Shown: positions 1 through 56,381 of the stretch, in pieces | Position numbering within the stretch: position 1 is the stretch's first letter | Layout of the letters: each line of letters begins with the position of its first letter | The notes under the pieces: model-generated | The model's input: only the letters and a program-made list of their open reading frames with translations | What the model was told of the DNA's origin: nothing | Databases searched by the model: none | Assembly (NCBI GenBank): GCA_045633025.1 | Contig: JAZQXS010000159.1 | Coordinates: 1-56,381, forward strand | Reading direction: 5' to 3' | Length of the DNA: 56,381 nucleotides | Source: Eubacteriales bacterium | Lineage (GTDB): Bacteria > Bacillota > Clostridia > Oscillospirales > CAG-272 | Translations under genes and position numbers: made by a program

Positions 1-141
1 GATCCGCCAAACGGCTTCGGTTGCGTTGGAATGCGTGGCGGTTCTGCGTCCGCACGTCTCGACGATCCCGACGTCCTTCATCTCGGTAAGCCTGGGGGCG
101 ACGAAATTGCGGTTGAAATACGGGATCAGACCGACCTTAAC
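1..141. repeat. Terminal direct repeat, identical to 56241-56381 (circular assembly overlap)
   Basis: Direct comparison of the two window ends gives 141/141 identical bases. Confidence 0.95.
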
Positions 142-276
142 CAGCTCGTCCGCGATCTCGCTCACGGTCATTTCGCGGTTGCCGAGCGTTCGCAGGATCA
201 AGCGGCAACGCTCTGTTACCTTCGGCAGCACCGCCTCGTAGCTTTCCCTGCGCGTTTCCTTTGTGATTTCGCTCAT
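1..276 (-). CDS. Winged-helix DNA-binding protein, N-terminal part. The ORF runs off the left edge and is completed by 56223-56381 (97 aa in total).
   Basis: The ATG is at 276-274. Hand translation gives MSEITKETRRESYEAVLPKVTERCRLILRTLGNREMTVSEIADELVKVGLIPYF..., with no stop before base 1. Confidence 0.6.
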   Translation of the reverse strand, partial: MSEITKETRRESYEAVLPKVTERCRLILRTLGNREMTVSEIADELVKVGLIPYFNRNFVAPRLTEMKDVGIVETCGRRTATHSNATEAVWRI

Positions 277-296
277 TTGCTTCTTCCTCCTTTATT

Positions 297-485
297 TCAC
301 TTCACCAGATCGTCCATAGTCTTTCCGAGAACTCTGGAAAGCTCCATCAACACGGGAACCGACGGGACCTTGACTCCCGTCTCAAAATAGTGGAGTGCCA
401 CTTGCGTTACTCCAACAGATTCGGCAACCTTCTGCTGAGACCAATTTTTCTCTTCTCTTGCCTTTTTCAAATTTTCCGAAAGCAA
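297..485 (-). CDS. XRE-family HTH regulator, Cro-like (62 aa)
   Basis: TTG start preceded by GGAGG at 8 nt. HTH motif WSQQKVAESVGVTQVALHYFETG. The gene is divergent from the S24 repressor. Confidence 0.8.
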   Translation of the reverse strand: MLSENLKKAREEKNWSQQKVAESVGVTQVALHYFETGVKVPSVPVLMELSRVLGKTMDDLVK

Positions 486-524
486 AATTTTTACCTCCTT
501 TTTTTACTTTTATAACCAAACTTA

Positions 525-553
525 TTGACAAAGTGTATTTTTTAGAGTATAAT
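525..553 (+). promoter_or_regulatory. Consensus sigma70-type promoter pointing at the tandem RNA elements
   Basis: TTGACA at 525-530, a 17-bp spacer, then TATAAT at 548-553. Confidence 0.6.
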
Positions 554-654
554 GAAAGCGCCAACCAACAAAATACTAACTAAAATTACTTTTATCGGTG
601 TATTTGGTTTATATAATCAATCCGACAATGCGGAAGGACTATCATTGTTTATAT

Positions 655-1000
655 TTCACAACTGAAAATTGCCCCGTAAGACGGGAGAAAGGAGGTATCT
701 GCCCATGGAGGCAATACTGAAACTCACCCGCGTGTCTTGTTGTCAACGTATCGAAGCGAAAGCATTTCCGAGCGTTGGCTTCACCGTGTAGGCTACGGGC
801 AACCCGCGGTCGCGGTAAAACGGAATCAAAACCGTTAAAGCTACACGATTCATACACTTGTAACCCCAAATTGCAGGAGGCGTGGAGACACAACATTACC
901 CACTCCGTGTGAAAGACGCAAAAATTTGGCGTTCTCGGTTCCTCGTTTGGGGCTTGGAGCCGAGAATGGTTACACCTGCGAGGCAATTTTCAGTTGTGAA
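655..1000 (+). ncRNA. Structured RNA candidate, unit 1 (about 346 nt, family unknown; strand tentative)
   Basis: A perfect 19-bp closing helix pairs 655-673 with 982-1000. Internal helices include 786-791/841-846. Blocks are shared with unit 2. There is no conserved ORF. Confidence 0.55.
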
Positions 1001-1005
1001 GGTCA

Positions 1006-1029
1006 TAACCTCGATTGTGATACCATTAT
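1006..1029 (+). repeat. 24-nt direct repeat TAACC[T/A]CGATTGTGATACCATTAT, copy 1, immediately 3' of RNA unit 1
   Basis: 23/24 identical to 1382-1405. Confidence 0.85.
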
Positions 1030-1038
1030 TTTGTTACA

Positions 1039-1383
1039 TATCATTCATCGCAAAGCCCAACGAGGCACGAAAGGAGGAATCTCCGTTGGAGAAATTTTTT
1101 CTTTCGCCTGCGCATTTGATGGTCGTCGGCAGCGTAATTGCGTTTGAACCCCGACGGCTGTCCGATACGGGCTACGGGCGAGTGCTTATTTAACACAACA
1201 AACAACAAGCACTTGGGCTGAACCACAACAGTCGAAGCCGTATCACCCCCTACACTCCAGCCCCAAATGGTGAGATCGAAAGACTTTTTTTCAGTATGGG
1301 GAAATGCACAAATTTGGCATTTTGCAGAGACCTTTGGGGAGGTCGATGCAAGATGTCCTCGTCGGGCTTTGCGATGAATGATA
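1039..1383 (+). ncRNA. Structured RNA candidate, unit 2 (about 345 nt, homologous to unit 1)
   Basis: A perfect 20-bp closing helix pairs 1039-1058 with 1364-1383. Helix 1164-1170/1238-1244 covaries with unit 1. Shared blocks are GAAAGGAGGWATCT, GGCTACGGGC, CCCCAAAT, GAAAGAC, AAATTTGGC and TTTGGGG. Confidence 0.55.
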
Positions 1384-1405
1384 ACCACGATTGTGATACC
1401 ATTAT
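1382..1405 (+). repeat. 24-nt direct repeat, copy 2, overlapping the last 2 nt of RNA unit 2 (ends 1383) and continuing 3' of it
   Basis: 23/24 identical to 1006-1029. Confidence 0.85.
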
Positions 1406-1516
1406 AACTCACTAAACGCACTTTGTCAACATAAAAACTCACTTTATTGCACTTTTGTATGATTGCACAAAAACAACTTGGTGAGTTTAGTGATTTTATG
1501 TAAAGGAGAAATAAAA

Positions 1517-2170
1517 ATGTTTTGGTCAAAACTTGTATCTCTATGCAATCAAAAAGGAACAAGCCCAACCGCTGTATGCGTTGAGCTTGGATTTTCAAAC
1601 GCGCTTGCAGTAAAGTGGAAGCGTGGTTCCGTACCGAGAGACACCACGATCCAAAAGATTGCCGACTATTTCGAAGTCCCTGTTTCCTATTTCTCGGAGT
1701 CGGACGTTTCCACCGCCGCCTCCGTTGCCATCCGCATGGCGCGTGATCCTGCGTTTGCCGCATCGGTTCAGAATCGAGGCGTGCGCGTTCCTGTTTATGG
1801 AAACGTGGCGGCAGGCATACCGATCGAGGCGATCACCGACATCGAGGACTATGAGGAGATATCGCAGGAGATGGCGGCAAAAGGAGAATATGCAGCTCTG
1901 CGCATCCACGGAGATAGCATGGAGCCAAAAATGTCCGACGGAGACGTGGTGATCGTCCGCTTGCAGGAAACCGTGGAGAGTGGTGAGACCGCAATCGTGA
2001 TGGTCAACGGTAGCGACGCGACCTGCAAGAAGATCATGCGCACCGACGAAGGCATCATGCTGATTGCCACCAATCCCAAATACGCCCCCATGTTCTACTC
2101 CAACAAGCAGATCGAGGATCTTCCCGTCCGCATATGGGGTAAAGTCGTGGAGTTGAGAGCGAAGTTTTAA
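1517..2170 (+). CDS. LexA/CI-type phage repressor (N-terminal XRE HTH plus C-terminal S24 peptidase)
   Basis: AGGAGA RBS 7 nt before the ATG at 1517. Catalytic Ser motif GDSMEP and Lys motif CKKI. HTH SPTAVCVELGFSNALAVKWKRG. Confidence 0.85.
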   Translation: MFWSKLVSLCNQKGTSPTAVCVELGFSNALAVKWKRGSVPRDTTIQKIADYFEVPVSYFSESDVSTAASVAIRMARDPAFAASVQNRGVRVPVYGNVAAGIPIEAITDIEDYEEISQEMAAKGEYAALRIHGDSMEPKMSDGDVVIVRLQETVESGETAIVMVNGSDATCKKIMRTDEGIMLIATNPKYAPMFYSNKQIEDLPVRIWGKVVELRAKF

Positions 2171-2189
2171 CAAGTCTGGTTATATTTTA

Positions 2190-2296
2190 TCACAAGAACT
2201 TGTGAATTTCAATATATTTTCACAACTTCTTATGAATTTGTAACTTTGAACAAATTTGGGAGAATTATTTTATGATAAATTCACAAGAACTTGCGA
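2190..2296 (+). promoter_or_regulatory. Three operator-like 16-bp sites
   Basis: TCACAAGAACTTGTGA (2190-2205, palindromic), TCACAACTTCTTATGA (2220-2235) and TCACAAGAACTTGCGA (2281-2296). They lie upstream of and across the start of the 2272 HTH gene. Confidence 0.45.
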
Positions 2297-2505
2297 ACAA
2301 AATAAAAAGTCTATTAAAATCAAAAAAAATAACAGTCGGAAAAATGCTTTCCGACTGCGGATTGAGTATCAACACATTGGCATCTATGCAATCGGGTGGA
2401 TATTACCCACGCATAGAAGCAATTTGCAAAATAGCCGACTACTTGGATTGCTCCGTAGATTATCTGCTCGGCAGGACGGAGAATCCGAATAGTCATAAAA
2501 AATGA
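2272..2505 (+). CDS. XRE-family HTH regulator (77 aa)
   Basis: HTH VGKMLSDCGLSINTLASMQSG and the typical C-terminal CSVDYLLGRTE. Confidence 0.8.
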   Translation: MINSQELANKIKSLLKSKKITVGKMLSDCGLSINTLASMQSGGYYPRIEAICKIADYLDCSVDYLLGRTENPNSHKK

Positions 2506-2523
2506 GAAAGGATAGATGATGAA

Positions 2524-4059
2524 ATGAGCCCCCCAAAAACGACATTCTTCTTCATAAAATTCGGTTATTCACTAATTTTTTATGCTTCTTTTTTAGTCTC
2601 TACCATATTCCTTGTTCTCTTTTTCGCCAATGGAGCTTTCATCAATGGGCTTGTCTGGGCAGTTATTATTTTTACAGTTTGCCTTTACTTGTTATTATTT
2701 GAAACCATACAATACAAAAAAGTATTAAAAAAACAAGATTTTGATTCTCTACAGAAGCTAAATGATAGCAACACTATTATGTCCGCCGTAAACATGGTGA
2801 TGGCTTTCTTTGGAATCCCTATCATCTGTAGCACGATCCTTTCTGTTAGTTTCGATGTCTCTTACCATGCTATACCATCTTACAATTTGGTATGGTTGCG
2901 CATTGTACCATATGTAAATATAATTGCGTATTCGGTAACGCTGATCACCTTTTCCCTCATTCACTTGATTTTTTTCTCCTCTCTGTATCGTCAGGAGCAG
3001 ATAAAGAAGAAAGCTACTGAAGAACTAATACTTCAAGAATTGAAGAAAAGATTTGAAAGCAAAAAAGATGATCTATCAAAACTAACGGAAAAATATTATA
3101 ATGCGGTCTGTAAGTATAACGAGAGCCTACCATATCCACCTTTTTTGATTTTTTCAGACTCCGATCTGTCGCCCGTCATACTCTCTTCTCATTACTGGGA
3201 TAATGCAAACGAATTATTAAAATGTTATATGGTTGAAGATGGATTTTGTAAAAAAGAAATTAAAACCTTGACAGAAGACATGCAAACAGTAATCGATGAC
3301 ACTATAGTTTTTGTCTCCGAACTTAAGAACCGCATTTCTCCCGAATGGAATGACAGCGAATCCATATCTTCTGCGATTTATTTTATTATCCGAAACAATA
3401 TCATTCGATACTATTGGGATACTCTAAAAGGAGATGGCATTGAAACAATAGAACAGTTGGTCCTACATCTTTGTAATGAAGAAACCGATAATACGTTCCG
3501 CGTACCTAAAGCTTTTTATACCTATTTTTGGATATACGAAACGGATATTAACTTGCCATTAAAAGAAACTTACAATCGTTTTTCAAATGAAATTGACGAA
3601 TATTACAAGGAATATAAAGTAAACTCAAAACGCGAATCGTTTTTTGACAATTACACAACAAATGCTAATTTCGCCGATCAAATTCCACCTATTGATGCTG
3701 AAGCAGATATGATGTTCCAAATCGACATCATGTCGGGGAGGCAGTTTGAAGAATTTATAGCAGATTTCTTCAGAAAACAGGGCTATAAAACAACTTTAAC
3801 CCCATCTTCTGGAGATTATGGAATTGACGTTATCATCGAAAATGATTTCTTGAAAATCGGAATCCAAACAAAATGCTATACCGATAAAGTCCCAAACGCT
3901 GCCGTTCAAGAAGCAGTAACGGGAATAAGGCATTACGGTTTGGATAAGGCAATGGTGATCACAAACAGTTATTTTCAGCCATCTGCGATTCGACTTGCAA
4001 AAGATAACAATGTTATTCTTTGGGATCGAGACAAATTGGAAACCGAGCTTACCAAATAA
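2524..4059 (+). CDS. Membrane-anchored protein with a C-terminal Mrr-like (PD-(D/E)XK) restriction-endonuclease domain
   Basis: Several N-terminal hydrophobic helices (for example FINGLVWAVIIFTVCLYLLLF). The C-terminus reads SGRQFEEFIADFFRKQGY...GDYGIDVII...IGIQTKCY...AMVITNSYF, typical of the Mrr catalytic domain. Confidence 0.7.
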   Translation: MSPPKTTFFFIKFGYSLIFYASFLVSTIFLVLFFANGAFINGLVWAVIIFTVCLYLLLFETIQYKKVLKKQDFDSLQKLNDSNTIMSAVNMVMAFFGIPIICSTILSVSFDVSYHAIPSYNLVWLRIVPYVNIIAYSVTLITFSLIHLIFFSSLYRQEQIKKKATEELILQELKKRFESKKDDLSKLTEKYYNAVCKYNESLPYPPFLIFSDSDLSPVILSSHYWDNANELLKCYMVEDGFCKKEIKTLTEDMQTVIDDTIVFVSELKNRISPEWNDSESISSAIYFIIRNNIIRYYWDTLKGDGIETIEQLVLHLCNEETDNTFRVPKAFYTYFWIYETDINLPLKETYNRFSNEIDEYYKEYKVNSKRESFFDNYTTNANFADQIPPIDAEADMMFQIDIMSGRQFEEFIADFFRKQGYKTTLTPSSGDYGIDVIIENDFLKIGIQTKCYTDKVPNAAVQEAVTGIRHYGLDKAMVITNSYFQPSAIRLAKDNNVILWDRDKLETELTK

Positions 4060-4065
4060 AAAAAT

Positions 4066-4085
4066 CCCTCCCCTTTCGGGGAGGG
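4066..4085 (+). terminator. GC-rich hairpin just after the 2524-4059 stop codon
   Basis: CCCTCCCC-TTTC-GGGGAGGG. The A-run is upstream, and there is no T-run on the plus strand. Confidence 0.45.
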
Positions 4086-4446
4086 CGAACGGAGGAAAAT
4101 AGGCTTTACCACCACCTTTCATTTGGTAAACGTTGAATCTATCGACGATCGTGTACTTTGTAGAAGTATCTGATAGATCAGATCAAGGATCGTGTATTCA
4201 TTGGTCTCTTTCAGCATTTCTCGAATGCCTCTACGTAAAGTGGTCAGGTCGTCGGGTTCCATGTTCGTTGTTTTCTCCTGTTGTTTTTTATTCAGAGGGT
4301 GTTCCCTCTTGTACCTTTATTATACTCCGCAGAAGCGCATTTTGCAATCGGGCAAATATTCATTTGGCACAAATAAATTTACGGCATATATCCGCAAATT
4401 CACTTATTCGCTAAATAAGAAAAACGTAGAAAGTGAGGATTTTTCC

Positions 4447-4827
4447 TTGTACAGAGATCGTTTGGAAGAAATCAGAAAAGAAAAAGGCTTATCTAACCGC
4501 AGGTGGTCTGAAGAAAGCGGCGTTTCGCTTGATACGATCGGACGTATTATTCACCCAGAAAATCCAGACAAGGATTCCCCGAGAGTAAACACCCTTGAAG
4601 ATTTATGCAAGCCGCTTGGCGTAGAACTTTGGGAAATCTTTTATATCGGCGAACACAGCTTTGTTGCGCTCCAAGCTGAACTCCTGGCTTTACGCGAAGA
4701 ACGAGACAAGCTGCTTGCGGAGAACGCCGTGCAAAGCGCAACGATCGATTCCCTAAAGGAAAAAGTGGATTCGCTCAAGGATCAGATCATCGACACCCAC
4801 AACTATTACATGAGGACGAGGAACTAA
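4447..4827 (+). CDS. HTH plus coiled-coil protein upstream of the integrase (possible excision or immunity regulator; start uncertain)
   Basis: In-frame TTG at 4447 after GAGGA. Contains RLEEIRKEKGLSNRRWSEESGVSLDTIGRI and a C-terminal heptad-like LQAELLALREERDKLLAEN. Confidence 0.55.
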   Translation: MYRDRLEEIRKEKGLSNRRWSEESGVSLDTIGRIIHPENPDKDSPRVNTLEDLCKPLGVELWEIFYIGEHSFVALQAELLALREERDKLLAENAVQSATIDSLKEKVDSLKDQIIDTHNYYMRTRN

Positions 4828-4833
4828 AGGAAG

Positions 4834-5961
4834 ATGGAACAATACTACATTTCCTCAACCAAATACAATATTCAAGAGCGCAGTACGAAGCTGAACGGCA
4901 AGGTCTATGACGTTGTGTTCTACCTGCAAACGCTCGATGGCGTGAAAAAGCAGAAGCGGCTATCCGGGTACAAGACCAAGACCGCCGCAAAAGAGGGATA
5001 TACCAGCTTCGTGACAAAGCATTGCACGCTCGCCAAGGTAGCGCCGAAACGAAACGAGGGAGCAACCGAGATTCCGACCGTCGCAGAGATGTTCCCACTC
5101 TACATTCAATCGTGCGCCAACCAAACCAAGGAATCCACCATTTACGACCGCCAAGGGATCTTCAAATCCATCATCCTTCCCATGCTCGGAAGCCTCCGCA
5201 TGACCGAGCTGACAAAGGAACGTCTGTATCAATGGCAAGATCAGCTATGGTCCATGAAAAGTGATCGGACAAAGGATTTCTATAGCTACGAGTACCTTTC
5301 CTCTATCCGAGGACACCTGAGCGCGTTCCTTTCATGGGCCGAGGCGCGCCATAGCTACGCCAATAATCTGAAGCTCGTCAAGAAGCCGAAGCCGCGCGTC
5401 CAAAAGACCGAAATGCAATTCTGGAGCCGCGAGGAGTTCGACCAATTCATAGAGGTGGTCGATGACCCACGTTACAGGATGATGTTCACCATGTCCTTCT
5501 TCACAGGAAGAAGAAAGGGAGAGATCCTTGCGCTCTCCCCCTCCGACATCAAAGCGGATTCCATTCTGTTCAATAAAACCTATTCCCGCAAGACCGTGGA
5601 CAGTTCCCCATACAAGATCACAACGTCGAAAAACGAAAAGATCGGATACACCCCCATCTGCCCCGCGCTGCGGAACGCCCTTGCCGGGTATGAGGGAGAA
5701 GCCCCGTTCTTTTTCGGCGGAGAAAACCCCATCCATGAAAATACCCTCACCCACGCCTTTGAAGCCTATATCAAAAAGGCGGGAGTCAAACGCATCCGCT
5801 ACCACGACCTGCGCCATTCCTTTGTATCTATCCTGCTGCACCACAACGCAAACTATATGGTCGTCGCAGATCTCATTGGAGACACCGTGGATCAAGTCAT
5901 AAAGACCTACGGACACCTCTACGAAACCGATAAAATAAAGGTTGTCGAGAGCATAATTTGA
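4834..5961 (+). CDS. int: Tyrosine integrase
   Basis: Catalytic signature GRRKGEILAL...RYHDLRHSF...TYGHLY. Confidence 0.9.
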   Translation: MEQYYISSTKYNIQERSTKLNGKVYDVVFYLQTLDGVKKQKRLSGYKTKTAAKEGYTSFVTKHCTLAKVAPKRNEGATEIPTVAEMFPLYIQSCANQTKESTIYDRQGIFKSIILPMLGSLRMTELTKERLYQWQDQLWSMKSDRTKDFYSYEYLSSIRGHLSAFLSWAEARHSYANNLKLVKKPKPRVQKTEMQFWSREEFDQFIEVVDDPRYRMMFTMSFFTGRRKGEILALSPSDIKADSILFNKTYSRKTVDSSPYKITTSKNEKIGYTPICPALRNALAGYEGEAPFFFGGENPIHENTLTHAFEAYIKKAGVKRIRYHDLRHSFVSILLHHNANYMVVADLIGDTVDQVIKTYGHLYETDKIKVVESII

Positions 5962-6083
5962 AGCGAAATATTACACAAATATTACATCAACTCAAAAAAC
6001 GCAATATATTGTGCCATATATCGAGGCGCAAACACTATATTTTGCGTTCAAAATACTCTCCCTGTTTCCACCAAACATTAAAA

Positions 6084-6138
6084 AACGGCTATTTTTGTTG
6101 CATTTTGCACAAATAAAATAGCCGTTCGCTTTGTTTTT
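6084..6138. terminator. Hairpin between the convergent int and cysteine desulfurase genes
   Basis: AACGGCTATTT...AAATAGCCGTT followed by CGCTTTGTTTTT, with an A-run upstream. Confidence 0.5.
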
Positions 6139-6194
6139 ATGTTCATTTAGACGATTGTAGAAAATATAAAACGCTTGTAATATTACTAAATTTA

Positions 6195-7331
6195 TTACAT
6201 CGCCTCTCGAATCACTTTAACACAATCAGCAAACGCATCTATCGCTCTATCGATCTCCCATTCCGTCGTGCATCTCGAAAGAGAGATTCTAACCGCGCTC
6301 AACGCTCTTTCATCCGACATTCCCATCGCCCGCAGTACACCGCTTGGCATTGTTGAGCCACTACAGCACGCAGATCCCGTGGAGCAGTATACCCCGTAAA
6401 GATGCGACAGCATCGAGACGAGACCATCCCCTTTGATGCCCTCCAGCGAGACATTCAGGATATGAGGAACCGATCCGTCTATGGCTCCGTTGAGAAGGAC
6501 GCCCCCCACCTTGTTCTCAAGACCAGCGAGCATCTGACCGCGCAGGATGCGGATCCTGTAATCGTCGTGCGCTTCCGAGAGAGCCACCGCCATTCCAATG
6601 ATCCCAGCTACGTTCTCCGTCCCAGCTCGCCTGTTGTTCTCCTGTGCTCCACCCACCAAGAGCGCGTGATAGCGCGTCAGGAGCGTTGGAAGCATCAAGC
6701 AACCGACTCCCTTGGGTCCATGAAATTTATGCGCGGAGAACGCTATGCTTGCCTCCTTCAGCTCGACACCCAGCGATATATGACCGACCGCCTGCGTAGC
6801 GTCGCAGTGATACGAGATCCCTTTCTCCTCGCAGATCTGTGCAACCTCTCGGAAAGGCTGTATCATACCCGTCTCGTTGTTGACTGCCATGAGGCAAACC
6901 ATACAAGTATCGCCCCGAATCTCACGCGCCACAGATTCGACGTCTACTACGCCATTCCGATCGGGATAGACTACCGACAGGGAAAATCCCCTCTCCTTCT
7001 TCAATCGTCTGCAACACTCCAATACAGACGGATGCTCAATGGCGGACACAACGATATGACGCCGACCCATCCGTTCTCCCTCCAATGCATAGTGCAAGAT
7101 CGCCGCATTATTCGCCTCGGTCGCCCCCGACGTAAACACCAATCTCGCAGGATCCACGCCCAGGCACTTGCCTACCATGCCCCGCGCCTTCTCAATCTCG
7201 CCCCGCGCCGCAATCCCCATGCCATGCCCCGAGGAAGCATTCCCGTAGCTTTCTCGCATGATCTCTACCATAGCCGCCATCGCCTTGTCGCTTACCCGCG
7301 TCGTCGCCGCATTGTCCATGTATATCCCCAT
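6195..7331 (-). CDS. nifS: Cysteine desulfurase (class V aminotransferase, NifS/IscS type)
   Basis: YMDNAATT N-terminus, PLP-lysine motif SAHKFHGPKGVG and active-site loop STGSACCSGS. GGAGG lies 6 nt before the ATG. Confidence 0.85.
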   Translation of the reverse strand: MGIYMDNAATTRVSDKAMAAMVEIMRESYGNASSGHGMGIAARGEIEKARGMVGKCLGVDPARLVFTSGATEANNAAILHYALEGERMGRRHIVVSAIEHPSVLECCRRLKKERGFSLSVVYPDRNGVVDVESVAREIRGDTCMVCLMAVNNETGMIQPFREVAQICEEKGISYHCDATQAVGHISLGVELKEASIAFSAHKFHGPKGVGCLMLPTLLTRYHALLVGGAQENNRRAGTENVAGIIGMAVALSEAHDDYRIRILRGQMLAGLENKVGGVLLNGAIDGSVPHILNVSLEGIKGDGLVSMLSHLYGVYCSTGSACCSGSTMPSGVLRAMGMSDERALSAVRISLSRCTTEWEIDRAIDAFADCVKVIREAM

Positions 7332-7613
7332 GATAAACCTCCTAACCCATTATCGTAAAAGTTAAGCCCCTTCCGTAATCGGAGGGGGCTTTTTGTTTCG
7401 CTGCAATCAAGCAGCTCGGAGGGCTACGACGGAACGGGGGTAACGACCATCTGCGCTCCTATTGGCTTGTGACTAAAAACCACTCGATCGTGGGCTGAAA
7501 CCTTGCAAGCCTGACCGTTCATTTGGTCGGTTCTCTTTCCTCGCCCGTCGGAAGAAACAGGCTCCGCGCAGACGGAAGAAGCAGAACCTCCTGCGCTCGC
7601 CTATATTATACCA
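7332..7613 (-). promoter_or_regulatory. Leader of the cysteine desulfurase gene: an extended -10 promoter, about 230 nt of structured RNA, then a terminator-like hairpin
   Basis: On the minus strand, TGGTATAAT at 7613-7605 and hairpin GCCCCCTCC...GGAAGGGGC at 7389-7366, followed by TTAACTTTT and then the RBS. Confidence 0.4.
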
Positions 7614-8491
7614 CTTCCGCGCCCCTTTGTCTACACCTGTTCCAAAATTATTTCTTATCCCGCCGTTTTCACCGCCCAAAGCACGCTCCACCACGCGCAT
7701 CCAAGCCCTTTCCATACATATTTCCAACCCCTCTCATCATGATCCTTAAACACCAATAAATCTATACAAAATACCGCAACCAGCATCGAGAACGCTTTAG
7801 GTGGGGGAAGTGCTACGGCAGGGCTTCCACTTTCGCGCCGCCTTTCGACTTGAAAAGCACCCCGCCCGCCTTTTCTGTTGCTATAATTATATATTATATA
7901 AACAAACGCAAACGGGGACGGCACACCCGGATCGTATCTTTTCCGGTTGATCCCGTCGGCTTCCGTCCCGGTGCGGGCTTCCGCGTTCGCGCGTGTTGTG
8001 AATGATATTCAATCTATATATAAGAACAAGACGCGCAGAGGATGAGACCATATTATAAATACCATAGCTAAAATATAAATAAGAATATAATATATATAAA
8101 TATATAATATATAAGGGCGTTTATTGAATATATAAAGTGGTCAAGCGATTGCATTATATAATAATATAAATGTGTATAGAGGGGGGCGCATGGGCGTAGC
8201 CGTCGATGGGTAGGCGGGGCGTGCCAGGCTTTCGGCTTCGCGCGGCGTTTTTGTTTTGTTGTTATAATTAACAAAATTTGCGGATTTTGAAAAATAATAT
8301 AGCGTCAGCAGAGGCGCGCAGGGGGCGCGTGGGCGCGTTTTGTGGCGTTTGTTTTCATTGCGGATGCGTTCGGGGCTTGTAGGGCGTTTTTTGGGCTTCT
8401 GCGAGGGTTATAATTCCAAAGTATTTAGCAACTTGCACAAATGCGCATGCTTAAAAACGGGCTGTTTTTGTGTAGGTTGCAAAAGTCGTTA

Positions 8492-8520
8492 TTGACTTTT
8501 AGGCGGTTTTGTGGTATAAT
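8492..8520 (+). promoter_or_regulatory. Consensus promoter for the plus-strand island
   Basis: TTGACT at 8492-8497, a 17-bp spacer ending in TG, then TATAAT at 8515-8520. Confidence 0.65.
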
Positions 8521-8545
8521 ATAAGAGAAGAAAGGAGGCGAGACC

Positions 8546-8695
8546 ATGAAGCAGGCGGAGATATTCCGACTGATTGGAGATGATGCCGAGATGATGAGCG
8601 ATTCAACCTTGCAAAAGTTGATTGAGTATCTGAAAAGCGTTAAAGGCTGGACGGATTCCGAAGTCGTGGCGCTGCTTGAACACATCACGAAATAA
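8546..8695 (+). CDS. Hypothetical small protein (49 aa, MKQAEIFRLIGDDAEMMSDSTLQKLIEYLKSVKGWTDSEVVALLEHITK)
   Basis: AAAGGAGG RBS before the ATG and a consensus promoter 25 nt upstream. It is too short to appear in the ORF track. Confidence 0.5.
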   Translation: MKQAEIFRLIGDDAEMMSDSTLQKLIEYLKSVKGWTDSEVVALLEHITK

Positions 8696-8934
8696 AAAAG
8701 GGCTTTCGGTCTAACTTCCTACGGCTAACCGAAAACCCAAAAACGAGAACTAAAGCAAATCAAAAGCAGGGGCGAAAAATCCGCCTGCCGTCCTTGCTTG
8801 CTTTGGCTCGTGATTATTGTACCACAAACGGCGGAAAAAGTCAAGAGAAAATCAAAAAAATATTTTCCTGAACAGATCAGGAGCAGAACAGCGCAAGACC
8901 GCACCAACACGGGCGGCAGCTGGGGAGGTTTATA

Positions 8935-9138
8935 ATGAGCTTTGAACAGACGAAAATTTTTGCGGACCTTGTAAACAATTTTACAAGAATTGCGAACGAA
9001 CACCGGCACGACGTCGGACGGGATCAGATGGCAGCGGATATGGTCGCGCGATGGTCGCGTATACACGGCTCGGATCGGATCGAAAAAGTCGCGCGCAAGG
9101 CTAACCAAAAAGCGAAAGTAAAATTTTATTCTGTTTGA
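8935..9138 (+). CDS. Hypothetical protein (67 aa)
   Basis: GGGGAGG RBS before the ATG. Same strand as its neighbours. Confidence 0.5.
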   Translation: MSFEQTKIFADLVNNFTRIANEHRHDVGRDQMAADMVARWSRIHGSDRIEKVARKANQKAKVKFYSV

Positions 9139-9288
9139 GTTTGGAGGTCTTGAAAATGACTATCAAAAAGTCGTCCCGGCGACTATAAAAAGCAGATCAA
9201 GCCGGGAGCGTTCCCGCCGATCATGGCGGGAGGTTCTGGAACGGTAAGACCGTAAACGCGAAAAGCGGCGGCGCGTTCGGGGGTATCT

Positions 9289-10935
9289 ATGGAATACACA
9301 TTGACGAAAAATGCGGACTTTGGATCTTTGGAAATCACTTTTGACGGCAAGCCCGCTCAGTCGATCCGTGACGCGCTGAAGGCGTTGCGCTTCAGATGGC
9401 ACGGCGTGCGCCGCGTTTGGTACGGATACGCGGACGAACAGACGACCCGCGCAGCTCTTGACGGTTCGACCGTCGGTTGGACCGTTCCGGCGGCAAACGT
9501 TCAGAACAACGACCAGGCAGAACAGCCCGCGCGCGTTTCTTCCCTTCCGTCGATCCGGTTCTATTACAACGGGATCAAGGTCAACGGCGGCGAGCTGATC
9601 AAGTGCCATTATAGCGCGGATGCCGGCAGCGTGACCATCTACGCGCAGAGATACGGCGCAGACCTTCCGCGCGCATTGTTCGACGTGCGGAATGATACCG
9701 ACTTCATGACGGACTACTTCGACAAGGACAGCGCAACGATTCCGGCAGATCATCCCCTTTTCCGCTTTGCGTTCTATATGGCAAAGAAAGAGGAATACAA
9801 GCAGCACGCGCGCACGCTGGAACGTCAGAAGAAAAACCCGCGTTTATATTCCTACTTGACAGCAGAGCAGCGCGCCGCAAAAATGCGCGAGTTTGAACAG
9901 CTCACCGATCCCGGACAACCTACAAACGCGGACCTTCTGAAGATCGAGGACATGAACGCGTCACGCGAGAAAGCACGCAAAGAGGCAGAGGAAGCCGCCG
10001 AGCGCGAGCGCGTCGCAACCTTTGAACGGAAGAAGGCAAGCGGAGTGCAGACCATCCGCGAGGGCTTGGAGCGTTTCCCGCTGGACGAGAACGGCGGCGA
10101 CTTTGTTATGATCGAATGGTCAGAGCATCCCGCATTTTATGAGCACGAGGAGCGCGGCGGGCTGAAGCTCTCCATCATGGCGGCGGATTGGATCATGCGC
10201 GAGCTGGACGAGGAGCAGAACAGAACCCGCGAGACCGAGGACGGGCGCGGCTGGTACGATAAAACGAGCTTTAGGATCTACAAGGGCGGCGAGTGCGTTT
10301 ATAGTGGACGCTATGACCTGGGCGACAATGATGGCGGCTTGATCGCGCACATCAGCGCAAACGCGGCAAACCGTGACCTTGACGAGGACGAGCGAGCCGT
10401 TATCGAGTGGATCAGAGCGCAAGCGGGGATCACTTCCCCGATCCCCGTTCCCGTACACGTTGCGACCATTGCGGAACAGATCACCGCGGCGGACTTGCAG
10501 AGCGGAGAAGATTTTACAATGCTCTATCTTGATCCGTGGATCATGACGGCGACCACCACGGCGGCAACGGTGAACAGCGCGAGCGCGTGCGAGTACGCAC
10601 AGCACAAGGACGCCGCGCGGATCGAGTACACGCCGAAAGGAAAACGGAAGGCGCGAACGATCCACATCAGCGGGCGCGATGCGTGCGTGATATGGCGCGG
10701 CATTCTTCCCGACGTTCCGAACAGTATCAAATACACCGATTGCGGCAGCTCGTCCATGCTCCAGCGCGTCAATTATGCGGGAGAAAATGCGCTGGACTAT
10801 ATGCGGCGCGCGGTAGAATATTATCGCTCTATCGGCTTTGTGCCGGTGTTTGATACGGTATCAGAGCCGGAACAGCCCGAACCCGTGGAAAGTCTGGACG
10901 ATTCCAGTGTGGAATATATCGCATATTATTCATAA
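9289..10935 (+). CDS. Large hypothetical protein. Its N-terminal module resembles domains of large polyvalent proteins from conjugative elements and phages.
   Basis: 548-aa ORF. The N-terminus GSLEITFDGKPAQSIRDALKALRFRWHGVRRVWYGY is recognised by pattern only. Confidence 0.65.
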   Translation: MEYTLTKNADFGSLEITFDGKPAQSIRDALKALRFRWHGVRRVWYGYADEQTTRAALDGSTVGWTVPAANVQNNDQAEQPARVSSLPSIRFYYNGIKVNGGELIKCHYSADAGSVTIYAQRYGADLPRALFDVRNDTDFMTDYFDKDSATIPADHPLFRFAFYMAKKEEYKQHARTLERQKKNPRLYSYLTAEQRAAKMREFEQLTDPGQPTNADLLKIEDMNASREKARKEAEEAAERERVATFERKKASGVQTIREGLERFPLDENGGDFVMIEWSEHPAFYEHEERGGLKLSIMAADWIMRELDEEQNRTRETEDGRGWYDKTSFRIYKGGECVYSGRYDLGDNDGGLIAHISANAANRDLDEDERAVIEWIRAQAGITSPIPVPVHVATIAEQITAADLQSGEDFTMLYLDPWIMTATTTAATVNSASACEYAQHKDAARIEYTPKGKRKARTIHISGRDACVIWRGILPDVPNSIKYTDCGSSSMLQRVNYAGENALDYMRRAVEYYRSIGFVPVFDTVSEPEQPEPVESLDDSSVEYIAYYS

Positions 10936-11005
10936 GCGCAGAACAGACAAAGAGCCGGTAAGCCCTGAACCGCCAGCAATGGCGTCAGGCGCGGCGGGGG
11001 ATATT

Positions 11006-11230
11006 ATGGAACAGATCAAAATCAGGGTTTTGCAAAAAGTCAATTGGTGCGTTGCCGATCTTCTTAATAAATGGGTCAAGGAAAACGGCGGGATTTTTGC
11101 ACGGGATCATTTTTTCGGTGCGCATATAATCAAGGGCGGCGTTAGACATTACCCCGTTGACGGTGTAAAGGTAGAAAGGCACGACGACGGGACCGAAACA
11201 GTCACGGTTTACCTTGTGGTGAGAGATTGA
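11006..11230 (+). CDS. Hypothetical protein (74 aa)
   Basis: Internal ATG after a G-rich RBS. MEQIKIRVLQKVNWCVADLL... Confidence 0.5.
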   Translation: MEQIKIRVLQKVNWCVADLLNKWVKENGGIFARDHFFGAHIIKGGVRHYPVDGVKVERHDDGTETVTVYLVVRD

Positions 11231-11315
11231 CCGAACAGCCGAGGCGGGCGGCATATCCCGCCAAAATAAGCCCATAAGCCGCCACCGATACGGGGCGCGG
11301 GGCGGAGGTCAGAAC

Positions 11316-11489
11316 ATGAAAAAATACATTTGTAGGCTTTTAGTGCTTCCCTGCTTGGTCGTTAGCCTTTTGGCGGTCGTGATCGTAACGGGAGCGATCG
11401 AGAACGGCGGCGCGTTGTCTTTGTGCTGGATCGCATTTGCGGCGATCGGCGCGACGTGGGTGATCATCAGAACAGCCGCCAAGGGCTGA
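11316..11489 (+). CDS. Small membrane protein (57 aa)
   Basis: GGAGG RBS. Hand translation gives MKKYICRLLVLPCLVVSLLAVVIVTGAIENGGALSLCWIAFAAIGATWVIIRTAAKG, with two hydrophobic helices. Preferred over the antisense 11309-11521 ORF. Confidence 0.45.
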   Translation: MKKYICRLLVLPCLVVSLLAVVIVTGAIENGGALSLCWIAFAAIGATWVIIRTAAKG

Positions 11490-11524
11490 AACGTCAGAAC
11501 AGACCGATGGGAGTAGATCACGGC

Positions 11525-11992
11525 ATGAACATTTTTCTACCCTACCCCGAAAGCGCGGCGCGATCTGCGGCGGCTCTAGATGATCGGCGGCTTGTCAAGC
11601 AGATTTTGGAATGCAAGATCCTGCTTGACATTGCCACGCAGAACAGAACAGACGGCTATGCGCGTCACCCCGTCGCCGTACACTACCGAGGACAGACCGA
11701 TTTCCTGCGTTTCTACGGCTTGGAGTGTTGCCGCGAGTATTTGCACCGCTTTAACCGTCCGCACGCCTACGCGCCTTATTTCGCGGCTCTCCGTGCGGGC
11801 GAAAAGCAGCCCGATTATATCCCGTTTTACGCCGAGGGCAGCAGAACAGACCCGAAAAGCATCAGAACCACCGAGAACGTCGGCGATCTATTCCGCGCGA
11901 AGCTCTGCCGCAAGTGGCAGACCGACAGAACAGAACCCCGTTGGACGAACAGAACAGCACCCGAATTTTACAGAACAGCTCGTAAGTCCTGA
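11525..11992 (+). CDS. Pyrimidine-dimer DNA glycosylase / endonuclease V (DenV)-like protein
   Basis: MNIFLPY...LDDRRLVKQILECKILL and DYIPFYAEGS resemble T4 endonuclease V (LADQHLMAEYRE and DYIPHEAS). Similarity judged by eye. Confidence 0.5.
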   Translation: MNIFLPYPESAARSAAALDDRRLVKQILECKILLDIATQNRTDGYARHPVAVHYRGQTDFLRFYGLECCREYLHRFNRPHAYAPYFAALRAGEKQPDYIPFYAEGSRTDPKSIRTTENVGDLFRAKLCRKWQTDRTEPRWTNRTAPEFYRTARKS

Positions 11993-12023
11993 CCTACGGG
12001 CAGGCAGAGAAAAGGAGAACAGC

Positions 12024-12968
12024 ATGACACACGCAGAATACAAAAAGGCGGTCGGGCAGTATCTTTCTGCCCTTCCCTCACTCAATAAAAGCGAACGGAC
12101 ACAGGCGGCATATAAAGCCGTTTTAAGCGCATTTGATGCCTTTTCGGGAAAACACCTTGCCGAGGGCGAGAACGGCTCACAGATAGGCAAATTGGCTGTC
12201 GTGGCGTGGCGTTCCGCGCTTGCGGAGCAGAACAGCAACAACACGGTGCATCACCGACTCGTCTGCCTACACGCTTTTTTCGTTTGGGCGTGCCGCATGG
12301 GGCTTTGCAATGAAAACCCCGTGGACGTTGAGGATATACCCGATTTACAAGAGGTCGAATATGATCTTTTGACCTACGACGAGATCAAGACTATTTTGGT
12401 CGAAACGCCGAAAAAAGGCGTTCACGAAAAAAACACTTGCAGAAACCGCGCGATTGTGTTATTATTATGTACGACGGGACTGCGGAACAGTGAGCTTCGG
12501 CATCTGCGCTTGTCTGACCTTGACTTTGAGAACGGTACGATCTCCGTCCGACACGGCAAAGGAGACAAAAGCAGGACGGTCGCATTCCCTGCCCGCGCGA
12601 GAACGGCGGTGCAGGAATATCTTGCAAGCGGTGCGCGACCTGATTCGGTTGGTCCTGATGGTCTTTTGTTTGGGACAGGCGCGGACGAGAACGGGCACGG
12701 CAGAACAGCCGAGTGGCACGCGATCACGTCGCAGGGCTTGCTTGGCATTGTGAACCGTTACACAGAGAAGTGCTGCGGTCACGCGGTTAGCGTCCACGCG
12801 CTCCGTCACGCGGCGGCATCGCTTTGGGATCACCTCAACATTACGCCGAGCGAGATGCAACAGGCTCTCGGGCATTCGAGCATTACCACCACAATGGGGA
12901 TCTATCGGCACGTTTTGAAATCAGACAAGGCGGCAAAGAGCATCAATGCCGCTCTTGATTCAATGTAA
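12024..12968 (+). CDS. Second tyrosine recombinase (XerC/D-like)
   Basis: AAGGAG RBS. Catalytic motifs TGLRNSEL...VHALRHAAAS...MGIYRHV. Confidence 0.85.
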   Translation: MTHAEYKKAVGQYLSALPSLNKSERTQAAYKAVLSAFDAFSGKHLAEGENGSQIGKLAVVAWRSALAEQNSNNTVHHRLVCLHAFFVWACRMGLCNENPVDVEDIPDLQEVEYDLLTYDEIKTILVETPKKGVHEKNTCRNRAIVLLLCTTGLRNSELRHLRLSDLDFENGTISVRHGKGDKSRTVAFPARARTAVQEYLASGARPDSVGPDGLLFGTGADENGHGRTAEWHAITSQGLLGIVNRYTEKCCGHAVSVHALRHAAASLWDHLNITPSEMQQALGHSSITTTMGIYRHVLKSDKAAKSINAALDSM

Positions 12969-12996
12969 TTGCAGAACAGAAAGGAACAGAACAGAC

Positions 12997-13410
12997 ATGG
13001 AAGAAGCAAAGAAGGAAATCATCATCAGAACAGGAGACAAGGTAATCACAGCGGACGGTCGCGTCGGTCGCGTGACCTCGGTCTGCGACTGCGAAAAATG
13101 TGCAAAACGCGGATTTTTTGAACCCACATATGAGATCAAAGGAGATCCCGATGAGCATTATATCATGATCGGTCAGTATCAAGCGGGATTCCCCGACTTC
13201 TACCTGATCGGCAAGAATTTCTTTGGCAATAAGATCAGCACCGAGGAGATGGCACGAAGGATCGCAGAACAGCGCGAGGTCGTGGAAAGAGAAAAGGAAA
13301 AGCTCGATGCACTCCGAAAACAGTGGTGGACGCTGAATGAGCGCATGATTCCCGATTGGAAAGAGCGCGAGGAAGCACGACGCAAGAAGAACGCAGAACA
13401 GAACACATAA
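12997..13410 (+). CDS. Hypothetical protein (137 aa, CxxC motif, charged C-terminus)
   Basis: ATG at 12997 after AAAGGAAC. ORF on the same strand as its neighbours. Confidence 0.6.
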   Translation: MEEAKKEIIIRTGDKVITADGRVGRVTSVCDCEKCAKRGFFEPTYEIKGDPDEHYIMIGQYQAGFPDFYLIGKNFFGNKISTEEMARRIAEQREVVEREKEKLDALRKQWWTLNERMIPDWKEREEARRKKNAEQNT

Positions 13411-13411
13411 C

Positions 13412-13439
13412 AAAAAGCCCCCGATTCGGGGGCTTTTCT
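13412..13439. terminator. Bidirectional intrinsic terminator between convergent operons
   Basis: AAAAAGCCCCCGATTCGGGGGCTTTTCTT. Confidence 0.7.
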
Positions 13440-13440
13440 T

Positions 13441-15096
13441 TTAGATGATGCAGAACACGGGGACGATACCGTTTGCACCGACGCCTTGGGTAGACGTAAG
13501 ATTTCCGTCCGTATAAACCACTCGCGCAGACGAAGCATTGTTTGTGTTGGCAGATCGCATTCGCCACGTGCGCGCGTTTCCGTTATAGCGTTTGATTCTA
13601 TCGGTTGCAGTCGTGTTTCCTTGCCAGTAGGTGAAAAATTGACCTTCTTGAACGCCGTTATTCAGTACGCCAGCCAACTCTGTATAGGAGATTAAAAACA
13701 CCTTGTCCTCGGTCGTATCGTACAGGGTATCGTCTACAATATCACACGTAGGTATCGCGCTCTTGAGAACGACCGTCCCGATAGAATTGACAAAAGATTT
13801 GTCCTTCCCGTAAAGGAATCCTGCTATATTGGAATTTACGGGCCAGGTATCAAAAACGGTTGCGGGCTTCCACCAGTTTGAGTATCCCGGTGACGCGGGC
13901 GCGGCATCCGAATTGAGCCATTGGCGAATCGCGGAGTCGCGCCATCTGTTTGTTCCGTAAGCGCATCTCTGTGTAAAATTATGCTTCCCGTCGTCTGTAA
14001 AATACTGTCTTTCGAACGATGTAAATACGCCAAGATCGGTAGATTGGGTGGTTCCGTCCCAAATAGTGACCGCGATGCCGGATGCTATAGCGTTTTTGTC
14101 AGCTCTGTAAATGGACACCCTACCATCTGTAATCTGCGAGGTATTATAAGACGGAGATTGAATGACCCCTACCGAATTGTGACGAATGCCGCCCCCCGCC
14201 GGAATGGGAATGGTCGTGGTGAACATATAGGTGGCATCCTGTCCCGTCGAGCCGTCGTAGGCACCGTGGTTCAAGGTAAAGCGGTAATTCCCAGCCGGGA
14301 GCTCGACGTCTGTATAATAAAGGAGCTGAGTACCCGAATAAGGGATGGTGCCGTAATACGGAACCTCGGAAGCCCCGCACACAAGGCAGTTTGACAGATT
14401 GACATTTTTCGGTGTCTCCTGATTGAAGCCGAGCACGTCATAGGAATCCGTCGTGGAGACCATCGTAATGGTCAAGGTGTCACCTACGGAAGGCATTCCC
14501 CCCGAAAGCGTGACACCGAGAAGGGATAGGCTGACCGCTTCCCCGTCCTCTCTGACCCATCCGTTTCCGCTATACGTAAATACATAAGTTCCCGCGATGG
14601 AGCCGTCGAGATAGGAGACGAACGCAAGCGCATCAAGAGACGCGGACAAAGAGGAATTGGAGGAGGTTATGGTGCAGGAATCCCCGTCAACCGTTTCAAG
14701 GGAAAGCTGCTGACCGACGGCGTAGTCCATCGGAGCCGTTCCGAATCGCACCGAGCGTTGAACCGCGTACCAAGACGCGTCATCAAGCGTGGATTGCTCA
14801 AAGTCCTGCGTCTCCCAAACAATCGCGTTTCGGAAGGAATTGTAAATGGTTGCCACCCAAACGGATTGTCCTTTTTTCATGTACGCCGCCTTGGAGGAAT
14901 ACGGAAGCGTCAGAACGGTACGGTCGGAAATAAGGCGCACGTCGCACACGTTCCCCTTCTCCGCGCTTGAATATGGCGGATTGACCACGACCCCCTTATA
15001 TACCCGAAAGCAATCCTTCGTTTGCTTACGGATAGTGTCGGCGGCTATCGTCTCGATGACCTTTCGGATCTGTTGGGTTAATGCAAGCGAACTCAT
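13441..15096 (-). CDS. Tail fibre / receptor-binding protein candidate. Its C-terminal domain resembles the DGR target scaffold.
   Basis: Last gene of the tail module. C-terminus TWRMRSANTNNASSARVVYTDGNLTSTQGVGANGIVPVFCII. Confidence 0.55.
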   Translation of the reverse strand: MSSLALTQQIRKVIETIAADTIRKQTKDCFRVYKGVVVNPPYSSAEKGNVCDVRLISDRTVLTLPYSSKAAYMKKGQSVWVATIYNSFRNAIVWETQDFEQSTLDDASWYAVQRSVRFGTAPMDYAVGQQLSLETVDGDSCTITSSNSSLSASLDALAFVSYLDGSIAGTYVFTYSGNGWVREDGEAVSLSLLGVTLSGGMPSVGDTLTITMVSTTDSYDVLGFNQETPKNVNLSNCLVCGASEVPYYGTIPYSGTQLLYYTDVELPAGNYRFTLNHGAYDGSTGQDATYMFTTTIPIPAGGGIRHNSVGVIQSPSYNTSQITDGRVSIYRADKNAIASGIAVTIWDGTTQSTDLGVFTSFERQYFTDDGKHNFTQRCAYGTNRWRDSAIRQWLNSDAAPASPGYSNWWKPATVFDTWPVNSNIAGFLYGKDKSFVNSIGTVVLKSAIPTCDIVDDTLYDTTEDKVFLISYTELAGVLNNGVQEGQFFTYWQGNTTATDRIKRYNGNARTWRMRSANTNNASSARVVYTDGNLTSTQGVGANGIVPVFCII

Positions 15097-15099
15097 GGT

Positions 15100-16410
15100 T
15101 TATTCCTCCGTTTCTTCGTTTATGGACGAGGTGGTGGTGGCGATCTGGTAGTCGTTAACGCTCGTCGCGTTGATGGTCATAGCCCCCGTTTCGCCAAGAG
15201 GAAGCGAGAAGGACTGAATGAGGTGCCTCTCGATAGGCGCGCCTTTTTTATCGGTCCTTTGCACCGTTACCAAGCGATTTTCCATCAGGTGGAACATCTG
15301 GGAGGACTGAATGGAGACCGATTTTTGCATAATACTCATCCGCTTCAGTTTCCATGAAGCCAGATCAATACACTGCTGGACGTTGTAGTAGTTAGCTCCC
15401 GCCTCTTTGTAGGTTTTCAGCCCGATCAGGTTTACGTTTGTGTCGGAAAGAGGGTCGTAGTTAGTCGCGCGCCCGTAAACGGGATAGTCGTCCATTCCCT
15501 CTCCCGATATGATGACGTCGTTGTAGACCTCCGTGTTCTTCGCGGACTCGGTGAGCCCGAGGAAGGTACTGTTCTGCGGAGAAAAGCTCCAAAGGATCGC
15601 CTTGTCTCCGTCCAGAACGTCGTCCTGCGACGGCTCTACGCGCAGAGTTCCCGTCTGGTCGTAGCCGATCCACGACACGAGATTATCGTTGAGAGCGAGC
15701 AGGAGCGTAGCAACGGATTCTCCCATCTGATTCGTGACCTCAAAGCCTGTATTGATACGGGGTGAGGAAATGATCTGTCCCTTGTATTCGTATTCAATGG
15801 GGGGAAGATCATTATAAAACGATGTGAACACGGGGGGAACAGGGTCGATCCACAGACGCGGGTCGGTCACGCTTTGGGAAAAATCCTTTTTGGATAAGCG
15901 CAGAACGCCCTGCATGGCGGAAAACACGTTTGTGTTTCTTTCCACGATGTATGTGTAGGGCATTTTCCCGAACAGGGATCCGTCCAGATACGCCCACTTA
16001 TCCACGAGGGAGTACGTCACCTGACGGGAGGATGGGTTAAAGGTGGTCTGGGGGTCAGACAGATAGAACACGCCCTGCGGAAGATAGAACTCTGTTCCAT
16101 CGGGAAGGATCATGCCCATCGAGAGCCTGACGCGTTCCCCGAACCATAGGTTGTTCACCGAATAGGAAAAGGCGTCGTCCAAATTGGAGATCGTTACGCT
16201 CGCCTTTCGACGGATCCCGTTCTGGAGGGACACGTTAAGCGTCCCCCCTTGAACAAACGCGCGGGAATCGTGGCGGCTTCTGTACCCTCTCTTATAGTTG
16301 TTATCCAGAAAGAACGCGACCGAATCATCGGGGTTCAAAAACTCGATACGCGTGATCTTTTGAAAAGGATGCTTCAAAGCTTCCAGATACATTTGAAATC
16401 TGTTTTGCAA
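15100..16410 (-). CDS. Tail/baseplate protein candidate (436 aa)
   Basis: Position in the tail module, downstream of the tape measure. Confidence 0.5.
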   Translation of the reverse strand: MQNRFQMYLEALKHPFQKITRIEFLNPDDSVAFFLDNNYKRGYRSRHDSRAFVQGGTLNVSLQNGIRRKASVTISNLDDAFSYSVNNLWFGERVRLSMGMILPDGTEFYLPQGVFYLSDPQTTFNPSSRQVTYSLVDKWAYLDGSLFGKMPYTYIVERNTNVFSAMQGVLRLSKKDFSQSVTDPRLWIDPVPPVFTSFYNDLPPIEYEYKGQIISSPRINTGFEVTNQMGESVATLLLALNDNLVSWIGYDQTGTLRVEPSQDDVLDGDKAILWSFSPQNSTFLGLTESAKNTEVYNDVIISGEGMDDYPVYGRATNYDPLSDTNVNLIGLKTYKEAGANYYNVQQCIDLASWKLKRMSIMQKSVSIQSSQMFHLMENRLVTVQRTDKKGAPIERHLIQSFSLPLGETGAMTINATSVNDYQIATTTSSINEETEE

Positions 16411-16423
16411 AATTTACCTCCTT

Positions 16424-19400
16424 TCAGTTGCTCCATCCCGCATCGGTCGGGAGCTGAATGATGGATAATCCACTGGCGTCTCCAACCTCCTCCCACGGCA
16501 CCGATACCGTGACCTGTTGGTATTTGGTCTTTGTGTTGATGGTCTGCGTGATGGGACCGCTTATGGCGACCATGTATACGTTCCCCTTCATGTCCTTCAG
16601 GAAAAAGGTGTTGGCGCTGGCAGAAGCCTCGTAAAGCGAGTCCATCATGGACGTGTTATCCACGTAGCGCATAGTTACGGGGTCCACGTAGCCGATAAGT
16701 GCCTGAAGCGTTCCGCTTTTTCCGACGCGGGCGACGGGTTGCTTTAGGCGGTACGGAGTGAAATTGGTGAGGAAGGATGGGGAGTTGTTGTTCGACGCGC
16801 CTCCCGCATTGACGTTGCAAGCAAAGCGGAAAACTTTGACAACGTGATAAATGTTTGGATTGGTAGCGTCCCGTGTTGCTTCGATAAGGGAATACGCCCT
16901 GAACTGCTTGCAGAAGGGCGTAGCGGATACGTCCGCGCCAAAGAACGCCCCGTCTGCATCGACGTAGAATTTCTCATACACATACGACGTCGCGCTTGCA
17001 ATGCCGTAATCCTTCATCTGCTGGACGTCAGAATCTACCTCGGAAAGCAGGGTAAGATCCGTTCCGTCTGCCTTTTTGCGGTAAATAACGGTATCTACAG
17101 ACGTTGATTGCGACACGCCAGCCGATAGCGTTCCGCTTGCAAAATCCGTGAGCATGTAGGTATAGCGGTTCCAAACAGGAGCCAAACCGCTTCCGCCTCC
17201 GTCGGTATCAAACCCATATACATACTGATAGGTGAGTGGCATTGCGGAATTTGAGGAATATCCTATTTTTACGCTGGAAACGGTCGCGGGAAGCGTCGTT
17301 GGCGGAGAAAGAACGCCACTGTCTCCGTTTGAAAAAGTAAACCGCGCAATATTTTGCGATGCGTCTTTCTCAAACTCAACGTATGCTGATGTTGCAGAAG
17401 GACGAATCACAGTGCTATTGCTCGCAAGATTGTATGTAGAGATAATGTTCCGCGTAATGAGCATATTTGATATTTGATAAAACGAGTAACTACCAACGGT
17501 TAAGATTGCGCCGTAATCGTTTAAGATATTTACCCCGAACGCAGAAAAGGTTATGCTGTTCGCCCGGGGAGCTTCCAGCGCATACAAAACATCGGAGTTG
17601 ATGGCAAAAGCTACGTTGCCATCAAAGTATTCCAAAGCCACACCGCTAAAGGAATTTCCATCATCCATCCATGCGATTACGCAGATGAAGTTGTCGTTAA
17701 GAACCAAGTTGTAAGTGTATGTATGGAGCGTGCCGCTAACCCCCTTATTGTAGGAATAAGTGCCAAGGAGACGAAGCCTTGCGGGATAGGAAGGAACTTC
17801 AAATGAAATTTTTGCGGTAGAGAGGTCTACGCCACTACCCGAATATGTTACAAGATATGCGTCACCACCCAAAAACAGCAAATTTCCATCTCCCAAAAAC
17901 TTCATAACGGTAACGCCAGCGTGTGTTGCGATGCGGGTAAACGTCGAGGAGGTACTTTCATAGACGAATTGCCACACGCCGCTTGCAGTGTAAGAGGAAA
18001 ACACGGCGCACGGATTTCCGTTTATTTCAGTGGGCGATATCGCGCCCGAAATAAACTGGACACCTGTAGGCATAGAGAAAGAATATCCTCCGTTTATATC
18101 AACGGTGTCATTTGAAAAAGTAACGTCATGAAATATCACGCGCGCCTGTTCAATGAACACGGCATATTCAGAGTTGGCGGTAAAGCCGATCATGTAAGGC
18201 TCCGCCTTCTGAACATAATTGACACCAACGTTTCCCACCGTCTCGGCAACGAACACGTAGGACGATCGGTTCCAAACAATATCGCTTTCGTTCGTTGTGT
18301 TGATTTGCCTTGTGAGAACAAAGGGGTACAGTCCGCTGTCGGGGGTTGCCTTTTGCGAAAAAATAATATTTACACACCCACTCAGCCCCGACAAATGAGG
18401 ATCGGACTCCTTCAGGGTTTGAACCAGATAAAGAGAGCCAGAGTCCAGCACCTGATAGATAAGTGCATATGACGTGGACGTGTCTCCAAGTCGCATAAAC
18501 GTTCCCGTCACCACCAACATTTTTCCGTCGGGGCTAAATTCACAGTTCGCGGCATTAAACGAGGAAAACCCGCGTTGCATCTGCGTGAAAGAGAGCTTGA
18601 TAGCAGGATCCACGTCAATCATCGCGCCGATGGAGTAATTCCCCGTAATATCCACGTCCCACGTCACATAAGCGTCATTGTTCAAAGTGAGGCGGTCGTT
18701 CTCAAAGGTTCCGTAATCAGTGGTGGGGCTTGGGGTGCCGTTGTTGACGACGGAATCCGCCCACCCAAGAAGCGCACAGTCGTCGTTGTCGGCGCAGGAA
18801 AGCGTCAACGTCTGGATTGCAGATGCTTCATCGTAGGAAACGGTAAAGCTCTGCCAGCCCGTCGTGACCTGTTGACCGCCAGAGGTTTCCACGGTGCATC
18901 GAATGGAGTAGGTACCGCTTTGGAATCCGAAATACTGATAGGATAGAATTGCGGTCGGTACGTTTCCCGTGTCGTCCAAAATCGTCGCGCCGTCAGCCCC
19001 TTGCGCAAGCTCCCAGCGTACCCAGTTGATCGCGTCCCCCTGTGCCTGTGCATAGGTTGCGGTAAAATCGGCGGAAGCGGAAGAAATATCGCCGTCGGGA
19101 AGATTCAAAGTAAGCGTCGGGAGAGATTTGCAATAGAATACGGAATCGGAATACTGTGCGACACTGTTTTCCATCGCACTTCCCCAGTATTGCGTGATCT
19201 TGAGCTTGTACGCTCCAGGTCCATTTGATACGCCGACAGTTCCTCCCCACGTCGCTCCCGATGGTGCGTAGGTATAGTAATTCGGATTTCCCTTTGCGTC
19301 CGTTCCGTAAAAGGGATTGGCTGTCAAATCAACGGTAACAGACCATATATTCGTCGATTCCGCATCGTTTTGGAACACCTCCAGCATAAAGCCCGTCATG

Positions 19401-19516
19401 GGCGAATTTCCGTTGACCTGCCAGGAGACCACCAAAGGGTCGCTCGCGGATACCACGCTCTCGGTAAGACCCGAAAACGTGGAAGGAATGATATTGCTTG
19501 GTTGAAAGATTGCCAT
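16424..19516 (-). CDS. Large tail-tip/baseplate structural protein candidate (1030 aa)
   Basis: Immediately downstream of the tape measure. Composition looks beta-rich. Confidence 0.5.
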   Translation of the reverse strand: MAIFQPSNIIPSTFSGLTESVVSASDPLVVSWQVNGNSPMTGFMLEVFQNDAESTNIWSVTVDLTANPFYGTDAKGNPNYYTYAPSGATWGGTVGVSNGPGAYKLKITQYWGSAMENSVAQYSDSVFYCKSLPTLTLNLPDGDISSASADFTATYAQAQGDAINWVRWELAQGADGATILDDTGNVPTAILSYQYFGFQSGTYSIRCTVETSGGQQVTTGWQSFTVSYDEASAIQTLTLSCADNDDCALLGWADSVVNNGTPSPTTDYGTFENDRLTLNNDAYVTWDVDITGNYSIGAMIDVDPAIKLSFTQMQRGFSSFNAANCEFSPDGKMLVVTGTFMRLGDTSTSYALIYQVLDSGSLYLVQTLKESDPHLSGLSGCVNIIFSQKATPDSGLYPFVLTRQINTTNESDIVWNRSSYVFVAETVGNVGVNYVQKAEPYMIGFTANSEYAVFIEQARVIFHDVTFSNDTVDINGGYSFSMPTGVQFISGAISPTEINGNPCAVFSSYTASGVWQFVYESTSSTFTRIATHAGVTVMKFLGDGNLLFLGGDAYLVTYSGSGVDLSTAKISFEVPSYPARLRLLGTYSYNKGVSGTLHTYTYNLVLNDNFICVIAWMDDGNSFSGVALEYFDGNVAFAINSDVLYALEAPRANSITFSAFGVNILNDYGAILTVGSYSFYQISNMLITRNIISTYNLASNSTVIRPSATSAYVEFEKDASQNIARFTFSNGDSGVLSPPTTLPATVSSVKIGYSSNSAMPLTYQYVYGFDTDGGGSGLAPVWNRYTYMLTDFASGTLSAGVSQSTSVDTVIYRKKADGTDLTLLSEVDSDVQQMKDYGIASATSYVYEKFYVDADGAFFGADVSATPFCKQFRAYSLIEATRDATNPNIYHVVKVFRFACNVNAGGASNNNSPSFLTNFTPYRLKQPVARVGKSGTLQALIGYVDPVTMRYVDNTSMMDSLYEASASANTFFLKDMKGNVYMVAISGPITQTINTKTKYQQVTVSVPWEEVGDASGLSIIQLPTDAGWSN

Positions 19517-19527
19517 AAAAACCTCCT

Positions 19528-22500
19528 TTAGTTTTGGAAAAGATCGGTATTTTCAAAAAGTTGTGCGACGGTGTAGGTCTGGGCGGTTTCTTGGGGAATC
19601 GGAACGCCGTTGACGTAATAATACTTATCGTGGCTGTCGGCTCCCTTTTCGGTTACGTAAGACGCCGTTGCCGTGTTGTCGGATGCTCCCGTCATTACCC
19701 CCATGGATTGCAGCTGCGAGAAAAACGAACTGTTTTCGGGTAGCTGAATCGACCCCGTATACCCGACCAAAGATTCCGTAACGGTAGGCTTGTCGAGGTC
19801 AATCCCGTAGTTTTCTTTGAAAAAGTTTTTGATGCCATCCGCCCACGCGTCATCCTCTCCGTTGGGCGTCCATTTTGCAATGATGGAAAGAATGGCAGCG
19901 TTGGTGACGTTCCCCGCCCCAAGGAGCTTTTCTATCTCATCGTAGGCGGCTTCCTCCATCTCGTAGCGCGCCTTTTCCAAGTCCTCCTCTGCCTCGGCAA
20001 TGGCTTTTTCGTTCTGCCGATATTCAAACATACCAGTAGACCTGTTGAAAACGCGGACGGTGCGGTCGTTCATGGCGTTTTCCAGTGCCCTCTCCGCGTC
20101 AAGGACAGCCTTCTTTTTCTCCTCGTACTCGTAGGATTCCTTCGACGCGTCGCGCATTTCCTTAAACTGCTCCAAGAGCTTCGACATAACGGAATCACTC
20201 AAATCCGACAGGGAGTTTGTCATCTTTGCCGTCTCCTCGGAGGTGTCCTGCGTCAAGCCGTAGAGCTTTTCCATTGCTTCATCAGCAGTTATAACACCGT
20301 TGATAAGATCTTCATAAATCTGAGCTTGCTCGGCAGTTTTCAAGGCATTATTGTATTTGTCATCATTGAGCGAGTCTAAAATCGTCTCGAGTTCAGTTTT
20401 CATTAGAGATGCTTGGTCTGCTGTTAGCCCTTCATCCTCATAATGAGCGCTGATGTAGGAGATCATCTTCTGCAAATCCGCTATTTTTTGCTCTCTTGTG
20501 CCACCAAGATTAAAACCAACCTGTGATTTTCCGATATAGGAGCTTGGTTCAAAATAGCCAAGCACGAAATCGCCAATACCTCCAAGCATATCACCATTTG
20601 CGAACTTACCAATCGATTCTGCCCAGTTTTCCAAAAAGGTGAGACCAAGATAGGAATTTATAGACGCATTCTGCACTCCCGAATTTTTGATAATACTTTC
20701 CAGTATATCTTTATTTTCACCGTGCTCAAATTCTCCCCATCCATCACCCCATGTATCTCCAGATGTAAGTAACCAATCCGATTTTATACTTCCACTATCG
20801 TTTACCGTTCCCCTTGCTATCTCAATGGCACTCTTGTTCTGTTCAAGCCAAGCGGAGGCGTGTTGCTTTAGCATTTCCTCGCTGATCTCTTTGGTATAAC
20901 CCAACTGTTCCGCGAGATTACCGTTGACGAGATCGAGACTGTCGGCGTATTTGTTGGTGCTTTCGACGAGTTTGTTCTGAATGGAAAGCAATTCGCTTTC
21001 TGCCGATTGAACCTCATCATCGGAGCTTGACAGATTATCCTTGATGGCGCGCAATTCCTCGATCCGCGTGGTATAATTGGCGATCGCCTCCGCTTGCTTA
21101 CGGTAGGCTTCCGTGGCGTCAAGAGCACTCTTGACCGTTTTTTCGTTGGCTTCTTGTGCTTCTTCCTCTTTCTTCTTTATTTCATCATAGATCGTTTCAA
21201 AAGCTCCAACTGCGGCAGAGATTGCAATCAATATAGCTCCAACAACACCGAGTGCGGCGTTCAGATTAGTAGCAGCCGTGGCGGCACTACTGAATGCCGT
21301 TACCATAGTTCTCCCCATCGAAATGATCATCTTAATCATTTGCTCACCAAATAAGGTAATTGCAAGCGTAGAAACAGACAGTAAAACGGTTTCTAAACCG
21401 CCTACCGCTTTAAGAACGAAAAGAAATCCATTAGCAATATCAGCCAATGTCTTCTTCAGCGACAAAAATCCCTGCTCGTCGTTGGCAAGGGATTGCCATG
21501 CGGCTTTGAGGGAGTTGACCTTTGCCTCGTAGGTGTCCATGTAAAGGAGGTTTTCCTGCTGGGAATACTGCTCGACGTCTTGCATCTCATCGATGGCTTC
21601 CTCTACCTCGTCCAAATTGTCAAGGAGCGCGATAAAATAGTTTTGGCGGTAATTTCCTGCCGTTCCATAGATCTCGGCAAACTGGTCCTCTATCTGCGTC
21701 AGCTCTGCCGCGAGATCGCTGTCAAGATCCACGTCACCGAAAACCTCGCTCAAAAGCCCCTTCTTGCCCTCCATACGACCAAGCTCATCGCCCAGCCCTT
21801 TCCACACTTCAAGGATACTGGATTGACCTGCTCGGTAGCTCTTTACCGTCTGTTCCATGCTCTCGGACAGGCTTGCAAAGGTATCGAGTGCCTTTTGGTC
21901 GGACGAAAAGATAAACAGAGAGCGCAGGGCGTTACCGATGTTCTGTCCACTTGCCGCAGTTCCCTCGGAGAGCGCGGTGATGAGCGCGACGGTCTCGTTC
22001 AATTCAAGTCCTGCGTTTTTCGCCGTAGAACCCGTCTTTTGAAGAGCTATGAGCAATTCCTCGGTCGTGACGGCGGCATTGTCGGACGTCTTGTTTAACA
22101 GACCGATTATGTAATTTAAGCTCTCGACCTCCTTGTCAAACTGCTTCATGATCGCAATCAATCCCTCGGAGGATTGCTCGGCGTCCAGCTCGGCTACGTT
22201 CATGGAGATCAGAGCCGCCTCCGCCGCCTTGATCGCATCTGCCCAGTCGTATCCACTCTTTGCGAAATTCTCGGTTACGTCCGCGACGTTTTCAAAGGTC
22301 TGCCCGTATTTCTGCGCGAGGTCATAAAGCTCATCGGCGTTTGCCGCCTGTCCCGCCACACGACGCAGGGCAATGACGCGCTTCTCGGTCTCCACCAGCG
22401 TCTCATTCAGATCCTCCAATGCCTGTCGCATAAGCTGGATGGGCTTCATCACGGCGGTCATAGCCACATTCCATTTGATAACATTCGGGATCATCGTCGC

Positions 22501-22869
22501 AAGGCTCTCGGAATGCTTCTTCGTGGATTCGGTTGCGGTTTTCGTGGTCTTGGTTGTTCGTTCCTGTGCCTTGGACAGGTCAAGCTCCGCTTTTTGAGCG
22601 CGGGCTTTCGCTCTGTTGGCATCCTCCGTCGCTTTGATTCGTTTTTGCTCCTGAATCTCGTTGTGGTAGTTTACCTTTGTGTTCTTCTCCACGACTTTGG
22701 AAAGCTCTTTGTAGTATTTCGTGAGAGAATTGATCTGCGCCGTTAGATTGGGATCCACCTTGACGCTTGAAAGCGTTGTAGCGATGGATTTGACGGTCTT
22801 TTCAAGCCCTTGAAGCTGTGCCTGCGACTGCTTGACTTGTGTTTCAACGTTCAGTATGATTTTTGCCAT
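19528..22869 (-). CDS. Tail tape measure protein (TP901-type core)
   Basis: 1113 aa. Coiled-coil N-terminus, core ...NVAELDAEQSSEGLIAIMKQF...TTEELLIALQKTGSTAKNAGL...ALITALSEGTAASGQNIGNALRS, and internal TM segments. Confidence 0.85.
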   Translation of the reverse strand: MAKIILNVETQVKQSQAQLQGLEKTVKSIATTLSSVKVDPNLTAQINSLTKYYKELSKVVEKNTKVNYHNEIQEQKRIKATEDANRAKARAQKAELDLSKAQERTTKTTKTATESTKKHSESLATMIPNVIKWNVAMTAVMKPIQLMRQALEDLNETLVETEKRVIALRRVAGQAANADELYDLAQKYGQTFENVADVTENFAKSGYDWADAIKAAEAALISMNVAELDAEQSSEGLIAIMKQFDKEVESLNYIIGLLNKTSDNAAVTTEELLIALQKTGSTAKNAGLELNETVALITALSEGTAASGQNIGNALRSLFIFSSDQKALDTFASLSESMEQTVKSYRAGQSSILEVWKGLGDELGRMEGKKGLLSEVFGDVDLDSDLAAELTQIEDQFAEIYGTAGNYRQNYFIALLDNLDEVEEAIDEMQDVEQYSQQENLLYMDTYEAKVNSLKAAWQSLANDEQGFLSLKKTLADIANGFLFVLKAVGGLETVLLSVSTLAITLFGEQMIKMIISMGRTMVTAFSSAATAATNLNAALGVVGAILIAISAAVGAFETIYDEIKKKEEEAQEANEKTVKSALDATEAYRKQAEAIANYTTRIEELRAIKDNLSSSDDEVQSAESELLSIQNKLVESTNKYADSLDLVNGNLAEQLGYTKEISEEMLKQHASAWLEQNKSAIEIARGTVNDSGSIKSDWLLTSGDTWGDGWGEFEHGENKDILESIIKNSGVQNASINSYLGLTFLENWAESIGKFANGDMLGGIGDFVLGYFEPSSYIGKSQVGFNLGGTREQKIADLQKMISYISAHYEDEGLTADQASLMKTELETILDSLNDDKYNNALKTAEQAQIYEDLINGVITADEAMEKLYGLTQDTSEETAKMTNSLSDLSDSVMSKLLEQFKEMRDASKESYEYEEKKKAVLDAERALENAMNDRTVRVFNRSTGMFEYRQNEKAIAEAEEDLEKARYEMEEAAYDEIEKLLGAGNVTNAAILSIIAKWTPNGEDDAWADGIKNFFKENYGIDLDKPTVTESLVGYTGSIQLPENSSFFSQLQSMGVMTGASDNTATASYVTEKGADSHDKYYYVNGVPIPQETAQTYTVAQLFENTDLFQN

Positions 22870-22891
22870 CTTTTCTCTTTCCTTTCAAAAC

Positions 22892-23467
22892 TTAAAACGG
22901 TAATTCTTCCATATACTCTGCGGGCATAAGCTCGTCCCCGTCTGCGACCACGTCATTCTCCCCGCCTTCCGCCAGAACACGGTAAAACGGTCGCATACCC
23001 GCGCCGAAATTTGAAATGATACGACCGTTTAACTGGTCGTTCACAAAATTGTTCCAGAAAGGACGGGCGGGAATCATCGAGTGTCCCATCGAATGAGAGT
23101 GTTGTGCCCACTCGATCAAATCGTCGGGGTCTCGCGGAAGCGGAAAGCGATCCCATGTCTCGTATAACTTGTGAGACGTATTCGGAATATAGTGAAACAC
23201 CATCGTTTTTCCGTGAATTTCCGTAAAGTAGGATTCCCGTTCCATCATGGAAAGCCCGTGTTCAGGGTTTTCCCGTCGGCGTTCATATTCCTTTGGCTCG
23301 TAGGCATCATAAAAGTCCTTTTGGATATGCTCTTGCAGATTGTAGATCATTTCCGAGCCGACGCGGTTGAGCGCATTCGGAATCCGCGAATTTATCTTTT
23401 TAACTTCCTCGCGCAGATCACGATAGAGCTCCTCCGTGCCAATCACGCGAACATTGAAAAAAGACAT
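22892..23467 (-). CDS. Hypothetical virion-module protein (191 aa) ending in EELPF
   Basis: ORF directly upstream of the tape measure. Confidence 0.55.
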   Translation of the reverse strand: MSFFNVRVIGTEELYRDLREEVKKINSRIPNALNRVGSEMIYNLQEHIQKDFYDAYEPKEYERRRENPEHGLSMMERESYFTEIHGKTMVFHYIPNTSHKLYETWDRFPLPRDPDDLIEWAQHSHSMGHSMIPARPFWNNFVNDQLNGRIISNFGAGMRPFYRVLAEGGENDVVADGDELMPAEYMEELPF

Positions 23468-23535
23468 TTATCATACCTCCATTCTTTATTTTGAAAAATG
23501 CCACCGCCCCCTTGAGGACGGTGGCAAAGATACCG

Positions 23536-24699
23536 TTAGTTTGCTGCCGTAGTTTCTACCGTGATACTGGTACTGATATTCGTACCCTTGACGGTGAAGG
23601 TGACGGTGGTCGGATAAGGACCTTCCTCCGAAGAAGGCAGAAACGCCGTCATGTTGCCCGTAAAGTCACCTGCGGCGTTCTTTGCGAACAAGACGCCTTC
23701 CGTGGAGGTTCCGCTTACCGCAGTGGGCTCGATGAGCGAATAGTCAGCCGTTACGATGCTTCCGTTCTCCATGACGAATACCGTAGGAATGGAGAAGGTC
23801 GTTCCGTCTGCAACCGTGTACGTTGAGCCAACGCCGACGAACGCAATGCGCTTGATGCCGCTTGTCACCTCGCAAGGCGCGTAGATGTAATATGCGTAGT
23901 TGGACGTGTCCGTTCCGCACGCGGTGCATTCCATCATCGTTCTCTCGGGCAGAACTGCCGTCCAGTCATACGAGGTGGTGGAATTGGAGGTCTGGTTTGC
24001 GCTCGTTCCTGCGTCACCCGTAAACTGCGCGCGCGGGACCACCAGATACAGATAGCCCTGAAGCGTTCCGTTGGAGACCTTGTCGTTGACCTTTGCGTAG
24101 ACCGCATACTTGATGGTAAGAGATACCACGCTGGGGTCGAAATTGGAGCTCAACGGAAGAACCTGACAGGTGGAGGAATTGACGAAATAGAAAATGTCGT
24201 ACTGCTGACCCTCGACCGCGCCAGCGTAGCCCGAAACGGTATTACCTCCGACGGGAATGGAGCAAGCCGCGCCGTCAAAGGTGGCTGCCCCGTGGACACG
24301 CACGTATGCCCATGCGGTCGTGTCTGCGCTTCCCTGCGCATAGGACTTTGCCGCCGCCTTGGTGGTGGTAAGGGTGCCACCCGTACCAGCCGTTACCGTC
24401 TCGCAATAGGAGATCACGCCACCATAGTTGACCTGACCGCCCGTTGCAAGGGCTCTCTGCTGAAGCGAAAACGCCTGGGAGGTCAGCGTTCCACTGATTC
24501 TCGTAGTGTCGGGAATGTTCATCAAGAGAGCATTGCCCAAGCCGCCCGTGATCTCTCCCATGTTTACGGAGGTGGTAACAGCACTCTCCGAGGATACGTT
24601 GTCATAACCAACGATGTTGCCCGTGGAAGGATCGGTGACGATAACGTCAACCATACCCTTGACAAAGAGATTCGGGCTTCCCAATGTAATAGAGTTCAT
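23536..24699 (-). CDS. Major tail protein candidate (387 aa)
   Basis: AAGGAG RBS before the internal ATG at 24699. Position upstream of the tape measure. Ser/Thr/Gly-rich. Confidence 0.45.
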   Translation of the reverse strand: MNSITLGSPNLFVKGMVDVIVTDPSTGNIVGYDNVSSESAVTTSVNMGEITGGLGNALLMNIPDTTRISGTLTSQAFSLQQRALATGGQVNYGGVISYCETVTAGTGGTLTTTKAAAKSYAQGSADTTAWAYVRVHGAATFDGAACSIPVGGNTVSGYAGAVEGQQYDIFYFVNSSTCQVLPLSSNFDPSVVSLTIKYAVYAKVNDKVSNGTLQGYLYLVVPRAQFTGDAGTSANQTSNSTTSYDWTAVLPERTMMECTACGTDTSNYAYYIYAPCEVTSGIKRIAFVGVGSTYTVADGTTFSIPTVFVMENGSIVTADYSLIEPTAVSGTSTEGVLFAKNAAGDFTGNMTAFLPSSEEGPYPTTVTFTVKGTNISTSITVETTAAN

Positions 24700-24715
24700 A
24701 TTTTTTCTCCTTTTC

Positions 24716-25531
24716 TTAGTTTTTAAGTTGTACGCCGTCAACCGCAATAGAGGCTAACGACTTTGTTCCGAGGGATTCGTCCAAGGCGTCGTAACACCAA
24801 GACGGGCACGGATTTCCGTTCTTGAACTTCACCATGCCGCCCATCTCGGCTTGTCCATAAAGAGTGTAATGCTTGTCCCGGTCGATGGCACGCTTCCGCG
24901 CCTCAAACTCCCTAACCGACCAAAGCATCACGTCCTTCTCTCGACAGTGTGACAAGTAAGCCACGGATGAGATGAGATCGTCGAGGTTCGATTTCAGTTC
25001 CCTTGCGTTTCGGCTGTCAAATTTCTTTTTCTGCTCGTTCGCAAGCACCAATTCGGGATTTTCATTTTCGTCGGGAAGCTCCAAGCCGTTCAACGCGGCT
25101 ATGACAGGTCTTATACGGTGGGACAGGTCGCTCGGCTTCAAAAGCACCTCGGTATCCCCTTGCACGACCGCGATAGATTCTATATCCACTCTGTCTTTTA
25201 AGGTCCTGTATCGGATAGCCCCCTCTTTTTGCGTGTTCAAGCTCTCTATCCGCAAAGAAAGCTCCAATAACTTCAAAAAGCGAGATACCAATCCAATACC
25301 TTTTCCCGTTTTCTTCAAGGTGTCCAGCTCCAGTCCAAAGAGAGCCGAAAAATAGTCTCTCGTCATGTACTCGACAGGGAGCGAGCGCAAGCGGACCAGC
25401 AGGGCGTTTTTGCAGAGAAGGAAGGTCTCGTAGTCGGTCATCAAGATGGGATAGATCTTCAATCCGCAGACGGTTACAGGGAGTCCCCTGCGGATAGTCG
25501 ATTTCATTTCAGAAGTCAAACCTTGGCTCAT
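24716..25531 (-). CDS. Hypothetical protein (271 aa)
   Basis: Long ORF in the structural operon. Confidence 0.55.
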   Translation of the reverse strand: MSQGLTSEMKSTIRRGLPVTVCGLKIYPILMTDYETFLLCKNALLVRLRSLPVEYMTRDYFSALFGLELDTLKKTGKGIGLVSRFLKLLELSLRIESLNTQKEGAIRYRTLKDRVDIESIAVVQGDTEVLLKPSDLSHRIRPVIAALNGLELPDENENPELVLANEQKKKFDSRNARELKSNLDDLISSVAYLSHCREKDVMLWSVREFEARKRAIDRDKHYTLYGQAEMGGMVKFKNGNPCPSWCYDALDESLGTKSLASIAVDGVQLKN

Positions 25532-25567
25532 TATTTTTTACTTGCCTCCGTTTTTCTATATCAATCC

Positions 25568-25780
25568 CTATCGGGAATGATTCATTTTTGCGTAGCACTC
25601 CTTTGCCTCGTCCGTGTTCTCCGCTTGCCCCGAGCAGGAACAATGTGATTGATACAAGCAGTAGGCTTGGAGTGCCTTTTGAATGTCAGTGAGAGCATTC
25701 TCATCCGAAGCCTTCGCGCGGCACATGATAAAGGCGTGACGCGGACTTCTTATCTGATTGGGGCATTTATAGCGCGCCAT
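25568..25780 (-). CDS. Small Cys-rich hypothetical protein (70 aa)
   Basis: The ATG lies 1 nt after the upstream stop. The longer 145-aa version overlaps the upstream gene. Confidence 0.4.
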   Translation of the reverse strand: MARYKCPNQIRSPRHAFIMCRAKASDENALTDIQKALQAYCLYQSHCSCSGQAENTDEAKECYAKMNHSR

Positions 25781-25781
25781 A

Positions 25782-27641
25782 TCAATAGCCCTCCAGAAGT
25801 ATGCTGACGGTCGCGGTGTATGCGCCGTAGGATGCCGTGAGCACGAGAGGATCTTCCGAAGCCGATATACACTGAATAGTGATCTCTTTTCCGTCAACGT
25901 ATGCGTTATAGTCCTGTTCGTCTGCTCCTGTAAGTGCCCATTCAATCGGGGTGTTCGTTTCTCCGCTTTCGTCAAAATACGCGGCGATATACGTTGCCGA
26001 TTCATATTGCTTTATAGACGGCGCAGAAACGCCCTTGAAAGCCACGTAAGGCGCGGCATTCGCTTCTACCACTGTAATTTGCACAGATGACGTGATCCCC
26101 TCGTTTTCAAGCATTTTTGCCGTGATGAAAGCCGTACCCGTTGCTTTTGCAAAAACGCTATTATATTGAGGATTCATACCGATGAGAACATTTCCCACCT
26201 TGTAAGTATAGCCGTCATAATATTCTTCTGCCTGTTCCGACAAGCTCTCCTCCGTTTCTTTCGAGATGACAGTAATAGATGTCACATTGGAGTAAACGGC
26301 GGAAATATCGATAAGATTTGTTATGTCAGTGATGATAGGGTCTGCAAGGGCAATGACCACGCCCGAATCATAAACCGTATCAATAACATATTCGCCTGGC
26401 TCCAGTTGATGATCGTAATAGTCACTTGACCACCGCGCTCCCTGATGATAATAGGTTTTACCATTATCCCAGAAAATGTAATTTTCTGCCGAATATCCGA
26501 AATATTCGAGGTTTTGTGGGATATTGATTGTTTGATTATCATTCAATACAATTCTTACGATTGGATTTGGAACCTCGTTGCTGTATGCACCGTCAATCGT
26601 ACAAAGTTTTCCGTATATCTTTTTTAATTGGATGTCAGGGTAAGGAGCATCCCACGTTTCCGAACTGTTCCCTCCTATTTCCGTCTCTATTCCGCCGCCC
26701 AGCATAGGCTGAAGTACAGAAGAGTCAGAGGATTCAAACGTCCAAGATATTTCGTTTGTTGGCGTTGGCTCAACCTCAATTCCGTTCAAAAGGAAACGAG
26801 GATTGATGGTGACAAGAGATCCAACTATAGTTTCCCCCACCGTATCTATGGAAGCGGAAAAAATATAGCTGTTTCCGTTTGCAATAAAGTTGTTGGATAC
26901 GTCGTCAAGCTCAGTCGGTTCTTCAATGCGAGCCGTGAAATTGAGCAAATGCACGCTTTCACGATTTCCCGTAAACTCCTGAATAAAATCGGTAAATCCC
27001 GTTATAAAATAGGGCTTGGAGCCGAGAATGAAACGCTTATTTTGCCCGAGGCTCTGCGTGTTTGGATTCAACTGACACGTGACGTTGAAATACCCGTCCA
27101 TAAGGACAAGGTTTTTCTTGTATTCGTTGTCGTTTCCAAGCATCGAGGTGCGTTCAACGTAGATCGGTTCGGTGACGACGTTTCCGTAAAAGTCGTAGCT
27201 GTTATAGGAGGAATTGCAACGCACCACAACCGTTTTTGTCTCTGCCGCGCCCATGTTGGACGGGTTGATGACCAACCACGTGCTCCCCATGGTTTTGATC
27301 TTTGCACCGATGGGAATATATTGGATCTTGGGGTCCGCAAACAGGACCTCCCTGAAATCGTCCATACGTGCATTGGGATTGATAGACGGGGAAAACAGAT
27401 CGGACAGTCGCACGTAGGTGGTCACGTAATCGTAAAATTCGTTGGTTATCCCCTGAACCTCTGCCTTGACGTAATCCCCAGACAGGTAGGCTCTGTCCTG
27501 TACGAAAAGGCGCGTCTGCCCTGCCATATACTGCTTTTGGCTATCCGAGTATTGGGCGGGCGCGTTGGATCCGAATCGCGTTCCTGCACCCGCATACGCT
27601 ATTGAATTTTTGATGTATTTTTCGCTCTGATTCGCCATCAT
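25782..27641 (-). CDS. Virion structural protein candidate (619 aa, Ig-like C-terminal region)
   Basis: Long ORF in the structural operon. C-terminal ITAKMLENEGITSSVQITVVE-type Ig-like segment. Confidence 0.55.
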   Translation of the reverse strand: MMANQSEKYIKNSIAYAGAGTRFGSNAPAQYSDSQKQYMAGQTRLFVQDRAYLSGDYVKAEVQGITNEFYDYVTTYVRLSDLFSPSINPNARMDDFREVLFADPKIQYIPIGAKIKTMGSTWLVINPSNMGAAETKTVVVRCNSSYNSYDFYGNVVTEPIYVERTSMLGNDNEYKKNLVLMDGYFNVTCQLNPNTQSLGQNKRFILGSKPYFITGFTDFIQEFTGNRESVHLLNFTARIEEPTELDDVSNNFIANGNSYIFSASIDTVGETIVGSLVTINPRFLLNGIEVEPTPTNEISWTFESSDSSVLQPMLGGGIETEIGGNSSETWDAPYPDIQLKKIYGKLCTIDGAYSNEVPNPIVRIVLNDNQTINIPQNLEYFGYSAENYIFWDNGKTYYHQGARWSSDYYDHQLEPGEYVIDTVYDSGVVIALADPIITDITNLIDISAVYSNVTSITVISKETEESLSEQAEEYYDGYTYKVGNVLIGMNPQYNSVFAKATGTAFITAKMLENEGITSSVQITVVEANAAPYVAFKGVSAPSIKQYESATYIAAYFDESGETNTPIEWALTGADEQDYNAYVDGKEITIQCISASEDPLVLTASYGAYTATVSILLEGY

Positions 27642-27649
27642 TGCCTCCT

Positions 27650-27880
27650 TTATCGGACGTTTCCGCGATAGACGTACTTCCTTTCTCCGTCCGAAAAAAC
27701 GCCTTTTTTGCCCCGTTCCTCGTCATCCTTATCAAACGACGGCGTCTGGTCCAGGATCGCGTCTATCATGCCCTGCGAGTACCCTTCTGCATATTGATTG
27801 CGAAGCATCTCCATCAGCTTCTCCTCGCGGATAAAAAGGATTCTGTTTTTCTTTTTCATAGGTCGCTCCTTTCTTACCAA
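27650..27880 (-). CDS. Hypothetical protein (76 aa)
   Basis: ORF in the operon with a small overlap with the upstream gene. Confidence 0.45.
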   Translation of the reverse strand: MVRKERPMKKKNRILFIREEKLMEMLRNQYAEGYSQGMIDAILDQTPSFDKDDEERGKKGVFSDGERKYVYRGNVR

Positions 27881-28587
27881 GCGTGACCACCGTTTCCAAA
27901 GGTCATCATGTTATCTGTGTCTGCAAAGCCACTGTCTCGGACGGTTGCGATCTCCAATGCCATCGTAAGCTCTCTGCCGAGATTGGTGTTTCCATCATAG
28001 ATCTCGCGGCTTCCACAATCGGGGTGCTTGGATTTCCCCATGAAGAACGTTCCAATGCCATCCATGTTGACCCCGTGCAACGCCTCGATCAGTGCTTGCT
28101 CAATGGCAAACAGGCGGCTATAGGCGTCGGTCTTAACGTTCAGCTCGTATGTATAATGGGTATAAATCACGAACCGAACGGCAAGGCTCATCGTAAGCTC
28201 GTTATTAGAGGGAACCGTTCTGCCCATGTAGACGAAAAGGCGAGTCTGCGCGTCGGTCTGCGAGGGCTTCAGGTAAAGCTGGGGAATGAGACGGTATCCC
28301 TTTTCGGTGGGGGGATTTTCGGGGGATTCGGGGTTGAAAACGACGCTCATCTTTTGATCGATGGTCGGGAGCGTGTTATCAAGAGGGCGAGGCGTATCGT
28401 AAAAGAGGTATTTCCACAACCGACAACGGGCGTAATCGTTGTTATCGGGCGGATTATAGTCACCAACGGGCGCGTCAATGAGATAGTCACAGATCTTACG
28501 GGGGATCTTCTCGCTCCCCTTCAAATCAAAATAGCTATCCTGCACCCGTCCGTATGGGTACCACGGGTTGGTAGTCGGGACGTTCAT
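27874..28587 (-). CDS. Hypothetical structural-module protein (237 aa)
   Basis: ORF with a 4-nt overlap to the upstream gene. Confidence 0.55.
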   Translation of the reverse strand: MNVPTTNPWYPYGRVQDSYFDLKGSEKIPRKICDYLIDAPVGDYNPPDNNDYARCRLWKYLFYDTPRPLDNTLPTIDQKMSVVFNPESPENPPTEKGYRLIPQLYLKPSQTDAQTRLFVYMGRTVPSNNELTMSLAVRFVIYTHYTYELNVKTDAYSRLFAIEQALIEALHGVNMDGIGTFFMGKSKHPDCGSREIYDGNTNLGRELTMALEIATVRDSGFADTDNMMTFGNGGHAW

Positions 28588-29168
28588 GCTTCCTCGACCT
28601 TCCCTTCGATCTTCGCTCTCGCGTCGGCTCTCGCCGCTTCATACTCGGCAAGCGTCACCTTCAGCTCCTCCGTCATTTTTTTCAGGTTTTCGGGATTGGT
28701 GGAAATAGCGATCGACGCGGACAATCGTGCCACACCGTCGTTTCGAACATCCTTCTCCGTCTGAATATAGGTGTTGATGAATTTCTCCAGCTTCTTGTAG
28801 TCTCCGAGGAGATCGAAAACCTTGTTTTTCAGCTCGTAATTTCCCTTGAATCGCTCTAACTGATAGAGAATATGCGATCCTGCGTACAAGTCGTACTCCT
28901 CATCGGAAAACTCGTCGGGTACGTCCACTCCGAGATATTCCTTGAGCAGAATCGCCATACAGTAAAGCTCCTTCATCTCAAGATCATCCACCCAGATACA
29001 GGGCAGAGAGAGAAACTCCAGACCCTTTTGGTTCTGTTCTGCCGTCTTACTTTTTTGGATGCACTTCGGCGCGATCGTCTGCGCCAGAGCTACCTTCTTT
29101 GAAAGCGGAACGTAATCGACCGCCTCTCGGAGCATTTCTTCTGTTACGATAAATTTTTCTTTTTCCAT
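28584..29168 (-). CDS. Hypothetical structural-module protein (194 aa)
   Basis: ORF in the operon. Confidence 0.55.
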   Translation of the reverse strand: MEKEKFIVTEEMLREAVDYVPLSKKVALAQTIAPKCIQKSKTAEQNQKGLEFLSLPCIWVDDLEMKELYCMAILLKEYLGVDVPDEFSDEEYDLYAGSHILYQLERFKGNYELKNKVFDLLGDYKKLEKFINTYIQTEKDVRNDGVARLSASIAISTNPENLKKMTEELKVTLAEYEAARADARAKIEGKVEEA

Positions 29169-29205
29169 CTTTTTGTAATTCCTTTCGGCTCTTTATTTTT
29201 ATGGA

Positions 29206-29940
29206 TTATATATTTACTCTGCGTCCGATAGGGATCACCTGTCGGATAGAGAGATTGGTTTCAAATTTTTGAAGCTCCTCGTTAAGCCACCGCACGTCGT
29301 TTTGCAGCTTGTTTGCATCAGCGTTCATTTTGTTGGCGCGGTTCTGCTCAAAGAAACTCTTGTCCTCGACCTTTGGTACCATGCTCAACCAGTTCGTGTT
29401 GAATCGGTTTTGCCATACCACCTTGAAGCACATCCCCAGCAGATTCATGATTTCGGGGGTAAGATCCTTTACAAACTCTCCGTCCGTATAGAAATCAAAC
29501 TCCAAAACGGCATCCTGCGCAACGGGATTTTCTTGGGTTGCGTGAACGGTCACGTTTCCACTGTTTTCATCATAGGTGATAGAAATCGGGGTCAATACTG
29601 CGTTGTCGAGCGCGTCGTAGGTTTTCACTTGACAAGCGCAAAGGTCAAATCCTGCATAAGCTGACCCCAACGGAACTATGAAATCCGACGTTTCGGAATC
29701 TTCCGACAAATAGGATGTAGTGTCGATTAACGGATCCACGAAATTCGGATTTTCGGGCGTTCCGAAGAAATATTCCTGCATTCCCGCAGGCTGGTTAAAG
29801 AGTGAAATGGCAGGAAGAAAGTAGTTATACATTCTTCTCGCGTAAAGCGGAGCGTTCGTCTCCGCCAACTGCTGCAAGCGAATGTCATCGACATACATGC
29901 TGCAATACTGGGTAATTATTTTCAAAATCGGCGTAGACAT
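29206..29940 (-). CDS. Hypothetical head-tail joining region protein (244 aa)
   Basis: AAGGAG RBS before the internal ATG at 29940. Confidence 0.55.
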   Translation of the reverse strand: MSTPILKIITQYCSMYVDDIRLQQLAETNAPLYARRMYNYFLPAISLFNQPAGMQEYFFGTPENPNFVDPLIDTTSYLSEDSETSDFIVPLGSAYAGFDLCACQVKTYDALDNAVLTPISITYDENSGNVTVHATQENPVAQDAVLEFDFYTDGEFVKDLTPEIMNLLGMCFKVVWQNRFNTNWLSMVPKVEDKSFFEQNRANKMNADANKLQNDVRWLNEELQKFETNLSIRQVIPIGRRVNI

Positions 29941-30008
29941 GATTTTCTCCTTTTTGGTTTGAGGGGGAGACGGAGACCTCCCCGTCTCCCCCAAAATTGG
30001 TTTAACGA

Positions 30009-30626
30009 TTACTTTCCGAGCAGATTCTTGTACTTTGCCAGCAACGAATCAGACAGTTCAATGCCAGCTTCTGCGACAATATTCTGCGCTTCCTTCTTCT
30101 CTTCCTCGGTGATGGTTCCGTCGGCAAGGAAGGAATCCAGCTTTTCAACGACCTTATCTATCGCCTCGGTCTCTTTTGCTGCGGATCTCGCGTCAACAGT
30201 TTGAACAATAGCAAGCAGCTTTTTAGCAACATCGACCATCCCCTTGGCAGACAGATCGCCGTCAAAGAGACCACTACGACTGATAACGTCGCAAAACACC
30301 TTACCGATTGCTTCAACCTCGCTGGTGGTAAATACCTTTTCGATAATCAGATAAAGTCCCGTTGCGGCAAGACCTGCAACGACCGCCCATTTGATCGCGA
30401 ATACCGCGCCGATCACGTCGGATAGTGCATACAACTGGGTAAGGGAAAGGGCAAAGCTCGTGGCAATGCCGAAGATCACGTTAAGACCCTTGCGGACCTT
30501 TTCGTTTGCGATCTTCTTGGTGAAAGAGATGAACCACTTTTTTGCGAAGAACATCTCAAAGAATACGATCAGACCACACACAAGGGTGAGAACGTAGGGA
30601 TTGCGAAGAATCTCAAGAATAGACAT
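30009..30626 (-). CDS. Multi-pass membrane protein (205 aa) inside the head module
   Basis: Hydrophobic helices VLTLVCGLIVFFEMFF, VIFGIATSFALSLTQLYAL and AVVAGLAATGLYLII. Confidence 0.55.
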   Translation of the reverse strand: MSILEILRNPYVLTLVCGLIVFFEMFFAKKWFISFTKKIANEKVRKGLNVIFGIATSFALSLTQLYALSDVIGAVFAIKWAVVAGLAATGLYLIIEKVFTTSEVEAIGKVFCDVISRSGLFDGDLSAKGMVDVAKKLLAIVQTVDARSAAKETEAIDKVVEKLDSFLADGTITEEEKKEAQNIVAEAGIELSDSLLAKYKNLLGK

Positions 30627-30648
30627 AGTTTTTTCCTCCGTTTATTTT

Positions 30649-31002
30649 TTATTTGATGTTCGTCTCATCGACGAGCTTTCCAACGCCGAGAATGAAAGAA
30701 TCATACGCAGCCTTTGCGTTGGCTTCTGCGACGGCTACTACGCTGACCTTGTTTTTCGCAATCGCGCTTTCGGTCTCTGCATTGAGGTAGTCGATCTTTC
30801 TCTGAAGTTCCGCGCGAATGAGGGCGATCTGCTCCTCTGCCTTTTCGCGCTCCTTTGCGATCAGCTCATTTTTGGTGGCAATGAGCTGTTCCGCATAGGG
30901 CTGATGTTCCTCGACAATTGCCTTCTGGGCGGCATCTGCAATCGCCTTTTCGCGCATTGCGAGAATGTTGCCCAAAAAACTGTCACAAGTGTTTTTGAAC
31001 AT
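30649..31002 (-). CDS. Coiled-coil hypothetical protein (117 aa)
   Basis: ORF rich in Ala, Glu and Lys. Confidence 0.5.
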   Translation of the reverse strand: MFKNTCDSFLGNILAMREKAIADAAQKAIVEEHQPYAEQLIATKNELIAKEREKAEEQIALIRAELQRKIDYLNAETESAIAKNKVSVVAVAEANAKAAYDSFILGVGKLVDETNIK

Positions 31003-31052
31003 TTTTTTGTTTTCCTCCGTTCTTTTTTGAAAAACGGCAAGAATGGTAGAAA

Positions 31053-31691
31053 CTACTCAGCGAAACGATCTCCCATGTCCTCAAGAATGGGCTTGAACAT
31101 TCCGTCCTTGTCGTTTTCCTTTGAAATTTCGTTCAGCGACTTGACTTTTTCCGCAGTAATTCGATTGTCGCCCTTCTCGAAATACGCGGACAAAAACAGC
31201 TTTGCAACAACCCTGCGATGATCCACGCAGAGCTTGCGGAAAATGTCGGTGATCTCGGAATCGGAGTAATTCAACAGTTTATAAAACGCTTCTTGCGTCA
31301 GCAGTTCTCCTTCCTTGTAATCAACTCCGAACCTTTCCCGTTCCTCTTTCGTAAGACCATTTACAACGATCAAGGAGCGCTCTTCCAGCATCCTCTCGAC
31401 GGTGTAGGTCGTTCCCTGCAAGAAATCTCTCTTGGGAATATCCCTCGTCGCACCCGCCTTATTGATCTGCCCCAGCTTTTCGCCGAGAGAGACCACGGTG
31501 CCGTCTGCGATCGCGCCGATGTAAAGGAGTGTTACGTACTCCTCCTTGTGATAGACGGCGGTATCGTTGCGATGCTCCTTATCGTAGGATGAGAGTGCGT
31601 CCTTTACGGCTTGCGCGGCAATCGCACGCACCTCATCCTCGGTATACATCTTGGGTTCTGCTTCGTTCATGCTTTTGGTTTTCGTTGCCAT
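31053..31691 (-). CDS. Hypothetical protein (212 aa)
   Basis: ORF downstream of the capsid gene. Confidence 0.55.
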   Translation of the reverse strand: MATKTKSMNEAEPKMYTEDEVRAIAAQAVKDALSSYDKEHRNDTAVYHKEEYVTLLYIGAIADGTVVSLGEKLGQINKAGATRDIPKRDFLQGTTYTVERMLEERSLIVVNGLTKEERERFGVDYKEGELLTQEAFYKLLNYSDSEITDIFRKLCVDHRRVVAKLFLSAYFEKGDNRITAEKVKSLNEISKENDKDGMFKPILEDMGDRFAE

Positions 31692-31734
31692 TTACAGTTT
31701 CTCCTTTCGGGTCTTTTGTGGACTTGGAATCCGT

Positions 31735-32976
31735 TTAAGAGGGATAAACGCTGGTAATCACGCCGACCTTCGACGCAAAGACGGGCTTGATGTCGAACAG
31801 GGCGGTCGCGTTGATGTCGATGGTGAAATCCGCAGTCTCACTGGGAGTTGCCGTGAGCGTGATGGGACTTCCCTCTGCGTATGCGCCGTACATGGGAGAA
31901 TAGCCGTCTCCACCCTTTGCGACGACGTAGATGTTGTTGCCCGTCGAGATCTCCAAGAGAGTAGAGTTCTGCGTGCCGGGAACGATGACGGGATGCGCCT
32001 CAACAACGTCCACACCGCCAGCCTTGGGAAGATAGCCCTCCATGAACCACTGCTCGCCAAGACCGTACTGGAGACCAACGATGGCACCGCCGGTTCCGTC
32101 AACGGGAAGCAGGTTAGCCAGTGCCTGTGCCGTACCGTAAGCCAGCAGATTTTCTCTGCGGACGCCGTTAGCGGCTGCGACCTTGGTGGTGATGTTGAGC
32201 CAGTTCGCGGTCGTGTAGGTCGCTGCCGTAAGCCCTGCGGGGATCAGCGTGGGATTGGAAGCCGCATTGTTCAAAGCCTGAACAAACTTTGCGTAGATCT
32301 TGTTCCACATACCGTTCATAATAGCGGCATAGTAGCGTCCCGCGTCACCGTTTACCACGTCCTGATACCACTTGATCGTCGCGTTGCAGGAATAGGGGCG
32401 AGGATTGAGCGTGATGGTCTTTGCGTAGAGGTAGTTCTTGCTGGTGGATCTGGACGAACCCCAAGAAGAATCCTCAAACAGGAACACGTCGTTGGAGGTG
32501 ACAGTGATCTCTGCGGTGCTACCCATAGCGACTGCTTCCCAACGCATCAGACCGCCAGCAGAAACGTCATCAAAGACGCGGAAGGCGATGGGGGTGATGA
32601 CGTCAACGTCGATAGCCGCCATGGTCGCAAGGAAGGTGGAATTTCTTGCCAGAGAGTAGTCTCTCTTTGCCTCCTCAAGCGTGGGAGCCTCCTTGCCGAC
32701 CATCTTGTATGCCTGCGTTGCGCAGAAAAGGAATTTGTTGTCCGCGTGGATTCTCTGCGCGGTCGCATAGTCCATACCGTTCAGGCGGGAAACATACTTG
32801 TCCGAAAGATTGGGACGCTTGTTCAACGCCGATCCGATGTACTCGCAAGCAATCAGACGACCTGTGGTAACAATGTCGTTACGGGAAATGGTCTTGCCGT
32901 TACTTGCGTTTACTCTGACGTCCGAGCCGAGCTTGGAAGCGTCAAAAAAGTCTCTTGTGATAGAGTTGAGTTTCAT
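31735..32976 (-). CDS. Major capsid protein candidate (413 aa)
   Basis: Size and position downstream of the protease/scaffold gene. Confidence 0.55.
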   Translation of the reverse strand: MKLNSITRDFFDASKLGSDVRVNASNGKTISRNDIVTTGRLIACEYIGSALNKRPNLSDKYVSRLNGMDYATAQRIHADNKFLFCATQAYKMVGKEAPTLEEAKRDYSLARNSTFLATMAAIDVDVITPIAFRVFDDVSAGGLMRWEAVAMGSTAEITVTSNDVFLFEDSSWGSSRSTSKNYLYAKTITLNPRPYSCNATIKWYQDVVNGDAGRYYAAIMNGMWNKIYAKFVQALNNAASNPTLIPAGLTAATYTTANWLNITTKVAAANGVRRENLLAYGTAQALANLLPVDGTGGAIVGLQYGLGEQWFMEGYLPKAGGVDVVEAHPVIVPGTQNSTLLEISTGNNIYVVAKGGDGYSPMYGAYAEGSPITLTATPSETADFTIDINATALFDIKPVFASKVGVITSVYPS

Positions 32977-32992
32977 TTTGTTTTACCTCCTT

Positions 32993-33616
32993 TTAAGCGG
33001 TTGCGGCTGCACGCATTGCCTTGAGAACGTAGCCAACGCCCCAGTAGGTCGTTCCTTCGTTCACGGGCTTCTGGCGCATCAGCTCAAAGTACACGCCACT
33101 ACCGGCAGCGGGGGCCGAAGTGGAGGCTACGAGCTGACCTGCGGAAATGGTAACGTACTTGTAGGTCGCGTCAGTGGGGAGCGTGGAGAAGTTCCCTGCG
33201 CCGAACGTATACTGCTCGCCGATGATGATCTCGCAGAAATCACCGATATTACCGGCGGGAAGACCGAGACCGAGCGTCTTTGCACCAATGTTCCACTGGT
33301 TGTCGCCGGAGACCGCCTTGTTCACGTCGTAGTTGTTGAAGGCATAAATGCCCGTGTGGTCGCCAAGCATACCGCCGTTGCCGTTGGCTGCCGCGTTGAA
33401 AAACCACGTGTTTCCGTTGAGAATCGCGGGGGTAACGCTCTCATATCCCTCGGAGGGAATCAGACCGTTCTGCACGCAAAGCAGTCCCGCAGAGCAATCC
33501 TGCGCGGTAAAACCTGCGCCGGTACCCGTGCCGAATTTACCGGGAACGTTCTGCGTCTGATTGTTGACGCTGTTCGACACGGTAACTTCAAACATTGTCT
33601 TATCAATGAATGCCAT
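32993..33616 (-). CDS. Head-associated protein candidate (207 aa, possibly decoration)
   Basis: Lies between the scaffold/protease and capsid genes. Gly/Asn-rich. Confidence 0.4.
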   Translation of the reverse strand: MAFIDKTMFEVTVSNSVNNQTQNVPGKFGTGTGAGFTAQDCSAGLLCVQNGLIPSEGYESVTPAILNGNTWFFNAAANGNGGMLGDHTGIYAFNNYDVNKAVSGDNQWNIGAKTLGLGLPAGNIGDFCEIIIGEQYTFGAGNFSTLPTDATYKYVTISAGQLVASTSAPAAGSGVYFELMRQKPVNEGTTYWGVGYVLKAMRAAATA

Positions 33617-33636
33617 GTTTCATATCTCCTTTTCTT

Positions 33637-34998
33637 TTACTTGTTGAGGCGGCTGAATGCCCCGTCTACGCCATCATCGGCATTGTGAGCAGATGCGACG
33701 TCGGCTTCCCAAGCAAATCGGGACTTGCTTGCGTTTGCCTTGATCCTGTTCTTTTCGATGCGTCGGTTCATGCAGATGGAGTCCACGTCCTTGCAAGCTG
33801 CTACGTCACCGCAGAAGTTTCCGTCCTTGTCCTCCATGCAGGAATACTCCTCTACCTTTTCATCGGTCAGAAGCGCGTTGCACGCATCTTCCTCGATCTC
33901 GTCTTCGCTGTTTGCGTTGATCTGATTGAGGCGGTTCTTGATCGCTTCCTTGACCGCGTTTTTGCGGCGTGCCTTTTCGGTGTTCTGCATCTTGGTGATG
34001 ATCTCATCCTTGGCAACGCTTGCAGCATTCGCCTTTGCAAGCTGCGCTTCCAACTCGTTACAACGAGTGAGATAGGGATCCACAAGTGCTTCGACAGAAA
34101 TATCAAAGCTGTTCTCACCGTCCTGGAAGGTTGCATTTGCCTTGACTTCGTCCTTCGTGCCGATGATATAATCATCACCGTCTTTCTTTGCTGTGGAAAG
34201 ATGAGGGACGCCCTTGTCGGAAAGCAATGCAACTCTCTCGCCGTCAACTGCGATCACGGTAAAACCGTTAAACTTGGGTTGAAGCTCTTTCAGTTTCATT
34301 GTTTTGGTTTCTCCTTTTCTTGTTTTTTTTTGCGGATTGTTTTTTTGCGATCGTTCGTTTTGGGAAGCGACCCGTAACGTCATCTCTCGGACTTCCTTTC
34401 GACCGATCGCAGACAAGGCACGAATGTTGGCGTTTTCCACAGCAGGGCTAACATCAATACCTAATATAGTTGTGCCGAGAATTTGGTACGCGGTAAACAC
34501 CTCGGTCGTTCCGTCCATATACATCTCATCAATCAAGGTTTCGATGCTGACGGGCATTCCCTCAAGTCCCTGTTTCTTGAGCTTTTTGACCAATTCCTGT
34601 GCGTACCACTTCCAAATGTAGCCGACACCTACTATCCATTCTTTTCCGTCTTTTTCTTCAACGCGGATGTCCGTGGTGCTCTTGAAGTAGCCCACGATCC
34701 TCTCGGCAGTAGAAGCCATAAACGAAGCCGTAACGCTTCCGTCCGCGCCTCTAACCTCATCGAAGTTGTGACCATCCCCGATCTTGTCACCGACGTATGC
34801 GACCAAGATGGGCGTTTCTGCAAACAGGTCCTTATGCTTTTGGAGATTTACGTACCTCCAGTTATTTCGGTTTACCTCGGAATTGAGGAGCCAAAGCTCC
34901 ACCTTCTGCTTCCATCCGTCAAATTCGGACAGGATTCGAAGTGTTCCCGTTGCCGAGACCATCTTTCCTTCCGCCGATACGGTTTTGAATTTACTCAT
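33637..34998 (-). CDS. Prohead protease / scaffold fusion candidate (453 aa)
   Basis: Downstream of the portal. Globular N-terminal domain plus a charged coiled-coil C-terminal half. Confidence 0.5.
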   Translation of the reverse strand: MSKFKTVSAEGKMVSATGTLRILSEFDGWKQKVELWLLNSEVNRNNWRYVNLQKHKDLFAETPILVAYVGDKIGDGHNFDEVRGADGSVTASFMASTAERIVGYFKSTTDIRVEEKDGKEWIVGVGYIWKWYAQELVKKLKKQGLEGMPVSIETLIDEMYMDGTTEVFTAYQILGTTILGIDVSPAVENANIRALSAIGRKEVREMTLRVASQNERSQKNNPQKKTRKGETKTMKLKELQPKFNGFTVIAVDGERVALLSDKGVPHLSTAKKDGDDYIIGTKDEVKANATFQDGENSFDISVEALVDPYLTRCNELEAQLAKANAASVAKDEIITKMQNTEKARRKNAVKEAIKNRLNQINANSEDEIEEDACNALLTDEKVEEYSCMEDKDGNFCGDVAACKDVDSICMNRRIEKNRIKANASKSRFAWEADVASAHNADDGVDGAFSRLNK

Positions 34999-35011
34999 TG
35001 TTCAGTTCCTC

Positions 35012-35545
35012 CTATTTTTGAAGCGCAGGAGCATTATGCTCCACCCAATTATCAAAGCTGGTACAGGATGGATTGTTATCCCACATCGACCATGCCTCCA
35101 AAATAAAGGTTCTGTCCTTGCTGTTCTTCATCTGCAAGGTTTCAAGGTTTCGGGCGATCACGCTAAGTTCAGGCGTTTTTTCGTCCACGACCTTGATAAA
35201 CGCTCTCAAAGCATCGTCTGTTTCATCCACGATACCAACGCAGACCTCAAACACCTTGTCAAGGTCTTCCATCGGCTCTGCAAGCTCGGTGACGGTTGGA
35301 TATTCAAGAAGCAATCCGTACTCGGCAAGAAATGCTTTGAGTTCGTCCACATATTCGGGTTGAATATGCTCCAAAGAGTGAATATATTGACTCAACGCAA
35401 CGAATCCCATTTCAGCCCACACAATTTCTTTGATGTGAGCAAAATGCCGTTCCGCTTCTCCGTATGCGGTCATAAGACGGCGCATCGGATCACGAATCGG
35501 TGAGAATTTTTCGTTTGCGTAATTGAAATACTCTCGTTTCTTCAC
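35012..35545 (-). CDS. Hypothetical protein (177 aa, GTG start)
   Basis: AAAGGAG, then 7 nt, then GTG at 35545. Confidence 0.5.
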   Translation of the reverse strand: MKKREYFNYANEKFSPIRDPMRRLMTAYGEAERHFAHIKEIVWAEMGFVALSQYIHSLEHIQPEYVDELKAFLAEYGLLLEYPTVTELAEPMEDLDKVFEVCVGIVDETDDALRAFIKVVDEKTPELSVIARNLETLQMKNSKDRTFILEAWSMWDNNPSCTSFDNWVEHNAPALQK

Positions 35546-35659
35546 GATTTTTCTCCTTTCTGAAAAAATAAAGAGAGCTACAAGGAATTTGCAAAAAATG
35601 CAAATTGCACTCATAGCCCCCATTGGCTCTTCCTCGTTCCCCATTGAACGAGGGAAATA

Positions 35660-35797
35660 TTAAATTATAGCAACGACACTTCTATGGACTTCAAGGACCT
35701 TTATTCCATCCTTACATTCCCGCAGTTCAACGTCGTTCCCGTTTTTGTGGATCTCTTTGATGATTTCGTCAAGCGTTTTTCGTTTATCTTCGTTCAT
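35660..35797 (-). CDS. Small hypothetical protein (45 aa)
   Basis: GGAGG RBS. The ATG directly abuts the upstream TGA. Translation MNEDKRKTLDEIIKEIHKNGNDVELRECKDGIKVLEVHRSVVAII. Confidence 0.4.
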   Translation of the reverse strand: MNEDKRKTLDEIIKEIHKNGNDVELRECKDGIKVLEVHRSVVAII

Positions 35798-35989
35798 TCA
35801 ATCCTCCGTTTTCACAAAAACATCCTGCTCTAAAATTGTGCCGTGGTATTTCCATCCTTTTGGATAGATTGTCCCGACCTTTTTATATCCATTAAATATA
35901 GCCATAGGAACGCGTTGAAAAACATCTTCTATTCCTGCGCCTTTTTTCTTCTGTGAGTGCTTTTGTGGGCAACATTTGCAACAACGCAT
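35798..35989 (-). CDS. Small Cys-rich hypothetical protein (63 aa)
   Basis: The ATG at 35989 lies 1 nt after the portal stop. Confidence 0.4.
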   Translation of the reverse strand: MRCCKCCPQKHSQKKKGAGIEDVFQRVPMAIFNGYKKVGTIYPKGWKYHGTILEQDVFVKTED

Positions 35990-35990
35990 T

Positions 35991-37769
35991 TCACTCGCCT
36001 CCGCTATCAATCCTTGCCTCGGTGGACTCGCCTCCATCACCGCTTGCAACGTCGTCAATCGTCTTTTTCGGTCTGCCGTTCTGCGGCGGCAATCCTCCGT
36101 TGGTGTCCTGCTTCATAGTATAAGAGGTAATCGGAGGAATGAGCATATCCAAGATGCCGCTTTCGTTAATGACGTGCATCATAGACATCTTATCAATCCA
36201 ACTGCTACCGTCCAACGCAGACAGAATGAAGTGCGCCGACGTATCACCGTTGGAAAGTGCGCTCTGCGCGTTCTCGCGGATTTTATCGTCCGTGTAGATG
36301 GTTCCGAACATCACAAACTCCCAATCGTAATTGAGATTGAGCGACTTGTATATGTGGTTCATCATGCGCGCGAACTGCGGGTAAATGGTTGCCGTGGAAA
36401 ACCGACTTTCAAGGAGTGCGGATTTCTCCACTTGCCCCGCCTTGACGTCCTCTGCAACTGGGATCAAGCCCGAAAGACCTGCCTTCTCCATTCCGTAGCG
36501 GTTGAAGGATTCGGAGATCTCATTTGCGTTCGCGCTCTCGGAAAAATCGTGGCTCGTGATGTTCTGAAGCGGCGCGGAATAAAGCGCGGTGCCTCCCGTG
36601 TTGTTGCGGGACATCAGCATATCGAAAAGCGTCTCAAACATGATCCGACCACCGTCCGACAGACGGAATTGATTGGGCGCGTTCGACATCTCCTCTTTTC
36701 GGTAGGGGATCTCGCCCGTGAAGATCTTGATAAGCGGATTGAGAAGCAGGGAAAGCTGTGCCGCCTCGTAATCGGCTTGCTGGGAATAGGTCAGCATCAA
36801 TCCCGAAAGCGGGGACGCGACAGCCGCCGTCGTGTCGTCGATCTCAAACACCCACGCTCTGTCGATGGGGAGTGTGACGAAGTACATCCAGCGACCGTCC
36901 TGCATCCACGTGCGGGGGGTTCCCGCGCCATTTCCGTCCACGTTCTGCGGATAGTATTCGATCATTTTGCCGTTTCGGTTCTTGACGGTCGGCGCGCTCG
37001 CATAAACCACCTTATCGGTCCTTCTTTCCTTGGGCGGCTGGAATACCTTGTTGAAATCCTCCACGAAGGGCAAAAACAGATCTCCGAATTGTCTCCAATC
37101 CGTACCCGGCTGAAGGAAGTACATCATATCAAACGATACCGTGTAGCCGCTTACGTTGTTGAATCCGATGAGGTAGGTCCAGTCGGATGGCAACTGCTGC
37201 AAAAAGGCGTAATTTACGGTGTTGTGCGTCTTATCCACCGAATACCGAGGGATATAGACCACCTTGCCCAGAGCGGTCGCCATGCCCGTTATTTTGTGCG
37301 CCGCAGAGGTCGGGTCAAGTACCTTGGCGAATTTATCCAGAAGCGTCGCCTCGCGCAAGAACGCTGGGCTTTGTGCCCTCTGTGCGTCCGCGTAGAGGGG
37401 CTTGGTGTAGTGATGGTAGGTCGGTATATCCTGATAGGTCTTTGCGACCTTGAAATATGGGTAAGCCGTCCATTTGAGGATCTGCGACGTCTGCCGAAGG
37501 GGGATCTCGTTGAAGTACGGCTCCCGCAGAAACGAGCCGATGGCTTCCTTGGTGTAGTCGTTCGGGAGAGACGAGATGGATTTTACACGCTGATTCTGGA
37601 TCTGCGGCTGGTTCGCCAGGTTCGCTCCCGCCCTTGAAAATGCGTTATAAATGGATTGTGCCGAAAGAACGCCCGCGTAGGAATCTGCGATCGCGTTGAA
37701 TCGTTCGATCACCTTTGATACCGTTGCGCGTCCACCGTTATTCGGCTTCTGCTTTTGCTTCGTTTCCAT
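35991..37769 (-). CDS. Portal protein candidate (592 aa)
   Basis: Size and position just downstream of the large terminase. Confidence 0.65.
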   Translation of the reverse strand: METKQKQKPNNGGRATVSKVIERFNAIADSYAGVLSAQSIYNAFSRAGANLANQPQIQNQRVKSISSLPNDYTKEAIGSFLREPYFNEIPLRQTSQILKWTAYPYFKVAKTYQDIPTYHHYTKPLYADAQRAQSPAFLREATLLDKFAKVLDPTSAAHKITGMATALGKVVYIPRYSVDKTHNTVNYAFLQQLPSDWTYLIGFNNVSGYTVSFDMMYFLQPGTDWRQFGDLFLPFVEDFNKVFQPPKERRTDKVVYASAPTVKNRNGKMIEYYPQNVDGNGAGTPRTWMQDGRWMYFVTLPIDRAWVFEIDDTTAAVASPLSGLMLTYSQQADYEAAQLSLLLNPLIKIFTGEIPYRKEEMSNAPNQFRLSDGGRIMFETLFDMLMSRNNTGGTALYSAPLQNITSHDFSESANANEISESFNRYGMEKAGLSGLIPVAEDVKAGQVEKSALLESRFSTATIYPQFARMMNHIYKSLNLNYDWEFVMFGTIYTDDKIRENAQSALSNGDTSAHFILSALDGSSWIDKMSMMHVINESGILDMLIPPITSYTMKQDTNGGLPPQNGRPKKTIDDVASGDGGESTEARIDSGGE

Positions 37770-38082
37770 CGGTCAATGCCTCCTTCTCTCGTTTTAGTTC
37801 CTGCTCCAGAATATCCATCAGTCGGTTCATGTCTTGCGCGGCTTCCTCCGCGCTCTTGCTCGCGTTCTTCATCGCAACGCAAAGGCGGGAATTGGAAAGC
37901 CATGCTTGCTCGCGCCTCGAAAGCGTCTGTTGCTCTGCCTCCTTCATCACCCGAAAATCCCCCTCGGGCTTCGTTTGACTGAACACAAGCACGCGCGCCA
38001 TCTTCGGGTCGCAAAACGAATATTGAATTTTTTTCGCAACGCCTTGGATCGCTCCAACGTAAACGCGGTACGCTCTCATCAT
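37738..38082 (-). CDS. Hypothetical protein (114 aa)
   Basis: ATGA start/stop overlap with the terminase gene. Confidence 0.45.
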   Translation of the reverse strand: MMRAYRVYVGAIQGVAKKIQYSFCDPKMARVLVFSQTKPEGDFRVMKEAEQQTLSRREQAWLSNSRLCVAMKNASKSAEEAAQDMNRLMDILEQELKREKEALTDGNEAKAEAE

Positions 38083-39794
38083 CTTCTCCTTAACGATAAC
38101 AGATTTGATCTTGTATTTCCGTTCCTTGCGACGTTCGCCACGTGACCCTGAGAAAAGCTCTCGATCACACTGTCCCAGTCGGAACGGGGCTTGTATTTAT
38201 CCTTTTTGAGATCCGCCTCCAATATCTGAGCCATGCGAAGTGCATATTTGAGTGCGGACCAAAGGTCTCGCTGGATCGACTTTGATTTCCGTTCTTCCTT
38301 CAACGTGACTCCGCTTACCTTGGTTCGGAGGTTTGCTATCTGCTGACAAAGGAGATCGGTCTGCTTGTACGGCATGGCAATTTTACCGTCCGCAAAATTG
38401 TCACGTATCCCGTGGTAATTCCTGTACGCCTCGATGCCGTCCAACACGCTGGAGGTCAGAAGCTCCACGTTCCCCTGCTCAAACTCGATCTGCGCGTATT
38501 TTATCATCTCACCGTCCGCGTCGTTCGTTCCGCGCGACCCTGCCTTCATCGGGTAGATCACGGGAAGCGCGTCGGGCTGCTCGATCTCGGTGAACGCCAT
38601 GTGATTTACACAGCAAAGAGGCGGTGTACCGTCTGCCGACGGCTTCATCAGCTCCTCCACGACCTCCGTACCGTATTGCCACGTATCGACCACCAGATAG
38701 GTCGTTTGCGCGCCGTTTAGACAATACCGAAGCCAAAGCTCCTTGATCCTCTGCGCTTGCAGATATGCCGTCTTGGGCGGTGGGTAATTGTCCGCATATA
38801 CCACTTGCTTTCGGTACTTATCGCGCTTGTACTGCTCGGTGTATGGCGTTAGCTTCAAAACAATATCCGCACACTTTGCGTTCTTTTTGTCGTCCACGTA
38901 AGAAACGTCGTGAGAAACAACGTAGATTGGTTCGGTCTTGCCGCAGTGACGGTCTTCCATCGCCATCAGCTTTCTCGACTTGGTCAAGAGATCATCGCTA
39001 ATCATTGGATTTTCGCCTTCTCCCACGTACCGTGCGCACATTTCTCGCAACCAGTCGTTTTGAGAAAGTTTTGCTTTCATGTCCTTTATATAGTTAATGC
39101 CACGCAAATTACCTATTAAAGCGACTTCCCACGGAAAATCCATGGCAATTCCGTCGTAAGGATCCCCGTACATCATTTCCTTTATAACGCTCGCCCTATG
39201 AACCGTATATGCTCTGTTTTGCTTGGAACACGCATTCGAAATATGCGAATGCTGGGAATTGATGTGCGCACGATCGCTCTCTTGGTTCACCATTCTTTCA
39301 ATTCGGCATGTCGGAAGTATGTCTTTTTCGTACTTCTCCATGTCAAATCCATCCTCACCTTCCTGTCCGATCTCCTCAGCCACCGTATCAGCGCAGTTGT
39401 CTCCGCGAGGAGTGTACATCGTCAGTTCACTTCCATACGCCGTAGCGATTCTGAACATATCGGTTCGGTCGTTTTTGACCTGCCAATGCATGGCTATAAT
39501 CGGATAGTCCTTTTCGATTTGGTGAAAAGCCTGTGTCGCCAATGCCGCTGCTTGCTTTTGATTTGGCGCATTGTAACGCATGATCTCTCCCGGATAAAGA
39601 ATCCCCTTTATCATTTTGCTCAAGATCTTGGTATAGGTCTTAGTAAGACCTCTGCACCCTGTTATGTAGTTATCTTTGAATACCGCATCAATGCGCATCA
39701 TCATCCTTTGCGGCAATTCAAGTTTATATGTGGAATTTGGATCTCGGCATATATCCGCAAAAATATCGGGAAACCATCTAAAGAAGGAAATCAA
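38079..39794 (-). CDS. terL: Terminase large subunit (N-terminus unresolved, see findings)
   Basis: Walker-A-like GCRGLTKTY, acidic ATPase motifs, C-terminal nuclease-like region, and position upstream of the portal. Confidence 0.7.
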   Translation of the reverse strand: MISFFRWFPDIFADICRDPNSTYKLELPQRMMMRIDAVFKDNYITGCRGLTKTYTKILSKMIKGILYPGEIMRYNAPNQKQAAALATQAFHQIEKDYPIIAMHWQVKNDRTDMFRIATAYGSELTMYTPRGDNCADTVAEEIGQEGEDGFDMEKYEKDILPTCRIERMVNQESDRAHINSQHSHISNACSKQNRAYTVHRASVIKEMMYGDPYDGIAMDFPWEVALIGNLRGINYIKDMKAKLSQNDWLREMCARYVGEGENPMISDDLLTKSRKLMAMEDRHCGKTEPIYVVSHDVSYVDDKKNAKCADIVLKLTPYTEQYKRDKYRKQVVYADNYPPPKTAYLQAQRIKELWLRYCLNGAQTTYLVVDTWQYGTEVVEELMKPSADGTPPLCCVNHMAFTEIEQPDALPVIYPMKAGSRGTNDADGEMIKYAQIEFEQGNVELLTSSVLDGIEAYRNYHGIRDNFADGKIAMPYKQTDLLCQQIANLRTKVSGVTLKEERKSKSIQRDLWSALKYALRMAQILEADLKKDKYKPRSDWDSVIESFSQGHVANVARNGNTRSNLLSLRRR

Positions 39795-39956
39795 AAATGC
39801 CGCCGATTCCTGGTCAAGTGTATCATAATCAAAAATGCTTTCCTTCTGCGTTTTAATCCATTTCCCAAGTTTTTTAGAGTAGGTTTTCCCTTCTCCTACG
39901 CATAGCCCGTAGGCATTCTAAATCACCTCCATATTTTGTTGCGTGATAACATCTAC

Positions 39957-41006
39957 TCAACCGTCCTCAAATTGCACGGTAGTCAAACCAGCATAGCGGA
40001 TTTTAGCAATTTCTTCATCAGAAGGTGTCTCCTCAAATTCAGATTGGCAATCTTCTAAATTCATATCGTTTGGAAGTGTAGTGAGCATTTCTTCATCCGC
40101 GTTTGCTCGAAAGGCATTTACGTAGGTAAAAATCATTTTGTGGACGGCATCAACTGTCATTGGATATTTTTTGGCTTTGAGTCTTTTTACAATCGCGTCA
40201 ATTGTTTCATCAAAAGTAAGAAGCTTTCCTTCCTTCATCAAGCCGTTGTTTTCAAGGGACTTTACCAAGGCATCAACCTTCATCTGCTCGGTCTCTTTTG
40301 CATCTTTTGCCAACAGCCCGTCCCCTTCAAGAAGCATTTTTCGCAAGGATGCGCTGTCTTTTGCGTCCTTATGCTTGTTATCCTTAATCAGTGCTTTTAT
40401 TTTCAGATCAAGCTCGGCAACGGTTTTGATCGTGTTTTCCTGTTGAGGATTGAGAGACCATCCCTTGTAAAATTCCGTCAAAGCAGAATATAGTCTGTCA
40501 AGTTCGTTGTATTCGTCGGTCGAGTAGTCATTTCCCCATCGGGATCTCTGTCGCTCCGTTCCCTCAAGGCTGTCGATCAATTCCTGCTCATACTGCACGA
40601 ATTTCGCAAAATCACGCTCGGAGAAATTCTTTCCAAAGATACGCAGGATGTTGGTCACACCGTCAAAGAAGTTCGGCGTTTCCTCTCCATCCTCATAAAG
40701 CTTCGTTTTCTCGATTTGTCGGAGATAGTAGACCCAAATGCCGTCCTTTGCTTCCTCGTTTTTCAAAAACTCGGTGGAATTGACGTTTTCGGGAAGGAGC
40801 ATGGGGTCGCACGGAACATCGTACCGTATGCAGCAAAAATAAATGGCAAGGTGCGTTCCGCTTGTTGCTTGCAAGCGTTCAAAATACGCCTGTTGGCATT
40901 TTTTGCAAAACGGGTTCAGCCCATTTTCCGTCTCCGCGTAAAACGAATTATGCTCGTTCAGTTCGTCCCCGCAACAGACGCACGTATATTTCTGCTTTTT
41001 AGCCAT
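39957..41006 (-). CDS. Zinc-ribbon protein, candidate small terminase subunit (349 aa)
   Basis: First gene of the late operon, directly upstream of terL. CVCCG...CKKC N-terminus. Confidence 0.4.
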   Translation of the reverse strand: MAKKQKYTCVCCGDELNEHNSFYAETENGLNPFCKKCQQAYFERLQATSGTHLAIYFCCIRYDVPCDPMLLPENVNSTEFLKNEEAKDGIWVYYLRQIEKTKLYEDGEETPNFFDGVTNILRIFGKNFSERDFAKFVQYEQELIDSLEGTERQRSRWGNDYSTDEYNELDRLYSALTEFYKGWSLNPQQENTIKTVAELDLKIKALIKDNKHKDAKDSASLRKMLLEGDGLLAKDAKETEQMKVDALVKSLENNGLMKEGKLLTFDETIDAIVKRLKAKKYPMTVDAVHKMIFTYVNAFRANADEEMLTTLPNDMNLEDCQSEFEETPSDEEIAKIRYAGLTTVQFEDG

Positions 41007-41071
41007 GATTCTCCTCCCTCTTTAAGAATTTCCATTGCCTCGGAAAGTGATCGTTCATTTCGGCACGAACA

Positions 41072-41111
41072 CAAAAAAGACCAAGTGATCGTACATCCAA
41101 TCACTTGGTCT
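41072..41111 (-). terminator. Intrinsic terminator between the late promoter and the first late gene
   Basis: On the minus strand, AGACCAAGTGAT-loop-ATCACTTGGTCT followed by TTTTTTG. Confidence 0.65.
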
Positions 41112-41215
41112 TAATTCGGCTCACCACGGCATACCTACCCCATACCCATAAGAAGATCAAATGATTGGTGGCAAGATAGATGCCGAAATGAAAGAAATAT
41201 TTAGTTTTCGACTGT

Positions 41216-41244
41216 ATTATACCATCGCGTGATTGCTTTGTCAA
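41216..41244 (-). promoter_or_regulatory. Consensus promoter (late operon)
   Basis: On the minus strand, TTGACA (41244-41239), a 17-bp spacer ending in TG, then TATAAT (41221-41216). Confidence 0.65.
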
Positions 41245-41477
41245 TACTTTTTTTCAAAAAAATTCTTTTTTTCTAAAAAAAGTTTTGTAACACCTCCGCA
41301 ATCCTCGCAAGCGATGATAACGGGAAAAAAATCGGTGATACAAGCCTTTATCTCGCGCCCTTGCTTTCGGACTGTTACCACTTCCCCACAACGGACGCAA
41401 ATAATATTATTGCAAACTTTCCCGTCCTTGTTGTGTTTGCACTTAACAACATGCGTTTTTTCAGTCTTTTCTTCCAT
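41241..41477 (-). CDS. Zinc-ribbon protein (78 aa), last early gene before the late promoter
   Basis: CxxC pairs (CVRCG and CEDCG). Confidence 0.5.
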   Translation of the reverse strand: MEEKTEKTHVVKCKHNKDGKVCNNIICVRCGEVVTVRKQGREIKACITDFFPVIIACEDCGGVTKLFLEKKNFFEKKY

Positions 41478-42078
41478 TCAAGTTCTCCGTTTTCAAAAAG
41501 TCCTCAAATTTCTGCATTGCCTTCAGTTGGTTCTCGGTTGGAAATTTCCCGCTTTTTGGCTTTGGCGCGTAGGTCAGATGCTTGGAAAAAAGATCGGAAA
41601 CGAATTTTCGCGCGTTCTTTTCGCCTTGCTTCAATCCGTCGTGATACCCTCTTGCTTCCTTCTGCGTCCCCAACGACCGCTTTCCGACACCCTGCGATCC
41701 CGTCGTTTGATTGCGAAGCTGATACCCTGCATCGGCGGCTTTCTTGATGTAGATCTGCTCCTGCTCGTCACACTCCTCGGGAGCGCAAACGCACATAACC
41801 GATACTTTGTAGCCGTGTGGATTCTTTTCGGCGTCGTAAAGACCGTGCTTTCGGATGGAGTTGTCAATGCCTTGGTATGTGGAAAGATGCTCGGCACACC
41901 GCTTCAAGAGATTTTTTGTGGCTTGCCCGATATACGCAAACTTGAAGCCGTCCTCGTCCACGCGGTGAAAGCAGTAGATCCCACTCGTTTCGGGGCAATC
42001 GGGGCAGACCTTGAGGATGCGCTTCTGATCGTCACGCTTTCGGGCGTATATCTGTTTCCAGTTTGGTTGTTTTCCCAT
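41461..42078 (-). CDS. GIY-YIG nuclease domain protein
   Basis: SGIYCF...FAYIGQATKNLLKRCAEH matches the GIY...YIG...R...E pattern. Confidence 0.7.
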   Translation of the reverse strand: MGKQPNWKQIYARKRDDQKRILKVCPDCPETSGIYCFHRVDEDGFKFAYIGQATKNLLKRCAEHLSTYQGIDNSIRKHGLYDAEKNPHGYKVSVMCVCAPEECDEQEQIYIKKAADAGYQLRNQTTGSQGVGKRSLGTQKEARGYHDGLKQGEKNARKFVSDLFSKHLTYAPKPKSGKFPTENQLKAMQKFEDFLKTENLNGRKD

Positions 42079-42081
42079 TCG

Positions 42082-42594
42082 TTAAAACGGCAAATCGCCT
42101 TTATCCTTTCGTTTATTTTTCTTTGTGATTTCAGGAGGATCGGAACGTGCGATCTCTACTTGGAGCTTGGCAAAATCATCGCCGTCGGTACCGAGGAACA
42201 ATCGGAGCTTCCGCGTGATCGGGTCTATGGAGGGAATCTGTATCTCGCGGTAGGTCGCTCCTTCTTCCTCGCTTTTTCGTTCCCACAACGTCCCCCAAAA
42301 GGCAATCGTTTCCTCGTTTTGCAAGGTTCGCGCGAATGCGTAAAGAAGTTCCTGCTTGTTCTTGACACCGTACACCGCACAATTTACCATTTGGGGCTTA
42401 TATACGTTTTCCCCCGTTTCCTCATTCTTCTCGATGATAGTGCCGACATTGAGGGAAAACATCACCTTCGGCACCTTTTTTTCACCGAATGCGAGAGATT
42501 CGTGGACGGCGGGATTGCCCTGCTTTGCAACCACAACCCCGTCCCCACAAATGTTCCAGCGACCGTATTTATCTTGCTGCTGGAATATGCTCAT
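42082..42594 (-). CDS. Putative non-canonical ssDNA-binding protein with an SSB-type C-terminal tip (GDLPF)
   Basis: 170 aa, adjacent to recT. Basic/acidic tail ending DKGDLPF. Confidence 0.45.
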   Translation of the reverse strand: MSIFQQQDKYGRWNICGDGVVVAKQGNPAVHESLAFGEKKVPKVMFSLNVGTIIEKNEETGENVYKPQMVNCAVYGVKNKQELLYAFARTLQNEETIAFWGTLWERKSEEEGATYREIQIPSIDPITRKLRLFLGTDGDDFAKLQVEIARSDPPEITKKNKRKDKGDLPF

Positions 42595-42600
42595 AGGCGT

Positions 42601-43626
42601 TTACTCCTGTGCAATACTGTTAAAAAAGTCATCCGTCTCATTGAAATTGACGGGCTTCTTTTCTGTCGGTACGCTCTTTTTGCGCGCCTTTTTTTCGGGC
42701 TTTGCTTCGGGTTCAACTGCCGAGGATTTCTCGTCGCTTGACAAGTCCTCTCCTTCGCTTCCGTCAAAAAATTCGGCTTCGGTCGCTTCCTTTTCCACTG
42801 CGATAGCCTGTGCCAAGCCCTCGGACTCGATCTCAAATTCCTTTTCCTCGGCGGTTTTCATTTCGATGGACTTGGGCGCGTTCTTCAAAAGCATACGGAG
42901 AGCGAGATTGCAAGCCATCGTGTCGAAGTGCTGAATCCACGGCGTTTCGGCTTTCTTTTCCTCTTTCCAGCCGTTGAGTGCCTCACCACGCTGGATCTTC
43001 TCGTAGAGTGCAACGTCGAACGCCTTGCTGAAGCGTGCCGCGTGCGCGATCGCCTTGGACTTGGGAACGTAGATGCACTTGAAAAATCCGTTGCTTAATT
43101 CAAAGTACGCATAGTAGCCAATGATCGCCTTGGTCTCGCGCAGATCATCGTCCTCGATGAAGTCGATCACAGGCTTTCCCGTGCGCTTGTCCTTTCCCTT
43201 GTATTCGCCCTCTCGGATCTCGATTACGTCAAGATCCTTGTACTGTCCAGAGCGATATGCGAGCTGGAGTCTGCCGCCCGTCATGATCTGGAACTGTGCC
43301 TTGTAGGATTCATAATCCTGCAACTGCGAGTTCCACTTGGAGCCGTAAGGAACCATTGCGTACTCACCGAGCGCGGGAGACGGGGAAAGTTCCAAAGCCT
43401 CCCCCTGCAACGCCGAAGAAAGCACAGACGCGGGGTCACACTTCTGCAAGGTGGGATTGGCACTGACCGCCGACACCACAGCCGCGACGAAGCGATTGGC
43501 TCTCTTGGTATCTTTGAGCGTGGAATTGATGAGGTTCTGATACGCGGGCGTCTGAATCGCCTGACTAAAGGTCATTTTCTTGTTGCCGCCCTCCTGCTGG
43601 GGCGCGAGACTGTTTTTTACTGCCAT
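42601..43626 (-). CDS. recT: RecT-family single-strand annealing protein
   Basis: N-terminal pattern QNLINSTLKDTKRANRFVAAVVSAVSANPTLQKCDPASVLSSALQGEALELSP and the context with a YqaJ exonuclease and SSB. Confidence 0.75.
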   Translation of the reverse strand: MAVKNSLAPQQEGGNKKMTFSQAIQTPAYQNLINSTLKDTKRANRFVAAVVSAVSANPTLQKCDPASVLSSALQGEALELSPSPALGEYAMVPYGSKWNSQLQDYESYKAQFQIMTGGRLQLAYRSGQYKDLDVIEIREGEYKGKDKRTGKPVIDFIEDDDLRETKAIIGYYAYFELSNGFFKCIYVPKSKAIAHAARFSKAFDVALYEKIQRGEALNGWKEEKKAETPWIQHFDTMACNLALRMLLKNAPKSIEMKTAEEKEFEIESEGLAQAIAVEKEATEAEFFDGSEGEDLSSDEKSSAVEPEAKPEKKARKKSVPTEKKPVNFNETDDFFNSIAQE

Positions 43627-43638
43627 TTTGCTTCTCCT

Positions 43639-44571
43639 TTACGCTTTTCCATATTTGATTTTATTTTCCACCAAAAACTCTTTGAGCTTTTGGAGTTGCG
43701 ACTTGGTGCATTCCACGCGGAATGCGATGGAAACGGTTTCTTCGTCCTCGTCCGTAGATGGCTCTAAAATCGTTTCTACGGGCTTTTGAGGCTCGGGTGT
43801 CATATCTGCCCGCGTTTCGGATTTTGGCTTCTCCTGCAAAGCCTGCGACTGTCTCTGTGCCTCGTTTACTTGCTTTTGGATCTTCAAACGCTCGTTGTAA
43901 GAGATTGCCGCCGTAAGATCGTGGCACTTGGCATAGTAGTCGAGGAGTGACACCTCAAATTCACTGCCGAGCATCCGAATGGCGCGAACCTCATCCTTGA
44001 CGCGATCTGCGATCTTCTTAAGCTCGTCCACAATCTTATCGCGCTTGGCGGTTCGGTTCGTCCATTTCGGGTCAAACACACTCTCCCACGGACGATAGCT
44101 CAGGTGTTCCTCTCCGATCTCGGTCTCATAGACCAAGCGGAGCGAATTTTCCTTATTGCGCTTTTCGGTTTCCTCAAAGGATTTCACCTGCGCGGCAATC
44201 GGCTCGATCACGGCAGTAAATTCCTCAACGAGCTTTTTCACGTCAACCTCAAAGGCTTTCAGCGGCTTGTCCCAGTTCTTTTTCACGTCCTTGCGCTGGG
44301 AGTCGATGAGCTCCATCTGCTTGCGGAGATTTGCCAGCGTAGATTTTGCATCGTCCACGGTGTCCTCTGTCACAACGAGGTTTCGATATTTGTCAAGTGC
44401 ATCGGAGAGCTGACGGCGGACCTCGGCGGCATTGGAAAGGATCGCTGCGGGGAGTGCCGTGATGTACCCATCGTCCACCATGAAGGCGACCTCGCGTACA
44501 AAGTGCTGGTCGATGTTCTGCGACTCCTCCAGCGTTTGGAGCGCGGCGGTGATGTCAAGTTCGGTGTTCAT
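43639..44571 (-). CDS. DUF1351-like protein
   Basis: Pattern KNWDKPLKAFEVDVKKL and position next to recT, as in many siphophages. Confidence 0.55.
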   Translation of the reverse strand: MNTELDITAALQTLEESQNIDQHFVREVAFMVDDGYITALPAAILSNAAEVRRQLSDALDKYRNLVVTEDTVDDAKSTLANLRKQMELIDSQRKDVKKNWDKPLKAFEVDVKKLVEEFTAVIEPIAAQVKSFEETEKRNKENSLRLVYETEIGEEHLSYRPWESVFDPKWTNRTAKRDKIVDELKKIADRVKDEVRAIRMLGSEFEVSLLDYYAKCHDLTAAISYNERLKIQKQVNEAQRQSQALQEKPKSETRADMTPEPQKPVETILEPSTDEDEETVSIAFRVECTKSQLQKLKEFLVENKIKYGKA

Positions 44572-44741
44572 CTTTTCCTTCTCACTTTCTGTTTTATCAT
44601 TTGAAAAATTTCCTTATATGGTTGAACGAGAAATAACACAATGTCTTTCACGGAAAAGATCCCTGCCAAAATTCCCAAAACTATCAATGGAAGCATAAGG
44701 ATCATCAAAAAAATAGTGAGAGCAATAAAAGCAATGTTCAT
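44568..44741 (-). CDS. Small membrane protein (57 aa)
   Basis: ATGA coupling with the upstream gene. MNIAFIALTIFLMILMLPLIVLGILAGIF. Confidence 0.45.
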   Translation of the reverse strand: MNIAFIALTIFLMILMLPLIVLGILAGIFSVKDIVLFLVQPYKEIFQMIKQKVRRKR

Positions 44742-44944
44742 TTCCCCTTCACCATTCTGTTGTACGCTCTCGCGCAAAGGCTGGAAAGCACACGAGATTC
44801 ATGCGGTGCTACGCAGGTGTCAAGCTCTGCCTTTTGCGGGCAGGACGCGCACCACGGCATCGCGCCACTCATGTCCTTTCCCATCTTCTCACTCTCGATG
44901 TACTTCTTCGCATCAAGCGACTTCTGTCTTTCGGTGTTTTTCAT
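44738..44944 (-). CDS. Hypothetical protein (68 aa)
   Basis: ORF in the operon. Confidence 0.4.
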   Translation of the reverse strand: MKNTERQKSLDAKKYIESEKMGKDMSGAMPWCASCPQKAELDTCVAPHESRVLSSLCARAYNRMVKGK

Positions 44945-44957
44945 GTTTTCTCCTTTC

Positions 44958-45764
44958 TTATGTAAAAACTTTCATACCGATTTGCTCACCATCAAAATTG
45001 AGCATTTTTTCTTTTGCATCAGTATAGAATTTTCTACTTACCTCAAATCCGTATGCCTTTCGGTTTATCTCGTGTGCCGCGCGAAGCGTGCTTGCACTCC
45101 CTGCGCAGGGATCGATCACAACGTCACCCTCATCGGTGAAAATCTCGATCAGGCGTTTCAAGACGTTCACGGGCTTTTGCGTGGGATGAATTTTCGGAAT
45201 CTCTTTTCCGTCGCGTTTCCACTCAATCCAATCGAAGATCATTCTTCCTGTTCCGCGAATGGGCTTTCCGTCCTCTCCGATCTGTCTGCCATTGTTGAAT
45301 TTTGGGAGTTTGTCTCGGTAAAGCACAACTGCAAACTCGGTAGCACCTACGATTTTCATATTTGCTTTCAGAACCTGAGCCGAATAGTTTTTGATGAAGA
45401 AAAGCGGATAGGAGTTCATAAAGCCGTATTTTTTTCCGTACTCAATGACGGTTGGGATCTGCTCAAACGCGCAGAATACGATCATTGCAGGAGCTTTTCC
45501 TTTCTCTTTCGGCTCCTTGATCAAGAGCCTACTGCAAAAGTGCATATACTCGGCAATCTTGAAATCGCCATCCCCATTGAAGAAAGCCGCCTTTGCGTGC
45601 TTGCTTTCTCCGTTTTTGTTATCGCCTCCCTCGTACCACATCGGATTGCTACCGTAAGCATTTACTCCAATGTTGTACGGAATATCCGCAATCACAAGCT
45701 GGGCTTTCTGAATGCCGTACCGTTTGTAGTTTTGAAAATTATCGTGATAAAGTTCACAGATCAT
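44958..45764 (-). CDS. DNA N6-adenine/N4-cytosine methyltransferase (beta class)
   Basis: DIPYN (DPPY-type motif IV) near the N-terminus and VIDPCAGSAST (motif I) near the C-terminus. Confidence 0.8.
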   Translation of the reverse strand: MICELYHDNFQNYKRYGIQKAQLVIADIPYNIGVNAYGSNPMWYEGGDNKNGESKHAKAAFFNGDGDFKIAEYMHFCSRLLIKEPKEKGKAPAMIVFCAFEQIPTVIEYGKKYGFMNSYPLFFIKNYSAQVLKANMKIVGATEFAVVLYRDKLPKFNNGRQIGEDGKPIRGTGRMIFDWIEWKRDGKEIPKIHPTQKPVNVLKRLIEIFTDEGDVVIDPCAGSASTLRAAHEINRKAYGFEVSRKFYTDAKEKMLNFDGEQIGMKVFT

Positions 45765-45787
45765 TTTTTGCTTCTTCCTTTCTGTTT

Positions 45788-46456
45788 TCAAATCCGAATC
45801 ACAACAGGCGGTTGTCTGTCGGACTCGATGTACCTCCAAAATTTTGTTACTTCGTCCTCGACGTATGACATGTCCGCGCGAACCTCGTCGGCTTCGATGT
45901 TGTATTCTCTGGTTTCGGCGGTGCTGTCGGGGAATCGCAACTCTGCCGACAACACCAAGAAATCAAATTGCGTGATGTTGAGCTGATCTACCACCTGGCA
46001 AAAGTAGTTATTCGGGATTCTTCCCTCCCATTCCTCCAACGCGCGTTTGGATTGAATGAGCGCGGTTTTGCACTCCCAAACGCCGCGCTTTCCATCGGAG
46101 ATCCGAACCAACTCGCCGTCGAGGGTGCAGGTCATGTACGGCTTTTCTCCGTGGTGGTAAACGAGGAACGGCTTGTACTCCACCTTGTAGTCACGCCGAT
46201 GCTTCAAAGCAAACAACGCTCGAAGATGCTCCTCGGCTTCCGTCCCGTAGGAAACGCGCTCGTCCTCGGAAATATCGTCTGGAGACTTGCGCCCCGTCTT
46301 TTCCTGCCAAAGATCCAGCGGTGACTTGTAGGACGCTTGTCCCAAGATGATCGCAACCTCCGATGCGCCGATGCTCTTGGAGCGTCCGGCAAGCCAATCC
46401 TCACGGTCCTTGTACTGAACCGTCGTCGGCGGTTTCCTGTGAAACGGTCTTACCAC
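45788..46456 (-). CDS. YqaJ-type (lambda Exo-like) recombination exonuclease; GTG start inferred
   Basis: WLAGRSKSIGASEVAIILG...LDGEL...ECKT motifs. The GTG at 46456 overlaps the upstream stop. Confidence 0.7.
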   Translation of the reverse strand: MVRPFHRKPPTTVQYKDREDWLAGRSKSIGASEVAIILGQASYKSPLDLWQEKTGRKSPDDISEDERVSYGTEAEEHLRALFALKHRRDYKVEYKPFLVYHHGEKPYMTCTLDGELVRISDGKRGVWECKTALIQSKRALEEWEGRIPNNYFCQVVDQLNITQFDFLVLSAELRFPDSTAETREYNIEADEVRADMSYVEDEVTKFWRYIESDRQPPVVIRI

Positions 46457-46644
46457 GGCTCCTCCCGCTTCTTTTCGATCTCGATCGCCGCGCCGACAAA
46501 GCAGAATAGCAATCGGAACGTAATTCCAAAGAGGAACGCGTCCTCGGTGCTTTGGTAGGATGCCTCCGCCGAGAGCTTTCTTCTCCCTCGGCTCCCGTGC
46601 TTTCCGCACATCAGATGAAGGCACCCGAGCTTCTTATGCTTCAA
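46450..46644 (-). CDS. Small hypothetical protein (64 aa, TTG start)
   Basis: GGGAGGG RBS 6 nt before the TTG. Fills the gap between ssb and the exonuclease gene. Confidence 0.3.
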   Translation of the reverse strand: MKHKKLGCLHLMCGKHGSRGRRKLSAEASYQSTEDAFLFGITFRLLFCFVGAAIEIEKKREEPW

Positions 46645-46658
46645 AATATTCCCTCCCT

Positions 46659-47090
46659 TCAGAACGGCAGATCGTCTCCGCCGCTTTGGTTGAATTGCGG
46701 CACGTTGCTTTTTGCAAACGCGGGAGCATCGTAGGTGGTGCTGTCCGCGTTCGCGCGTGCCCCACTGTAATCCTTCAGGGGAACGATCTCGTCAACGACG
46801 ATCCGCGTTACGTATTTTTGATTTTCGTCTCGGTCGCGGTAATCGTCGATATGAAGTTCGCCCGAGATCATCAAGCGATCTCCCTTTCGGAAATAGCGGC
46901 AAAGATAATCCGCGTGATGCCGCATAGCGGTAAAATTGATAAAATCGACATCCTGCTGCCCATCCTTGGCATACTTGCGCTTCACCGCGATCCGCGTCTC
47001 ACAGATCTGGGTTCCGTTCATCGTCATCTTCAATTCGGGGTCGTATACCAGATTCCCCAGCAGCAAGACCTTATTGTACGTGTTCGCCAC
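46659..47090 (-). CDS. ssb: Single-stranded DNA-binding protein
   Basis: NKVLLLGNLVYDPEL OB-fold N-terminus and C-terminal DDLPF. Confidence 0.9.
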   Translation of the reverse strand: MANTYNKVLLLGNLVYDPELKMTMNGTQICETRIAVKRKYAKDGQQDVDFINFTAMRHHADYLCRYFRKGDRLMISGELHIDDYRDRDENQKYVTRIVVDEIVPLKDYSGARANADSTTYDAPAFAKSNVPQFNQSGGDDLPF

Positions 47091-47105
47091 GTCATACCTC
47101 CTTTT

Positions 47106-47294
47106 TCATTGCACGTAAAATCCGATCTCTACCATGCAGTTGTCGCAGATGACCGTATCGTCGTCAATCTTGTACGCGTAGTCACCCACACGTATCTTGT
47201 ACCTGCAACGCTTGCAAACGTAAAGAACATCGAGCTTCTCAATATAGTTCGGACAAGCCGATGGGCAGAAATCCTGCCTGCATTGGTCACACAT
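47106..47294 (-). CDS. Cys-rich zinc-ribbon protein just downstream of the DGR RT (start uncertain)
   Basis: CDQC...CKRC...CDNC motifs. Confidence 0.4.
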   Translation of the reverse strand: MCDQCRQDFCPSACPNYIEKLDVLYVCKRCRYKIRVGDYAYKIDDDTVICDNCMVEIGFYVQ

Positions 47295-47296
47295 CC

Positions 47297-48331
47297 TTAT
47301 GTTCCTTCCCTTAATAATTTTTCGATCATACTCTTCATGGATCGAGCAAGACTTTCGCAATCGCCCTGCGAAAGGTGATTTTGGTAGGACTGAAATGAGG
47401 TTTTTAGTACCTCCTCGGACCTTTTACCTTTCGACACAAGCAATGCCATTCTTCTGTATTTTCTTTGAGCGTTTCGCTTGTTTTCGTTTCGGACTTTTCG
47501 CACAATCTTGCCGTCGCTCGTCAGATAGGTGTGAAAACCAAGATAGTCCAGCCCATTTTTGATCGGTGCGATCTGCGTTTTTCCATTCAGCGTAAGATCA
47601 AGCGTTTTCAAATACTCCGTGATGATTTCAAGGCAGTTTTTTAGATACTCTTTGCTTGGATGCAGTAAATAAAAATCATCCATATACCGCCCGTAAAATT
47701 CAATCCCGAGTTCTCTTACAATCAGCTTATCCAATCCATCCAAATAAAGGAGCGCAAGACCTTGATTGATCTGATTGCCAAGCGGAAGCCCTTTTCCATT
47801 GGTACTATCTATAAACAAATGGCATAGCCAGCATATATCGGAATCGGAGCCAAAATAATAATCCACCGTATCCTTCATCTGCTCATGGGAAATGTTATAG
47901 AAAAACTTGGATATATCGCATTTGAGAACGTAACCATTCCGTTCATACCTTTGGTAGAATCTTTCCATGTGAAAAGATAGCCGATCAAGTCCGAATAGCG
48001 TCCCCTTGCCGATCTGTCCAGCGCAGTTATCGTACAGAAAAATGCGTTGGAGTTTCGGTAGAAGTACGTTGTCACATAGACTGTGCTGCACGACCTTATC
48101 CTTGAATGAGGTCGTCTGAATCAACCGTTCCTTTGGCTCGTAAACCTTAAACTCATGATATGGAGATATTTGATAGGTTTTGCTCTTTAGCTGATCGATA
48201 AGAATATTGATTCCCTCAATCGGCATCATTCCAAATTTTGCCGAGCTTTTCTTATACCCCTTCCCACATTTGGATTTGCGGTAGGCTCGGTACATATTTT
48301 CAAAGTCGATCACTTTCTCAAAATCGGTCAT
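47297..48331 (-). CDS. DGR reverse transcriptase
   Basis: YMDD catalytic box and LGNQINQ in place of the group II/retron motif. A TR lies immediately upstream and avd is adjacent. The ATG is at 48331; the longer ORF extension merely reads through the TR. Confidence 0.9.
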   Translation of the reverse strand: MTDFEKVIDFENMYRAYRKSKCGKGYKKSSAKFGMMPIEGINILIDQLKSKTYQISPYHEFKVYEPKERLIQTTSFKDKVVQHSLCDNVLLPKLQRIFLYDNCAGQIGKGTLFGLDRLSFHMERFYQRYERNGYVLKCDISKFFYNISHEQMKDTVDYYFGSDSDICWLCHLFIDSTNGKGLPLGNQINQGLALLYLDGLDKLIVRELGIEFYGRYMDDFYLLHPSKEYLKNCLEIITEYLKTLDLTLNGKTQIAPIKNGLDYLGFHTYLTSDGKIVRKVRNENKRNAQRKYRRMALLVSKGKRSEEVLKTSFQSYQNHLSQGDCESLARSMKSMIEKLLREGT

Positions 48332-48438
48332 GCAGTACAGTCCTTTTTGTTTATCTTTTTCCAAAGAAAGGTTGCGTGTTCTTTCGATGTGGTGCGCTGA
48401 TTTCGGATGTTTCCTACTCTGTCTGGCTTTCCACCGAT

Positions 48439-48505
48439 ACGGGCGAACCCCCATGTTGTCGTTGTTGTAGTTGTCGTTGTTGATGTTGCCGCGCGGGGAA
48501 ACGCA
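48439..48505 (-). repeat. DGR template repeat (TR, 67 nt)
   Basis: Minus strand reads TGCGTTTCCCCGCGCGGC-AACATCAACAACGACAACTACAACAACGACAACATG-GGGGTTCGCCCGT. It is adenine-rich, and both flanks are identical to the VRs. Confidence 0.9.
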
Positions 48506-48535
48506 AAAAAATACAACTCGCAACCTATTTGCTAT

Positions 48536-48904
48536 TTATTTCCTTTCGGACGTTCTCCATGCAATCGAAAGGAATTTCACATCGGAAACCATTTTTGTCC
48601 AGTAAGCCGCAGACTCCGGTGAAAGGAGCTGCAAGTTCATAGAAAGTTCAATGTAAAAAATAAGTTGATTGCATTTCGTGATGGCTTCTGTAATCATTTC
48701 GCAACGTCTGGCTTTTTGCGTTTGATTGTTCACAGAATTTGCTTCCAACAGGGTATCGTAAATATCAAGGCTTTTTTTCTGCATTTGATCTACCAACGAG
48801 TGCCTATACTTTTTAGGGTATCGATTGCAGTTTGACGTCAACTTAAACGTATGTACTGCAAGTTCCTTTGCCTTGATAATTACCCTCAAATCATTATCTG
48901 CCAT
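48536..48904 (-). CDS. avd: Avd accessory variability determinant (four-helix-bundle protein)
   Basis: 122 aa and helical. Lies between the target gene and the TR, which is the canonical DGR position. Confidence 0.75.
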   Translation of the reverse strand: MADNDLRVIIKAKELAVHTFKLTSNCNRYPKKYRHSLVDQMQKKSLDIYDTLLEANSVNNQTQKARRCEMITEAITKCNQLIFYIELSMNLQLLSPESAAYWTKMVSDVKFLSIAWRTSERK

Positions 48905-48906
48905 TT

Positions 48907-49434
48907 TTACTCGTCGGAAGATTCAAAGATAGCAGAGGAAAAGATCCAAAACGGGCGAACCCCCATGAAGTCGATGAAGTAGTAGACGAAGTTGACGTAG
49001 CCGCGCGGGGAAACGCAAGCAATCCAATCATCATCGGTATATTCGCTCGTTTCCCATGGAGTAGAAAGCCAAAACCAATCCGTTAAGGGATACTTTGCAA
49101 AAATGCTTCGGTTGCTTCTGTAAAAATCGAATGTAGGGAGGCTGACCTTCGATCTCAATACACCGTGCTTCCGAGAACCATCCACAGAGATCAAATCGGT
49201 TTCAAATTCCAAGACATTCTCTGCACCGATCTCGCGCTCAATTTCGGGCAGATATTCTCCCAACACCCTTTTGAGAATGTCGCTTTTGGAAAGGTCATTG
49301 GTTGGTCCGAACCGAGACTTAAACAGAAAATCCTTTTGCACCGCAGCAATTCCGCCCTGGCACTCACCGAATCGGATAAATTCGTACTTTCCGATTTTGA
49401 ACGTTTCTCCGATTTTTGCTTTGATTTTTTCCAT
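48907..49434 (-). CDS. DGR variable protein 1 (175 aa)
   Basis: AAGGAG RBS. C-terminus ...WFWLSTPWETSEYTDDDWIACVSPRGYVNFVYYFIDFMGVRPFWIF contains VR1. Confidence 0.85.
   Translation of the reverse strand: MEKIKAKIGETFKIGKYEFIRFGECQGGIAAVQKDFLFKSRFGPTNDLSKSDILKRVLGEYLPEIEREIGAENVLEFETDLISVDGSRKHGVLRSKVSLPTFDFYRSNRSIFAKYPLTDWFWLSTPWETSEYTDDDWIACVSPRGYVNFVYYFIDFMGVRPFWIFSSAIFESSDE
48951..49017 (-). repeat. DGR variable repeat VR1 (67 nt)
   Basis: Same length as the TR. All 11 differences fall at TR adenines. Confidence 0.9.
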
Positions 49435-49457
49435 TTTGCTTCTCCTTTTTAGTTTTT

Positions 49458-50075
49458 TCAAGATTCAAAGATATTGGATTTCAAGATAAGAAACGGGCGA
49501 ACCCCCAAGTTGCCGTCGACGTAGCCGTAGTCGAAGCAGCCGCGCGGGGAAACGCACTTGACAAGCGTTGAACTTTCGTGCCTCGGAGTGCTCCACGGTG
49601 TCACCAACCACCAGTATTTATACAGCCGATCCAAATCAAGAATGTCAACGTAACGGCGATAAAGATCGGTCGTAAGAAGCGAGCACTTTTCGCTGATCTT
49701 TCCATAGTCGCGCAACCCATCATCGGAAGTGAGGTCCACCGTATGTTCTACGATATTTTCCTCTCCAACGATTGCGGCAATCTCCGCAGCAAACTCACGG
49801 CAGACCTTCTGTGCGTTGCTTCCTCGGAAATCGTTGTTGGCTCCGAACTTGACGTTCTCTTTGTAAAGAGATTTCAAGAGCAGCGAGACCGTATCCCCGG
49901 ATTTCTCAAGAACGAGAAATTCGTATTTGCCGATACGTGCGATCGTCTCCCCCCTTTCGTTCTGCTTGGTGTAAAAACGGTCCTTCACGCCAAGTGCCTT
50001 TTTGATCTCGGAGAGCTTGTCCTCCTCGATCTCGATCTTTTTGCCATTCAGGCAGATGTAGTTTTTGGTTTTCAT
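49458..50075 (-). CDS. DGR variable protein 2 (205 aa), a paralogue of variable protein 1
   Basis: GGAGG RBS and ATGA coupling. C-terminus ...YWWLVTPWSTPRHESSTLVKCVSPRGCFDYGYVDGNLGVRPFLIL contains VR2. Confidence 0.85.
   Translation of the reverse strand: MKTKNYICLNGKKIEIEEDKLSEIKKALGVKDRFYTKQNERGETIARIGKYEFLVLEKSGDTVSLLLKSLYKENVKFGANNDFRGSNAQKVCREFAAEIAAIVGEENIVEHTVDLTSDDGLRDYGKISEKCSLLTTDLYRRYVDILDLDRLYKYWWLVTPWSTPRHESSTLVKCVSPRGCFDYGYVDGNLGVRPFLILKSNIFES
49493..49556 (-). repeat. DGR variable repeat VR2 (64 nt, one codon shorter than the TR)
   Basis: Flanks are identical to the TR. After a 3-nt gap, every difference falls at a TR adenine. Confidence 0.85.
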
Positions 50076-50356
50076 GATTTTTCCTCCGTGTATTTCTTTT
50101 TGAGTTCGGCATAATCTTTTTCGGTCAAGACGATAATGTTTCGGCATCCGTCAAAAAGGAAATCTGCATAATTGTTCTCAATCTCCTCAAAAATCTCCCT
50201 CGCAACCTCGCTCTTTGGTGCGACATCGGCGGCGGGCAATTTACTGATTTCGTCTGCGGATGCAAAATTTCCGTTGCAAAAAGATAGCGGATATTTTGCT
50301 ACGCAATTCTCTCGCAAATGCTTTATTGCTTTATCCGCATCAATATATCGTGCCAT
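50072..50356 (-). CDS. Hypothetical protein (94 aa)
   Basis: ORF translationally coupled on both sides. Confidence 0.5.
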   Translation of the reverse strand: MARYIDADKAIKHLRENCVAKYPLSFCNGNFASADEISKLPAADVAPKSEVAREIFEEIENNYADFLFDGCRNIIVLTEKDYAELKKKYTEEKS

Positions 50357-50357
50357 A

Positions 50358-50522
50358 TCATTCTCCTTTCTCCCCCGCTTTTGGCTTTGGTTTGTATAAA
50401 ACTTTTACACCATTCATACAGTTAATGGCTTTTTTGACTCCTAAACAACACACATAATGAAATCCATTCTCCGAAATAATCACTCTGCTGTTGTAGCACG
50501 ATTGGCATAAATGCGGTACCAT
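50358..50522 (-). CDS. Small Cys-rich hypothetical protein (54 aa)
   Basis: Hand translation gives MVPHLCQSCYNSRVIISENGFHYVCCLGVKKAINCMNGVKVLYKPKPKAGEKGE. The stop lies 1 nt before the next ATG. Confidence 0.35.
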   Translation of the reverse strand: MVPHLCQSCYNSRVIISENGFHYVCCLGVKKAINCMNGVKVLYKPKPKAGEKGE

Positions 50523-50537
50523 ATCACTCACCGCCTT

Positions 50538-50870
50538 TCAACACTCATAAGCAACCGCAACAAATGTATTAAGGTCACCAACTCTAATAAACATTGTTCC
50601 GTAGTAATCATCTCCGCAATATCCTGTGTGCTGATTAACAAAATACGGGATTTCTTCATCCATACATCTTCCGTCATCACTTAACAATTCGTCTTTATCG
50701 GTGAAAAGTTTCCCGTTTTCCATTTTGCAATTATAATAAATGCCGACAACGCCCCACGATGATAAATCTTCAAAAAACTCACTTTTTCCAAGTGTTTCTT
50801 TGATGTTTTCTAATTCCTTCATAAGGTCACCCATCTTTTTTAGCAATCTTAATGTTTTGTTTGTTGTCAT
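50538..50870 (-). CDS. Hypothetical protein (110 aa)
   Basis: ATGA coupling with the upstream gene. Confidence 0.5.
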   Translation of the reverse strand: MTTNKTLRLLKKMGDLMKELENIKETLGKSEFFEDLSSWGVVGIYYNCKMENGKLFTDKDELLSDDGRCMDEEIPYFVNQHTGYCGDDYYGTMFIRVGDLNTFVAVAYEC

Positions 50871-51205
50871 TCCGCTCCTCCTTTCATCTTCGGTGGTTCG
50901 GGGAACGGCATCCAATGGGTAGCTTCTACCATCTCATCATCGTTCAACCACTCAAAATGACTATGAAAATAATACGCTTCTCCTACGTTCCCGTACTTAT
51001 CACATACGATTATAAATTTACGATTATCTGGCAACCTCTCCTCAACGCTGATCCACTCCCCCTCACTCCGCTTGCTATACCCCATCTTGCAAAGATGCTT
51101 TGCGGTCTTTTCCCTGTCGAGGATGAAGTGTCCCGATTCCTCGTCAAAGTCCCAATGCTCCGCTTTTTGCAGGTCGGTTGCCATCTGCTTAATCTTCTTT
51201 TCCAT
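50867..51205 (-). CDS. DUF551-like protein
   Basis: WISVEERLPD...THWMPFPEPP pattern. Confidence 0.6.
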   Translation of the reverse strand: MEKKIKQMATDLQKAEHWDFDEESGHFILDREKTAKHLCKMGYSKRSEGEWISVEERLPDNRKFIIVCDKYGNVGEAYYFHSHFEWLNDDEMVEATHWMPFPEPPKMKGGAE

Positions 51206-51208
51206 CTG

Positions 51209-51286
51209 TTACACCCTCCCGACAAGGAATCCTATGATAAGACCTATAATCAAGCCTAAAAAGCAAAATATAAACTCGTTCGTCAT
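51209..51286 (-). CDS. Possible 25-aa membrane peptide (MTNEFIFCFLGLIIGLIIGFLVGRV)
   Basis: AGGAGG RBS 4 nt before the ATG. Fills the gap between flanking genes. Confidence 0.3.
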   Translation of the reverse strand: MTNEFIFCFLGLIIGLIIGFLVGRV

Positions 51287-51296
51287 AAAATCCTCC

Positions 51297-53327
51297 TCAC
51301 CCCACCATCACGTCGTGAAGCTCCGCCATGTCGGATATGCGCCTTTTGCAGCATTCCGGCAGATTTGCTCGCACTAATGCCTCTGCGACCGCCGGGCATA
51401 CAGCATTTCCGCATCTTGCGACTTGGTCTGCTCTTGTGATCGGATTTCCGTTCACGTCCTTGTCAATGATGTAATCGTGCGGGAAGCCCATCGCATCGTA
51501 AAGCTCGCGCGGTGTCAGCATCCGCAGACCAATGTCCGAAATGAAATACCAGATCCCGCGAATATTCAAAAGAAGGATCTCATCGTCCGCGAGATTATAG
51601 CCGCAATACTGATTGAGCATTTTTCGGATCTCGCTCCAATATCCAAGGTCTGTTTTACCGTCCCACTTGACAATCTTCGTGCGAACGTCGGCAAACTGTC
51701 CATCCCGCGCGGTCACGGTCATCAGAGGATCGGACGGATGCTGACCCTTGTCCTTACCCTTGAAATGTGCAAGGTGTGACAGGACAATCGAATTATGATC
51801 TACAGCCGTAACGGTAGGTGTCGGATCGTTTACATCAGAGCCATCAACTCCCGTGAAAAATTTGGACAGGAAGGCAGTAGTCACACCCTCACGCTCCATC
51901 GTCGTGATGGTTGCAAGAGGTTCCTCGGTAGAGTGATAATGCCCCTCGCCACTAAAATACTGCGTCAACCAAGCGGCGCCAAGTGCCTCTCGGTCCTTTG
52001 CTGTAATGGTCTGCGCGGGATCACGAATATCAATTCCGTCTCTTGCGTTTCCGTAATACTCGGAAAGGAATACAGAGGAAAGCCCATAGCGATTCGCCGC
52101 GTCAACCGTCTGGATTGGCTCGTCCAGCTTCTGTCCTCTGTGTTCCTTTGCGCTCTGCTCGGTGTGATACTGGATCAGACTCGGCGCAACAAGGATGTTT
52201 CTTCCGCCTGTTGTGACCGTCGGCACAGGCTCGTCCATTCCGTGCGGTGCGTTCCCTGCGTTGTTACAGATCGCATAGGGCGTCACCAATGGTTCAACCA
52301 CCATCTGCGCCCCAACCCCTGTCACAGTGTTTACGGGATCATTCATGTCAGTTCCACTCGCGTTTGAGTGGTTGTGCATATGATATGGCGTCATAAGAGG
52401 ATCGCAAGCGTACTGTTTCGTGCTGGATACTACCGTGGAAAGTGGCTCCTTCATATCATGCACGCGCGGAGCTTGTCCTTTGTTTTCACCATAGCCAACA
52501 GGAACAATAAACGGCTCCGCGCTCTTTATAACGAACTTGTCAAGCCCCCGTGCAATTCTTCGGAGAGTGTTTTCCTTGAGAGGACGCATAGCATTGATAC
52601 CGTACTGCTCCTTAATCTCCTTCTTGCTCGCAAAGATCGAAGGACACGGAAGGGAGAAGTCGATCACTTCCGCAGCGGATCTCCATGGCTTCAACTTTCC
52701 ACTCTTGACCTCCTCACTGTCTCTCGGCGCGTGTGTGCGTTCAGGGAAAACGATGGGTCTGCCATCGCAACGGGCGACAAGAAGGAATCGTGTGCGAATG
52801 GTTGGTGCTCCGAGATCAGCCGCACAGATCTTTCGGGTCTCCACCTCGTACCCGAGATCTTCCAACTGCGAGATAAACTTTCTGTAGGTCTGCCCCGCCT
52901 TTTTCTTAACTGGTTTCCCCTTACGCACGGGTCCCCATGTCGTAAACTCGGGAACGTTCTCCAGCATGATTACATCGGGACGAACCTCAGCCGCCCATTT
53001 GAGGGCAACCCATGCAAGCCCACGAATTTTCTTGTCTACAAGCGCGGAACCCTTGGCACGGGAGAAGTGCTTGCAATCGGGCGAGAACCACGCGAGGCGA
53101 ACGTGGCGACCACGCACGGCAGTCTTGGGATCGACCTGCCAAACATCTTCTATGTAATGTTCCGTAAACGGATGGTTCCGTTGGTGCATCATAATTGCGG
53201 CTTCGTTGTGGTTGATAGCCACGTCCACAGGATGACCCGTCGCCATCTCTATGCCCGTAGACGCTCCGCCACCCCCGGCAAAGCTATCCACAAAGCAATC
53301 GTCAAATATTCCGTATTGATAACTCAT
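51297..53327 (-). CDS. dcm: DNA (cytosine-5) methyltransferase with an expanded repeat region
   Basis: Motifs FAGGGG (I), SPDCKHFS (IV), ENV (VI), RMLTPREL (IX) and GNAVCP (X), plus eight [DE]PxxT[VI]x repeats. Confidence 0.9.
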   Translation of the reverse strand: MSYQYGIFDDCFVDSFAGGGGASTGIEMATGHPVDVAINHNEAAIMMHQRNHPFTEHYIEDVWQVDPKTAVRGRHVRLAWFSPDCKHFSRAKGSALVDKKIRGLAWVALKWAAEVRPDVIMLENVPEFTTWGPVRKGKPVKKKAGQTYRKFISQLEDLGYEVETRKICAADLGAPTIRTRFLLVARCDGRPIVFPERTHAPRDSEEVKSGKLKPWRSAAEVIDFSLPCPSIFASKKEIKEQYGINAMRPLKENTLRRIARGLDKFVIKSAEPFIVPVGYGENKGQAPRVHDMKEPLSTVVSSTKQYACDPLMTPYHMHNHSNASGTDMNDPVNTVTGVGAQMVVEPLVTPYAICNNAGNAPHGMDEPVPTVTTGGRNILVAPSLIQYHTEQSAKEHRGQKLDEPIQTVDAANRYGLSSVFLSEYYGNARDGIDIRDPAQTITAKDREALGAAWLTQYFSGEGHYHSTEEPLATITTMEREGVTTAFLSKFFTGVDGSDVNDPTPTVTAVDHNSIVLSHLAHFKGKDKGQHPSDPLMTVTARDGQFADVRTKIVKWDGKTDLGYWSEIRKMLNQYCGYNLADDEILLLNIRGIWYFISDIGLRMLTPRELYDAMGFPHDYIIDKDVNGNPITRADQVARCGNAVCPAVAEALVRANLPECCKRRISDMAELHDVMVG

Positions 53328-53353
53328 TGCTTCTTTCTCCTAAAATTTAATTT

Positions 53354-53707
53354 TCAGCACCTCTCCAAGCTATCCACAAATTCAAAGGGATAGCCGCCGT
53401 CCCCGAGGATGGAAAGATGCTCCTTAACAAACGCCTCTTGCTCCTCTTTGGTTTTCATGCGACCATTCGCGCGATAGATACGCTTCCATGAGCCTATCCA
53501 GCACAGGATCTCGTCGGCGGTTGCTCCATTCTCCGCAAGAGCGACCGCGCCGTAGAGGATCCACGTCTTTTGCATCTCGACTTCTTCCCTGTCTACCTGC
53601 TGATTGATGAGAGTATTGGATGCGTCGGCAAACGCTTTCCGTATCATTTCCTGTGCCGAAGGCTTGAGATCATCCCAATCCTTCGGCAATCTCGCTTTCA
53701 AGCTCAT
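53354..53707 (-). CDS. Hypothetical protein (117 aa)
   Basis: ATGA coupling with the Lar-like gene. Confidence 0.5.
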   Translation of the reverse strand: MSLKARLPKDWDDLKPSAQEMIRKAFADASNTLINQQVDREEVEMQKTWILYGAVALAENGATADEILCWIGSWKRIYRANGRMKTKEEQEAFVKEHLSILGDGGYPFEFVDSLERC

Positions 53708-53910
53708 GCGGTTTCCTCCGTTTCCAACATGGAGTTCCCGCGATTCCATTGATCTACCGCATCTCGGACGGACGATCCAATGGAGGACTTCGCGCGGCAT
53801 CTCGGGCATTGAATCAGATAACCATGGTCCAATCCAAGATAAACGCTATCGGTCATTCTCAAGCGGTCGTATCCGCACACTTGACACGGATTCAGTTTCA
53901 CTCGTTTCAT
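53704..53910 (-). CDS. Lar-family restriction-alleviation-like zinc-ribbon protein
   Basis: CQVCG...CPRC...AVDQWNRG pattern. Confidence 0.55.
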   Translation of the reverse strand: MKRVKLNPCQVCGYDRLRMTDSVYLGLDHGYLIQCPRCRAKSSIGSSVRDAVDQWNRGNSMLETEETA

Positions 53911-54332
53911 TGAAACGTCCCCCAGCCGTTGACGTCCCCCAAAAGCTCACAAACGTTGGCTATGTTCGTCGGCGTCGGCTTCCTCTCGGACAGCAGCACC
54001 TTGTGCGGTCTGCCCTGTGCTGGATCGCACGCGTAAAACGCAACGGTCCGAGCGTCGCACTCAAACATCCGTTTTCCGTCCTTATTCTTGGTGATGAGTA
54101 CGTGATAAGGCGCGTCCTTGTGGTAAACCGGTGGTAAACCATTGGTTGCCTTTTTCTCAGCCGTAGTATTCATGCCAAGCGATCTCTTGATGATTGCGTT
54201 TACGTTCAACGCCTGAATGATGTATTTTGCTACGTCCTCGTTGGTGCTGACTTCGATTCCGATAGGAGTCTGGTTCAGAATATCCTCCAGCTCCTCCACC
54301 GTGAAATCGTATTTGTTTTCAACTGCGATCAT
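53907..54332 (-). CDS. Hypothetical protein (141 aa)
   Basis: ORF in the operon, with a 4-nt overlap to the downstream gene. Confidence 0.55.
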   Translation of the reverse strand: MIAVENKYDFTVEELEDILNQTPIGIEVSTNEDVAKYIIQALNVNAIIKRSLGMNTTAEKKATNGLPPVYHKDAPYHVLITKNKDGKRMFECDARTVAFYACDPAQGRPHKVLLSERKPTPTNIANVCELLGDVNGWGTFQ

Positions 54333-54377
54333 TTTGCTTCTTTTTACCCCTTTCGTTTGGTTTTTGATGTTTTATCC

Positions 54378-55169
54378 TCAATCCGCAAGATGGTCGCTGA
54401 AGCTGCGATTGAGTGCCGCTTCAAACATATCATCTGTGTCAAATGAGTTTCCGAGTTCTCCAGCAATCGGAATATTGCTTTTGGGAACGCCTTTTTTTGT
54501 CTTTTCCCATGTAATGATAGCCGCTTTCCAGCTTTTCATTTTGTTTCTTCCTACGTACCACCCCTTGGATTCGTAAAAAGCGTAGAATGCTTCTGCGTCA
54601 ACCGCATTATTGCGTTCCCTACAGTATGCCTTGATCTCATCCAAGGACGGAACCACAAAGCGACTTCGCTTTTCTTCCTCCTCTCCCCTTGGGGGGGATT
54701 GGGGGGGAATATTAGTATTGGATTCTGTATTCGTATTGGATTGTATTGGATTATAGCCGCAATCTGCGGCAATTTGCGGCAGATTGTCAAAGTCAGAAAA
54801 AAATGCGGTTTTTTCGCGCGTATCTTCTTCTGATTTTTGCTCCGCTGGTGCCGGGAATTTAGGCTTAACGTCTCTTATTCTTTGGTGCTTGCCCCAAGTC
54901 GGGAACAAAAAGTAGGGCTTCCCGTCAATCTCGTAGAGGGAAACGCAGCCTTTTGCCGCCAAACCGTGAAGTGCGCCATCAATATCTTTAAGCGAAACTC
55001 TGTCACGCAACGGAAAAACCCGTCCTTTAATGATTGCGGGGCGGGCATCACCTCTCCCTGCATCATCTGCTTGTGTAATCAATCCTATCCACAGCCGAAA
55101 TTCAAAATCCGTAAGAGCCGATATTCGATCACTATCGCAAAGGCTCTCTTTTATAATTCTGTTCGGCAT
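54378..55169 (-). CDS. Phage replisome organiser / replication initiation protein
   Basis: N-terminus LTDFEFRLWIGLITQADDAGRGDARPAIIKGRVFPLR and C-terminus VPSLDEIKAYCRERNNAVDAEAFYAFYESKGWYVGRNKMKSWKAAIITWE. Confidence 0.7.
   Translation of the reverse strand: MPNRIIKESLCDSDRISALTDFEFRLWIGLITQADDAGRGDARPAIIKGRVFPLRDRVSLKDIDGALHGLAAKGCVSLYEIDGKPYFLFPTWGKHQRIRDVKPKFPAPAEQKSEEDTREKTAFFSDFDNLPQIAADCGYNPIQSNTNTESNTNIPPQSPPRGEEEEKRSRFVVPSLDEIKAYCRERNNAVDAEAFYAFYESKGWYVGRNKMKSWKAAIITWEKTKKGVPKSNIPIAGELGNSFDTDDMFEAALNRSFSDHLAD
54691..54787. repeat. Iteron-like repeats inside the replisome organiser gene (candidate ori)
   Basis: G7ATT/G7AAT at 54691-54710. GTATTGGATT three times (54715, 54733, 54743). 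Inverted repeat CAATCTGC...GCAGATTG just downstream. Confidence 0.4.
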
Positions 55170-55172
55170 ATT

Positions 55173-55430
55173 TTATTGTCCTTCCTTTGCCTTTTCCCCT
55201 TTCAGCCTGACCTCCACAAGATAGTCAGGCATATTCCAATTTACAACCTTCACGCGATCCAGTAATACCTGAATCGTGGAATTGGCTCTGCGCTCGTGCA
55301 GCACCAAGGACCAGATGCAGATGCCGCGCGCGTTTTTGGTGTAGACCAAGCTATGCGCGTAATAGATCCGTCCATCGTACTCGCACAGAGCCGACGTTTC
55401 AATGGCGAGCGACGCTTCCCTTAACGTCAA
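55173..55430 (-). CDS. Hypothetical protein (85 aa)
   Basis: ORF in the operon. Confidence 0.5.
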   Translation of the reverse strand: MTLREASLAIETSALCEYDGRIYYAHSLVYTKNARGICIWSLVLHERRANSTIQVLLDRVKVVNWNMPDYLVEVRLKGEKAKEGQ

Positions 55431-55444
55431 GAACCGTCACCCCC

Positions 55445-55774
55445 TTATACGCAGACGCTTCGGCGCGACGCAGTTTCAACCGAATCGAGTGTCGTGCTTC
55501 GCTTACGTTTGTTCGGAAAATACCGATAACCGGGATCGTTCGGGTCAATTCCCATGATGTCGAAATAGTCGAGCATATGGATCATTCCCTCCATGTTCAT
55601 GCGGAGCCAACCGCGCTGGACACGCAACTGGGATTTCCAGTTTTGGATCATTTGGCAAGCGGTCCCGTACTGCTTGTCGTAAAGCTCCATAATGTCTGTG
55701 ATATGCAAGGCTTCTTTTGAAAAGATCTCCTCGCGTCGTTTGTAATCCACGCTAATCCCCCTCTCCCGTGGCAT
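55445..55774 (-). CDS. Hypothetical protein (109 aa)
   Basis: ORF in the operon. Confidence 0.5.
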   Translation of the reverse strand: MPRERGISVDYKRREEIFSKEALHITDIMELYDKQYGTACQMIQNWKSQLRVQRGWLRMNMEGMIHMLDYFDIMGIDPNDPGYRYFPNKRKRSTTLDSVETASRRSVCV

Positions 55775-56102
55775 ATTTGAAGATGAGACCCTTTACCGTT
55801 TTGCATTCCCCACGGCAGCATTTCCGCACGGAAATGTCGGAAACGTTCTGATGCTTGGCGGCTTGCTTTGACGAGGTGTATCTGCCTATGTAATTGCCAT
55901 CAATGTCAAACACAAGCACGGGCTTGGTAGCGTATCGTTTTTCCTCCAGCTCCTCGGCAGCCCTTTCCGCCTTGAGCATACAGGTCCAGCTGCAAAGCTT
56001 TACCTTGTTATGAACATAGAGATGAAACGGTGCGGGAATGAAATTCTTGCCGCAAACGGGGCAACGATGGTCCATAAAGAAGGATTCATGCTCACAATCC
56101 AT
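55752..56102 (-). CDS. Zinc-ribbon plus NUMOD1-like DNA-binding protein (116 aa)
   Basis: GGGGAGGG RBS before the internal ATG at 56102. CPVCG motif. C-terminus PVLVFDIDGNYIGRYTSSKQAAKHQNVSDISVRKCCRGECKTVKGLIFKY. Confidence 0.55.
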   Translation of the reverse strand: MDCEHESFFMDHRCPVCGKNFIPAPFHLYVHNKVKLCSWTCMLKAERAAEELEEKRYATKPVLVFDIDGNYIGRYTSSKQAAKHQNVSDISVRKCCRGECKTVKGLIFKYATGEGD

Positions 56103-56226
56103 AGCGATCCCTCCCCTGTCCCGAAAGGTCCAGGATTCCCGCATCAACGGCTTCCCGTCGCCAATCGCAATCCGCGCCGACGAGCGTGGCAATCAGATTG
56201 AAGAAAAAGCCGAAAAACCTTTTCAT
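56092..56226 (-). CDS. Possible 44-aa peptide with a hydrophobic N-terminus
   Basis: ATGA coupling to the winged-helix gene stop. MKRFFGFFFNLIATLVGA... Confidence 0.25.
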   Translation of the reverse strand: MKRFFGFFFNLIATLVGADCDWRREAVDAGILDLSGQGRDRYGL

Positions 56227-56381
56227 GTAATCGCCCCCCTGATCCGCCAAACGGCTTCGGTTGCGTTGGAATGCGTGGCGGTTCTGCGTCCGCACGTCTC
56301 GACGATCCCGACGTCCTTCATCTCGGTAAGCCTGGGGGCGACGAAATTGCGGTTGAAATACGGGATCAGACCGACCTTAAC
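56223..56381 (-). CDS. C-terminal part of the winged-helix protein begun at 276-1 (split by the linearisation point)
   Basis: Same frame through the 141-bp overlap. Ends ...AVWRIRGAIT, with the stop at 56225-56223. Confidence 0.6.
   Translation of the reverse strand, partial: VKVGLIPYFNRNFVAPRLTEMKDVGIVETCGRRTATHSNATEAVWRIRGAIT
56241..56381. repeat. Terminal direct repeat, identical to 1-141
   Basis: Direct comparison of the two window ends. Confidence 0.95.

Follow-up and report, generated by a model that had tools for sequence, protein, structure and literature searches.

Positions 655-1000 and 1039-1383 of the DNA analysed here (the window, 56,381 nt in full) are two diverged paralogous units of one folded RNA of ~340 nt. 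Both belong to a family of structured RNAs of plus-strand sense that had not been catalogued before and is absent from Rfam. The units lie between the cro-like gene and the repressor gene of a phage immunity switch; related units occupy the same slot, in the same orientation, in ~7 lineages from three phage types, whose cro and repressor genes are unrelated. The phage hosts are uncultured Clostridia-like gut bacteria.

The initial annotation of the window, made from the letters alone, described two homologous units with closing helices and blocks in the same order; all of these elements are present at the positions it gave. The closing helix joins 655-676 to 979-1000 in unit 1 (22 nt, 95% complementary) and 1039-1065 to 1357-1383 in unit 2 (27 nt, 96% complementary). 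With wobbles and mismatches allowed, this helix (P1) has 26 positions in each window unit. The order of the blocks is identical in units 1 and 2: GAAAGGAGGWATCT at 687 and 1069, GGCTACGGGC at 791 and 1170, CCCCAAAT at 864 and 1261, GCAMAAATTTGGCRTT at 918 and 1306, and TTTGGGG at 946 and 1333. The main parts of the two units are as follows.

655..1000, plus strand: unit 1, 346 nt; nearest to unit B of L032 and the L038 unit; nhmmer E = 1e-70
655..680, plus strand: unit 1, 5' arm of P1, pairing with 975-1000; C-A mismatch C674/A981
732..738 (GTGTCTT), plus strand: unit 1, P4, pairing with 913-919 (AAGACGC); fixed-register helix 1 of the covariation test
786..846, plus strand: unit 1, three-way domain; P6 786-791/841-846, hairpin PL 819-823/832-836 with loop AAUCAAAA
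857..877, plus strand: unit 1, hairpin PC, with CCCCAAA (864-870) in the loop
930..968, plus strand: unit 1, hairpin P8, with UUUGGGG (946-952) in the loop; loop-loop pseudoknot partner of 864-870
1039..1383, plus strand: unit 2, 345 nt; ~85% identical to the L029 unit (blastn); nhmmer E = 1e-84
1164..1244, plus strand: unit 2, three-way domain; P6 1164-1170/1238-1244, GGCTACGGGC 1170-1179, a variable hairpin, PL 1216-1220/1229-1233
1261..1339, plus strand: unit 2, 3' core; loop CCCCAAA 1261-1267, P4 3' strand 1302-1307, AAATTTGGC 1310-1318, P8 loop UUUGGGG 1333-1339

Each self-contained module consists of P1, an initiation hairpin, the covarying helices P4, P5, P6, PL, PC and P8, and a loop-loop pseudoknot (consensus CCCMAA with UUKGGG). 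The core carries the invariant single-stranded blocks CUACGGGC, GAAYYNNAAC and AAAUU-GGC; in the three-way domain of unit 1, invariant CTACGGGC is found at 793-800, within GGCTACGGGC (791-800). P1 has 22-29 positions in nine of ten units and 17, with six mismatches, in the recombinant L059 unit; its mismatch keeps to a single conserved position and takes the form C-C or C-U in some cases. The internal helices proposed earlier (GTGTAG 786-791 with CTACAC 841-846; GATACGG 1164-1170 with CCGTATC 1238-1244) are exact. The suggested pairing of CCCCAAA with UUUGGGG gains one clean compensatory change, in unit A of L032 (CCCCAAUG with CAUUGGGG). Two further candidates were rejected: a pairing of CCCCAAAT with AAATTTGGC, since L032 unit B and L038 have AAAUUGAGC with no compensating change, and an intrinsic terminator downstream of P1, since there is no U tract there.

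On the plus strand, the fold z-score against dinucleotide shuffles is -5.5 for unit 1 and -10.9 for unit 2. With the core helices held in fixed register, pairing is kept in 94.1% of cells and both partners change in 13 of 19 pairs, which is matched by 0 of 500 shuffles; slid controls pair at 25-43%. These statistics are those of a small sample, as the units come from ~7 lineages, several of them related or recombinant. Both-sided change across units is seen in all seven P6 pairs and in four of five PL pairs. The stems of P1, P5, P6, PL, PC and P8 score far higher within units than between them (mean P1 score 35 within units vs 12 cross-unit). RNAalifold recovered the fold only in part from the anchored alignment; the helices were therefore set by anchors and tested with the cross-unit and slid controls.

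A covariance model (R1) of a 115-position sub-domain, comprising P6, CUACGGGC, PL with its GAAYYNNAAC loop and PC, was built from the units of other phages only. In the window it has two matches, at 781-882 (59.9 bits, E = 5.8e-12) and 1160-1279 (59.6 bits, E = 6.6e-12); no other match below E = 0.1 occurs in the rest of the window or in relatives without units. Homologues exist in other phages and the proposed helices covary in them, in agreement with the earlier view that the region is a folded RNA rather than protein-coding DNA or a MITE.

The inner helices, scored strand-symmetrically, contain 50 G-U and 11 A-C pairs on the plus strand (p = 5e-7), and P8 alone has 19 vs 0. Energy is also lower, and the z-score more negative, for the plus strand than for the minus strand in eight of nine units. 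These asymmetries favour the plus strand, which has the same sense as the repressor gene, as the functional one. Single-stranded DNA, raised at first as an alternative, is disfavoured because the G-U asymmetry indicates plus-strand RNA.

Rfam 15 comprises 4227 models, including ROOL, GOLLD, OLE, raiA, C4, 6S, RNase P, group I/II introns and riboswitches. As the initial annotation had supposed, no family matches the units at the gathering threshold: in the whole window only Pistol (9169-9238) and gut-2 (35609-35656) are found, neither of them in the units. In the region 480-1520, a search at E <= 10 gives eight chance-level matches, all at least 25 bits below threshold, and six loci with related units yield only a tRNA elsewhere. 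ARAGORN finds no tRNA or tmRNA in 500-1520. No reverse-transcriptase domain, as would accompany a retron msr-msd, is present in the gene tables of the related loci or among the window neighbours. Like ROOL, GOLLD, OLE and raiA, the units are large, multi-helix, covariation-rich RNAs of a kind often borne by prophages. Unlike those families, they are shorter (323-375 nt), match no Rfam model, hold a fixed position in the immunity switch and include what looks like a working ribosome-binding site with a start codon. Literature searches turned up no account of this element. A survey of structured RNAs in the human microbiome lists candidates of up to 219 bp (PMC8040213), and one of these may overlap part of a unit.

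In all related units the switch has the order cro (minus), plus-strand promoter, unit or units, minus-strand promoter, repressor (plus). In the window this corresponds to the following features; both promoters, like those of the relatives, are predicted by consensus match.

297..485, minus strand: cro-like HTH gene (Pfam HTH_3, E = 1.4e-14), first gene of the leftward early operon
525..553, plus strand: predicted sigma-70-type promoter (TTGACA, 17 nt, TATAAT), 12/12 consensus positions, pointing into the array and towards the repressor gene
554..654, plus strand: leader ending in AAUGCGGAAGGACUAUC, ~80% identical in L027, L029, L032 and L034 irrespective of the downstream cargo
1005..1029, no strand: F block copy 1 (ATAACCTCGATTGTGATACCATTAT), 25-nt direct repeat 3' of unit 1
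1381..1405, no strand: F block copy 2, the 25-nt repeat after unit 2; -10 region and first transcribed bases of the predicted minus-strand promoter
1429-1401, minus strand: predicted promoter (TTGACA, 17 nt, TATAAT), 12/12 consensus positions, facing leftward through the array to cro
1517..2170, plus strand: repressor gene (HTH and Peptidase_S24; Pfam PF00717, E = 2.6e-29)

The promoter at 525-553 had been recognised from the start and matches the consensus at every position. The equally perfect promoter from the opposite side and the 25-nt direct repeat 3' of each unit are additions to that account. Plus-strand promoter equivalents are readable in L029, L032, L038, L050 and L069, and minus-strand counterparts in these five and in L031 and L055; in L050 and L055, operators overlap the minus-strand promoter. 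The 1401-1429 promoter is 73% complementary to the 525-554 promoter region. Together with 1053-1048, F block copy 1 makes up a weaker promoter-like site on the minus strand (1053-1025); where relatives have no unit, the predicted minus-strand transcript starts at the F block. In L029 the 3' end of the leader doubles as the ribosome-binding site of a plus-strand cargo ORF. L002 contains an identical copy of the window's cro-like gene followed by early genes. Neighbouring genes in the window encode HTH regulators, the S24 repressor, an Mrr_cat protein and an integrase. For a flanking NifS-like gene, which bears on the host, the nearest sequences are from Clostridiales and Eubacterium.

This layout resembles pR/pL of coliphages 186 and P2, in which the regulator genes diverge and the promoters converge; convergent promoters, here by consensus match, lie between divergent regulator genes in the window and likewise in L029, L032, L038, L050 and L069. 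The promoters of phage 186 are spaced by tens of bp. In contrast, those of the present loci are ~0.3-1.3 kb apart, the overlap holds cargo including this RNA, and the regulators are unrelated. Each transcript from face-to-face promoters crosses the opposing promoter, so transcriptional interference is expected (PMC7708051).

The units had been placed inside the switch, with a suggested role in the lysis/lysogeny decision, immunity or anti-defence. They do lie in the slot between its promoters; comparison of relatives shows them to be its accessory cargo and not a fixed component. Copy number varies from 0 to 2 among close relatives, and the unit is not essential to the switch since the close relatives L027, L031, L042 and L044 lack it. 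Some close relatives carry ORFs in the unit's slot, among them genes for small C-tail-anchored proteins on the plus strand (L027 2002-2349; L029 1938-2258), and the promoter is separated from the unit by other genes in L029 and L055. The units of L038 and L059 are recombinant. Two lineages came from context-free pattern scans and have the same slot and orientation too; none of the ~7 lineages carries a unit at other cargo sites.

Outside these lineages, searches returned little. There is no blastn match (distant mode) between the window, L050 or L032 regions and GenBank phages. Exact-block patterns from both window units give nothing in IMG/VR, or chance matches inside genes, and relatives of the repressor in IMG/VR have an ordinary cro-repressor gap of ~150 bp with no unit. 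A three-block pattern gives only chance matches in GTDB genomes, six of them in an identical SymE/AbrB-like gene of mouse-gut Lachnospiraceae. The pattern is too strict (GGCTACGGG, CCCCAAA); it would miss L032 units A and B, L050 and L069, so this null result says little. The 56-kb contig has no further copies beyond the two units.

A Shine-Dalgarno (SD) sequence lies near the 5' side of each unit, with a start codon behind it that was absent from the earlier account. The predicted initiation sites of the window units are as follows.

687..707, plus strand: unit 1; SD GAAAGGAGG 687-695, ATG 705-707 in the loop of hairpin P3
1069..1088, plus strand: unit 2; SD GAAAGGAGG 1069-1077, TTG start 1086-1088

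In all ten units AGGAG is followed by exactly one start codon at a spacing of 7-10 nt; by our own estimate, the chance of this arrangement is ~0.18 per lineage. The start codon lies in a hairpin loop and is predicted to be unpaired (probability 0.67-1.0). The SD variants, (G)AAAGGAG(G) and AGAGGAGG / GGAAGGAGG, are 28-45 nt from the 5' end of P1 in ten of ten units, which places a complement of the 16S rRNA 3' end near the 5' end of every one of these RNAs. Pairing of the SD with a U tract is predicted in nine of ten units (1095-1106 in unit 2), and the SD is predicted to be exposed in unit 1 only; ribosome access may consequently be conditional. The block had been put forward, as speculation, as an exposed SD-like decoy or sponge, which does not fit the start codon behind it or the weak pairing predicted in most units. 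As in fourU thermometers, a U run faces the AGGA(G) of the SD in a predicted weak helix rich in G-U and A-U. Unlike a thermometer, this hairpin is one arm of a far larger fold, and the likeness is one of predicted structure.

The short ORFs behind these start codons have 16-36 codons and different C-termini (unit 1: 705-791, 28 codons, not conserved; unit 2: 1086-1193, 35 codons). They cover the 5' strand of P4 in all units and read the conserved CCCGCGUAUC block in three frames, one used by unit 1, one by L032 unit A and L069, and one by the rest. Several peptides share M-x-E/K-K-x-F-x-x-P-A-Y-L; a conserved leader peptide 'PAYL' was nonetheless rejected, as unit 1, L032 unit A and L069 are shifted in frame. 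No gene is called within the units of relatives, and the earlier statement that no ORF is conserved between the copies stands.

The preferred reading, given a probability of roughly 35%, is that the unit yields a ribosome-stabilised RNA, transcribed from the lysogenic promoter and then processed, which opposes the convergent lytic transcript. The module would be transcribed from the plus-strand promoter on the lysogenic side, upstream of the repressor gene. P1 would isolate each module and is probably a processing or stability stalk for a double-strand-specific RNase; tandem copies would then need different P1 sequences that do not cross-pair. A ribosome at the SD and start codon would shield the RNA from 5'-to-3' decay, in the manner of STAB-SD in Bacillota, with the peptide itself irrelevant. 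As an exact complement of the initial 0.35-0.7 kb of the lytic RNA that starts at the minus-strand promoter, the resulting stable RNA would bias the convergent switch in favour of lysogeny and immunity. For the conserved tertiary core, a role in RNA stability or in binding a factor is presumed.

Known stabilisers offer a partial parallel. The STAB-SD sequence of cry3A, which we take to be exactly GAAAGGAGG, is likewise an SD-like polypurine block near the 5' side of the RNA. The stabiliser of phage SP82 comes after an RNase III site, and both there and here the block is just inside a long duplex. STAB-SD starts no translation, whereas a start codon is present in every unit; also, the SD of the units is inside a conserved ~340 nt fold and is mostly weakly paired by prediction. 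In cry3A mRNA, a 30S subunit at an untranslated SD-like sequence blocks RNase J1 (PMC4113751).

Phage P1/P7 c4 and phage P4 CI RNAs are made in the lysogen from a leader transcript and base-pair with the lytic transcript; expression in the lysogen and pairing with the lytic transcript would be common to this RNA. The c4 and CI RNAs are ~80 nt and use short loops that pair with sites at ribosome-binding sites; in contrast, the complementarity here is a plain cis-antisense pair, and Rfam C4 does not match. Several points stand against the preferred reading. The conserved P1 mismatch might just as well serve as an antideterminant and keep RNase III from cleaving. Antisense action alone needs no tertiary blocks conserved across phages of different sequence. 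The U tract predicted opposite most SDs and the lack of the unit in close relatives also count against it.

More tentatively, the units may represent a new class of ribosome-engaging structured RNA that is a working part of the switch, with a compact tertiary fold displaying the SD and start codon. Mutually exclusive folded and translated states might feed the translational or physiological state of the cell into the convergent-promoter decision; or the RNA might be an immunity factor in which the variable helices provide specificity and tandem copies, whose closing helices do not cross-pair, extend it.

It is possible, if doubtful, that the unit is a trans-acting 'ornate' RNA, a lysogen-expressed cargo (moron) acting through binding of its conserved core to the ribosome or to a protein of host or phage, with a trait such as superinfection exclusion, defence or host modulation as the outcome; the slot would then be a cargo insertion site. 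This fits the variable copy number and the occupation of the slot by C-tail-anchored proteins in L027 and L029 and by other ORFs in other relatives. Invariant single-stranded blocks and a pseudoknot, kept across unrelated regulators, are also typical of partner-binding RNAs. Against it, every lineage, including the two from context-free scans, has the unit in exactly this slot and orientation and none at other cargo sites, and no partner can be named.

A cis-acting element in the repressor leader, sensitive to translation or temperature and tuning read-through, stability or Rho sensitivity and so repressor dosage, is rather unlikely. In its favour are the constant position of the unit upstream of the repressor gene in the same sense, the U tract predicted opposite the SD in nine of ten units and the loop location of the start codon. 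In unit 2, the P3 hairpin with its U tract scores as a terminator-like site at 1080-1092. The short ORF always covers the P4 5' strand and extends across P2, P4 and P5, so that translation and folding would be mutually exclusive. However, closure by P1, a distance of more than 130 nt from the ribosome-binding site of the repressor and tandem stacking suggest an autonomous unit rather than an expression platform, and the genes between promoter and unit in L029 and L055 also count against a leader role.

It is improbable that function lies in the minus strand, as the leader at the 5' end of the lytic cro transcript, or in the two strands together. P1 would then be a fully paired 5' hairpin and the SD antisense (CCUCCUUUC) would mask the ribosome-binding site of cro; 492-501, the complement of that site, is perfectly complementary to 688-697. 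The predicted promoter start is 10-30 nt from P1 in S24-repressor phages, P1 mismatches are mostly plus-strand C-A and hence minus-strand G-U (11 vs 3), and the minus strand also folds below shuffled controls. The inner helices and P8 nevertheless have the opposite asymmetry, the conserved start codon is sensible on the plus strand only, and the C-C and C-U forms of the P1 mismatch are unpaired on both strands.

Still less probable is a small-protein gene with a highly structured mRNA, a type I toxin-antitoxin system in which the closing helix keeps the mRNA inert and the facing promoter gives an antisense RNA. The units do resemble hok/sok mRNAs, which are ~350-400 nt with a long-range 5'-3' closing helix, an internal SD with a short ORF and opposite-strand transcription; P1, the initiation site and the facing minus-strand consensus promoter correspond to these, and several peptides share a motif. 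Unlike hok, no hydrophobic peptide or frame is conserved. The peptides have 16-36 residues with unrelated C-termini, those of 16 residues are too short to span a membrane, three frames cross the same conserved nucleotides, and conserved sequence and covariation are mostly 3' of the stop codons. Very improbable is an element that works as DNA through its inverted repeats, be it MITE-like, recombinational or a cruciform, which would suit the long terminal inverted repeats, variable presence and recombinant units (L038, L059); P1 sequences are unrelated between copies and lineages, with no shared terminal repeat or target duplication, the internal helices covary with a strand-specific G-U excess, and the contig holds no further copies.

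Only rarely is a large structured RNA firmly backed by covariation, and few such RNAs have a place in a defined regulatory circuit. The present family occupies the centre of the immunity switch in temperate phages whose hosts are uncultured Clostridia-like gut bacteria, between predicted promoters that face each other. Its tertiary core and its predicted ribosome-binding site with start codon are conserved, while the peptide is not. Even if its function proves mundane, the family is new to Rfam and is a compact target (~340 nt) for structure determination. If the proposed roles are true, lysis-lysogeny control in phages of Gram-positive bacteria would gain a layer of RNA regulation, and the family would be a natural modular, stackable RNA cassette.

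Two paralogous modules, unit 1 and unit 2, lie between the cro-like gene and the repressor gene of a prophage; the likelihood that they belong to a genuine family of structured RNAs is put at about nine in ten. The window is the complete NCBI contig, and the host is an uncultured Clostridia-like bacterium.

Features of the lysogeny module
297-485, minus: cro-like gene (HTH_3, E = 1.4e-14)
655-1000: unit 1, between the cro-like and repressor genes; closing inverted repeat 655-676/979-1000 (22 nt, 95%)
1039-1383: unit 2, between the same genes; closing inverted repeat 1039-1065/1357-1383 (27 nt, 96%)
1517-2170, plus: repressor gene (Peptidase_S24, E = 2.6e-29)
4834-5961: integrase gene, at the end of the prophage lysogeny module and adjoining a host NifS-like gene

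The closing helices that the initial annotation gave to each unit were recovered as inverted repeats (95% and 96%) in a repeat search, which also found the common blocks in identical order; every coordinate claimed for the internal helices and the CCCCAAA and TTTGGGG blocks is exact. Both units fold far below dinucleotide shuffles, with z-scores of -5.5 (unit 1) and -10.9 (unit 2) on the plus strand and -4.4 and -7.1 on the minus strand.

The lysogeny module also encodes a 511-aa protein (2524-4059, plus) whose N-terminal part has hydrophobic segments and whose C-terminal part is a Mrr_cat restriction-endonuclease domain (E = 3.9e-29). This is a candidate prophage-encoded defence gene; a SNIPE/T5orf172 protein occupies the equivalent place in one relative (L042). 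Elsewhere in the window, Rfam matches a Pistol self-cleaving ribozyme (9169-9238, plus; 65.2 bits against a gathering score of 34.5), which lies shortly before a 548-aa ORF with an LPD25 domain (9289-10935), and a gut-2 RNA motif (35609-35656, minus; 47.2 bits, gathering score 39.8).

Searches with the window units alone found no homologues in GenBank phages, IMG/VR or GTDB representative genomes. Relatives (L-numbers) were reached by three routes. Firstly, repressor relatives of 78-94% identity were looked up in ENA and Logan assemblies. L029 has a single unit, about 85% identical to unit 2; L032, L033 and L034 have two units each, A and B; L038, L039 and L040 have a single B-like unit; L027, L031, L042 and L044 have none, and their slot is short or filled by ORFs. 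Secondly, a refined three-block pattern applied to JGI metagenomes gave L050, which belongs to a different phage: its cro is another one and its repressor a non-S24 HTH protein. L050 in turn led to related loci, L055-L064, with L059 a recombinant. Thirdly, a context-free pattern applied to IMG/VR gave a third phage type, represented by L068 and L069. All three types share one architecture, and the unit always has the sense of the repressor gene. Six GTDB loci (L016, L019, L021, L022, L024 and L026), all from mouse-gut Lachnospiraceae, are chance pattern matches unrelated to the RNA units; the small SymE/AbrB-like gene that they carry is identical in all six, as are its flanks, and probably belongs to a mobile element common to them.

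All ten units share seven sequence anchors whose spacing hardly varies; the CCCMAA loop, for instance, lies 41-42 nt downstream of the GAAYYNNAAC loop. The fold has the following parts.

Parts of the unit
P1: closing helix, 22-29 positions
P2: short helix inside P1
P3: hairpin after the Shine-Dalgarno (SD) sequence, with the start codon in its loop
P4: GUAUCUU with AAGAUGC, enclosing P5, P6, PL and PC
P5: variable hairpin within P4
P6: three-way domain within P4, with invariant CUACGGGC and a variable hairpin
PL: 5-bp stem within P4, capped by the GAAYYNNAAC loop
PC: hairpin within P4, presenting CCCMAA
Linker: single-stranded AAAAAUUUGGC stretch 3' of P4
P8: long hairpin presenting UUKGGG

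A gap-free core alignment (A5) was spliced from P4, P6 and PL in fixed register. In this core 94.1% of cells are paired and both partners vary in 13 of 19 pairs, among them 4 of 5 in PL and 7 of 7 in P6, the internal helix for which covariation had been proposed. None of 500 shuffles equalled the real alignment in percentage paired, in the counts of both-sided change or in covariation score, and slid controls paired at just 25-43%. These covariation and lineage statistics are indicative, since only about seven lineages were found; among them L032 unit B is related to L038, and L050 to L055, and L059 is a recombinant. When the 5' strand of one lineage was paired with the 3' strand of another, stem scores fell from 35 to 12 (P1), 21 to 12 (P8) and 15 to 10 (P6), and those of P5, PL and PC also collapsed; P2, P4 and the loop-loop pair are uninformative here because their sequence is mostly conserved. 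A covariance model built from the units of other phages only (R1) has two matches in the 56-kb window, 781-882 and 1160-1279, both plus (E ~6e-12), and none in relatives without units.

The proposed pairing of CCCCAAA with UUUGGGG is likely, short of proof. It gained one clean compensatory change, in L032 unit A, where CCCCAAUG faces CAUUGGGG; in L038 it is extended to CCCAAAA with UUUUGGG.

Two units are of mixed origin. The L038 unit (2230-2552), compared with L032 (3170-3865), takes the outer 10 bp of P1 from unit A and the inner part from unit B on both arms; it is a compensated hybrid and did not arise by simple deletion. L059 (1961-2335) joins a distinct 5' half to the 3' half of the L055 unit, and its closing helix is degraded (6 mismatches in 17 positions).

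Pair counts and folding point to the plus strand as the unit RNA. With G-U and A-C weighted equally in stem scoring, the inner helices read as plus strand have 50 G-U against 11 A-C pairs (p = 5e-7), with P8 by itself contributing 19 against 0. Folding favours the plus strand in 8 of 9 units, where it is both lower in energy and more negative in z-score. P1 shows the opposite trend, with 3 G-U against 11 A-C pairs. Its mismatch lies at one conserved place and involves a C within the UUGCCC stretch that is conserved in the 5' arm. Most lineages have C-A there, L029 has C-C and L050 has C-U; only L032 unit B has no mismatch. We read this pattern as a probable selected irregularity and not as minus-strand evidence, and the minus-strand copy of P1 may have a role of its own. 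The non-Watson-Crick pair itself (C674/A981 in unit 1, A1059/C1363 in unit 2, and equivalent positions in L029, L032 unit A, L038, L050 and L069) may serve in recognition.

In every unit exactly one start codon (ATG, TTG or GTG) lies 7-10 nt after an AGGAG. By our own estimate, chance would produce this arrangement with a probability of about 0.18 in a single lineage and of about 5e-6 across seven. Fold prediction leaves the start codon unpaired in the P3 loop and pairs the SD weakly with a U tract in 9 of 10 units. The short ORFs run for 16-36 codons with differing stops and pass through the conserved CCCGCGUAUC block in three frames, and gene callers placed no genes inside the units of relatives; this bears out the earlier view that coding is not conserved. 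Because the start site is universal while frames and stops vary, ribosome recruitment looks conserved and the peptide does not.

As first suspected, units 1 and 2 are unmatched: Rfam 15 gave zero matches at gathering score or E <= 10, ARAGORN found none at the unit region, and Rfam families had none in the unit-bearing loci of the three phage types. Membership failed for all Rfam families, and the unit RNA has the defining feature of no catalogued RNA family. It resembles hok-like mRNAs in outline, but membership failed there too, for lack of a conserved toxin. We class the unit RNA as a new family, with unusual features, among the large structured RNAs carried by phages and the structured leaders, a kind already known.

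Every promoter named here is a consensus match. Two face each other, P(+) (525-553, plus), which had been described as pointing into the array, and P(-) (1429-1401, minus), each with 12 of 12 consensus positions in a promoter scan. A 25-nt repeat, the F block (ATAACCWCGATTGTGATACCATTAT), follows each unit (1005-1029 and 1381-1405). In the unit-less L027, L031 and L042 it is the first transcribed stretch downstream of the minus-strand promoter and leads to minus-strand ORFs with good ribosome-binding sites. Given the facing promoters and this role of the F block, the switch appears to be laid out as cro(-)/P(+)/leader/cargo/P(-)/repressor(+). The face-to-face topology is that of coliphages 186 and P2 (PMC7708051); here 0.3-1.3 kb separates the promoters (consensus matches). 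Duplication of the F block, one copy per unit, suggests that units move as promoter-proximal cassettes. It also creates a second, weaker minus-strand promoter-like site (1053-1025; consensus match in the promoter scan).

In L050 and L055 two putative palindromic operators overlap P(-) and not P(+), so P(-) is inferred to be the repressed lytic promoter. The palindrome, ATCGGAGATTTCTCCGA(T/C), occurs in two copies (L050 4018-4070; L055 2420-2470) covering the -35 and -10 of the minus-strand promoter beside a repressor-like gene; these are probably operators. P(+) (525-553) and P(-) (1401-1429) are 73% complementary and both start with TTGACAAAGTG, so they may share operator sites. A plus-strand leader motif, AAUGCGGAAGGACUAUC and AAUAAGCGGACUG, is common to two otherwise different phage types (window 626-643; L050 3536-3551; L055 1931-1946); in L029 it is the ribosome-binding site of a cargo ORF.

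In relatives the unit slot holds plus-strand genes whose small protein products carry a hydrophobic anchor at the C-terminus, and small minus-strand ORFs right after the minus-strand promoter (L027 2002-2349; L029 1938-2258; L042 2-214). The slot therefore seems to be a general accessory-cargo site.

The unit is modular and varies in copy number, its position and orientation are fixed in a convergent-promoter switch, and its initiation site is conserved. The likeliest mechanism is a composite one, which is proposed tentatively, with the odds somewhat against it. The RNA would be transcribed from P(+), on the lysogenic side. P1 would insulate each module and probably act as a processing or stability stalk; tandem copies would need P1 sequences that do not cross-pair, and avoidance of mispairing would explain why the closing helices differ wholly between copies. 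In Bacillota, STAB-SD sites give ribosome protection against RNase J1 decay (PMC4113751); the unit RNA may work partly like this stabiliser, its SD and start codon bringing in a ribosome that would shield it from 5'-to-3' decay. The stable RNA would be perfectly antisense to the 5' end of the lytic transcript, and would thus reinforce lysogeny.

Follow-up and report, generated by a model that had tools for sequence, protein, structure and literature searches.

Several described systems rely on short nucleic acid words that recur in one orientation. Chi sequences are short (5-8 nt), strictly oriented and sharply specific, are recognised on one strand, and each further copy adds to the chance of recognition; they are distributed chromosome-wide, are usually over-represented in the host's temperate phages as well, are oriented with replication, and vary in sequence between Firmicutes genera. 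KOPS/SRS are polar oligomers that are also chromosome-wide, and their two arms converge on dif, where they act alongside Xer-type tyrosine recombinases. Both Chi and KOPS occur at about one per several kb. Other words are read in connection with RNA. The ops element, 12 nt long and found in one or a few copies in the leader of horizontally acquired operons, is read on the sense strand during transcription by NusG paralogues of the RfaH/LoaP type, which combine NGN and KOW domains, and keeps a long operon expressed. The CsrB/RsmY sponge RNAs are non-coding and carry many copies of GGA in hairpin loops. In phage T4, the GGAG sites of RegB are common to early mRNAs and coincide with ribosome-binding sites, so that no extra selection is needed to maintain them.

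Here we describe a 5-kb operon of a gut Clostridia phage that carries the hexamer GAACAG, on the coding strand only, at ~13 times the frequency expected by chance. Its counterpart in about 20 relatives of this phage does likewise.

Results

The island operon and its setting

The island lies in a complete circular temperate phage genome, within the window (the whole stretch of DNA that was analysed, 56,381 bases). The motif field is confined to one transcription unit that runs from a promoter at 8492 to a terminator at 13437 (Table 1). The predicted promoter agrees with the consensus at 11 of 12 positions, and no other plus-strand match in 7300-13600 is better; the start codon of g49 lies 26 nt downstream of it. 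The predicted terminator ends both the island operon and a convergent tail-gene operon. No GAACAG occurs upstream of the promoter within the intergenic region or in the first ~340 nt of the transcript, and past the last copy in the operon, at 13396, the next plus-strand copy is not reached until 15837. A 1.2-kb non-coding region (7332-8545) lies immediately upstream of the island genes. That the sites burden coding sequence despite this adjacent space suggests that they are needed in cis and do not serve as a free decoy.

Table 1. Predicted features of the island operon and positions of GAACAG, in window coordinates
Feature	Position	Strand	Basis
Island operon promoter (predicted)	8492..8520	+	TTGACT, 17-nt spacer, TATAAT, TG extension
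g49, 49 aa, first operon gene	8546..8695	+	ORF with GAAAGGAGG ribosome-binding site
Motif field, 33 GAACAG	8870..13401	+	Exact count; minus-strand copies in interval, 0
GAACAG starts, first part	8870, 8886, 8944, 9436, 9520, 9895, 10218, 10474, 10572, 10719, 10870	+	
GAACAG starts, second part	10941, 11009, 11233, 11470, 11497, 11641, 11646, 11844, 11928, 11947, 11952	+	
GAACAG starts, third part	11973, 12017, 12230, 12485, 12703, 12974, 12984, 12989, 13028, 13267, 13396	+	
g67, 67 aa	8935..9138	+	ORF
Pistol self-cleaving ribozyme (predicted)	9169..9238	+	Rfam RF02679, g67-g548 spacer
g548, 548 aa, LPD25 domain	9289..10935	+	Pfam PF18840, E=7.5e-17
g74, 74 aa	11006..11230	+	ORF; motif overlaps second codon (ATGGAACAG)
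g57, 57-aa hydrophobic protein	11316..11489	+	ORF
155-aa protein like pyrimidine-dimer DNA glycosylases (Pyr_excise)	11525..11992	+	Pfam PF03013, E=1.2e-12
XerC/XerD-like tyrosine recombinase, 314 aa	12024..12968	+	Pfam PF00589, E=2.4e-26, plus SAM_1
g137	12997..13410	+	Small beta-barrel domain (Tudor/KOW/Sm-like in model), then long coiled coil
Bidirectional intrinsic terminator (predicted)	13413..13437	.	11-12-pair stem, T runs on both strands

The first gene, g49, has zero motif copies and no Pfam family above the cut-off; a homologue that is 60% identical stands at the start of the related island L127. Family searches with g67 gave no match. The predicted pistol ribozyme matches the full-length model (65.2 bits, gathering score 34.5; E=1.5e-10), and a copy with equal score lies at 1125-1194 of L001, with none found in L123, L125 or L127. 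It was the sole significant Rfam match in 5900-13600 and does not itself contain the motif, and no RNA family covers the motif field. Its presence on the same transcript indicates that RNA processing does occur in the island operon.

LPD25 is a domain of polyvalent proteins, and g548 also has a strongly conserved N-terminal domain of ~60 aa; its family (434 homologues) is core, being found in 13 of the 13 islands compared. The Pyr_excise-like gene carries seven motif copies, five of them in its C-terminal tail. The XerC-like recombinase is distinct from the phage's own integrase at 4834-5961. The last gene, g137, belongs to a family found in 11 of the 13 islands and missing from two. Its AlphaFold2 model (mean pLDDT 75.5) gave as best Foldseek matches the CdnL/CarD N-domain, Spt5 KOW, UvrD/PcrA Tudor and Lsm, all with E >= 0.07 and not significant. 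We regard g137 as a weak candidate for the motif reader.

A strand-specific hexamer

An earlier note on this DNA had drawn attention to the octamer CAGAACAG as over-represented on one strand. All 19 starts that it gave between 8884 and 13401 are exact plus-strand matches, with 0 on the minus strand of the same interval, and the two minus-strand copies that it placed near 15569 and 29034 are the only ones in the remaining ~51 kb. Its one-mismatch copies (11231, 11310 and 12015) and its reading-frame examples (9518, 10216 and 12701) also proved correct. The whole window holds 21 copies against 1.53±1.26 (largest 6) in dinucleotide-preserving shuffles, and under a second-order Markov model of the island alone 0.36 copies are expected where 19 were observed (z=31). 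The enrichment of the octamer is therefore real, but what is selected is the hexamer GAACAG. The island has 33 plus-strand and 0 minus-strand copies of the hexamer, against 3.8 expected under the same model (z=15). CA lies directly 5' of 19 of the 33, which yields CAGAACAG; this prefix is lineage-specific. No information content was found in the flanks past ±2 nt. Overlapping copies (GAACAGAACAG), which are pentamer-phased, are frequent.

Neither strand of the other 43 kb of the phage is enriched. In the late genes, GAACAG occurs 18 times on the sense strand (12.5 expected) and three times on the antisense strand (4.7 expected).

Selection on the nucleotide sequence

Selection acts at the nucleotide level. 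When synonymous codons were shuffled with protein sequences and codon usage kept, the coding DNA of the island in the window retained 6.7±2.1 copies, whereas 24 are present. The same shuffles gave 11.5±2.7 against 41 in the coding regions of L127, 5.2 against 17 in L125 and 9.5 against 31 in L123, so that codon and dipeptide bias falls far short of the observed counts in four diverged islands. In the window, copies are spread over frames 0, 1 and 2 (9, 8 and 7 copies), and nine are intergenic. The motif bends codon choice: in L127, which is AT-rich and prefers CAA for Gln, 25 of the 35 CAG codons of the island come directly after GAA. It even distorts dipeptide content, with Glu-Gln (EQ) and Arg-Thr (RT) over-represented 2- to 3-fold. 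A copy starts -1 to +9 nt after the stop codon in 15 of 54 genes, against 2.8±1.6 under random placement, a 5-fold enrichment in the first 10 nt after stop codons. The even use of frames and the pile-up after stop codons fit selection for copy number, with copies placed at least cost to the proteins. The shuffles, the occurrence in all three frames and in intergenic spacers, and the dipeptide distortion bear out the proposal of the earlier note that selection is on DNA or RNA rather than on protein.

Conservation and specificity in related islands

The feature present in the window proved to be common to a whole family of phage islands. In all the related islands tested, about 20 loci with an island GC of 36-55%, GAACAG scored highest of all 6-mers. 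When eight islands were pooled, 284 copies were counted against 21 expected, with five on the other strand. The exact hexamer was 13.5-fold enriched in this pool, all 18 single-base variants were enriched at most 2.1-fold, and same-composition hexamers showed no enrichment; base specificity is thus sharp at all six of six positions. Sites are also conserved above the hexamer background, at 69% against 48% in comparison with L001 and 68% against 40% in comparison with L123. Lineages differ in the 5' flank, which is CA, TT or C.

Islands carry 24-47 copies per operon, one per 150-250 nt, spaced irregularly (5-1500 nt) over 4.5-11 kb and mostly within genes. In several islands the first one or two genes have no copy, as is the case for several genes of L127 and L125. 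The L131 island includes a Macro domain and the L127 island a methylase-associated domain. The islands share the XerC-like recombinase (45% identity or more), and the motif was present at every such locus examined and absent from LPD25 operons without this recombinase subfamily and from loci with more distant recombinases; this co-occurrence is partly built in, as relatives were gathered with the recombinase or its neighbour as query. All islands have the same transcription direction and the same orientation in the phage genome, with no inverted gene in any island, and for this reason a transcript-level signal and a DNA-polarity signal are inseparable from sequence alone.

Discussion

A proposed tag read in connection with transcription

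We suspect, with a probability of roughly 0.4, that GAACAG is a repeated cis signal, recognised in single-stranded nucleic acid while the operon is being transcribed or afterwards. The analysis shows enrichment, strand specificity, confinement to a transcription unit, independence of coding, conservation across lineages and specificity at six of six positions; single-strand, transcription-linked recognition, the nature of the reader and the sign of its effect are inferences. The extreme asymmetry (33:0 in the island; 284:5 in the pool) points to single-strand recognition or a polar process, since a double-strand DNA binder that is blind to orientation would not produce it. In the sense RNA of the window, GAACAG is predicted to be unpaired with a value of 0.24, against 0.13 for hexamers of the same composition, in part because the complementary hexamer is absent from the transcript. 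An RNA-level signal, one of the options raised by the earlier note, is the candidate mechanism that best fits the distribution. Several considerations count against such a reading: RNA-binding proteins are usually less base-specific than the GAACAG pattern, the frequent overlaps fit a scanning enzyme better than a stably bound protein, and copies are absent from the start of the window transcript, from the first genes of several islands and from several genes of L127 and L125.

In this scenario, GAACAG would mark one accessory operon, strand-specifically, in a family of temperate gut Clostridia phages, and would be read either in the operon mRNA or on the non-template DNA strand exposed by the transcribing RNA polymerase. 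Its reader would recognise a specific sequence and be conserved across this phage family, and the island itself would most plausibly encode it; candidates are the beta-barrel/coiled-coil protein of the g137 family and the XerC-like recombinase. The effect would add up with copy number, in cis on this transcription unit, and could be to keep transcription going, to stabilise the mRNA or to time its destruction.

Put more broadly, and just as tentatively, GAACAG could be the word recognised in an operon-tagging system not described before, in which a reader encoded by the module treats the tagged genes differently from every other gene of phage or host. A conserved accessory module, probably for counter-defence, may label its own transcript or its own non-template strand with dozens of copies, leading to outcomes such as dedicated anti-termination, selective mRNA protection or timed decay, and the lineage-specific 5' flanks may reflect co-evolution of reader and tag.

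If GAACAG is a true recognition signal of this kind, a mobile element would here be labelling a block of its genes in a new way, with a short one-strand word every 150-250 nt and selection bending both codon choice and amino-acid sequence. Phage accessory islands of this class could also be spotted in metagenomes by a simple sequence signature. The question then comes down to the factor that binds or cuts the hexamer in these phages, and the answer may bear on how phages time or insulate the expression of counter-defence genes, and on why self-cleaving ribozymes sit in such operons.

Alternative explanations

A polar DNA signal read by a translocating enzyme is an unlikely alternative, although the single orientation and sharp base specificity are as in Chi and KOPS, and overlapping or close copies would raise cumulative recognition by a scanning enzyme. 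In the Chi version, GAACAG would switch the host AddAB nuclease from degradation to repair, and the phage encodes RecT, a YqaJ exonuclease and SSB, with no RecBCD/AddAB inhibitor recognised. In the KOPS/SRS version, it would steer an FtsK/SpoIIIE-type pump to the site of the island's Xer-like recombinase, a type of enzyme that always accompanies the motif. If host AddAB or FtsK/SpoIIIE were the reader, GAACAG would define the Chi or KOPS of a group of uncultured gut Clostridia. However, the density is far above that of Chi or KOPS, and the field is one transcription unit that stops at its terminator, while the other 43 kb are unenriched; these features disfavour the Chi-like or translocase-orienting role that the earlier note had offered. 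Against KOPS, no second arm converges on the first as happens around dif, the minus-strand count past 13437 equals expectation, and no inverted-repeat Xer-like (dif-like) site was found at the junction. Against Chi, one hexamer serves islands of 36% to 55% GC, and 21 kb of a candidate Clostridiales chromosome, a small sample from an uncertain host, carried five copies on one strand and six on the other and was thus not skewed. The island also lies mid-genome relative to the terminase genes and would thus not protect a DNA end.

It is less probable still that the copies are sites of the island tyrosine recombinase, either accessory sites or gene-boundary crossovers for cassette swapping in a loosely integron-like manner. 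The perfect co-occurrence with one recombinase subfamily, the pile-up after stop codons, and the whole-gene insertions and deletions by which islands differ, at junctions with motif-like sequence, are what such a role might leave. The core sites of tyrosine recombinases are paired inverted arms around a spacer, however, attC sites are imperfect inverted repeats that flank a cassette, and with 0 CTGTTC in the island no such site, attC included, can be built from the motif. The flanks are uninformative, and recombination between copies, most of which lie inside genes and in all frames, would delete coding sequence. Binding by the recombinase, as had also been proposed, has only the co-occurrence in its favour.

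A by-product of host defence with an asymmetric 6-bp site (Type III restriction, BREX or Type IIG/L), acting as bias or decoy, is very improbable. GAACAG resembles BREX and Type IIL sites already described in being asymmetric and having an A at its fifth position. The EcoP15I sites of phage T7 all point one way, and sites in the same orientation escape Type III cleavage; the copies here are all co-oriented. Several island genes are counter-defence-like (LPD25, the DNA glycosylase-like protein, and the Macro and methylase-associated domains noted above). But escape predicts avoidance, chance frequency or mere orientation bias rather than 13-fold enrichment, the rest of the phage genome neither avoids nor enriches GAACAG, and a decoy has no need to sit in coding sequence.

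That the pattern has no function, and stems from the purine-rich sense strand (56% A+G), from codon or dipeptide bias, from low-complexity linkers of the Glu-Gln-Pro type that some copies encode, or from diverged repeats and slippage at the pentamer-phased overlaps, is refuted by the synonymous shuffles and the variant enrichment test. Markov models of order 1-2 and shuffles fall short 3.3- to 13-fold, single-base and same-composition variants are unenriched, unrelated flanks show that the copies do not derive from a longer repeat, the motif recurs in about 20 independent assemblies, and the sites are conserved above background.

Comparison with described systems

No known class fits the pattern, whether Chi, KOPS, ops, attC, iterons, sponge RNAs or restriction-site bias. 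Like Chi, GAACAG is a short word that keeps one orientation and is sharply specific; unlike Chi, it marks one operon only. With KOPS/SRS and XerCD-dif it shares polarity and the company of a Xer-type recombinase; its single arm, unlike theirs, coincides with a transcription unit. Arrays of iterons or partition sites occupy a few hundred bp of non-coding DNA close to an origin or par locus, whereas GAACAG is irregular over 4.5-11 kb and mostly genic. The ops element resembles it as a sense-strand element of an acquired operon that is read during transcription, but GAACAG is spread across the operon and is missing from the leader, and no NGN-domain protein was detected among the eight island proteins. 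As in CsrB/RsmY and in mRNAs with multiple protein-binding sites, many copies of a short motif share one RNA and tend to be unpaired; here, however, they lack GGA, lie in coding regions in all frames and are only moderately more unpaired than controls. GAACAG also has no second role of the kind that RegB sites have in ribosome binding, and no nuclease was identified. What it has in common with the RegB sites of T4 is that a short word is shared by the mRNAs of one class of genes, in T4 a temporal one, and such a shared word would allow their coordinated processing or decay.

A strand-specific hexamer in a single phage operon

The earlier note had counted 19 plus-strand copies of the octamer CAGAACAG between 8884 and 13401, and an exact recount returns every one of them at its reported position, with no copy on the minus strand of that interval. 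Only two further copies occur in the window, both on the minus strand, at the positions near which they had been noticed by eye (15569 and 29034). Dinucleotide-preserving shuffles of the whole window yield 1.5 ± 1.3 copies, and a second-order Markov model of the island predicts only 0.36 there (z = 31). The octamer is a local version of a shorter unit, GAACAG, which is present 33 times on the plus strand and never on the minus strand of 8400-13440 (3.8 expected under the same model, z = 15). In the other phage genes, 43 kb in all, neither strand departs from expectation, with 18 sense copies (12.5 expected) and three antisense copies (4.7 expected).

The two ends of the window repeat each other exactly over 141 bp, which makes it a complete phage genome in circular form, about 56.2 kb (~56,240 bp) in size. 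Its gene content includes a lambda-type integrase, RecT, a YqaJ exonuclease, SSB, two DNA methylases and a DGR. The structural genes are on the minus strand, and the motif field coincides with the phage's single long plus-strand operon, which is preceded by a near-consensus promoter and ends in a bidirectional terminator. The eight products of this island are g49, g67, g548, g74, g57 and g137 (named by length in amino acids), a pyrimidine-dimer-glycosylase-like protein and an XerC/XerD-like tyrosine recombinase; g548 (548 aa) carries an LPD25 domain. A Pistol self-cleaving ribozyme is encoded in the g67-g548 spacer and another in the related locus L001, and an Rfam scan of the islands in the related loci L123, L125 and L127 returned no ribozyme. 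No Rfam family covers the motif. PADLOC and PDB sequence searches with the island proteins gave no matches, and BLAST of the island against a phage database gave a single 53-bp match.

Three promoter-like sites, including that of the operon, share the extended -10 element TTTGTGGTATAATA. One of them is antisense within the g49-g67 spacer and, together with a hairpin and T run on the same strand, could produce an antisense RNA of ~110 nt. An invertible promoter or Xer site was rejected, as inverted-repeat scans show only the extended -10 element common to the three promoters.

A second octamer, GAGAACGG, recurs six times on the plus strand and never on the minus strand (10087, 11400, 12168, 12528, 12599 and 12687), and five of the six copies encode Glu-Asn-Gly. 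Because the L001 homologue of the copy at 12599 reads CAGAACAG instead, the main motif may be present in some of these copies in a decayed or alternative form. Overlapping GAACAG copies with a spacing of 5, GAACAGAACAG, are found at 11641/11646, 11947/11952 and 12984/12989, with equivalents in L001, L123, L125 and L127. Their number, about 12 over the five islands, exceeds the prediction from even the enriched single-copy frequency, and they may have arisen by slippage or by selection for tandem words.

Coordinates of features in the window and in related loci
Feature	Locus	Position	Strand	Details
Terminal repeat, 141 bp, exact	window	1-141 = 56241-56381		
511-aa protein with C-terminal Mrr-type nuclease domain	window	2524-4059	+	adjoins phage integrase
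Lambda-type integrase	window	4834-5961		
NifS-like cysteine desulfurase	window	6195-7331	-	between integrase and island
NifS-like cysteine desulfurase	L122	6916-8055		
Promoter-like site	window	7605-7633	-	TTTGTGGTATAATA
Operon promoter, near-consensus	window	8492-8520	+	TTTGTGGTATAATA
Hairpin and T run	window	near 8697-8745	-	
Promoter-like site, g49-g67 spacer	window	8816-8844	-	TTTGTGGTATAATA
Pistol ribozyme (RF02679)	window	9169-9238	+	65.2 bits, gathering score 34.5, E=1.5e-10
Pistol ribozyme (RF02679)	L001	1125-1194		
Bidirectional terminator	window	13413-13437		head-on junction with tail genes
gut-2 RNA family match (RF02990)	window	35609-35656	-	among structural genes; 47.2 bits, gathering score 39.8
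DGR	window	47297-50147	-	reverse transcriptase 47297-48523, Avd-like protein 48536-48904
Template-repeat-like copy of DGR	window	48434-48506		
Variable-repeat-like copies of DGR	window	48946-49018, 49490-49556		C-termini of ORFs 48907-49461 and 49458-50147
Macro-domain protein	L131	11740-12918	+	
DUF4942 protein	L127	14864-16594	+	
Small protein with HExxH motif	L132	11370-11837	+	

Conservation across a family of islands

The strand skew described in the earlier note is shared by related phages, whose islands were gathered with g548 and the recombinase as queries. Copies of GAACAG on the plus and minus strands number 37:1 in L001 (36:1 in its island), 11:2 in the partial island of L122, 39:2 in L123/L124, 24:1 in L125/L126 and 47:0 in L127; L131-L138 have 13-46 on the plus and 0-2 on the minus strand, and L330-L337 have 8-43 and 0-2. 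GAACAG is the highest-scoring hexamer, with near-total strand bias, across these islands, except in L332, where it ranks just below the overlapping AACAGC, and in the 1.3-kb fragment L329 (7:0), where the overlapping CAGAAC and AGAACA score best. The islands span 36% to 55% GC, and their core-gene proteins are only 42-50% identical.

In a gene-by-gene comparison of 13 islands, the g548 family and the recombinase alone are universal, and g137 is present in 11. Enrichment is not a general property of LPD25 operons, as three examples without the recombinase (L128-L130) hold 0-5 copies, nor of tyrosine-recombinase neighbourhoods, given that 18 loci with a recombinase no more than 40% identical show none. 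In one comparison locus with a 33% identical recombinase (L339, 400-11800, plus strand), GAACTG occurs 25:1 (7.9 expected) and GGAACTG 13:0 (1.8 expected). As a weak lead, this could be a variant word of a sister recombinase clade, or Glu-Leu codons on a purine-rich strand; we did not adopt the former, since the word is only 3-fold above expectation and reads as Glu-Leu codons. Among the matches listed by motif-first searches of viral contigs (CAGAACAG-N-CAGAACAG and triple GAACAG), all were tandem repeats or composition-driven cases, and no independent sample of islands was obtained.

Related islands differ in their cargo, which in some of them comprises a Macro-domain protein, a DUF4942 protein or a small HExxH protein and is compatible with a counter-defence role of the module.

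Selection on nucleic acid rather than protein

Pooled over eight islands, GAACAG occurs 284 times against 21 expected (13.5-fold) and five times on the other strand, while all 18 of its single-base variants stay between 0.2 and 2.1-fold. The flanks carry little information and depend on lineage: the 5' flank is CA in the clade of the window, TT in L125 and C in L132-L138, and A or C is favoured after the hexamer in most islands. Position-specific information is gone beyond ±2 nt, which rules out a longer dispersed repeat as the source of the copies.

Within the genes of the window, nine copies are read in frame 0, eight in frame 1 and seven in frame 2, and nine more are intergenic. We exchanged synonymous codons among positions for the same amino acid, keeping protein sequences and island codon usage. 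Coding regions of the window hold 24 copies against 6.7 ± 2.1 in the shuffles (maximum 13), those of L127 41 against 11.5 ± 2.7 (maximum 20), those of L125 17 against 5.2 ± 1.9 (maximum 13) and those of L123 31 against 9.5 ± 2.4 (maximum 19). These shuffles of four islands, together with the Markov models, rule out the local codon and dipeptide bias that the earlier note had named as a competing explanation. Even AT-rich L127, which prefers CAA (89) over CAG (35) for Gln, spells 25 of its 34 Glu-Gln pairs with GAACAG. The dipeptides able to carry the hexamer, EQ and RT, are over-represented 2-3 times, and therefore the signal has shaped the proteins as well.

Motif hexamers are conserved more than the background, 69% being identical in L001 compared with 48% of all hexamers (p=0.014) and 68% in L123 compared with 40% (p=0.002). 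Sites also turn over, and genes found only in L001 have copies of their own. In 15 of 54 genes a copy starts -1 to +9 nt after the stop codon (2.8 ± 1.6 under random placement); around start codons there is a weak excess (15 vs 9.9), and copies are also crowded in the C-terminal tails of proteins. We read this placement as selection for copy number, with copies lodged where they are cheapest, although the post-stop copies may alternatively have a role at gene boundaries. In the sense RNA of the window, hexamers are predicted to be unpaired at 0.24, compared with 0.13 for hexamers of the same composition, and the predicted excess is found in four islands (p about 0.001-0.04), in part because the complementary word is absent.

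Neighbouring phage features

No link was found between the motif and the neighbouring tRNA-Thr(UGU), tRNA-Met and tmRNA genes or the DGR. The closest relatives of the NifS-like protein are 59-93% identical and lie on contigs no larger than a phage genome, two of which also encode a g548 homologue; bacterial NifS proteins are 46% identical to it or less. The slot that it occupies between integrase and island holds tRNA-Thr(UGU) in L123, L125 and L127, with tRNA-Met in L123 and L127 and additionally tRNA-Gln, tRNA-Pro and a tmRNA gene in L127. The DGR template and variable copies differ almost solely at template adenines. The 511-aa Mrr-type protein, which PADLOC likens to the nuclease end of ZorD (Zorya), may be the product of a defence gene carried by the prophage.

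Possible functions of the hexamer

The 284:5 strand asymmetry excludes a double-strand DNA binder indifferent to orientation, leaving either a signal recognised as single-stranded nucleic acid or a polar process that acts on DNA. We tentatively suggest, at a probability of roughly 0.4, that GAACAG would be a signal tied to transcription of the island operon, acting in the mRNA or on the non-template strand. This is favoured because the field stays within a single transcription unit, enrichment is missing elsewhere in the genome, most genes carry copies, and copies sit in coding sequence despite 1.2 kb of non-coding DNA immediately upstream. The ribozyme on the same transcript is in keeping with such a signal. 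That each of 24-47 copies has a marginal value suggests that their effect would be additive and cis-acting, unlike that of one loading site.

One candidate for the reader is g137, which is modelled (mean pLDDT 75.5) as a small beta-barrel that leads into a long coiled coil. In structure it comes closest to Tudor-like domains that bind RNA polymerase (CdnL/CarD, UvrD/PcrA), an Spt5 KOW domain and Sm/Lsm proteins, and since all these matches have E >= 0.07 we regard it as only a lead. A trans-acting RNA with CUGUUC was considered and rejected; plus-strand CTGTTC copies lie inside late genes or a promoter, and no candidate small RNA was found.

Sequence alone cannot part transcript sense from DNA polarity, because every island points the same way in its phage genome and no inverted gene occurs in any of them. 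Apparent minus-strand ORFs in L131 are spurious as inverted genes, given that its plus strand is purine-rich and its plus-strand ORFs have ribosome-binding sites. A Chi-like or KOPS-like DNA signal, which we consider unlikely, would have polarity and sharp specificity in common with GAACAG and would explain the overlapping copies and the Xer-type recombinase. However, it is at odds with the density of copies, the mid-genome position of the island, and a field limited to one operon with no second arm and nowhere else enriched. The count is also unskewed in 21 kb of a possible host chromosome, which is weak evidence. Less probable still are recombinase sites or cassette junctions: the co-occurrence with the recombinase and the post-stop placement fit, but most copies are inside genes and there is no inverted copy from which a core site could be built. 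A restriction or BREX-type site bias or decoy is very improbable, since such bias predicts avoidance and enrichment is found. Composition as the cause of the excess is refuted by the synonymous shuffles and by the pooled Markov and single-base-variant comparison.

Comparison with known systems

GAACAG genuinely tags a family of phage accessory operons, as a strand-specific hexamer that is conserved and under strong selection. No description of it was found in the searchable literature, and nothing relevant was found on LPD25, gene associations of the pistol ribozyme or a Clostridial Chi sequence. The tag fits none of the known classes testable here, and we therefore rate it as new in kind, with the reservation that identifying its molecular reader could place it beside Chi/KOPS or ops. 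Chi, KOPS and ops are likewise short words with an orientation, recognised on a single strand, and multi-site regulatory RNAs bear a partial likeness to it, but GAACAG departs from each of these systems in testable defining features, namely distribution, copy number, partner proteins and site architecture.

Follow-up and report, generated by a model that had tools for sequence, protein, structure and literature searches.

Organization of the cassette

The minus strand of the window (the whole 56,381-nt stretch of DNA analysed here) carries a compact cassette composed of two target genes, an avd gene, a TR and an RT gene, with a short spacer between the last two (Table 1). Our open reading frame analysis, combined with Pfam and PHROG profile matches, upheld the order target2, target1, avd, TR, RT that an earlier note had read from this strand. 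The module is flanked by a C5 methylase and DUF551 on one side and by SSB, YqaJ and RecT on the other, while the tail genes lie ~30 kb away. A promoter/terminator scan returned nothing beyond shuffled expectation, and no terminator was detected between the cassette and its neighbours.

Table 1. Positions of the genes, repeats and predicted RNA elements of the cassette in the window
Feature	Position	Strand	Description
target2	49458-50075	minus	205 aa; ORF; 40%-identical paralogue of target1
VR2	49493-49556	minus	64 nt; within target2
target1	48907-49434	minus	175 aa; ORF; single DUF6273-fold protein
VR1	48951-49017	minus	67 nt; within target1
avd	48536-48904	minus	122 aa; accessory variability determinant, PHROG match
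Upstream strand of the predicted long-range RNA duplex enclosing the TR	48513-48525	minus	RNAalifold and pair counts, 39 loci
TR	48439-48505	minus	67 nt
TR-RT spacer	48332-48438	minus	107 nt
Predicted template:primer duplex	48432-48436 with 48385-48389	minus	Covariation
Predicted interrupted tetraloop stem-loop	48394-48427	minus	Covariation; resembles the Rfam RT-2 motif
Downstream strand of the predicted long-range duplex	48370-48382	minus	Covariation
Predicted hairpin	48354-48367	minus	Spacer RNA
Conserved A-rich tract AUAAACAAAAAGG	48342-48353	minus	After the hairpin, spacer RNA
RT	47297-48331	minus	344 aa; ORF intact

Substitutions in both VRs fall on TR adenines

Read on the minus strand, the TR is TGCGTTTCCCCGCGCGGC AAC ATC AAC AAC GAC AAC TAC AAC AAC GAC AAC ATG GGGGTTCGCCCGT, and it can be divided into a constant 5′ part of 18 nt, 36 nt of AAC-rich mutagenic codons, and a GC-rich 3′ part of 13 nt. 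It holds 19 adenines (counted over 68 nt), and an A-to-N change at these positions can reach no stop codon. VR1 is equal in length to the TR and mismatches it at 11 positions, all of which are TR adenines (P ~5e-8 for this to occur by chance), as the earlier note had observed. VR2 likewise carries 11 substitutions relative to the TR, 11/11 at TR adenines, together with an in-frame deletion of 3 nt. This codon deletion was absent from the earlier note, and VR2 measures 64 nt rather than 67. No third VR was found in the 56-kb window, the DUF6273 tail protein included, in agreement with the original count of one TR and two VRs.

The 13-nt GC-rich GGGGTTCGCCCGT occurs exactly three times in the 56-kb window (in the TR, VR1, and VR2), where ~0.03 copies would be expected by chance. 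Immediately beyond it identity stops (TTT... in the VRs, TAT... in the TR), and a sequence check agreed with the earlier description of identity ending right after the flank, where the VRs continue with TT and the TR with AT. The proposal that this flank is the likely IMH is reasonable, but an IMH is not distinguishable within it, as the 13-mer is the same in the TR, VR1, and VR2; discrimination between donor and recipient must therefore lie downstream of the 13-mer. Identical IMH and IMH* have been reported for some DGRs (PMC5758913). DNA folds of 80 nt across each VR 3′ end revealed no GC-rich inverted repeat after the VRs of the kind that forms the BPP-1-style hairpin (z = -0.24 and +0.60), the only stem being a 3-bp GGG/CCC inside the 13-mer. 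Since such a downstream GC-rich inverted repeat (cruciform) occurs in just 34% of DGRs (PMC5758913), it does not define DGR membership.

The TR is indeed short, as had been remarked, though its 67 nt fall inside the published range, and a length of 65-75 nt is conserved family-wide. DGR reverse transcription is known to generate in-frame indels beside AAC repeats, which are found in 7% of DGRs (Wu et al., PMC5758913). Codon indels in the VRs and the short TR were also considered as possible novelties and were rejected, both having been described in Wu et al. 2018.

Reverse transcriptase and Avd

Among solved structures, the best match of the RT was the Bordetella phage bRT (8ub7; E = 2.5e-31), aligned over its full length (residues 5-329), compared with E-values of 1.8e-13 for group II and 9e-6 for retron-type RTs. 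Profile searches matched Pfam RVT_1 (6e-13) and PHROG phrog_1423 (1.6e-106). Both motifs listed in the earlier note, YMDD and LGNQINQ, were located in the 344-aa ORF; the catalytic YMDD aligns with bRT, and LGNQINQ, a variant of I/LGxxxSQ, aligns with IGSLTSQ of bRT, with N replacing S. The nearest deposited phage RTs are those of nd12 (48% identity), nd4 (44%), and Lelie (39%), with FP_Brigit also among them, and all of these are DGR-bearing phages. Together, the alignments assign the RT to the DGR type and indicate a relationship to bRT. A group II, Drt3a, or retron identity suggested by NCBIfam was rejected, as these matches were far below their cut-offs and NCBIfam contains no DGR RT model.

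The avd product matched PHROG phrog_3206, 'Avd protein of DGR' (E = 2.1e-19), and fell below the curated cut-offs of NCBIfam DivGenRetAVD (37.5 bits, cut-off 80), Pfam bAvd (19.1 bits, cut-off 40), and 23S_rRNA_IVP. The position of avd is conserved in all relatives.

The targets are predicted to be single DUF6273-type domains

The two tandem target paralogues both matched PHROG phrog_9958 (6e-28 for target2 and 7.5e-23 for target1). Pfam DUF6273 (PF19789) matched target2 at 19.1 bits, under the cut-off of 23.5, and did not match target1; precomputed PF19789 matches are nevertheless present on many target homologues at 55-63% identity. In the AF2 model of target1 (pLDDT 95), the variable residues 146-157 form a beta-hairpin with strands at 147-151 and 157-159, and the best BFVD matches of the model are DUF6273 phage proteins (1.3e-7, TM 0.76). 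The sole significant PDB match of the target model was the IgA peptidase of Thomasclavelia ramosa (9qa6); the match may lie in the N-terminal domain of this peptidase, which is annotated as DUF6273 (PMC12402451). From the high-confidence predicted fold and the precomputed PF19789 matches on homologues, both targets appear to be standalone DUF6273-type domains. Each consists of this one domain, with neither an additional anchoring domain nor an N-terminal hydrophobic signal. The DUF6273 targets of published DGRs likewise have a C-terminal VR (PMC10743442, PMC11792537).

A separate, non-diversified DUF6273 domain is located on the distal tail protein (13441-15096). When the targets were compared with this domain directly, neither BLASTP nor profile comparison showed significant similarity, and the two share the Pfam family alone.

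A conserved RNA fold around the TR

Folding the TR-spacer RNA as a single sequence gave no informative result (z = +0.95), and the structure became visible only from the alignment of related loci. Across 39 loci, the predicted long-range duplex comprises 11 pairs, with 99% of cells paired and compensatory changes in 7/11. Directly at the 3′ end of the TR is a predicted 5-pair template:primer duplex, separated by 2 nt from the strand of the stop duplex. Taken as a whole, the fold has 27 pairs with 97.2% of cells paired, versus 35-51% in slid controls, and compensatory changes in 15/27 pairs; the observed values were reached by 0/500 shuffles. The spacer RNA of the window keeps all conserved pairs except one A-A in the long duplex. 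This covariation indicates that the RNA flanking the TR has a conserved fold.

The cPRT-Stop and template:primer elements have been described for the Bordetella DGR RNA (Handa et al., bioRxiv 10.1101/2023.10.23.563531), and the fold found here agrees in topology with both. By analogy, we infer that the long-range duplex is a functional equivalent of the avd:Sp 'cPRT Stop' duplex of that RNA. The core of the spacer, AGACAGAGUAGG-tetraloop-CCGAAAUCAG, also fits the consensus 5′ stem-loop of Rfam RT-2 (RF03077), an RNA motif found beside RT genes, whereas the long variable insertion and the 3′ part of that model are unmatched. The RT-2 hit on the spacer scored 25.8 bits (E = 2e-4 in a 311-nt search), under the gathering threshold of 40.

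Related loci and TR-to-VR information flow

No match to the cassette emerged from a megablast search of 50,697 phage records, and an exact scan of IMG/VR and JGI metagenome contigs for the TR/VR anchor pattern gave none. After these exact pattern scans came up empty, near-identical loci were reached via protein clusters. Approximately 45 related loci with the same module were found in MAGs of animal-gut Oscillospiraceae, Acutalibacteraceae, and other Clostridia. SSB, methylase, or RecT genes flank the module in these loci, and tail genes are never within 10 kb.

In the 74 VRs of 39 related loci, 53.6% of TR-A positions differ, as opposed to 0.4-1.7% of the C, G, and T positions. Family-wide, 833/868 VR substitutions are at TR adenines, as are 22/22 in the window, and in-frame indels occur in ~5/74 VRs. 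Each VR agrees with its own TR at 98-99.6% of non-A sites, even though the TRs vary there across the family. This is well illustrated by L034, a 94%-identical locus whose TR reads ATC where the window TR has ATG, a difference at a non-adenine base, with both VRs of each locus carrying the base of their own TR; VR2 of L034 is full-length. A further locus, L037, has a TR that ends in AAC, and here VR1 follows the TR, while VR2 ends in TTC, an uninformative change at an A site. These patterns point to information transfer from TR to VR.

Within protein clusters at ≥90% identity, members are near-identical outside residues 146-157 and unrelated within them, from which recent VR diversification among near-identical relatives is evident at the sequence level. 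L034-type VRs are identical in three separate samples, and thus turnover is not fast at the consensus level.

Comparison with described DGRs

The prototype DGR of Bordetella phage BPP-1 (mtd-avd-TR-brt) has the same order of target, avd, TR, and RT. The resemblance extends to the full-length RT alignment with bRT, the presence of Avd, the A-to-N mutagenesis of AAC-rich codons, and the C-terminal VR. In contrast to BPP-1, the window has two tandem targets instead of one, a TR of 67 nt instead of 134 nt, a GC-rich 3′ element that is the same in TR and VR (so that no IMH and IMH* can be told apart), and no inverted repeat downstream of the VRs. Furthermore, its targets are single DUF6273 proteins of 175-205 aa rather than a trimeric Mtd with N-terminal tail-attachment domains, and its cassette is found among early/recombination genes rather than beside tail genes.

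In the gut phages nd4 and nd12 (Baykov et al. 2023, PMC10743442), whose RTs are the nearest deposited ones, one TR also serves two VRs and tgt2 is a DUF6273-only/C-lec-like target with a C-terminal VR on a beta-hairpin; a weak homologue of target1 is encoded in nd4. [quoted passage not shown] The TRs of nd4 and nd12 contain 25-28 adenines versus 19 here.

The Faecalibacterium prophages Lelie and CP11 and Toutatisvirus (PMC11792537; bioRxiv 10.1101/2024.10.15.618418) resemble the window in being temperate, with gut Oscillospiraceae-type hosts, and in having one DGR with two VRs, where both targets contain DUF6273 and the VR is at the C-terminus of the domain. Their targets, one large and one small protein (or a Hoc-like Ig-bearing target), are not paralogues encoded side by side; Toutatis has its DGR between the integrase and the tail genes, with a distance of 17 kb separating the TR from the second VR. 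The window targets, in contrast, are tandem paralogues directly upstream of avd, in the early region.

Proposed mechanism and alternative readings

Our analysis supports the earlier note's principal claim of a complete DGR, with an RT, an Avd, a TR directly upstream of the RT, and two C-terminal VRs with adenine-only mismatches. We conclude with high confidence that the region is a complete DGR in a prophage of an uncultured gut Clostridia bacterium (Oscillospiraceae/Acutalibacteraceae neighbourhood) that rewrites both targets, and the sequence evidence suggests that the DGR is probably active.

In the mechanism that we propose, a transcript would cover the avd-TR junction along with the TR (67 nt) and the spacer (107 nt). 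It would fold such that the long-range duplex closes off the TR and the short duplex 3′ of the TR presents the priming nucleotide, with the interrupted tetraloop stem-loop sitting between these two duplexes. The RT, presumably in complex with Avd, would cis-prime at the TR 3′ end, at a predicted site at ~48437-48439, copy the TR while misincorporating opposite adenines, and halt at the long-range duplex, the putative stop site. The cDNA may then replace the homologous 64-67 nt at the 3′ end of both tandem paralogues through a presumed integration step guided by the GC-rich constant flanks TGCGTTTCCCCGCGCGGC and GGGGTTCGCCCGT. The outcome would be randomisation of a 12-residue beta-hairpin on a small DUF6273 (C-type-lectin-like) domain, with a potential diversity of ~1.3e11 amino-acid sequences per target and without the emergence of stop codons. 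Most likely, both target proteins serve the phage by binding ligands.

Whether the locus is a DGR at all leaves very little room for doubt. Were the RT that of a retron, a group II intron, or a defence system, the repeats would reflect paralogue conservation or gene conversion, and the best NCBIfam matches do name such RTs, all far under their cut-offs and in a collection that holds no DGR RT model. The adenine-only substitution pattern, in the window as well as family-wide, already refutes this reading; moreover, of the three repeats, one does not code for protein and is next to the RT, the locus includes an avd gene, bRT leads the other structural relatives by 18 orders of magnitude in E-value, and the nearest phage RTs are all from described DGRs, which renders this reading practically negligible. 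A DGR that has recently been silenced, with parts that look intact after homing has ceased, is a more substantial but still improbable reading. The codon deletion in VR2 would then represent decay after the last homing, given that VR2 is 3 nt shorter than the TR while its L034 counterpart is full-length; the identity of L034-type VRs in three samples and the lack of read-level variation in some studied DUF6273-targeting phage DGRs (PMC11792537) are in keeping with this. However, none of the ORFs (RT, Avd, and the two targets) is disrupted, and the conserved pairs of the spacer RNA are all kept except the one A-A. VR2 also bears the window-specific G of its own TR, and thus it was rewritten after the split of the window and L034 lineages. 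The deletion itself is of the AAC-adjacent, in-frame type that reverse transcription in DGRs is known to produce (PMC5758913) and that recurs among the related VRs, and, being internal, it leaves the flanking homologies needed for the next homing.

The role of the targets invites a different doubt. They could be non-structural diversified binders expressed with the early genes of a genuine DGR, and not receptor-binding proteins of the virion, a reading that we consider unlikely. The module lies between methylase/DUF551 and SSB/YqaJ/RecT genes, distant from the tail genes both in the window and in its relatives; the targets have a single DUF6273 domain devoid of an anchor or an N-terminal hydrophobic signal; and the distal tail protein already has a non-diversified DUF6273 of its own. 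Conversely, published readings of DUF6273 DGR targets are all receptor-binding or adhesin, small single-domain DUF6273 phage targets have already been described (nd4_tgt2, nd12_tgt2, and the small targets of Lelie and CP11), the position of a gene is a poor guide to timing or location, and no terminator separates the cassette from its neighbours. Along similar lines, it is rather doubtful that the targets are DGR-diversified soluble binders acting inside the infected or lysogenic cell (e.g. as inhibitors that can be adapted against host defence or rival phages), or that they are released adhesins. We retain the reading of an intact, probably active prophage DGR whose targets are most likely ligand binders.

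Implications

Two-target phage DGRs on DUF6273 proteins, short TRs, identical IMH/IMH*, and in-frame VR indels have all been published already; hence, the window DGR is a clean example of a published kind and not a new kind, and it leaves the current understanding of DGRs unchanged. The placement of the module among early/recombination genes, together with targets lacking an anchor domain, is its unusual point. No deposited phage genome is close to this DGR, in view of the empty megablast search and a best RT identity of 48%. With its ~45 relatives, the window constitutes a compact natural system in which a 67-nt TR and a 107-nt spacer accompany just two or three very small targets, and offers a clear example of target-number change via unequal recombination between VRs. 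The covariation independently supports the RNA architecture that cryo-EM recently revealed for the Bordetella DGR. Finally, the locus sharpens the question of what the small single-domain DUF6273 targets, encoded far from the tail module, bind; if the soluble-binder reading were true, it would take phage DGR biology past tropism switching.

Repeats and target proteins

Direct reading of the minus strand between 46500 and 51500 and alignment of TR, VR1 and VR2 confirmed the coordinates and sequences assigned to TR and VR1 in the earlier note, as well as its statement that VR1 departs from TR solely at adenines: all 11 mismatches fall on TR adenines, with a chance probability of ~5e-8 (19 A in 68 nt of TR). 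The second VR that the note had counted is present and likewise carries only adenine-site substitutions (11 of 11), while its in-frame 3-nt deletion in the GAC-AAC-TAC stretch had gone unmentioned. Identity among the repeats stops, as claimed, directly after the 13-nt GC-rich element, of which the 56 kb window has exactly three copies (0.03 expected). The element is the same in TR and VRs and offers no distinction between donor and recipient, no inverted repeat was found 3' of the VRs, and an A-degenerate TR pattern retrieved no further VR in the window. Both the non-discriminating element and the missing inverted repeat are known from other DGRs, some of which have identical IMH and IMH*, an inverted repeat being found in 34% only (Wu et al., PMC5758913). 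The TR codons (7 AAC, 2 GAC, 1 ATC, 1 TAC and 1 ATG) cannot reach a stop codon and, as calculated from the TR sequence, permit ~1.3e11 peptide variants per target.

Features of the DGR cassette and its prophage
Feature	Position	Strand	Details
Target 2	49458-50075	minus	205 aa; phrog_9958
VR2	49493-49556	minus	
Target 1	48907-49434	minus	175 aa; phrog_9958
VR1	48951-49017	minus	length equal to TR
Avd	48536-48904	minus	122 aa; PHROG 'Avd protein of DGR', 2e-19
TR	48439-48505	minus	TGCGTTTCCCCGCGCGGC AAC ATC AAC AAC GAC AAC TAC AAC AAC GAC AAC ATG GGGGTTCGCCCGT
RT	47297-48331	minus	344 aa
Duplex (a)	48513-48525 with 48370-48382	minus	just upstream of TR with spacer; 11 pairs, 7 compensated; encloses TR
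Duplex (b)	48432-48436 with 48385-48389	minus	5 pairs; strand 48432-48436 lies 3-7 nt past end of TR/VR homology
Stem-loop (c)	48394-48427	minus	interrupted, tetraloop cap; like Rfam RT-2
Hairpin (d)	48354-48367	minus	followed by conserved AUAAACAAAAAGG tract
Cys-rich ORF	47106-47294	minus	62 aa; zinc-ribbon-like
Distal tail protein	13441-15096	minus	551 aa; last of tail module
Tyrosine integrase	11580-12968	plus	followed by host genes

The two targets are paralogues (40% identity) that lack any extra domain or signal-like N-terminus. Target 2 matches Pfam DUF6273 slightly under the cut-off, and target 1 has >430 homologues, many with a precomputed PF19789 match. An alignment of 44 of these homologues is conserved throughout apart from one stretch (residues 146-157) flanked by the invariant motifs CVSPRG and GVRPF, and this stretch corresponds precisely to the VR-encoded codons. 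In a very confident AlphaFold2 model (pLDDT 95), these residues are predicted to lie on a beta-hairpin. Foldseek searches with the model returned DUF6273 phage proteins as top matches in BFVD (1.3e-7, TM 0.76); in the PDB, classical C-type lectins matched weakly and the sole significant match was the Thomasclavelia ramosa IgA peptidase, whose N-terminal domain, which may be the one aligned, is annotated as DUF6273 (PMC12402451).

Reverse transcriptase and Avd

The RT's top match among all PDB sequences, spanning the whole protein, is the Bordetella phage bRT (8ub7, E = 2.5e-31), with far weaker matches to group II (1.8e-13) and retron-type RTs (9e-6). The YMDD and LGNQINQ motifs recognized in the earlier note align to YMDD and IGSLTSQ of bRT, respectively. 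Among the matches listed from the deposited phage collection, the RTs most similar to it are those of nd12 (48%), nd4 (44%), FP_Brigit and Lelie (both 39%), all phages previously described as DGR carriers, followed by Vibrio phage RTs; Bordetella records were counted there without being listed. The NCBIfam and Pfam Avd matches of the Avd protein are under cut-off. Directly downstream of the RT lies a Cys-rich ORF, which has no family match; tblastn at E < 1e-5 found no counterpart in more distant relatives. A 60-aa ORF occupies the same place, between RT and SSB, in L083, a related locus.

Related loci and activity

Searching with the RT yielded 20 loci in IMG/VR and ~35 in genomes (64-89% RT identity), the latter from goat, deer, yak, buffalo and other gut MAGs of Oscillospiraceae, Acutalibacteraceae, Faecousia, Congzhengia and unclassified Clostridia. 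With few exceptions, the loci share the module target2, target1, avd, TR, RT, with a TR of 65-75 nt and a spacer of ~100-107 nt. Among 74 VRs pooled from 39 loci, 53.6% of TR adenines differ in the VRs; the corresponding figures for C, G and T are 0.8%, 0.4% and 1.7%. Changes are unevenly distributed: A-to-T (394) and A-to-G (380) changes far outnumber A-to-C (59).

The most direct test of TR-to-VR transfer is provided by sequence comparison with L034, a locus reached via the 90% protein cluster to which target 1 belongs and sharing 93.6% identity with the window across the cassette. The two TRs show one non-adenine difference within the repeat (ATC in L034, ATG in the window), and in each locus both VRs carry the base of their own TR, indicating that both lineages rewrote both VRs after splitting. 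VR2 of L034 is full length, which places the window's 3-nt deletion in the VR and not in the TR. Contigs of three separate samples (L034, L035 and L036) have identical VR1 and VR2, so consensus-level VR turnover in the L034 lineage is not rapid. Other 90% clusters contain up to 15 proteins that are near-identical apart from wholly different VR residues, and within one of them (P0039) the VR varies from 10 to 13 residues at >90% identity elsewhere. In-frame codon indels between VR and own TR are frequent in the family, recurring in ~5 of 39 loci (window VR2, -3 nt; L037 VR1, L040 VR1 and L067 VR2, +3; L053 VR1, +6), which fits RT slippage on AAC repeats, as proposed by Wu et al. 2018. The window's element is a real DGR and, by this comparative evidence, was recently active; activity in its own prophage is inferred.

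Between the window and L034, mismatches also bunch (n=17) in the ~80 nt directly 5' of VR1 (49019-49099, minus strand), outside any TR homology, changing residues ~115-139 (e.g. KYPLTDW/KHPADDW and DDDWIAC/DDYWNAC). Such clustering could stem from selection on residues that pack onto the variable hairpin, or from recombination in this patch.

A further relative, L083:755-2979 (ENA ERZ28633341; 87% nucleotide identity to the cassette), has three VRs spaced by exactly 552 nt, all three with adenine-site differences. Its middle gene fuses a target 1 body to a target 2 C-terminal tail, the product expected of unequal crossing-over between VR1 and VR2, and tails of this chimeric kind are also present in P0133, P0136 and P0139, members of the P0039 cluster.

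RNA structure around the TR

The avd-TR-spacer-RT junction was aligned for 39 loci, and pairs were counted in the predicted consensus structure. In this structure 97.2% of cells are paired, compared with 35-51% for slid partners; compensatory changes occur in 15 of 27 pairs, and none of 500 shuffles reached the observed values. Elements (a)-(d) match the arrangement that Handa et al. (bioRxiv 10.1101/2023.10.23.563531) describe for the Bordetella DGR ribonucleoprotein. In that complex, a short stem-loop and A-minor adenosines come after an avd:Sp 'cPRT Stop' duplex, 2 nt separate this duplex from a TR:Sp template:primer duplex, and a stem-loop that binds Avd is located downstream of TR; the same study predicts such elements for 207 out of 278 DGRs. 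In the window, the 3' strand of duplex (b) stops 2 nt short of the duplex (a) strand. By analogy with Bordetella, cis-priming would proceed from nucleotide 48385, a G paired to C48436 in the window and an A paired to U in 35 of 39 relatives. The first templated base would lie at ~48437-48439, coinciding with the end of TR/VR homology, and termination would be expected at duplex (a), coinciding with the end of the 5' homology. The Rfam RT-2 RNA (RF03077) matches 48310-48431 (minus strand) at 25.8 bits, under its gathering score of 40, and shares the conserved spacer core AGACAGAGUAGG-loop-CCGAAAUCAG. A covariance model devoted to this DGR RNA class could be built from the alignment of 39 loci (A3).

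Prophage context and comparison with published DGRs

The window is an entire NCBI contig, with a minus-strand prophage running from ~56 kb down to 13.4 kb. Genes for a NUMOD-domain protein, C5 methylase, DUF551, the DGR, SSB, YqaJ, N6/N4 methylase, DUF1351 and RecT precede those for portal, tape measure and distal tail proteins, an order that places the DGR in the early region, ~30 kb from the tail genes. In relatives, too, the neighbours of the DGR are SSB, methylase or RecT genes, and no tail gene lies within 10 kb of it. The distal tail protein has a strong C-terminal DUF6273 domain (Pfam 1.1e-18) whose relationship to the targets is only remote, and it contains neither a VR nor the GC-rich element. 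Of the DUF6273 domains in the phage, one is thus fixed and two are diversified by the DGR. We consider it improbable that the anchor-less, early-region targets are something other than virion receptor-binding proteins. Besides the tyrosine integrase, the host flank and prophage end (1-13400) contain an LPD25-domain protein (9289-10935), a class-V aminotransferase (6195-7331, minus strand), a second integrase (4834-5961) accompanied by an HTH protein, and, in a patch of low GC content (36%), a protein with a restriction endonuclease domain of the Mrr type (2524-4059). This gene content suggests an additional small integrated element.

DGRs in which a single TR serves two VRs on DUF6273 proteins have been published for phages (PMC10743442; PMC11792537; bioRxiv 10.1101/2024.10.15.618418). 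In nd4 and nd12, tgt2 is a single-domain, C-lec-like, DUF6273-only protein (PMC10743442); the Faecalibacterium phages Lelie and CP11 have large and small DUF6273 targets (PMC11792537), and Toutatisvirus has a two-VR DGR acting on DUF6273 (bioRxiv 10.1101/2024.10.15.618418). In the survey of Wu et al., 13% of DGRs have two targets, mutagenic regions span ~30-100 bp, and TR/VR length differences, mostly multiples of 3 beside AAC and attributed to RT slippage, occur in 7% (PMC5758913). All features of the window lie inside the envelope of published DGRs, its particulars being two tandem paralogous mini-targets, a short 13-nt 3' constant element and the early-region location. The element is a DGR of an already known type, and the earlier note is upheld in both its observation and its interpretation.

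Follow-up and report, generated by a model that had tools for sequence, protein, structure and literature searches.

Our analysis of the window, the whole 56,381-nt stretch of DNA examined here, revealed a DGR that lies in the early operon of a phage and serves two small target genes arranged in tandem, and not the tail fibre. The carrier is a temperate siphophage, present as a prophage, of an Oscillospiraceae-type gut bacterium. That the DGR is anatomically complete can be regarded as practically certain: a DGR-type reverse transcriptase (RT) beside the repeats, an Avd protein, an adenine-directed TR/VR pair and a VR at the 3′ end of genes encoding a lectin-type fold were all found. For the explanation as a whole, namely a complete early-operon DGR dedicated to two tandem targets that act inside the cell, we see the case as evenly balanced.

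All elements of the cassette are encoded on the minus strand in the order target 2, target 1, Avd, TR, RT-2-like RNA and DGR reverse transcriptase, and all ORFs are intact. The start codon of target gene 2 (49458..50075; 205 aa) overlaps the stop codon of a 94-aa ORF located upstream (ATGA). A gap of 23 nt, with an AAGGAG ribosome-binding site inside, separates it from target gene 1 (48907..49434; 175 aa), which encodes a bare DUF6273-type domain. Just 2 nt after the stop codon of target 1 follows the ATG of the Avd accessory protein (48536..48904; 122 aa), which matches phrog_3206 (‘Avd protein of DGR’, E=2e-19) and shows weak Pfam matches to 23S_rRNA_IVP and bAvd as well. The reverse transcriptase (47297..48331; 344 aa) carries a YMDD box and is assigned to phrog_1423 (E=1.6e-106) and RVT_1 (E=6e-13). 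Between TR and RT, the spacer at 48310..48431 on the same strand is a candidate DGR spacer RNA with a sub-threshold match to the Rfam family RT-2 (RF03077; 25.8 bits, E=0.0026, below the gathering score of 40). The RT-2 match recurs at the same position in 6/8 related cassettes, again below threshold (25–34 bits). Folded alone, the TR-spacer RNA was no more stable than its shuffles (z=+2.15).

The TR (48439..48504, minus strand) spans 66 nt and consists of a fixed 5′ flank of 16 nt, an AAC-rich core of 36 nt with 19 adenines and a GC-rich 3′ flank of 14 nt. In VR1 (48951..49016, minus strand), the fixed flanks at 49001–49016 and 48951–48964 enclose a variable core at 48965–49000 (36 nt, 12 codons). 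VR2 (49493..49555, minus strand) has its flanks at 49540–49555 and 49493–49506, and its core at 49507–49539 comprises 33 nt or 11 codons, one fewer than the TR. All three copies have identical flanks; beyond the shared GC-rich 14-mer, the sequence following the TR differs from that following the VRs, which lie 30–45 nt ahead of the target stop codons. Compared with the TR, VR1 shows 11 mismatches, 11/11 of them at TR adenines, and VR2, aligned with one 3-nt gap, shows 11–12 mismatches with none at a non-adenine position. Of note, the contig is a metagenome assembly, and each VR represents one path through a possibly mixed population.

Adenine-only differences between TR and VR were likewise observed in approximately 45 related cassettes. 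The VRs of the orthologues are hypervariable between the invariant motifs CVSPRG and GVRPF, with 99.4–99.9% of the VR residues falling in the NNC-encodable set; this hypervariability would be indirect evidence for ongoing mutagenic homing in the phage studied here. A length difference of 3 nt between VR and TR occurs in about 10/45 otherwise intact cassettes and therefore represents a recurrent state and not a sign of decay. VRs of 11 and 12 codons are about equally common in the family, and the missing codon of VR2 is accordingly a weak argument for a dead target.

Both target proteins belong to one family. They are paralogues with 40% identity (BLASTP, E=4e-33) and are assigned to phrog_9958 (target 2, E=6.3e-28; target 1, E=7.5e-23). 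The Pfam domain DUF6273 was detected in target 2 below the curated cut-off (E=1.3e-3) and not in target 1, and many orthologues carry PF19789. According to the AF2 models, target 2 consists of an N-terminal hairpin-helix extension of about 40 aa followed by a DUF6273/C-type-lectin-like domain (pLDDT 83.1). Target 1 is modelled as the lectin-like domain alone, with no virion-attachment module (pLDDT 94.5, pTM 0.89), and its VR1 forms a beta-hairpin with strands at residues 147–151 and 157–159. In structure searches, DUF6273 proteins of BFVD were found at TM scores of 0.6–0.76, and the closest solved structure was 9qa6 (TM 0.57–0.64), in which DUF6273 forms the N-terminal domain of an IgA peptidase secreted by a gut bacterium. 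Fold matches to DUF1566 proteins and C-type lectins were weak. A search of PDB sequence profiles with the target 1 alignment returned nothing at E<=1.

The original prediction had described both targets as lacking a signal peptide or transmembrane segment, and a crude hydropathy test agrees: neither protein has a transmembrane segment or an N-terminal hydrophobic stretch, the Kyte-Doolittle maxima over 19 residues being 0.85 and 1.14, and a maximum above 1.6 was reached by 1/240 homologues. Virion proteins are made without signal peptides, too, so this absence does not separate a cytoplasmic from a virion protein. The fold comparison proposed alongside that prediction places both targets with DUF6273/C-type-lectin-like proteins; Mtd and TvpA are absent from the fold matches of the models, which contain no Mtd-type beta-prism or beta-sandwich. 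The targets are thus soluble single-domain DUF6273 proteins of the phrog_9958 (nd4_tgt2) type with a C-terminal VR hairpin. They have neither the N-terminal virion-attachment domains nor the location in the tail module that mark Mtd/TvpA-type targets.

The genomic surroundings of the cassette are those of an early region. Downstream on the minus strand lie the genes for SSB (46659–47090), the YqaJ exonuclease (45788–46624), an N6/N4 methylase (44958–45839), a DUF1351 protein (43639–44571) and RecT (42601–43626); the Pfam matches in this block (42601..47090) range from E=1e-22 to 1e-33. Upstream, also on the minus strand, follow the 94-aa ORF (50072–50356), a DUF551 protein (50867–51205) and a C5 cytosine methylase (51297–53327). 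We found no promoter-like or terminator-like break between the cassette and these early neighbours. The late operon starts 6–9 kb downstream of the cassette, where a consensus promoter (41216–41244, minus strand; 12/12 consensus match with an extended -10) is accompanied by a terminator (41077–41112, minus strand; 15-bp stem followed by a T run). The targets consequently sit outside the structural module and beside DNA-modification genes, as non-structural targets of the Quimbyvirus type do. The neighbours described from the sequence as replication, recombination and anti-restriction genes correspond to the C5 methylase, SSB, YqaJ, N6/N4 methylase and RecT.

We further looked for additional VRs, in particular in the tail fibre gene (13441..15096, minus strand; 551 aa), whose product ends in a DUF6273 domain (Pfam E=1.1e-18). 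The fibre gene contains no TR-like sequence, which matches the earlier description of its end as related-looking but without a TR match. Only the Pfam and PHROG profiles suggest a relationship between fibre and targets, and a BLASTP comparison of the fibre C-terminus with target 2 was not significant. Within the window, the fixed TR flanks occur three times only, as TR, VR1 and VR2 (0.4–0.8 occurrences expected by chance), and the adenine-masked TR pattern matches only the TR and VR1. The MAG, which is 85% complete, contains neither a second RT nor another copy of the fibre 3′ end. With no other VR in the window and no other RT in the MAG, the tail fibre is not among the DGR targets of this assembly. 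The central claim of the original prediction, that the DGR is used on two small early-operon paralogues and not on the fibre, therefore stands, and it generalises to the relatives.

A survey of 80 IMG/VR loci showed how far this organization is conserved. Two target copies in tandem are found in 68/80 loci and three copies in one; among the 67 loci whose downstream sequence exceeds 2.5 kb, an adjacent RT is present in 59 and an adjacent Avd in 61. One relative, L008, has a single copy, no adjacent RT and no TR within its 16.6 kb. In 47 loci, genes for SSB, YqaJ, RecT, a methylase or a replisome organiser are encoded on the same strand within 10 kb, and late markers were found near the cassette in 0/80 loci, these markers being the proteins of the phage studied here, which distant structural genes could escape. 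The order of genes varies among relatives, for example int, cI and cro followed by two targets, Avd and RT and then YqaJ, replisome organiser and SSB; methylase, target, SSB, YqaJ and RecT; or YqaJ, RecT and two targets. The homologues in FP_Brigit, Lelie and nd4 are remote VRs within early or DNA-metabolism regions: the target of FP_Brigit lies between HTH proteins and an exonuclease, the small target of Lelie is found near a methyltransferase, a regulator and a replication initiator, and that of nd4 is accompanied by a polymerase exonuclease, a methyltransferase, Gam, Erf and SSB. The early or DNA-metabolism placement of the family thereby extends over at least five phage lineages. In nine near-complete relatives, several with terminal repeats, DUF6273 is confined to the small cassette proteins, so the DGR there serves those proteins alone. 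A dependence of the small targets on a large DUF6273 protein, for instance the fibre, was also considered and rejected, as these nine relatives have no other DUF6273 gene.

Small DUF6273 targets were already published in 2023–2024, with an interpretation as receptor-binding proteins, and a non-structural DGR target, that of Quimbyvirus, in 2021; what is distinct here is an early-operon cassette dedicated only to small targets. The closest counterparts are nd4_tgt2 and nd12_tgt2, the second DGR targets of the gut myophages nd4 and nd12, for which the authors propose an Mtd-like receptor-binding role (Baykov et al. 2023, PMC10743442). They share with the window targets the single DUF6273/C-lec-like domain with a C-terminal VR on a surface beta-hairpin; nd4_tgt2 also belongs to phrog_9958 (E=7e-81), is matched by a window target in tblastn (E=6e-9) and is likewise encoded among DNA-metabolism genes. 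However, nd4 and nd12 have the small protein as a remote second target, some 10 kb away from the TR, and the DGR adjoins structural genes with a large tentaclin as its first target, whereas the window cassette is early, has no large target, carries two small targets in tandem and uses a shorter TR (66 nt).

The Faecalibacterium phages Lelie and CP11 possess a similar small target, which is the core ‘VR2 gene’ of Toutatisvirus and is kept even where no DGR is present; in culture, the Lelie VRs showed no activity (PMC11792537; bioRxiv 10.1101/2024.10.15.618418). Lelie orf58 is a phrog_9958 member (E=1.4e-86) with a DUF6273 domain and a C-terminal VR, and it matches window target 2 in tblastn. 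In contrast to the window targets, it is a single-copy target at a remote site, 15–17 kb away from the TR, and shares the DGR with a Hoc-like/tentaclin target.

Two further systems are relevant by their placement. The second DGR target of Quimbyvirus adjoins several DNA methyltransferases, and its authors interpreted it as a non-structural protein with a part in phage-host conflict (Benler et al. 2021, PMC8008677). The functional idea of the original prediction had thus been put forward before. Here, the comparison is one of location outside the structural module and of the authors’ interpretation; Quimbyvirus differs in its Bacteroidetes host and in its remote target, which shares the DGR with a tail-module protein. 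In the Roseburia phage Shimadzu, diversification of a second, non-tail DGR target (orf43/44, VR2) was shown experimentally, and in infectious isolates alleles became fixed at the tail VR1 but not at this VR2 (Cornuault et al., 10.1101/575076). The Shimadzu target is remote and belongs to a Lagaffe-like myophage, and tblastn detected no similarity to the window targets at E<=1e-3. The classical bAvd-TR-Brt cassette of BPP-1 shares the order of target, Avd, TR and RT, the adenine-specific changes and the 3′ VR in a lectin-type fold. Its target Mtd, however, has 381 aa, attaches to the tail fibre by a beta-prism and a beta-sandwich and is encoded at the end of the tail genes, compared with single-domain proteins of 175–205 aa in an early operon.

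A non-virion, intracellular role of the two targets is plausible at a likelihood just short of even. By analogy, the lack of fixation in Shimadzu VR2 and the inference made for Quimbyvirus would favour a function other than adsorption. Against an intracellular role, the TR of Brigit, Lelie and nd4 also diversifies a virion-type tentaclin or Hoc-like protein, which could indicate a shared class of extracellular ligands.

Among the alternatives, the targets may be carried on the virion as Mtd-like or tentaclin-like modules for receptor binding or adhesion, whose genes happen to lie outside the late operon. We consider this possible but rather unlikely, and the same holds for its more detailed form, in which the proteins would dock onto the tail tip, the fibre or the capsid and, through their diversification, broaden binding to hosts or mucus. 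Phage DGRs classically serve adsorption, and the small proteins are the sole DGR targets in the nine near-complete relatives, although one might expect the DGR of a phage to be devoted to host range. The fold family is common to the fibre C-terminus and the tentaclins, the conserved N-terminal extension of target 2 could act as a docking element, and association with the virion is the published view of the family (PMC10743442; bioRxiv 2024.10.15.618418). However, the family is placed among early or DNA-metabolism genes in its several lineages and never beside the late markers tested, and the cassette precedes the late promoter and terminator. In addition, target 1 has no attachment domain, neither Mtd-type fold is present, and the Shimadzu VR2, under selection for infection, would by analogy also speak against this view.

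Alternatively, the prophage could use the targets as hypervariable sensors or blockers against other phages or mobile elements, in superinfection exclusion or defence, and express them either from the early region or weakly in the lysogen; both this role and this mode of expression appear improbable. The cassette is near the immunity switch in some relatives, its neighbourhood is rich in methylases, and a passage in PMC8008677 cites links of cellular DGR targets to conflict and signalling systems. On the other hand, the targets have no conserved effector domain or partner gene beside them, and PADLOC matched neither the targets nor Avd nor the small neighbours. The genes are also co-oriented and tightly packed within the lytic early operon, where a promoter of their own was not detected.

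Still less probable are soluble lectin-like factors that would be freed at lysis and act outside the cell, for instance as decoys or helpers of the progeny that bind glycans of the host surface, mucus or immunoglobulin. The similarity to the IgA peptidase domain 9qa6 and the weak C-type-lectin matches are at most indirect support for such a role, early instead of late placement has no obvious rationale here, and the proteins show no secretion signal. Finally, a decaying cassette, in which homing has ceased for VR2 or the entire DGR and the variation dates from the past, is highly improbable, as the shorter VR2 and the related loci that retain targets without an adjacent RT (e.g. L008) are set against intact ORFs, flanks identical across three copies and a retained RT-2-like spacer RNA.

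Returning to the intracellular reading, we propose the following mechanism. Based on established DGRs, RT and Avd would copy the TR-spacer RNA into cDNA with misincorporation opposite template adenines, and this cDNA would replace the 3′ VR of each target gene. The outcome would be the randomisation of 12 (or 11) NNC-type codons on the surface beta-hairpin of a small DUF6273/C-type-lectin-like protein. Both proteins would be made together with the early genes, for which gene position is circumstantial as to timing or location. They may then act as soluble hypervariable binders within the infected cell, with variable factors of the host or of competitors as their most plausible ligands in phage-host conflict, and would not form the primary receptor-binding tip of the phage tail. 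A more specific version, an antibody-like intracellular repertoire in which the lectin-fold hairpin is re-randomised continually and some of the progeny would thereby neutralise the variable host-defence or competitor-phage protein at hand, is speculative and we consider it unlikely. If true, well over a hundred gut phages would carry such a repertoire as a diversification system devoted to counter-defence.

Phage DGRs are described in textbooks as devices for host range. In a large group of gut phages, the DGR is used only on small soluble proteins encoded beside replication, recombination and anti-restriction genes, which suggests that targeted hypermutation is also used beyond adsorption. 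The cassette is compact and abundant, with two targets of about 0.5 kb each, and has cultivable relatives among the Faecalibacterium phages, so the question of the ligand is directly addressable.

Most of the window, which is contig C159 in full and comes from a MAG of 2.57 Mb (85% complete), is prophage. Integrase genes (4834-5961 and 11580-12968) and a host aminotransferase gene (6195-7331) lie at the left end. Tape measure and tail proteins are encoded in the late operon (~27 kb, minus strand), which starts at a consensus promoter and terminator (41244-41077) and extends to the tail fibre gene (13441-15096). The early region, which contains the DGR cassette, occupies the rest of the contig beyond 41.2 kb. 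To the left of the prophage, 2524-5961 looks like a separate small mobile/defence island: a 511-aa protein that ends in an Mrr-type restriction endonuclease domain (PADLOC matches ZorD-like and PDC-S02) is encoded beside a second tyrosine integrase and an HTH protein.

In and around the cassette, all on the minus strand, a C5 methylase (51297-53327), a DUF551 protein (50867-51205) and small ORFs, including one of 94 aa (50072-50356), precede target 2 (205 aa, 50075-49458). Target 1 (175 aa, 49434-48907), the accessory protein Avd (48904-48536; PHROG 'Avd protein of DGR', E=2e-19), the template repeat (TR, 48504-48439) and the reverse transcriptase (RT, 48331-47297; PHROG DGR-RT family, E=1.6e-106) follow, and 3' of the RT come SSB, YqaJ exonuclease, N6/N4 methylase, DUF1351 and RecT, in that order. 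The ATG of target 2 overlaps the stop codon of the upstream gene (ATGA), 23 nt containing AAGGAG separate the two targets, and Avd starts 2 nt past the target 1 stop. An 84-aa Cys-rich ORF (47106-47360, minus strand; CxxC motifs, zinc-ribbon-like), for which no family match was found, overlaps the 3' end of the RT gene by ~60 nt and lies ahead of SSB.

The TR is short: its AAC-rich core of 36 nt, in which 19 bases are adenines, lies between a fixed 16-nt flank on one side and a GC-rich one of 14 nt on the other. The variable repeat of target 1 (VR1) has TR length and 11 differences, 11/11 at TR adenines; VR2 of target 2 (variable core 49507-49539) falls 3 nt below TR length, and one in-frame gap leaves 11-12 differences, none at non-adenines. 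Both fixed flanks occur in three copies each across 56 kb (chance expectation 0.4-0.8), and a window search with the adenine-masked TR pattern matched the TR and VR1, nothing else. Across ~45 related cassettes, with the TR located by pattern, VR differences are likewise adenine-only (0-1 exceptions). About 10 of the 45 (the window and the compared loci L039, L084, L085, L086, L089, L092, L095, L102 and L105) have one VR whose length departs by 3 or 6 nt from that of the cognate TR, with adenine-only differences retained; the missing VR2 codon is therefore a recurrent state and a poor argument for a dead VR2. In the target 2 family, 11-codon and 12-codon VRs are about equally frequent. Slippage on the AAC repeat is plausibly the source of the codon loss in VR2, and the length offsets across cassettes suggest that in-frame slippage on such templates is frequent.

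The TR-RT spacer (48310-48431, minus strand) matches the Rfam RT-2 RNA at 25.8 bits (E=0.0026), below the gathering score of 40. Sub-threshold RT-2 matches (25-34 bits) occupy the equivalent position in 6/8 related cassettes (L007:3778-3899, L059:2222-2335, L047:5247-5375, L056:2146-2255, L076:1078-1187 and L029:5555-5659). This is the position of the DGR spacer RNA, which in BPP-1 primes cDNA synthesis (PMC6182149); the spacer RNA of this cassette class could probably be defined with a dedicated covariance model.

The DGR of this phage is complete, and its VRs are confined to two soluble DUF6273 proteins encoded in tandem in the early gene array. That the DGR diversifies these paralogues and not the tail fibre, as originally predicted, is borne out: VRs were found only in the targets, and flank and adenine-masked TR searches of the window revealed no TR-like DNA in the fibre gene. 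The related-looking domain noted at the fibre's end, equally devoid of a TR match, is DUF6273 (C-terminal 175 residues, E=1.1e-18). It belongs to another subfamily than the targets, closer to the nd12 tentaclin and Bacillus jumbo-phage FN3 proteins, and shows no significant similarity to them by BLASTP. Neither a second DGR-type RT nor a repeat of the fibre 3' end elsewhere was found in the MAG (85% complete). The tail fibre is not a DGR target.

The two targets are paralogues (40% identity, E=4e-33), and both match the phrog_9958 profile. Target 2 matches Pfam DUF6273 below cut-off, and PF19789 is present in many orthologues. A hydropathy scan detected no transmembrane segment or signal-like N-terminus in either target, in line with the original prediction, and in practice none among 240 homologues. 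AlphaFold2 models, built on alignments of 84-86 sequences, were confident (pLDDT 94.5 for target 1, 83.1 for target 2). Target 1 is modelled as a single compact alpha/beta domain with the VR as a beta-hairpin (strands 147-151 and 157-159), and target 2 has an extra conserved hairpin-helix of ~40 aa at its N-terminus. The top solved-structure match was the DUF6273 N-terminal domain of the Thomasclavelia ramosa IgA peptidase (9qa6, TM 0.57-0.64). In the proposed comparison with Mtd/TvpA-type C-type-lectin folds, the C-type lectins MBP-C, CD23 and CD94/NKG2A gave weak matches, and Mtd and TvpA were absent. Among predicted viral structures, gut phage MAG DUF6273 proteins scored highest (TM up to 0.76), followed at lower scores by DUF1566 proteins.

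The family is large: Clostridia, Oscillospiraceae and Ruminococcaceae MAGs, together with gut metagenomes, supply >1,200 clusters for target 2 and >430 for target 1 when sequences are grouped at 90% identity. In the orthologues, invariant CVSPRG and GVRPF flank 12 hypervariable residues, 99.4-99.9% of which are NNC-encodable amino acids, as predicted for mutagenised AAC codons. Marker proteins were searched by tblastn in 80 IMG/VR loci, of which 68 hold two tandem target copies, one holds three and 11 hold one. Where enough downstream sequence was available, an RT (59/67) and Avd (61/67) were adjacent. At least one early marker lay within 10 kb on the same strand in 47 of the 80 loci and a late marker in none, the late markers being this phage's own proteins with limited sensitivity for distant structural genes. 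The two-target early-operon layout is thereby confirmed as widespread. Nine near-complete relatives (CheckV 89-100%, several with terminal repeats) confine DUF6273 to the small cassette proteins, and therefore the DGR there serves these proteins alone. Among the relatives (L069:10001-11700 and L084:11171-12246), one has three tandem target copies ahead of Avd and RT and another two Avd copies.

Individual relatives illustrate this context. Locus L004 reads integrase, cI-like repressor, cro-like protein, small ORFs, 203-aa protein, 178-aa protein, Avd, RT, DUF1064, YqaJ, HNH, replisome organiser, SSB and methylase, with the TR between Avd and RT and both VRs differing from it at adenines only; L010 reads YqaJ, DUF1351, RecT, 214-aa protein and 171-aa protein. 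L008, syntenic and 63% identical to the window, carries a single 209-aa copy (methylase, 209-aa copy, SSB, YqaJ, methylase, DUF1351, RecT), and no Avd, TR or RT was seen within 16.6 kb (8 kb either side of the gene). This state likely reflects a remote DGR or recent cassette loss via paralogue recombination. The L008 copy (L008:8001-8630) joins a target 2-like N-terminus to a target 1-like C-terminal tail (..IFSSSIFDSCEE), and compared with its close relatives P0035-P0040 it carries a freely differing VR.

GenBank phages matched by target 2 (tblastn) were FP_Brigit, Lelie, nd4 and nd12. Their RT lies 10-41 kb from the small gene, whereas in the window it is in the same cassette; the 3' end of the small gene matches the TR with adenine-only differences and is therefore a remote VR. 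Its neighbours are a methyltransferase, a transcriptional regulator and a replication initiator in Lelie, and a polymerase exonuclease subunit, a methyltransferase, Gam, Erf and SSB in nd4. In FP_Brigit (MG711465.1), the early gene AUV56625.1 (L001:3948-4559) sits between HTH proteins and exonuclease, RecT and replisome organiser; its VR (L011:1183-1262; ~45411-45490) matches the TR ~41 kb away, the mismatches falling at TR adenines. Brigit's original description names a Hoc-like target alone (PMC5883640), and the function of the DUF6273-only 'small' target of Lelie/CP11 was called 'not entirely clear' (PMC11792537). The papers describing this small target (PMC11792537 and bioRxiv 10.1101/2024.10.15.618418 among these) make no comment on early-operon placement.

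From DGR biology, RT and Avd would reverse-transcribe the TR-spacer RNA with adenine infidelity, and the cDNA would replace each VR, so that up to 12 NNC codons of a surface hairpin become randomised. Position and architecture lead us to favour, tentatively, a role for the targets as soluble binders within infected cells, made together with the early genes and engaged in conflict between phage and host or between phages, over one as the tail receptor-binding tip. Somewhat less likely is the main rival, in which they form a binding module associated with the virion, with genes outside the late operon; the small DUF6273-only target of Toutatisvirus, a core gene 17.5 kb from the TR, has been called a 'likely' receptor-binding protein (bioRxiv 10.1101/2024.10.15.618418). 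A prophage defence or exclusion sensor and a lectin released at lysis are minor alternatives, as is a decaying cassette, for which the recurrent VR/TR length offset is poor evidence.

The intracellular binder of the original prediction is a plausible hypothesis that was anticipated in print. For Quimbyvirus, a non-structural DGR target beside methyltransferases was proposed to act in phage-host conflict (PMC8008677). In Roseburia phage Shimadzu, VR2 of a second target, unrelated to those described here, is diversified yet unfixed in infectious isolates, while the tail VR1 is fixed (10.1101/575076). The protein family and two-target DGRs are already known; the variant seen here has its DGR located in the early operon itself and devotes it to small targets in tandem.
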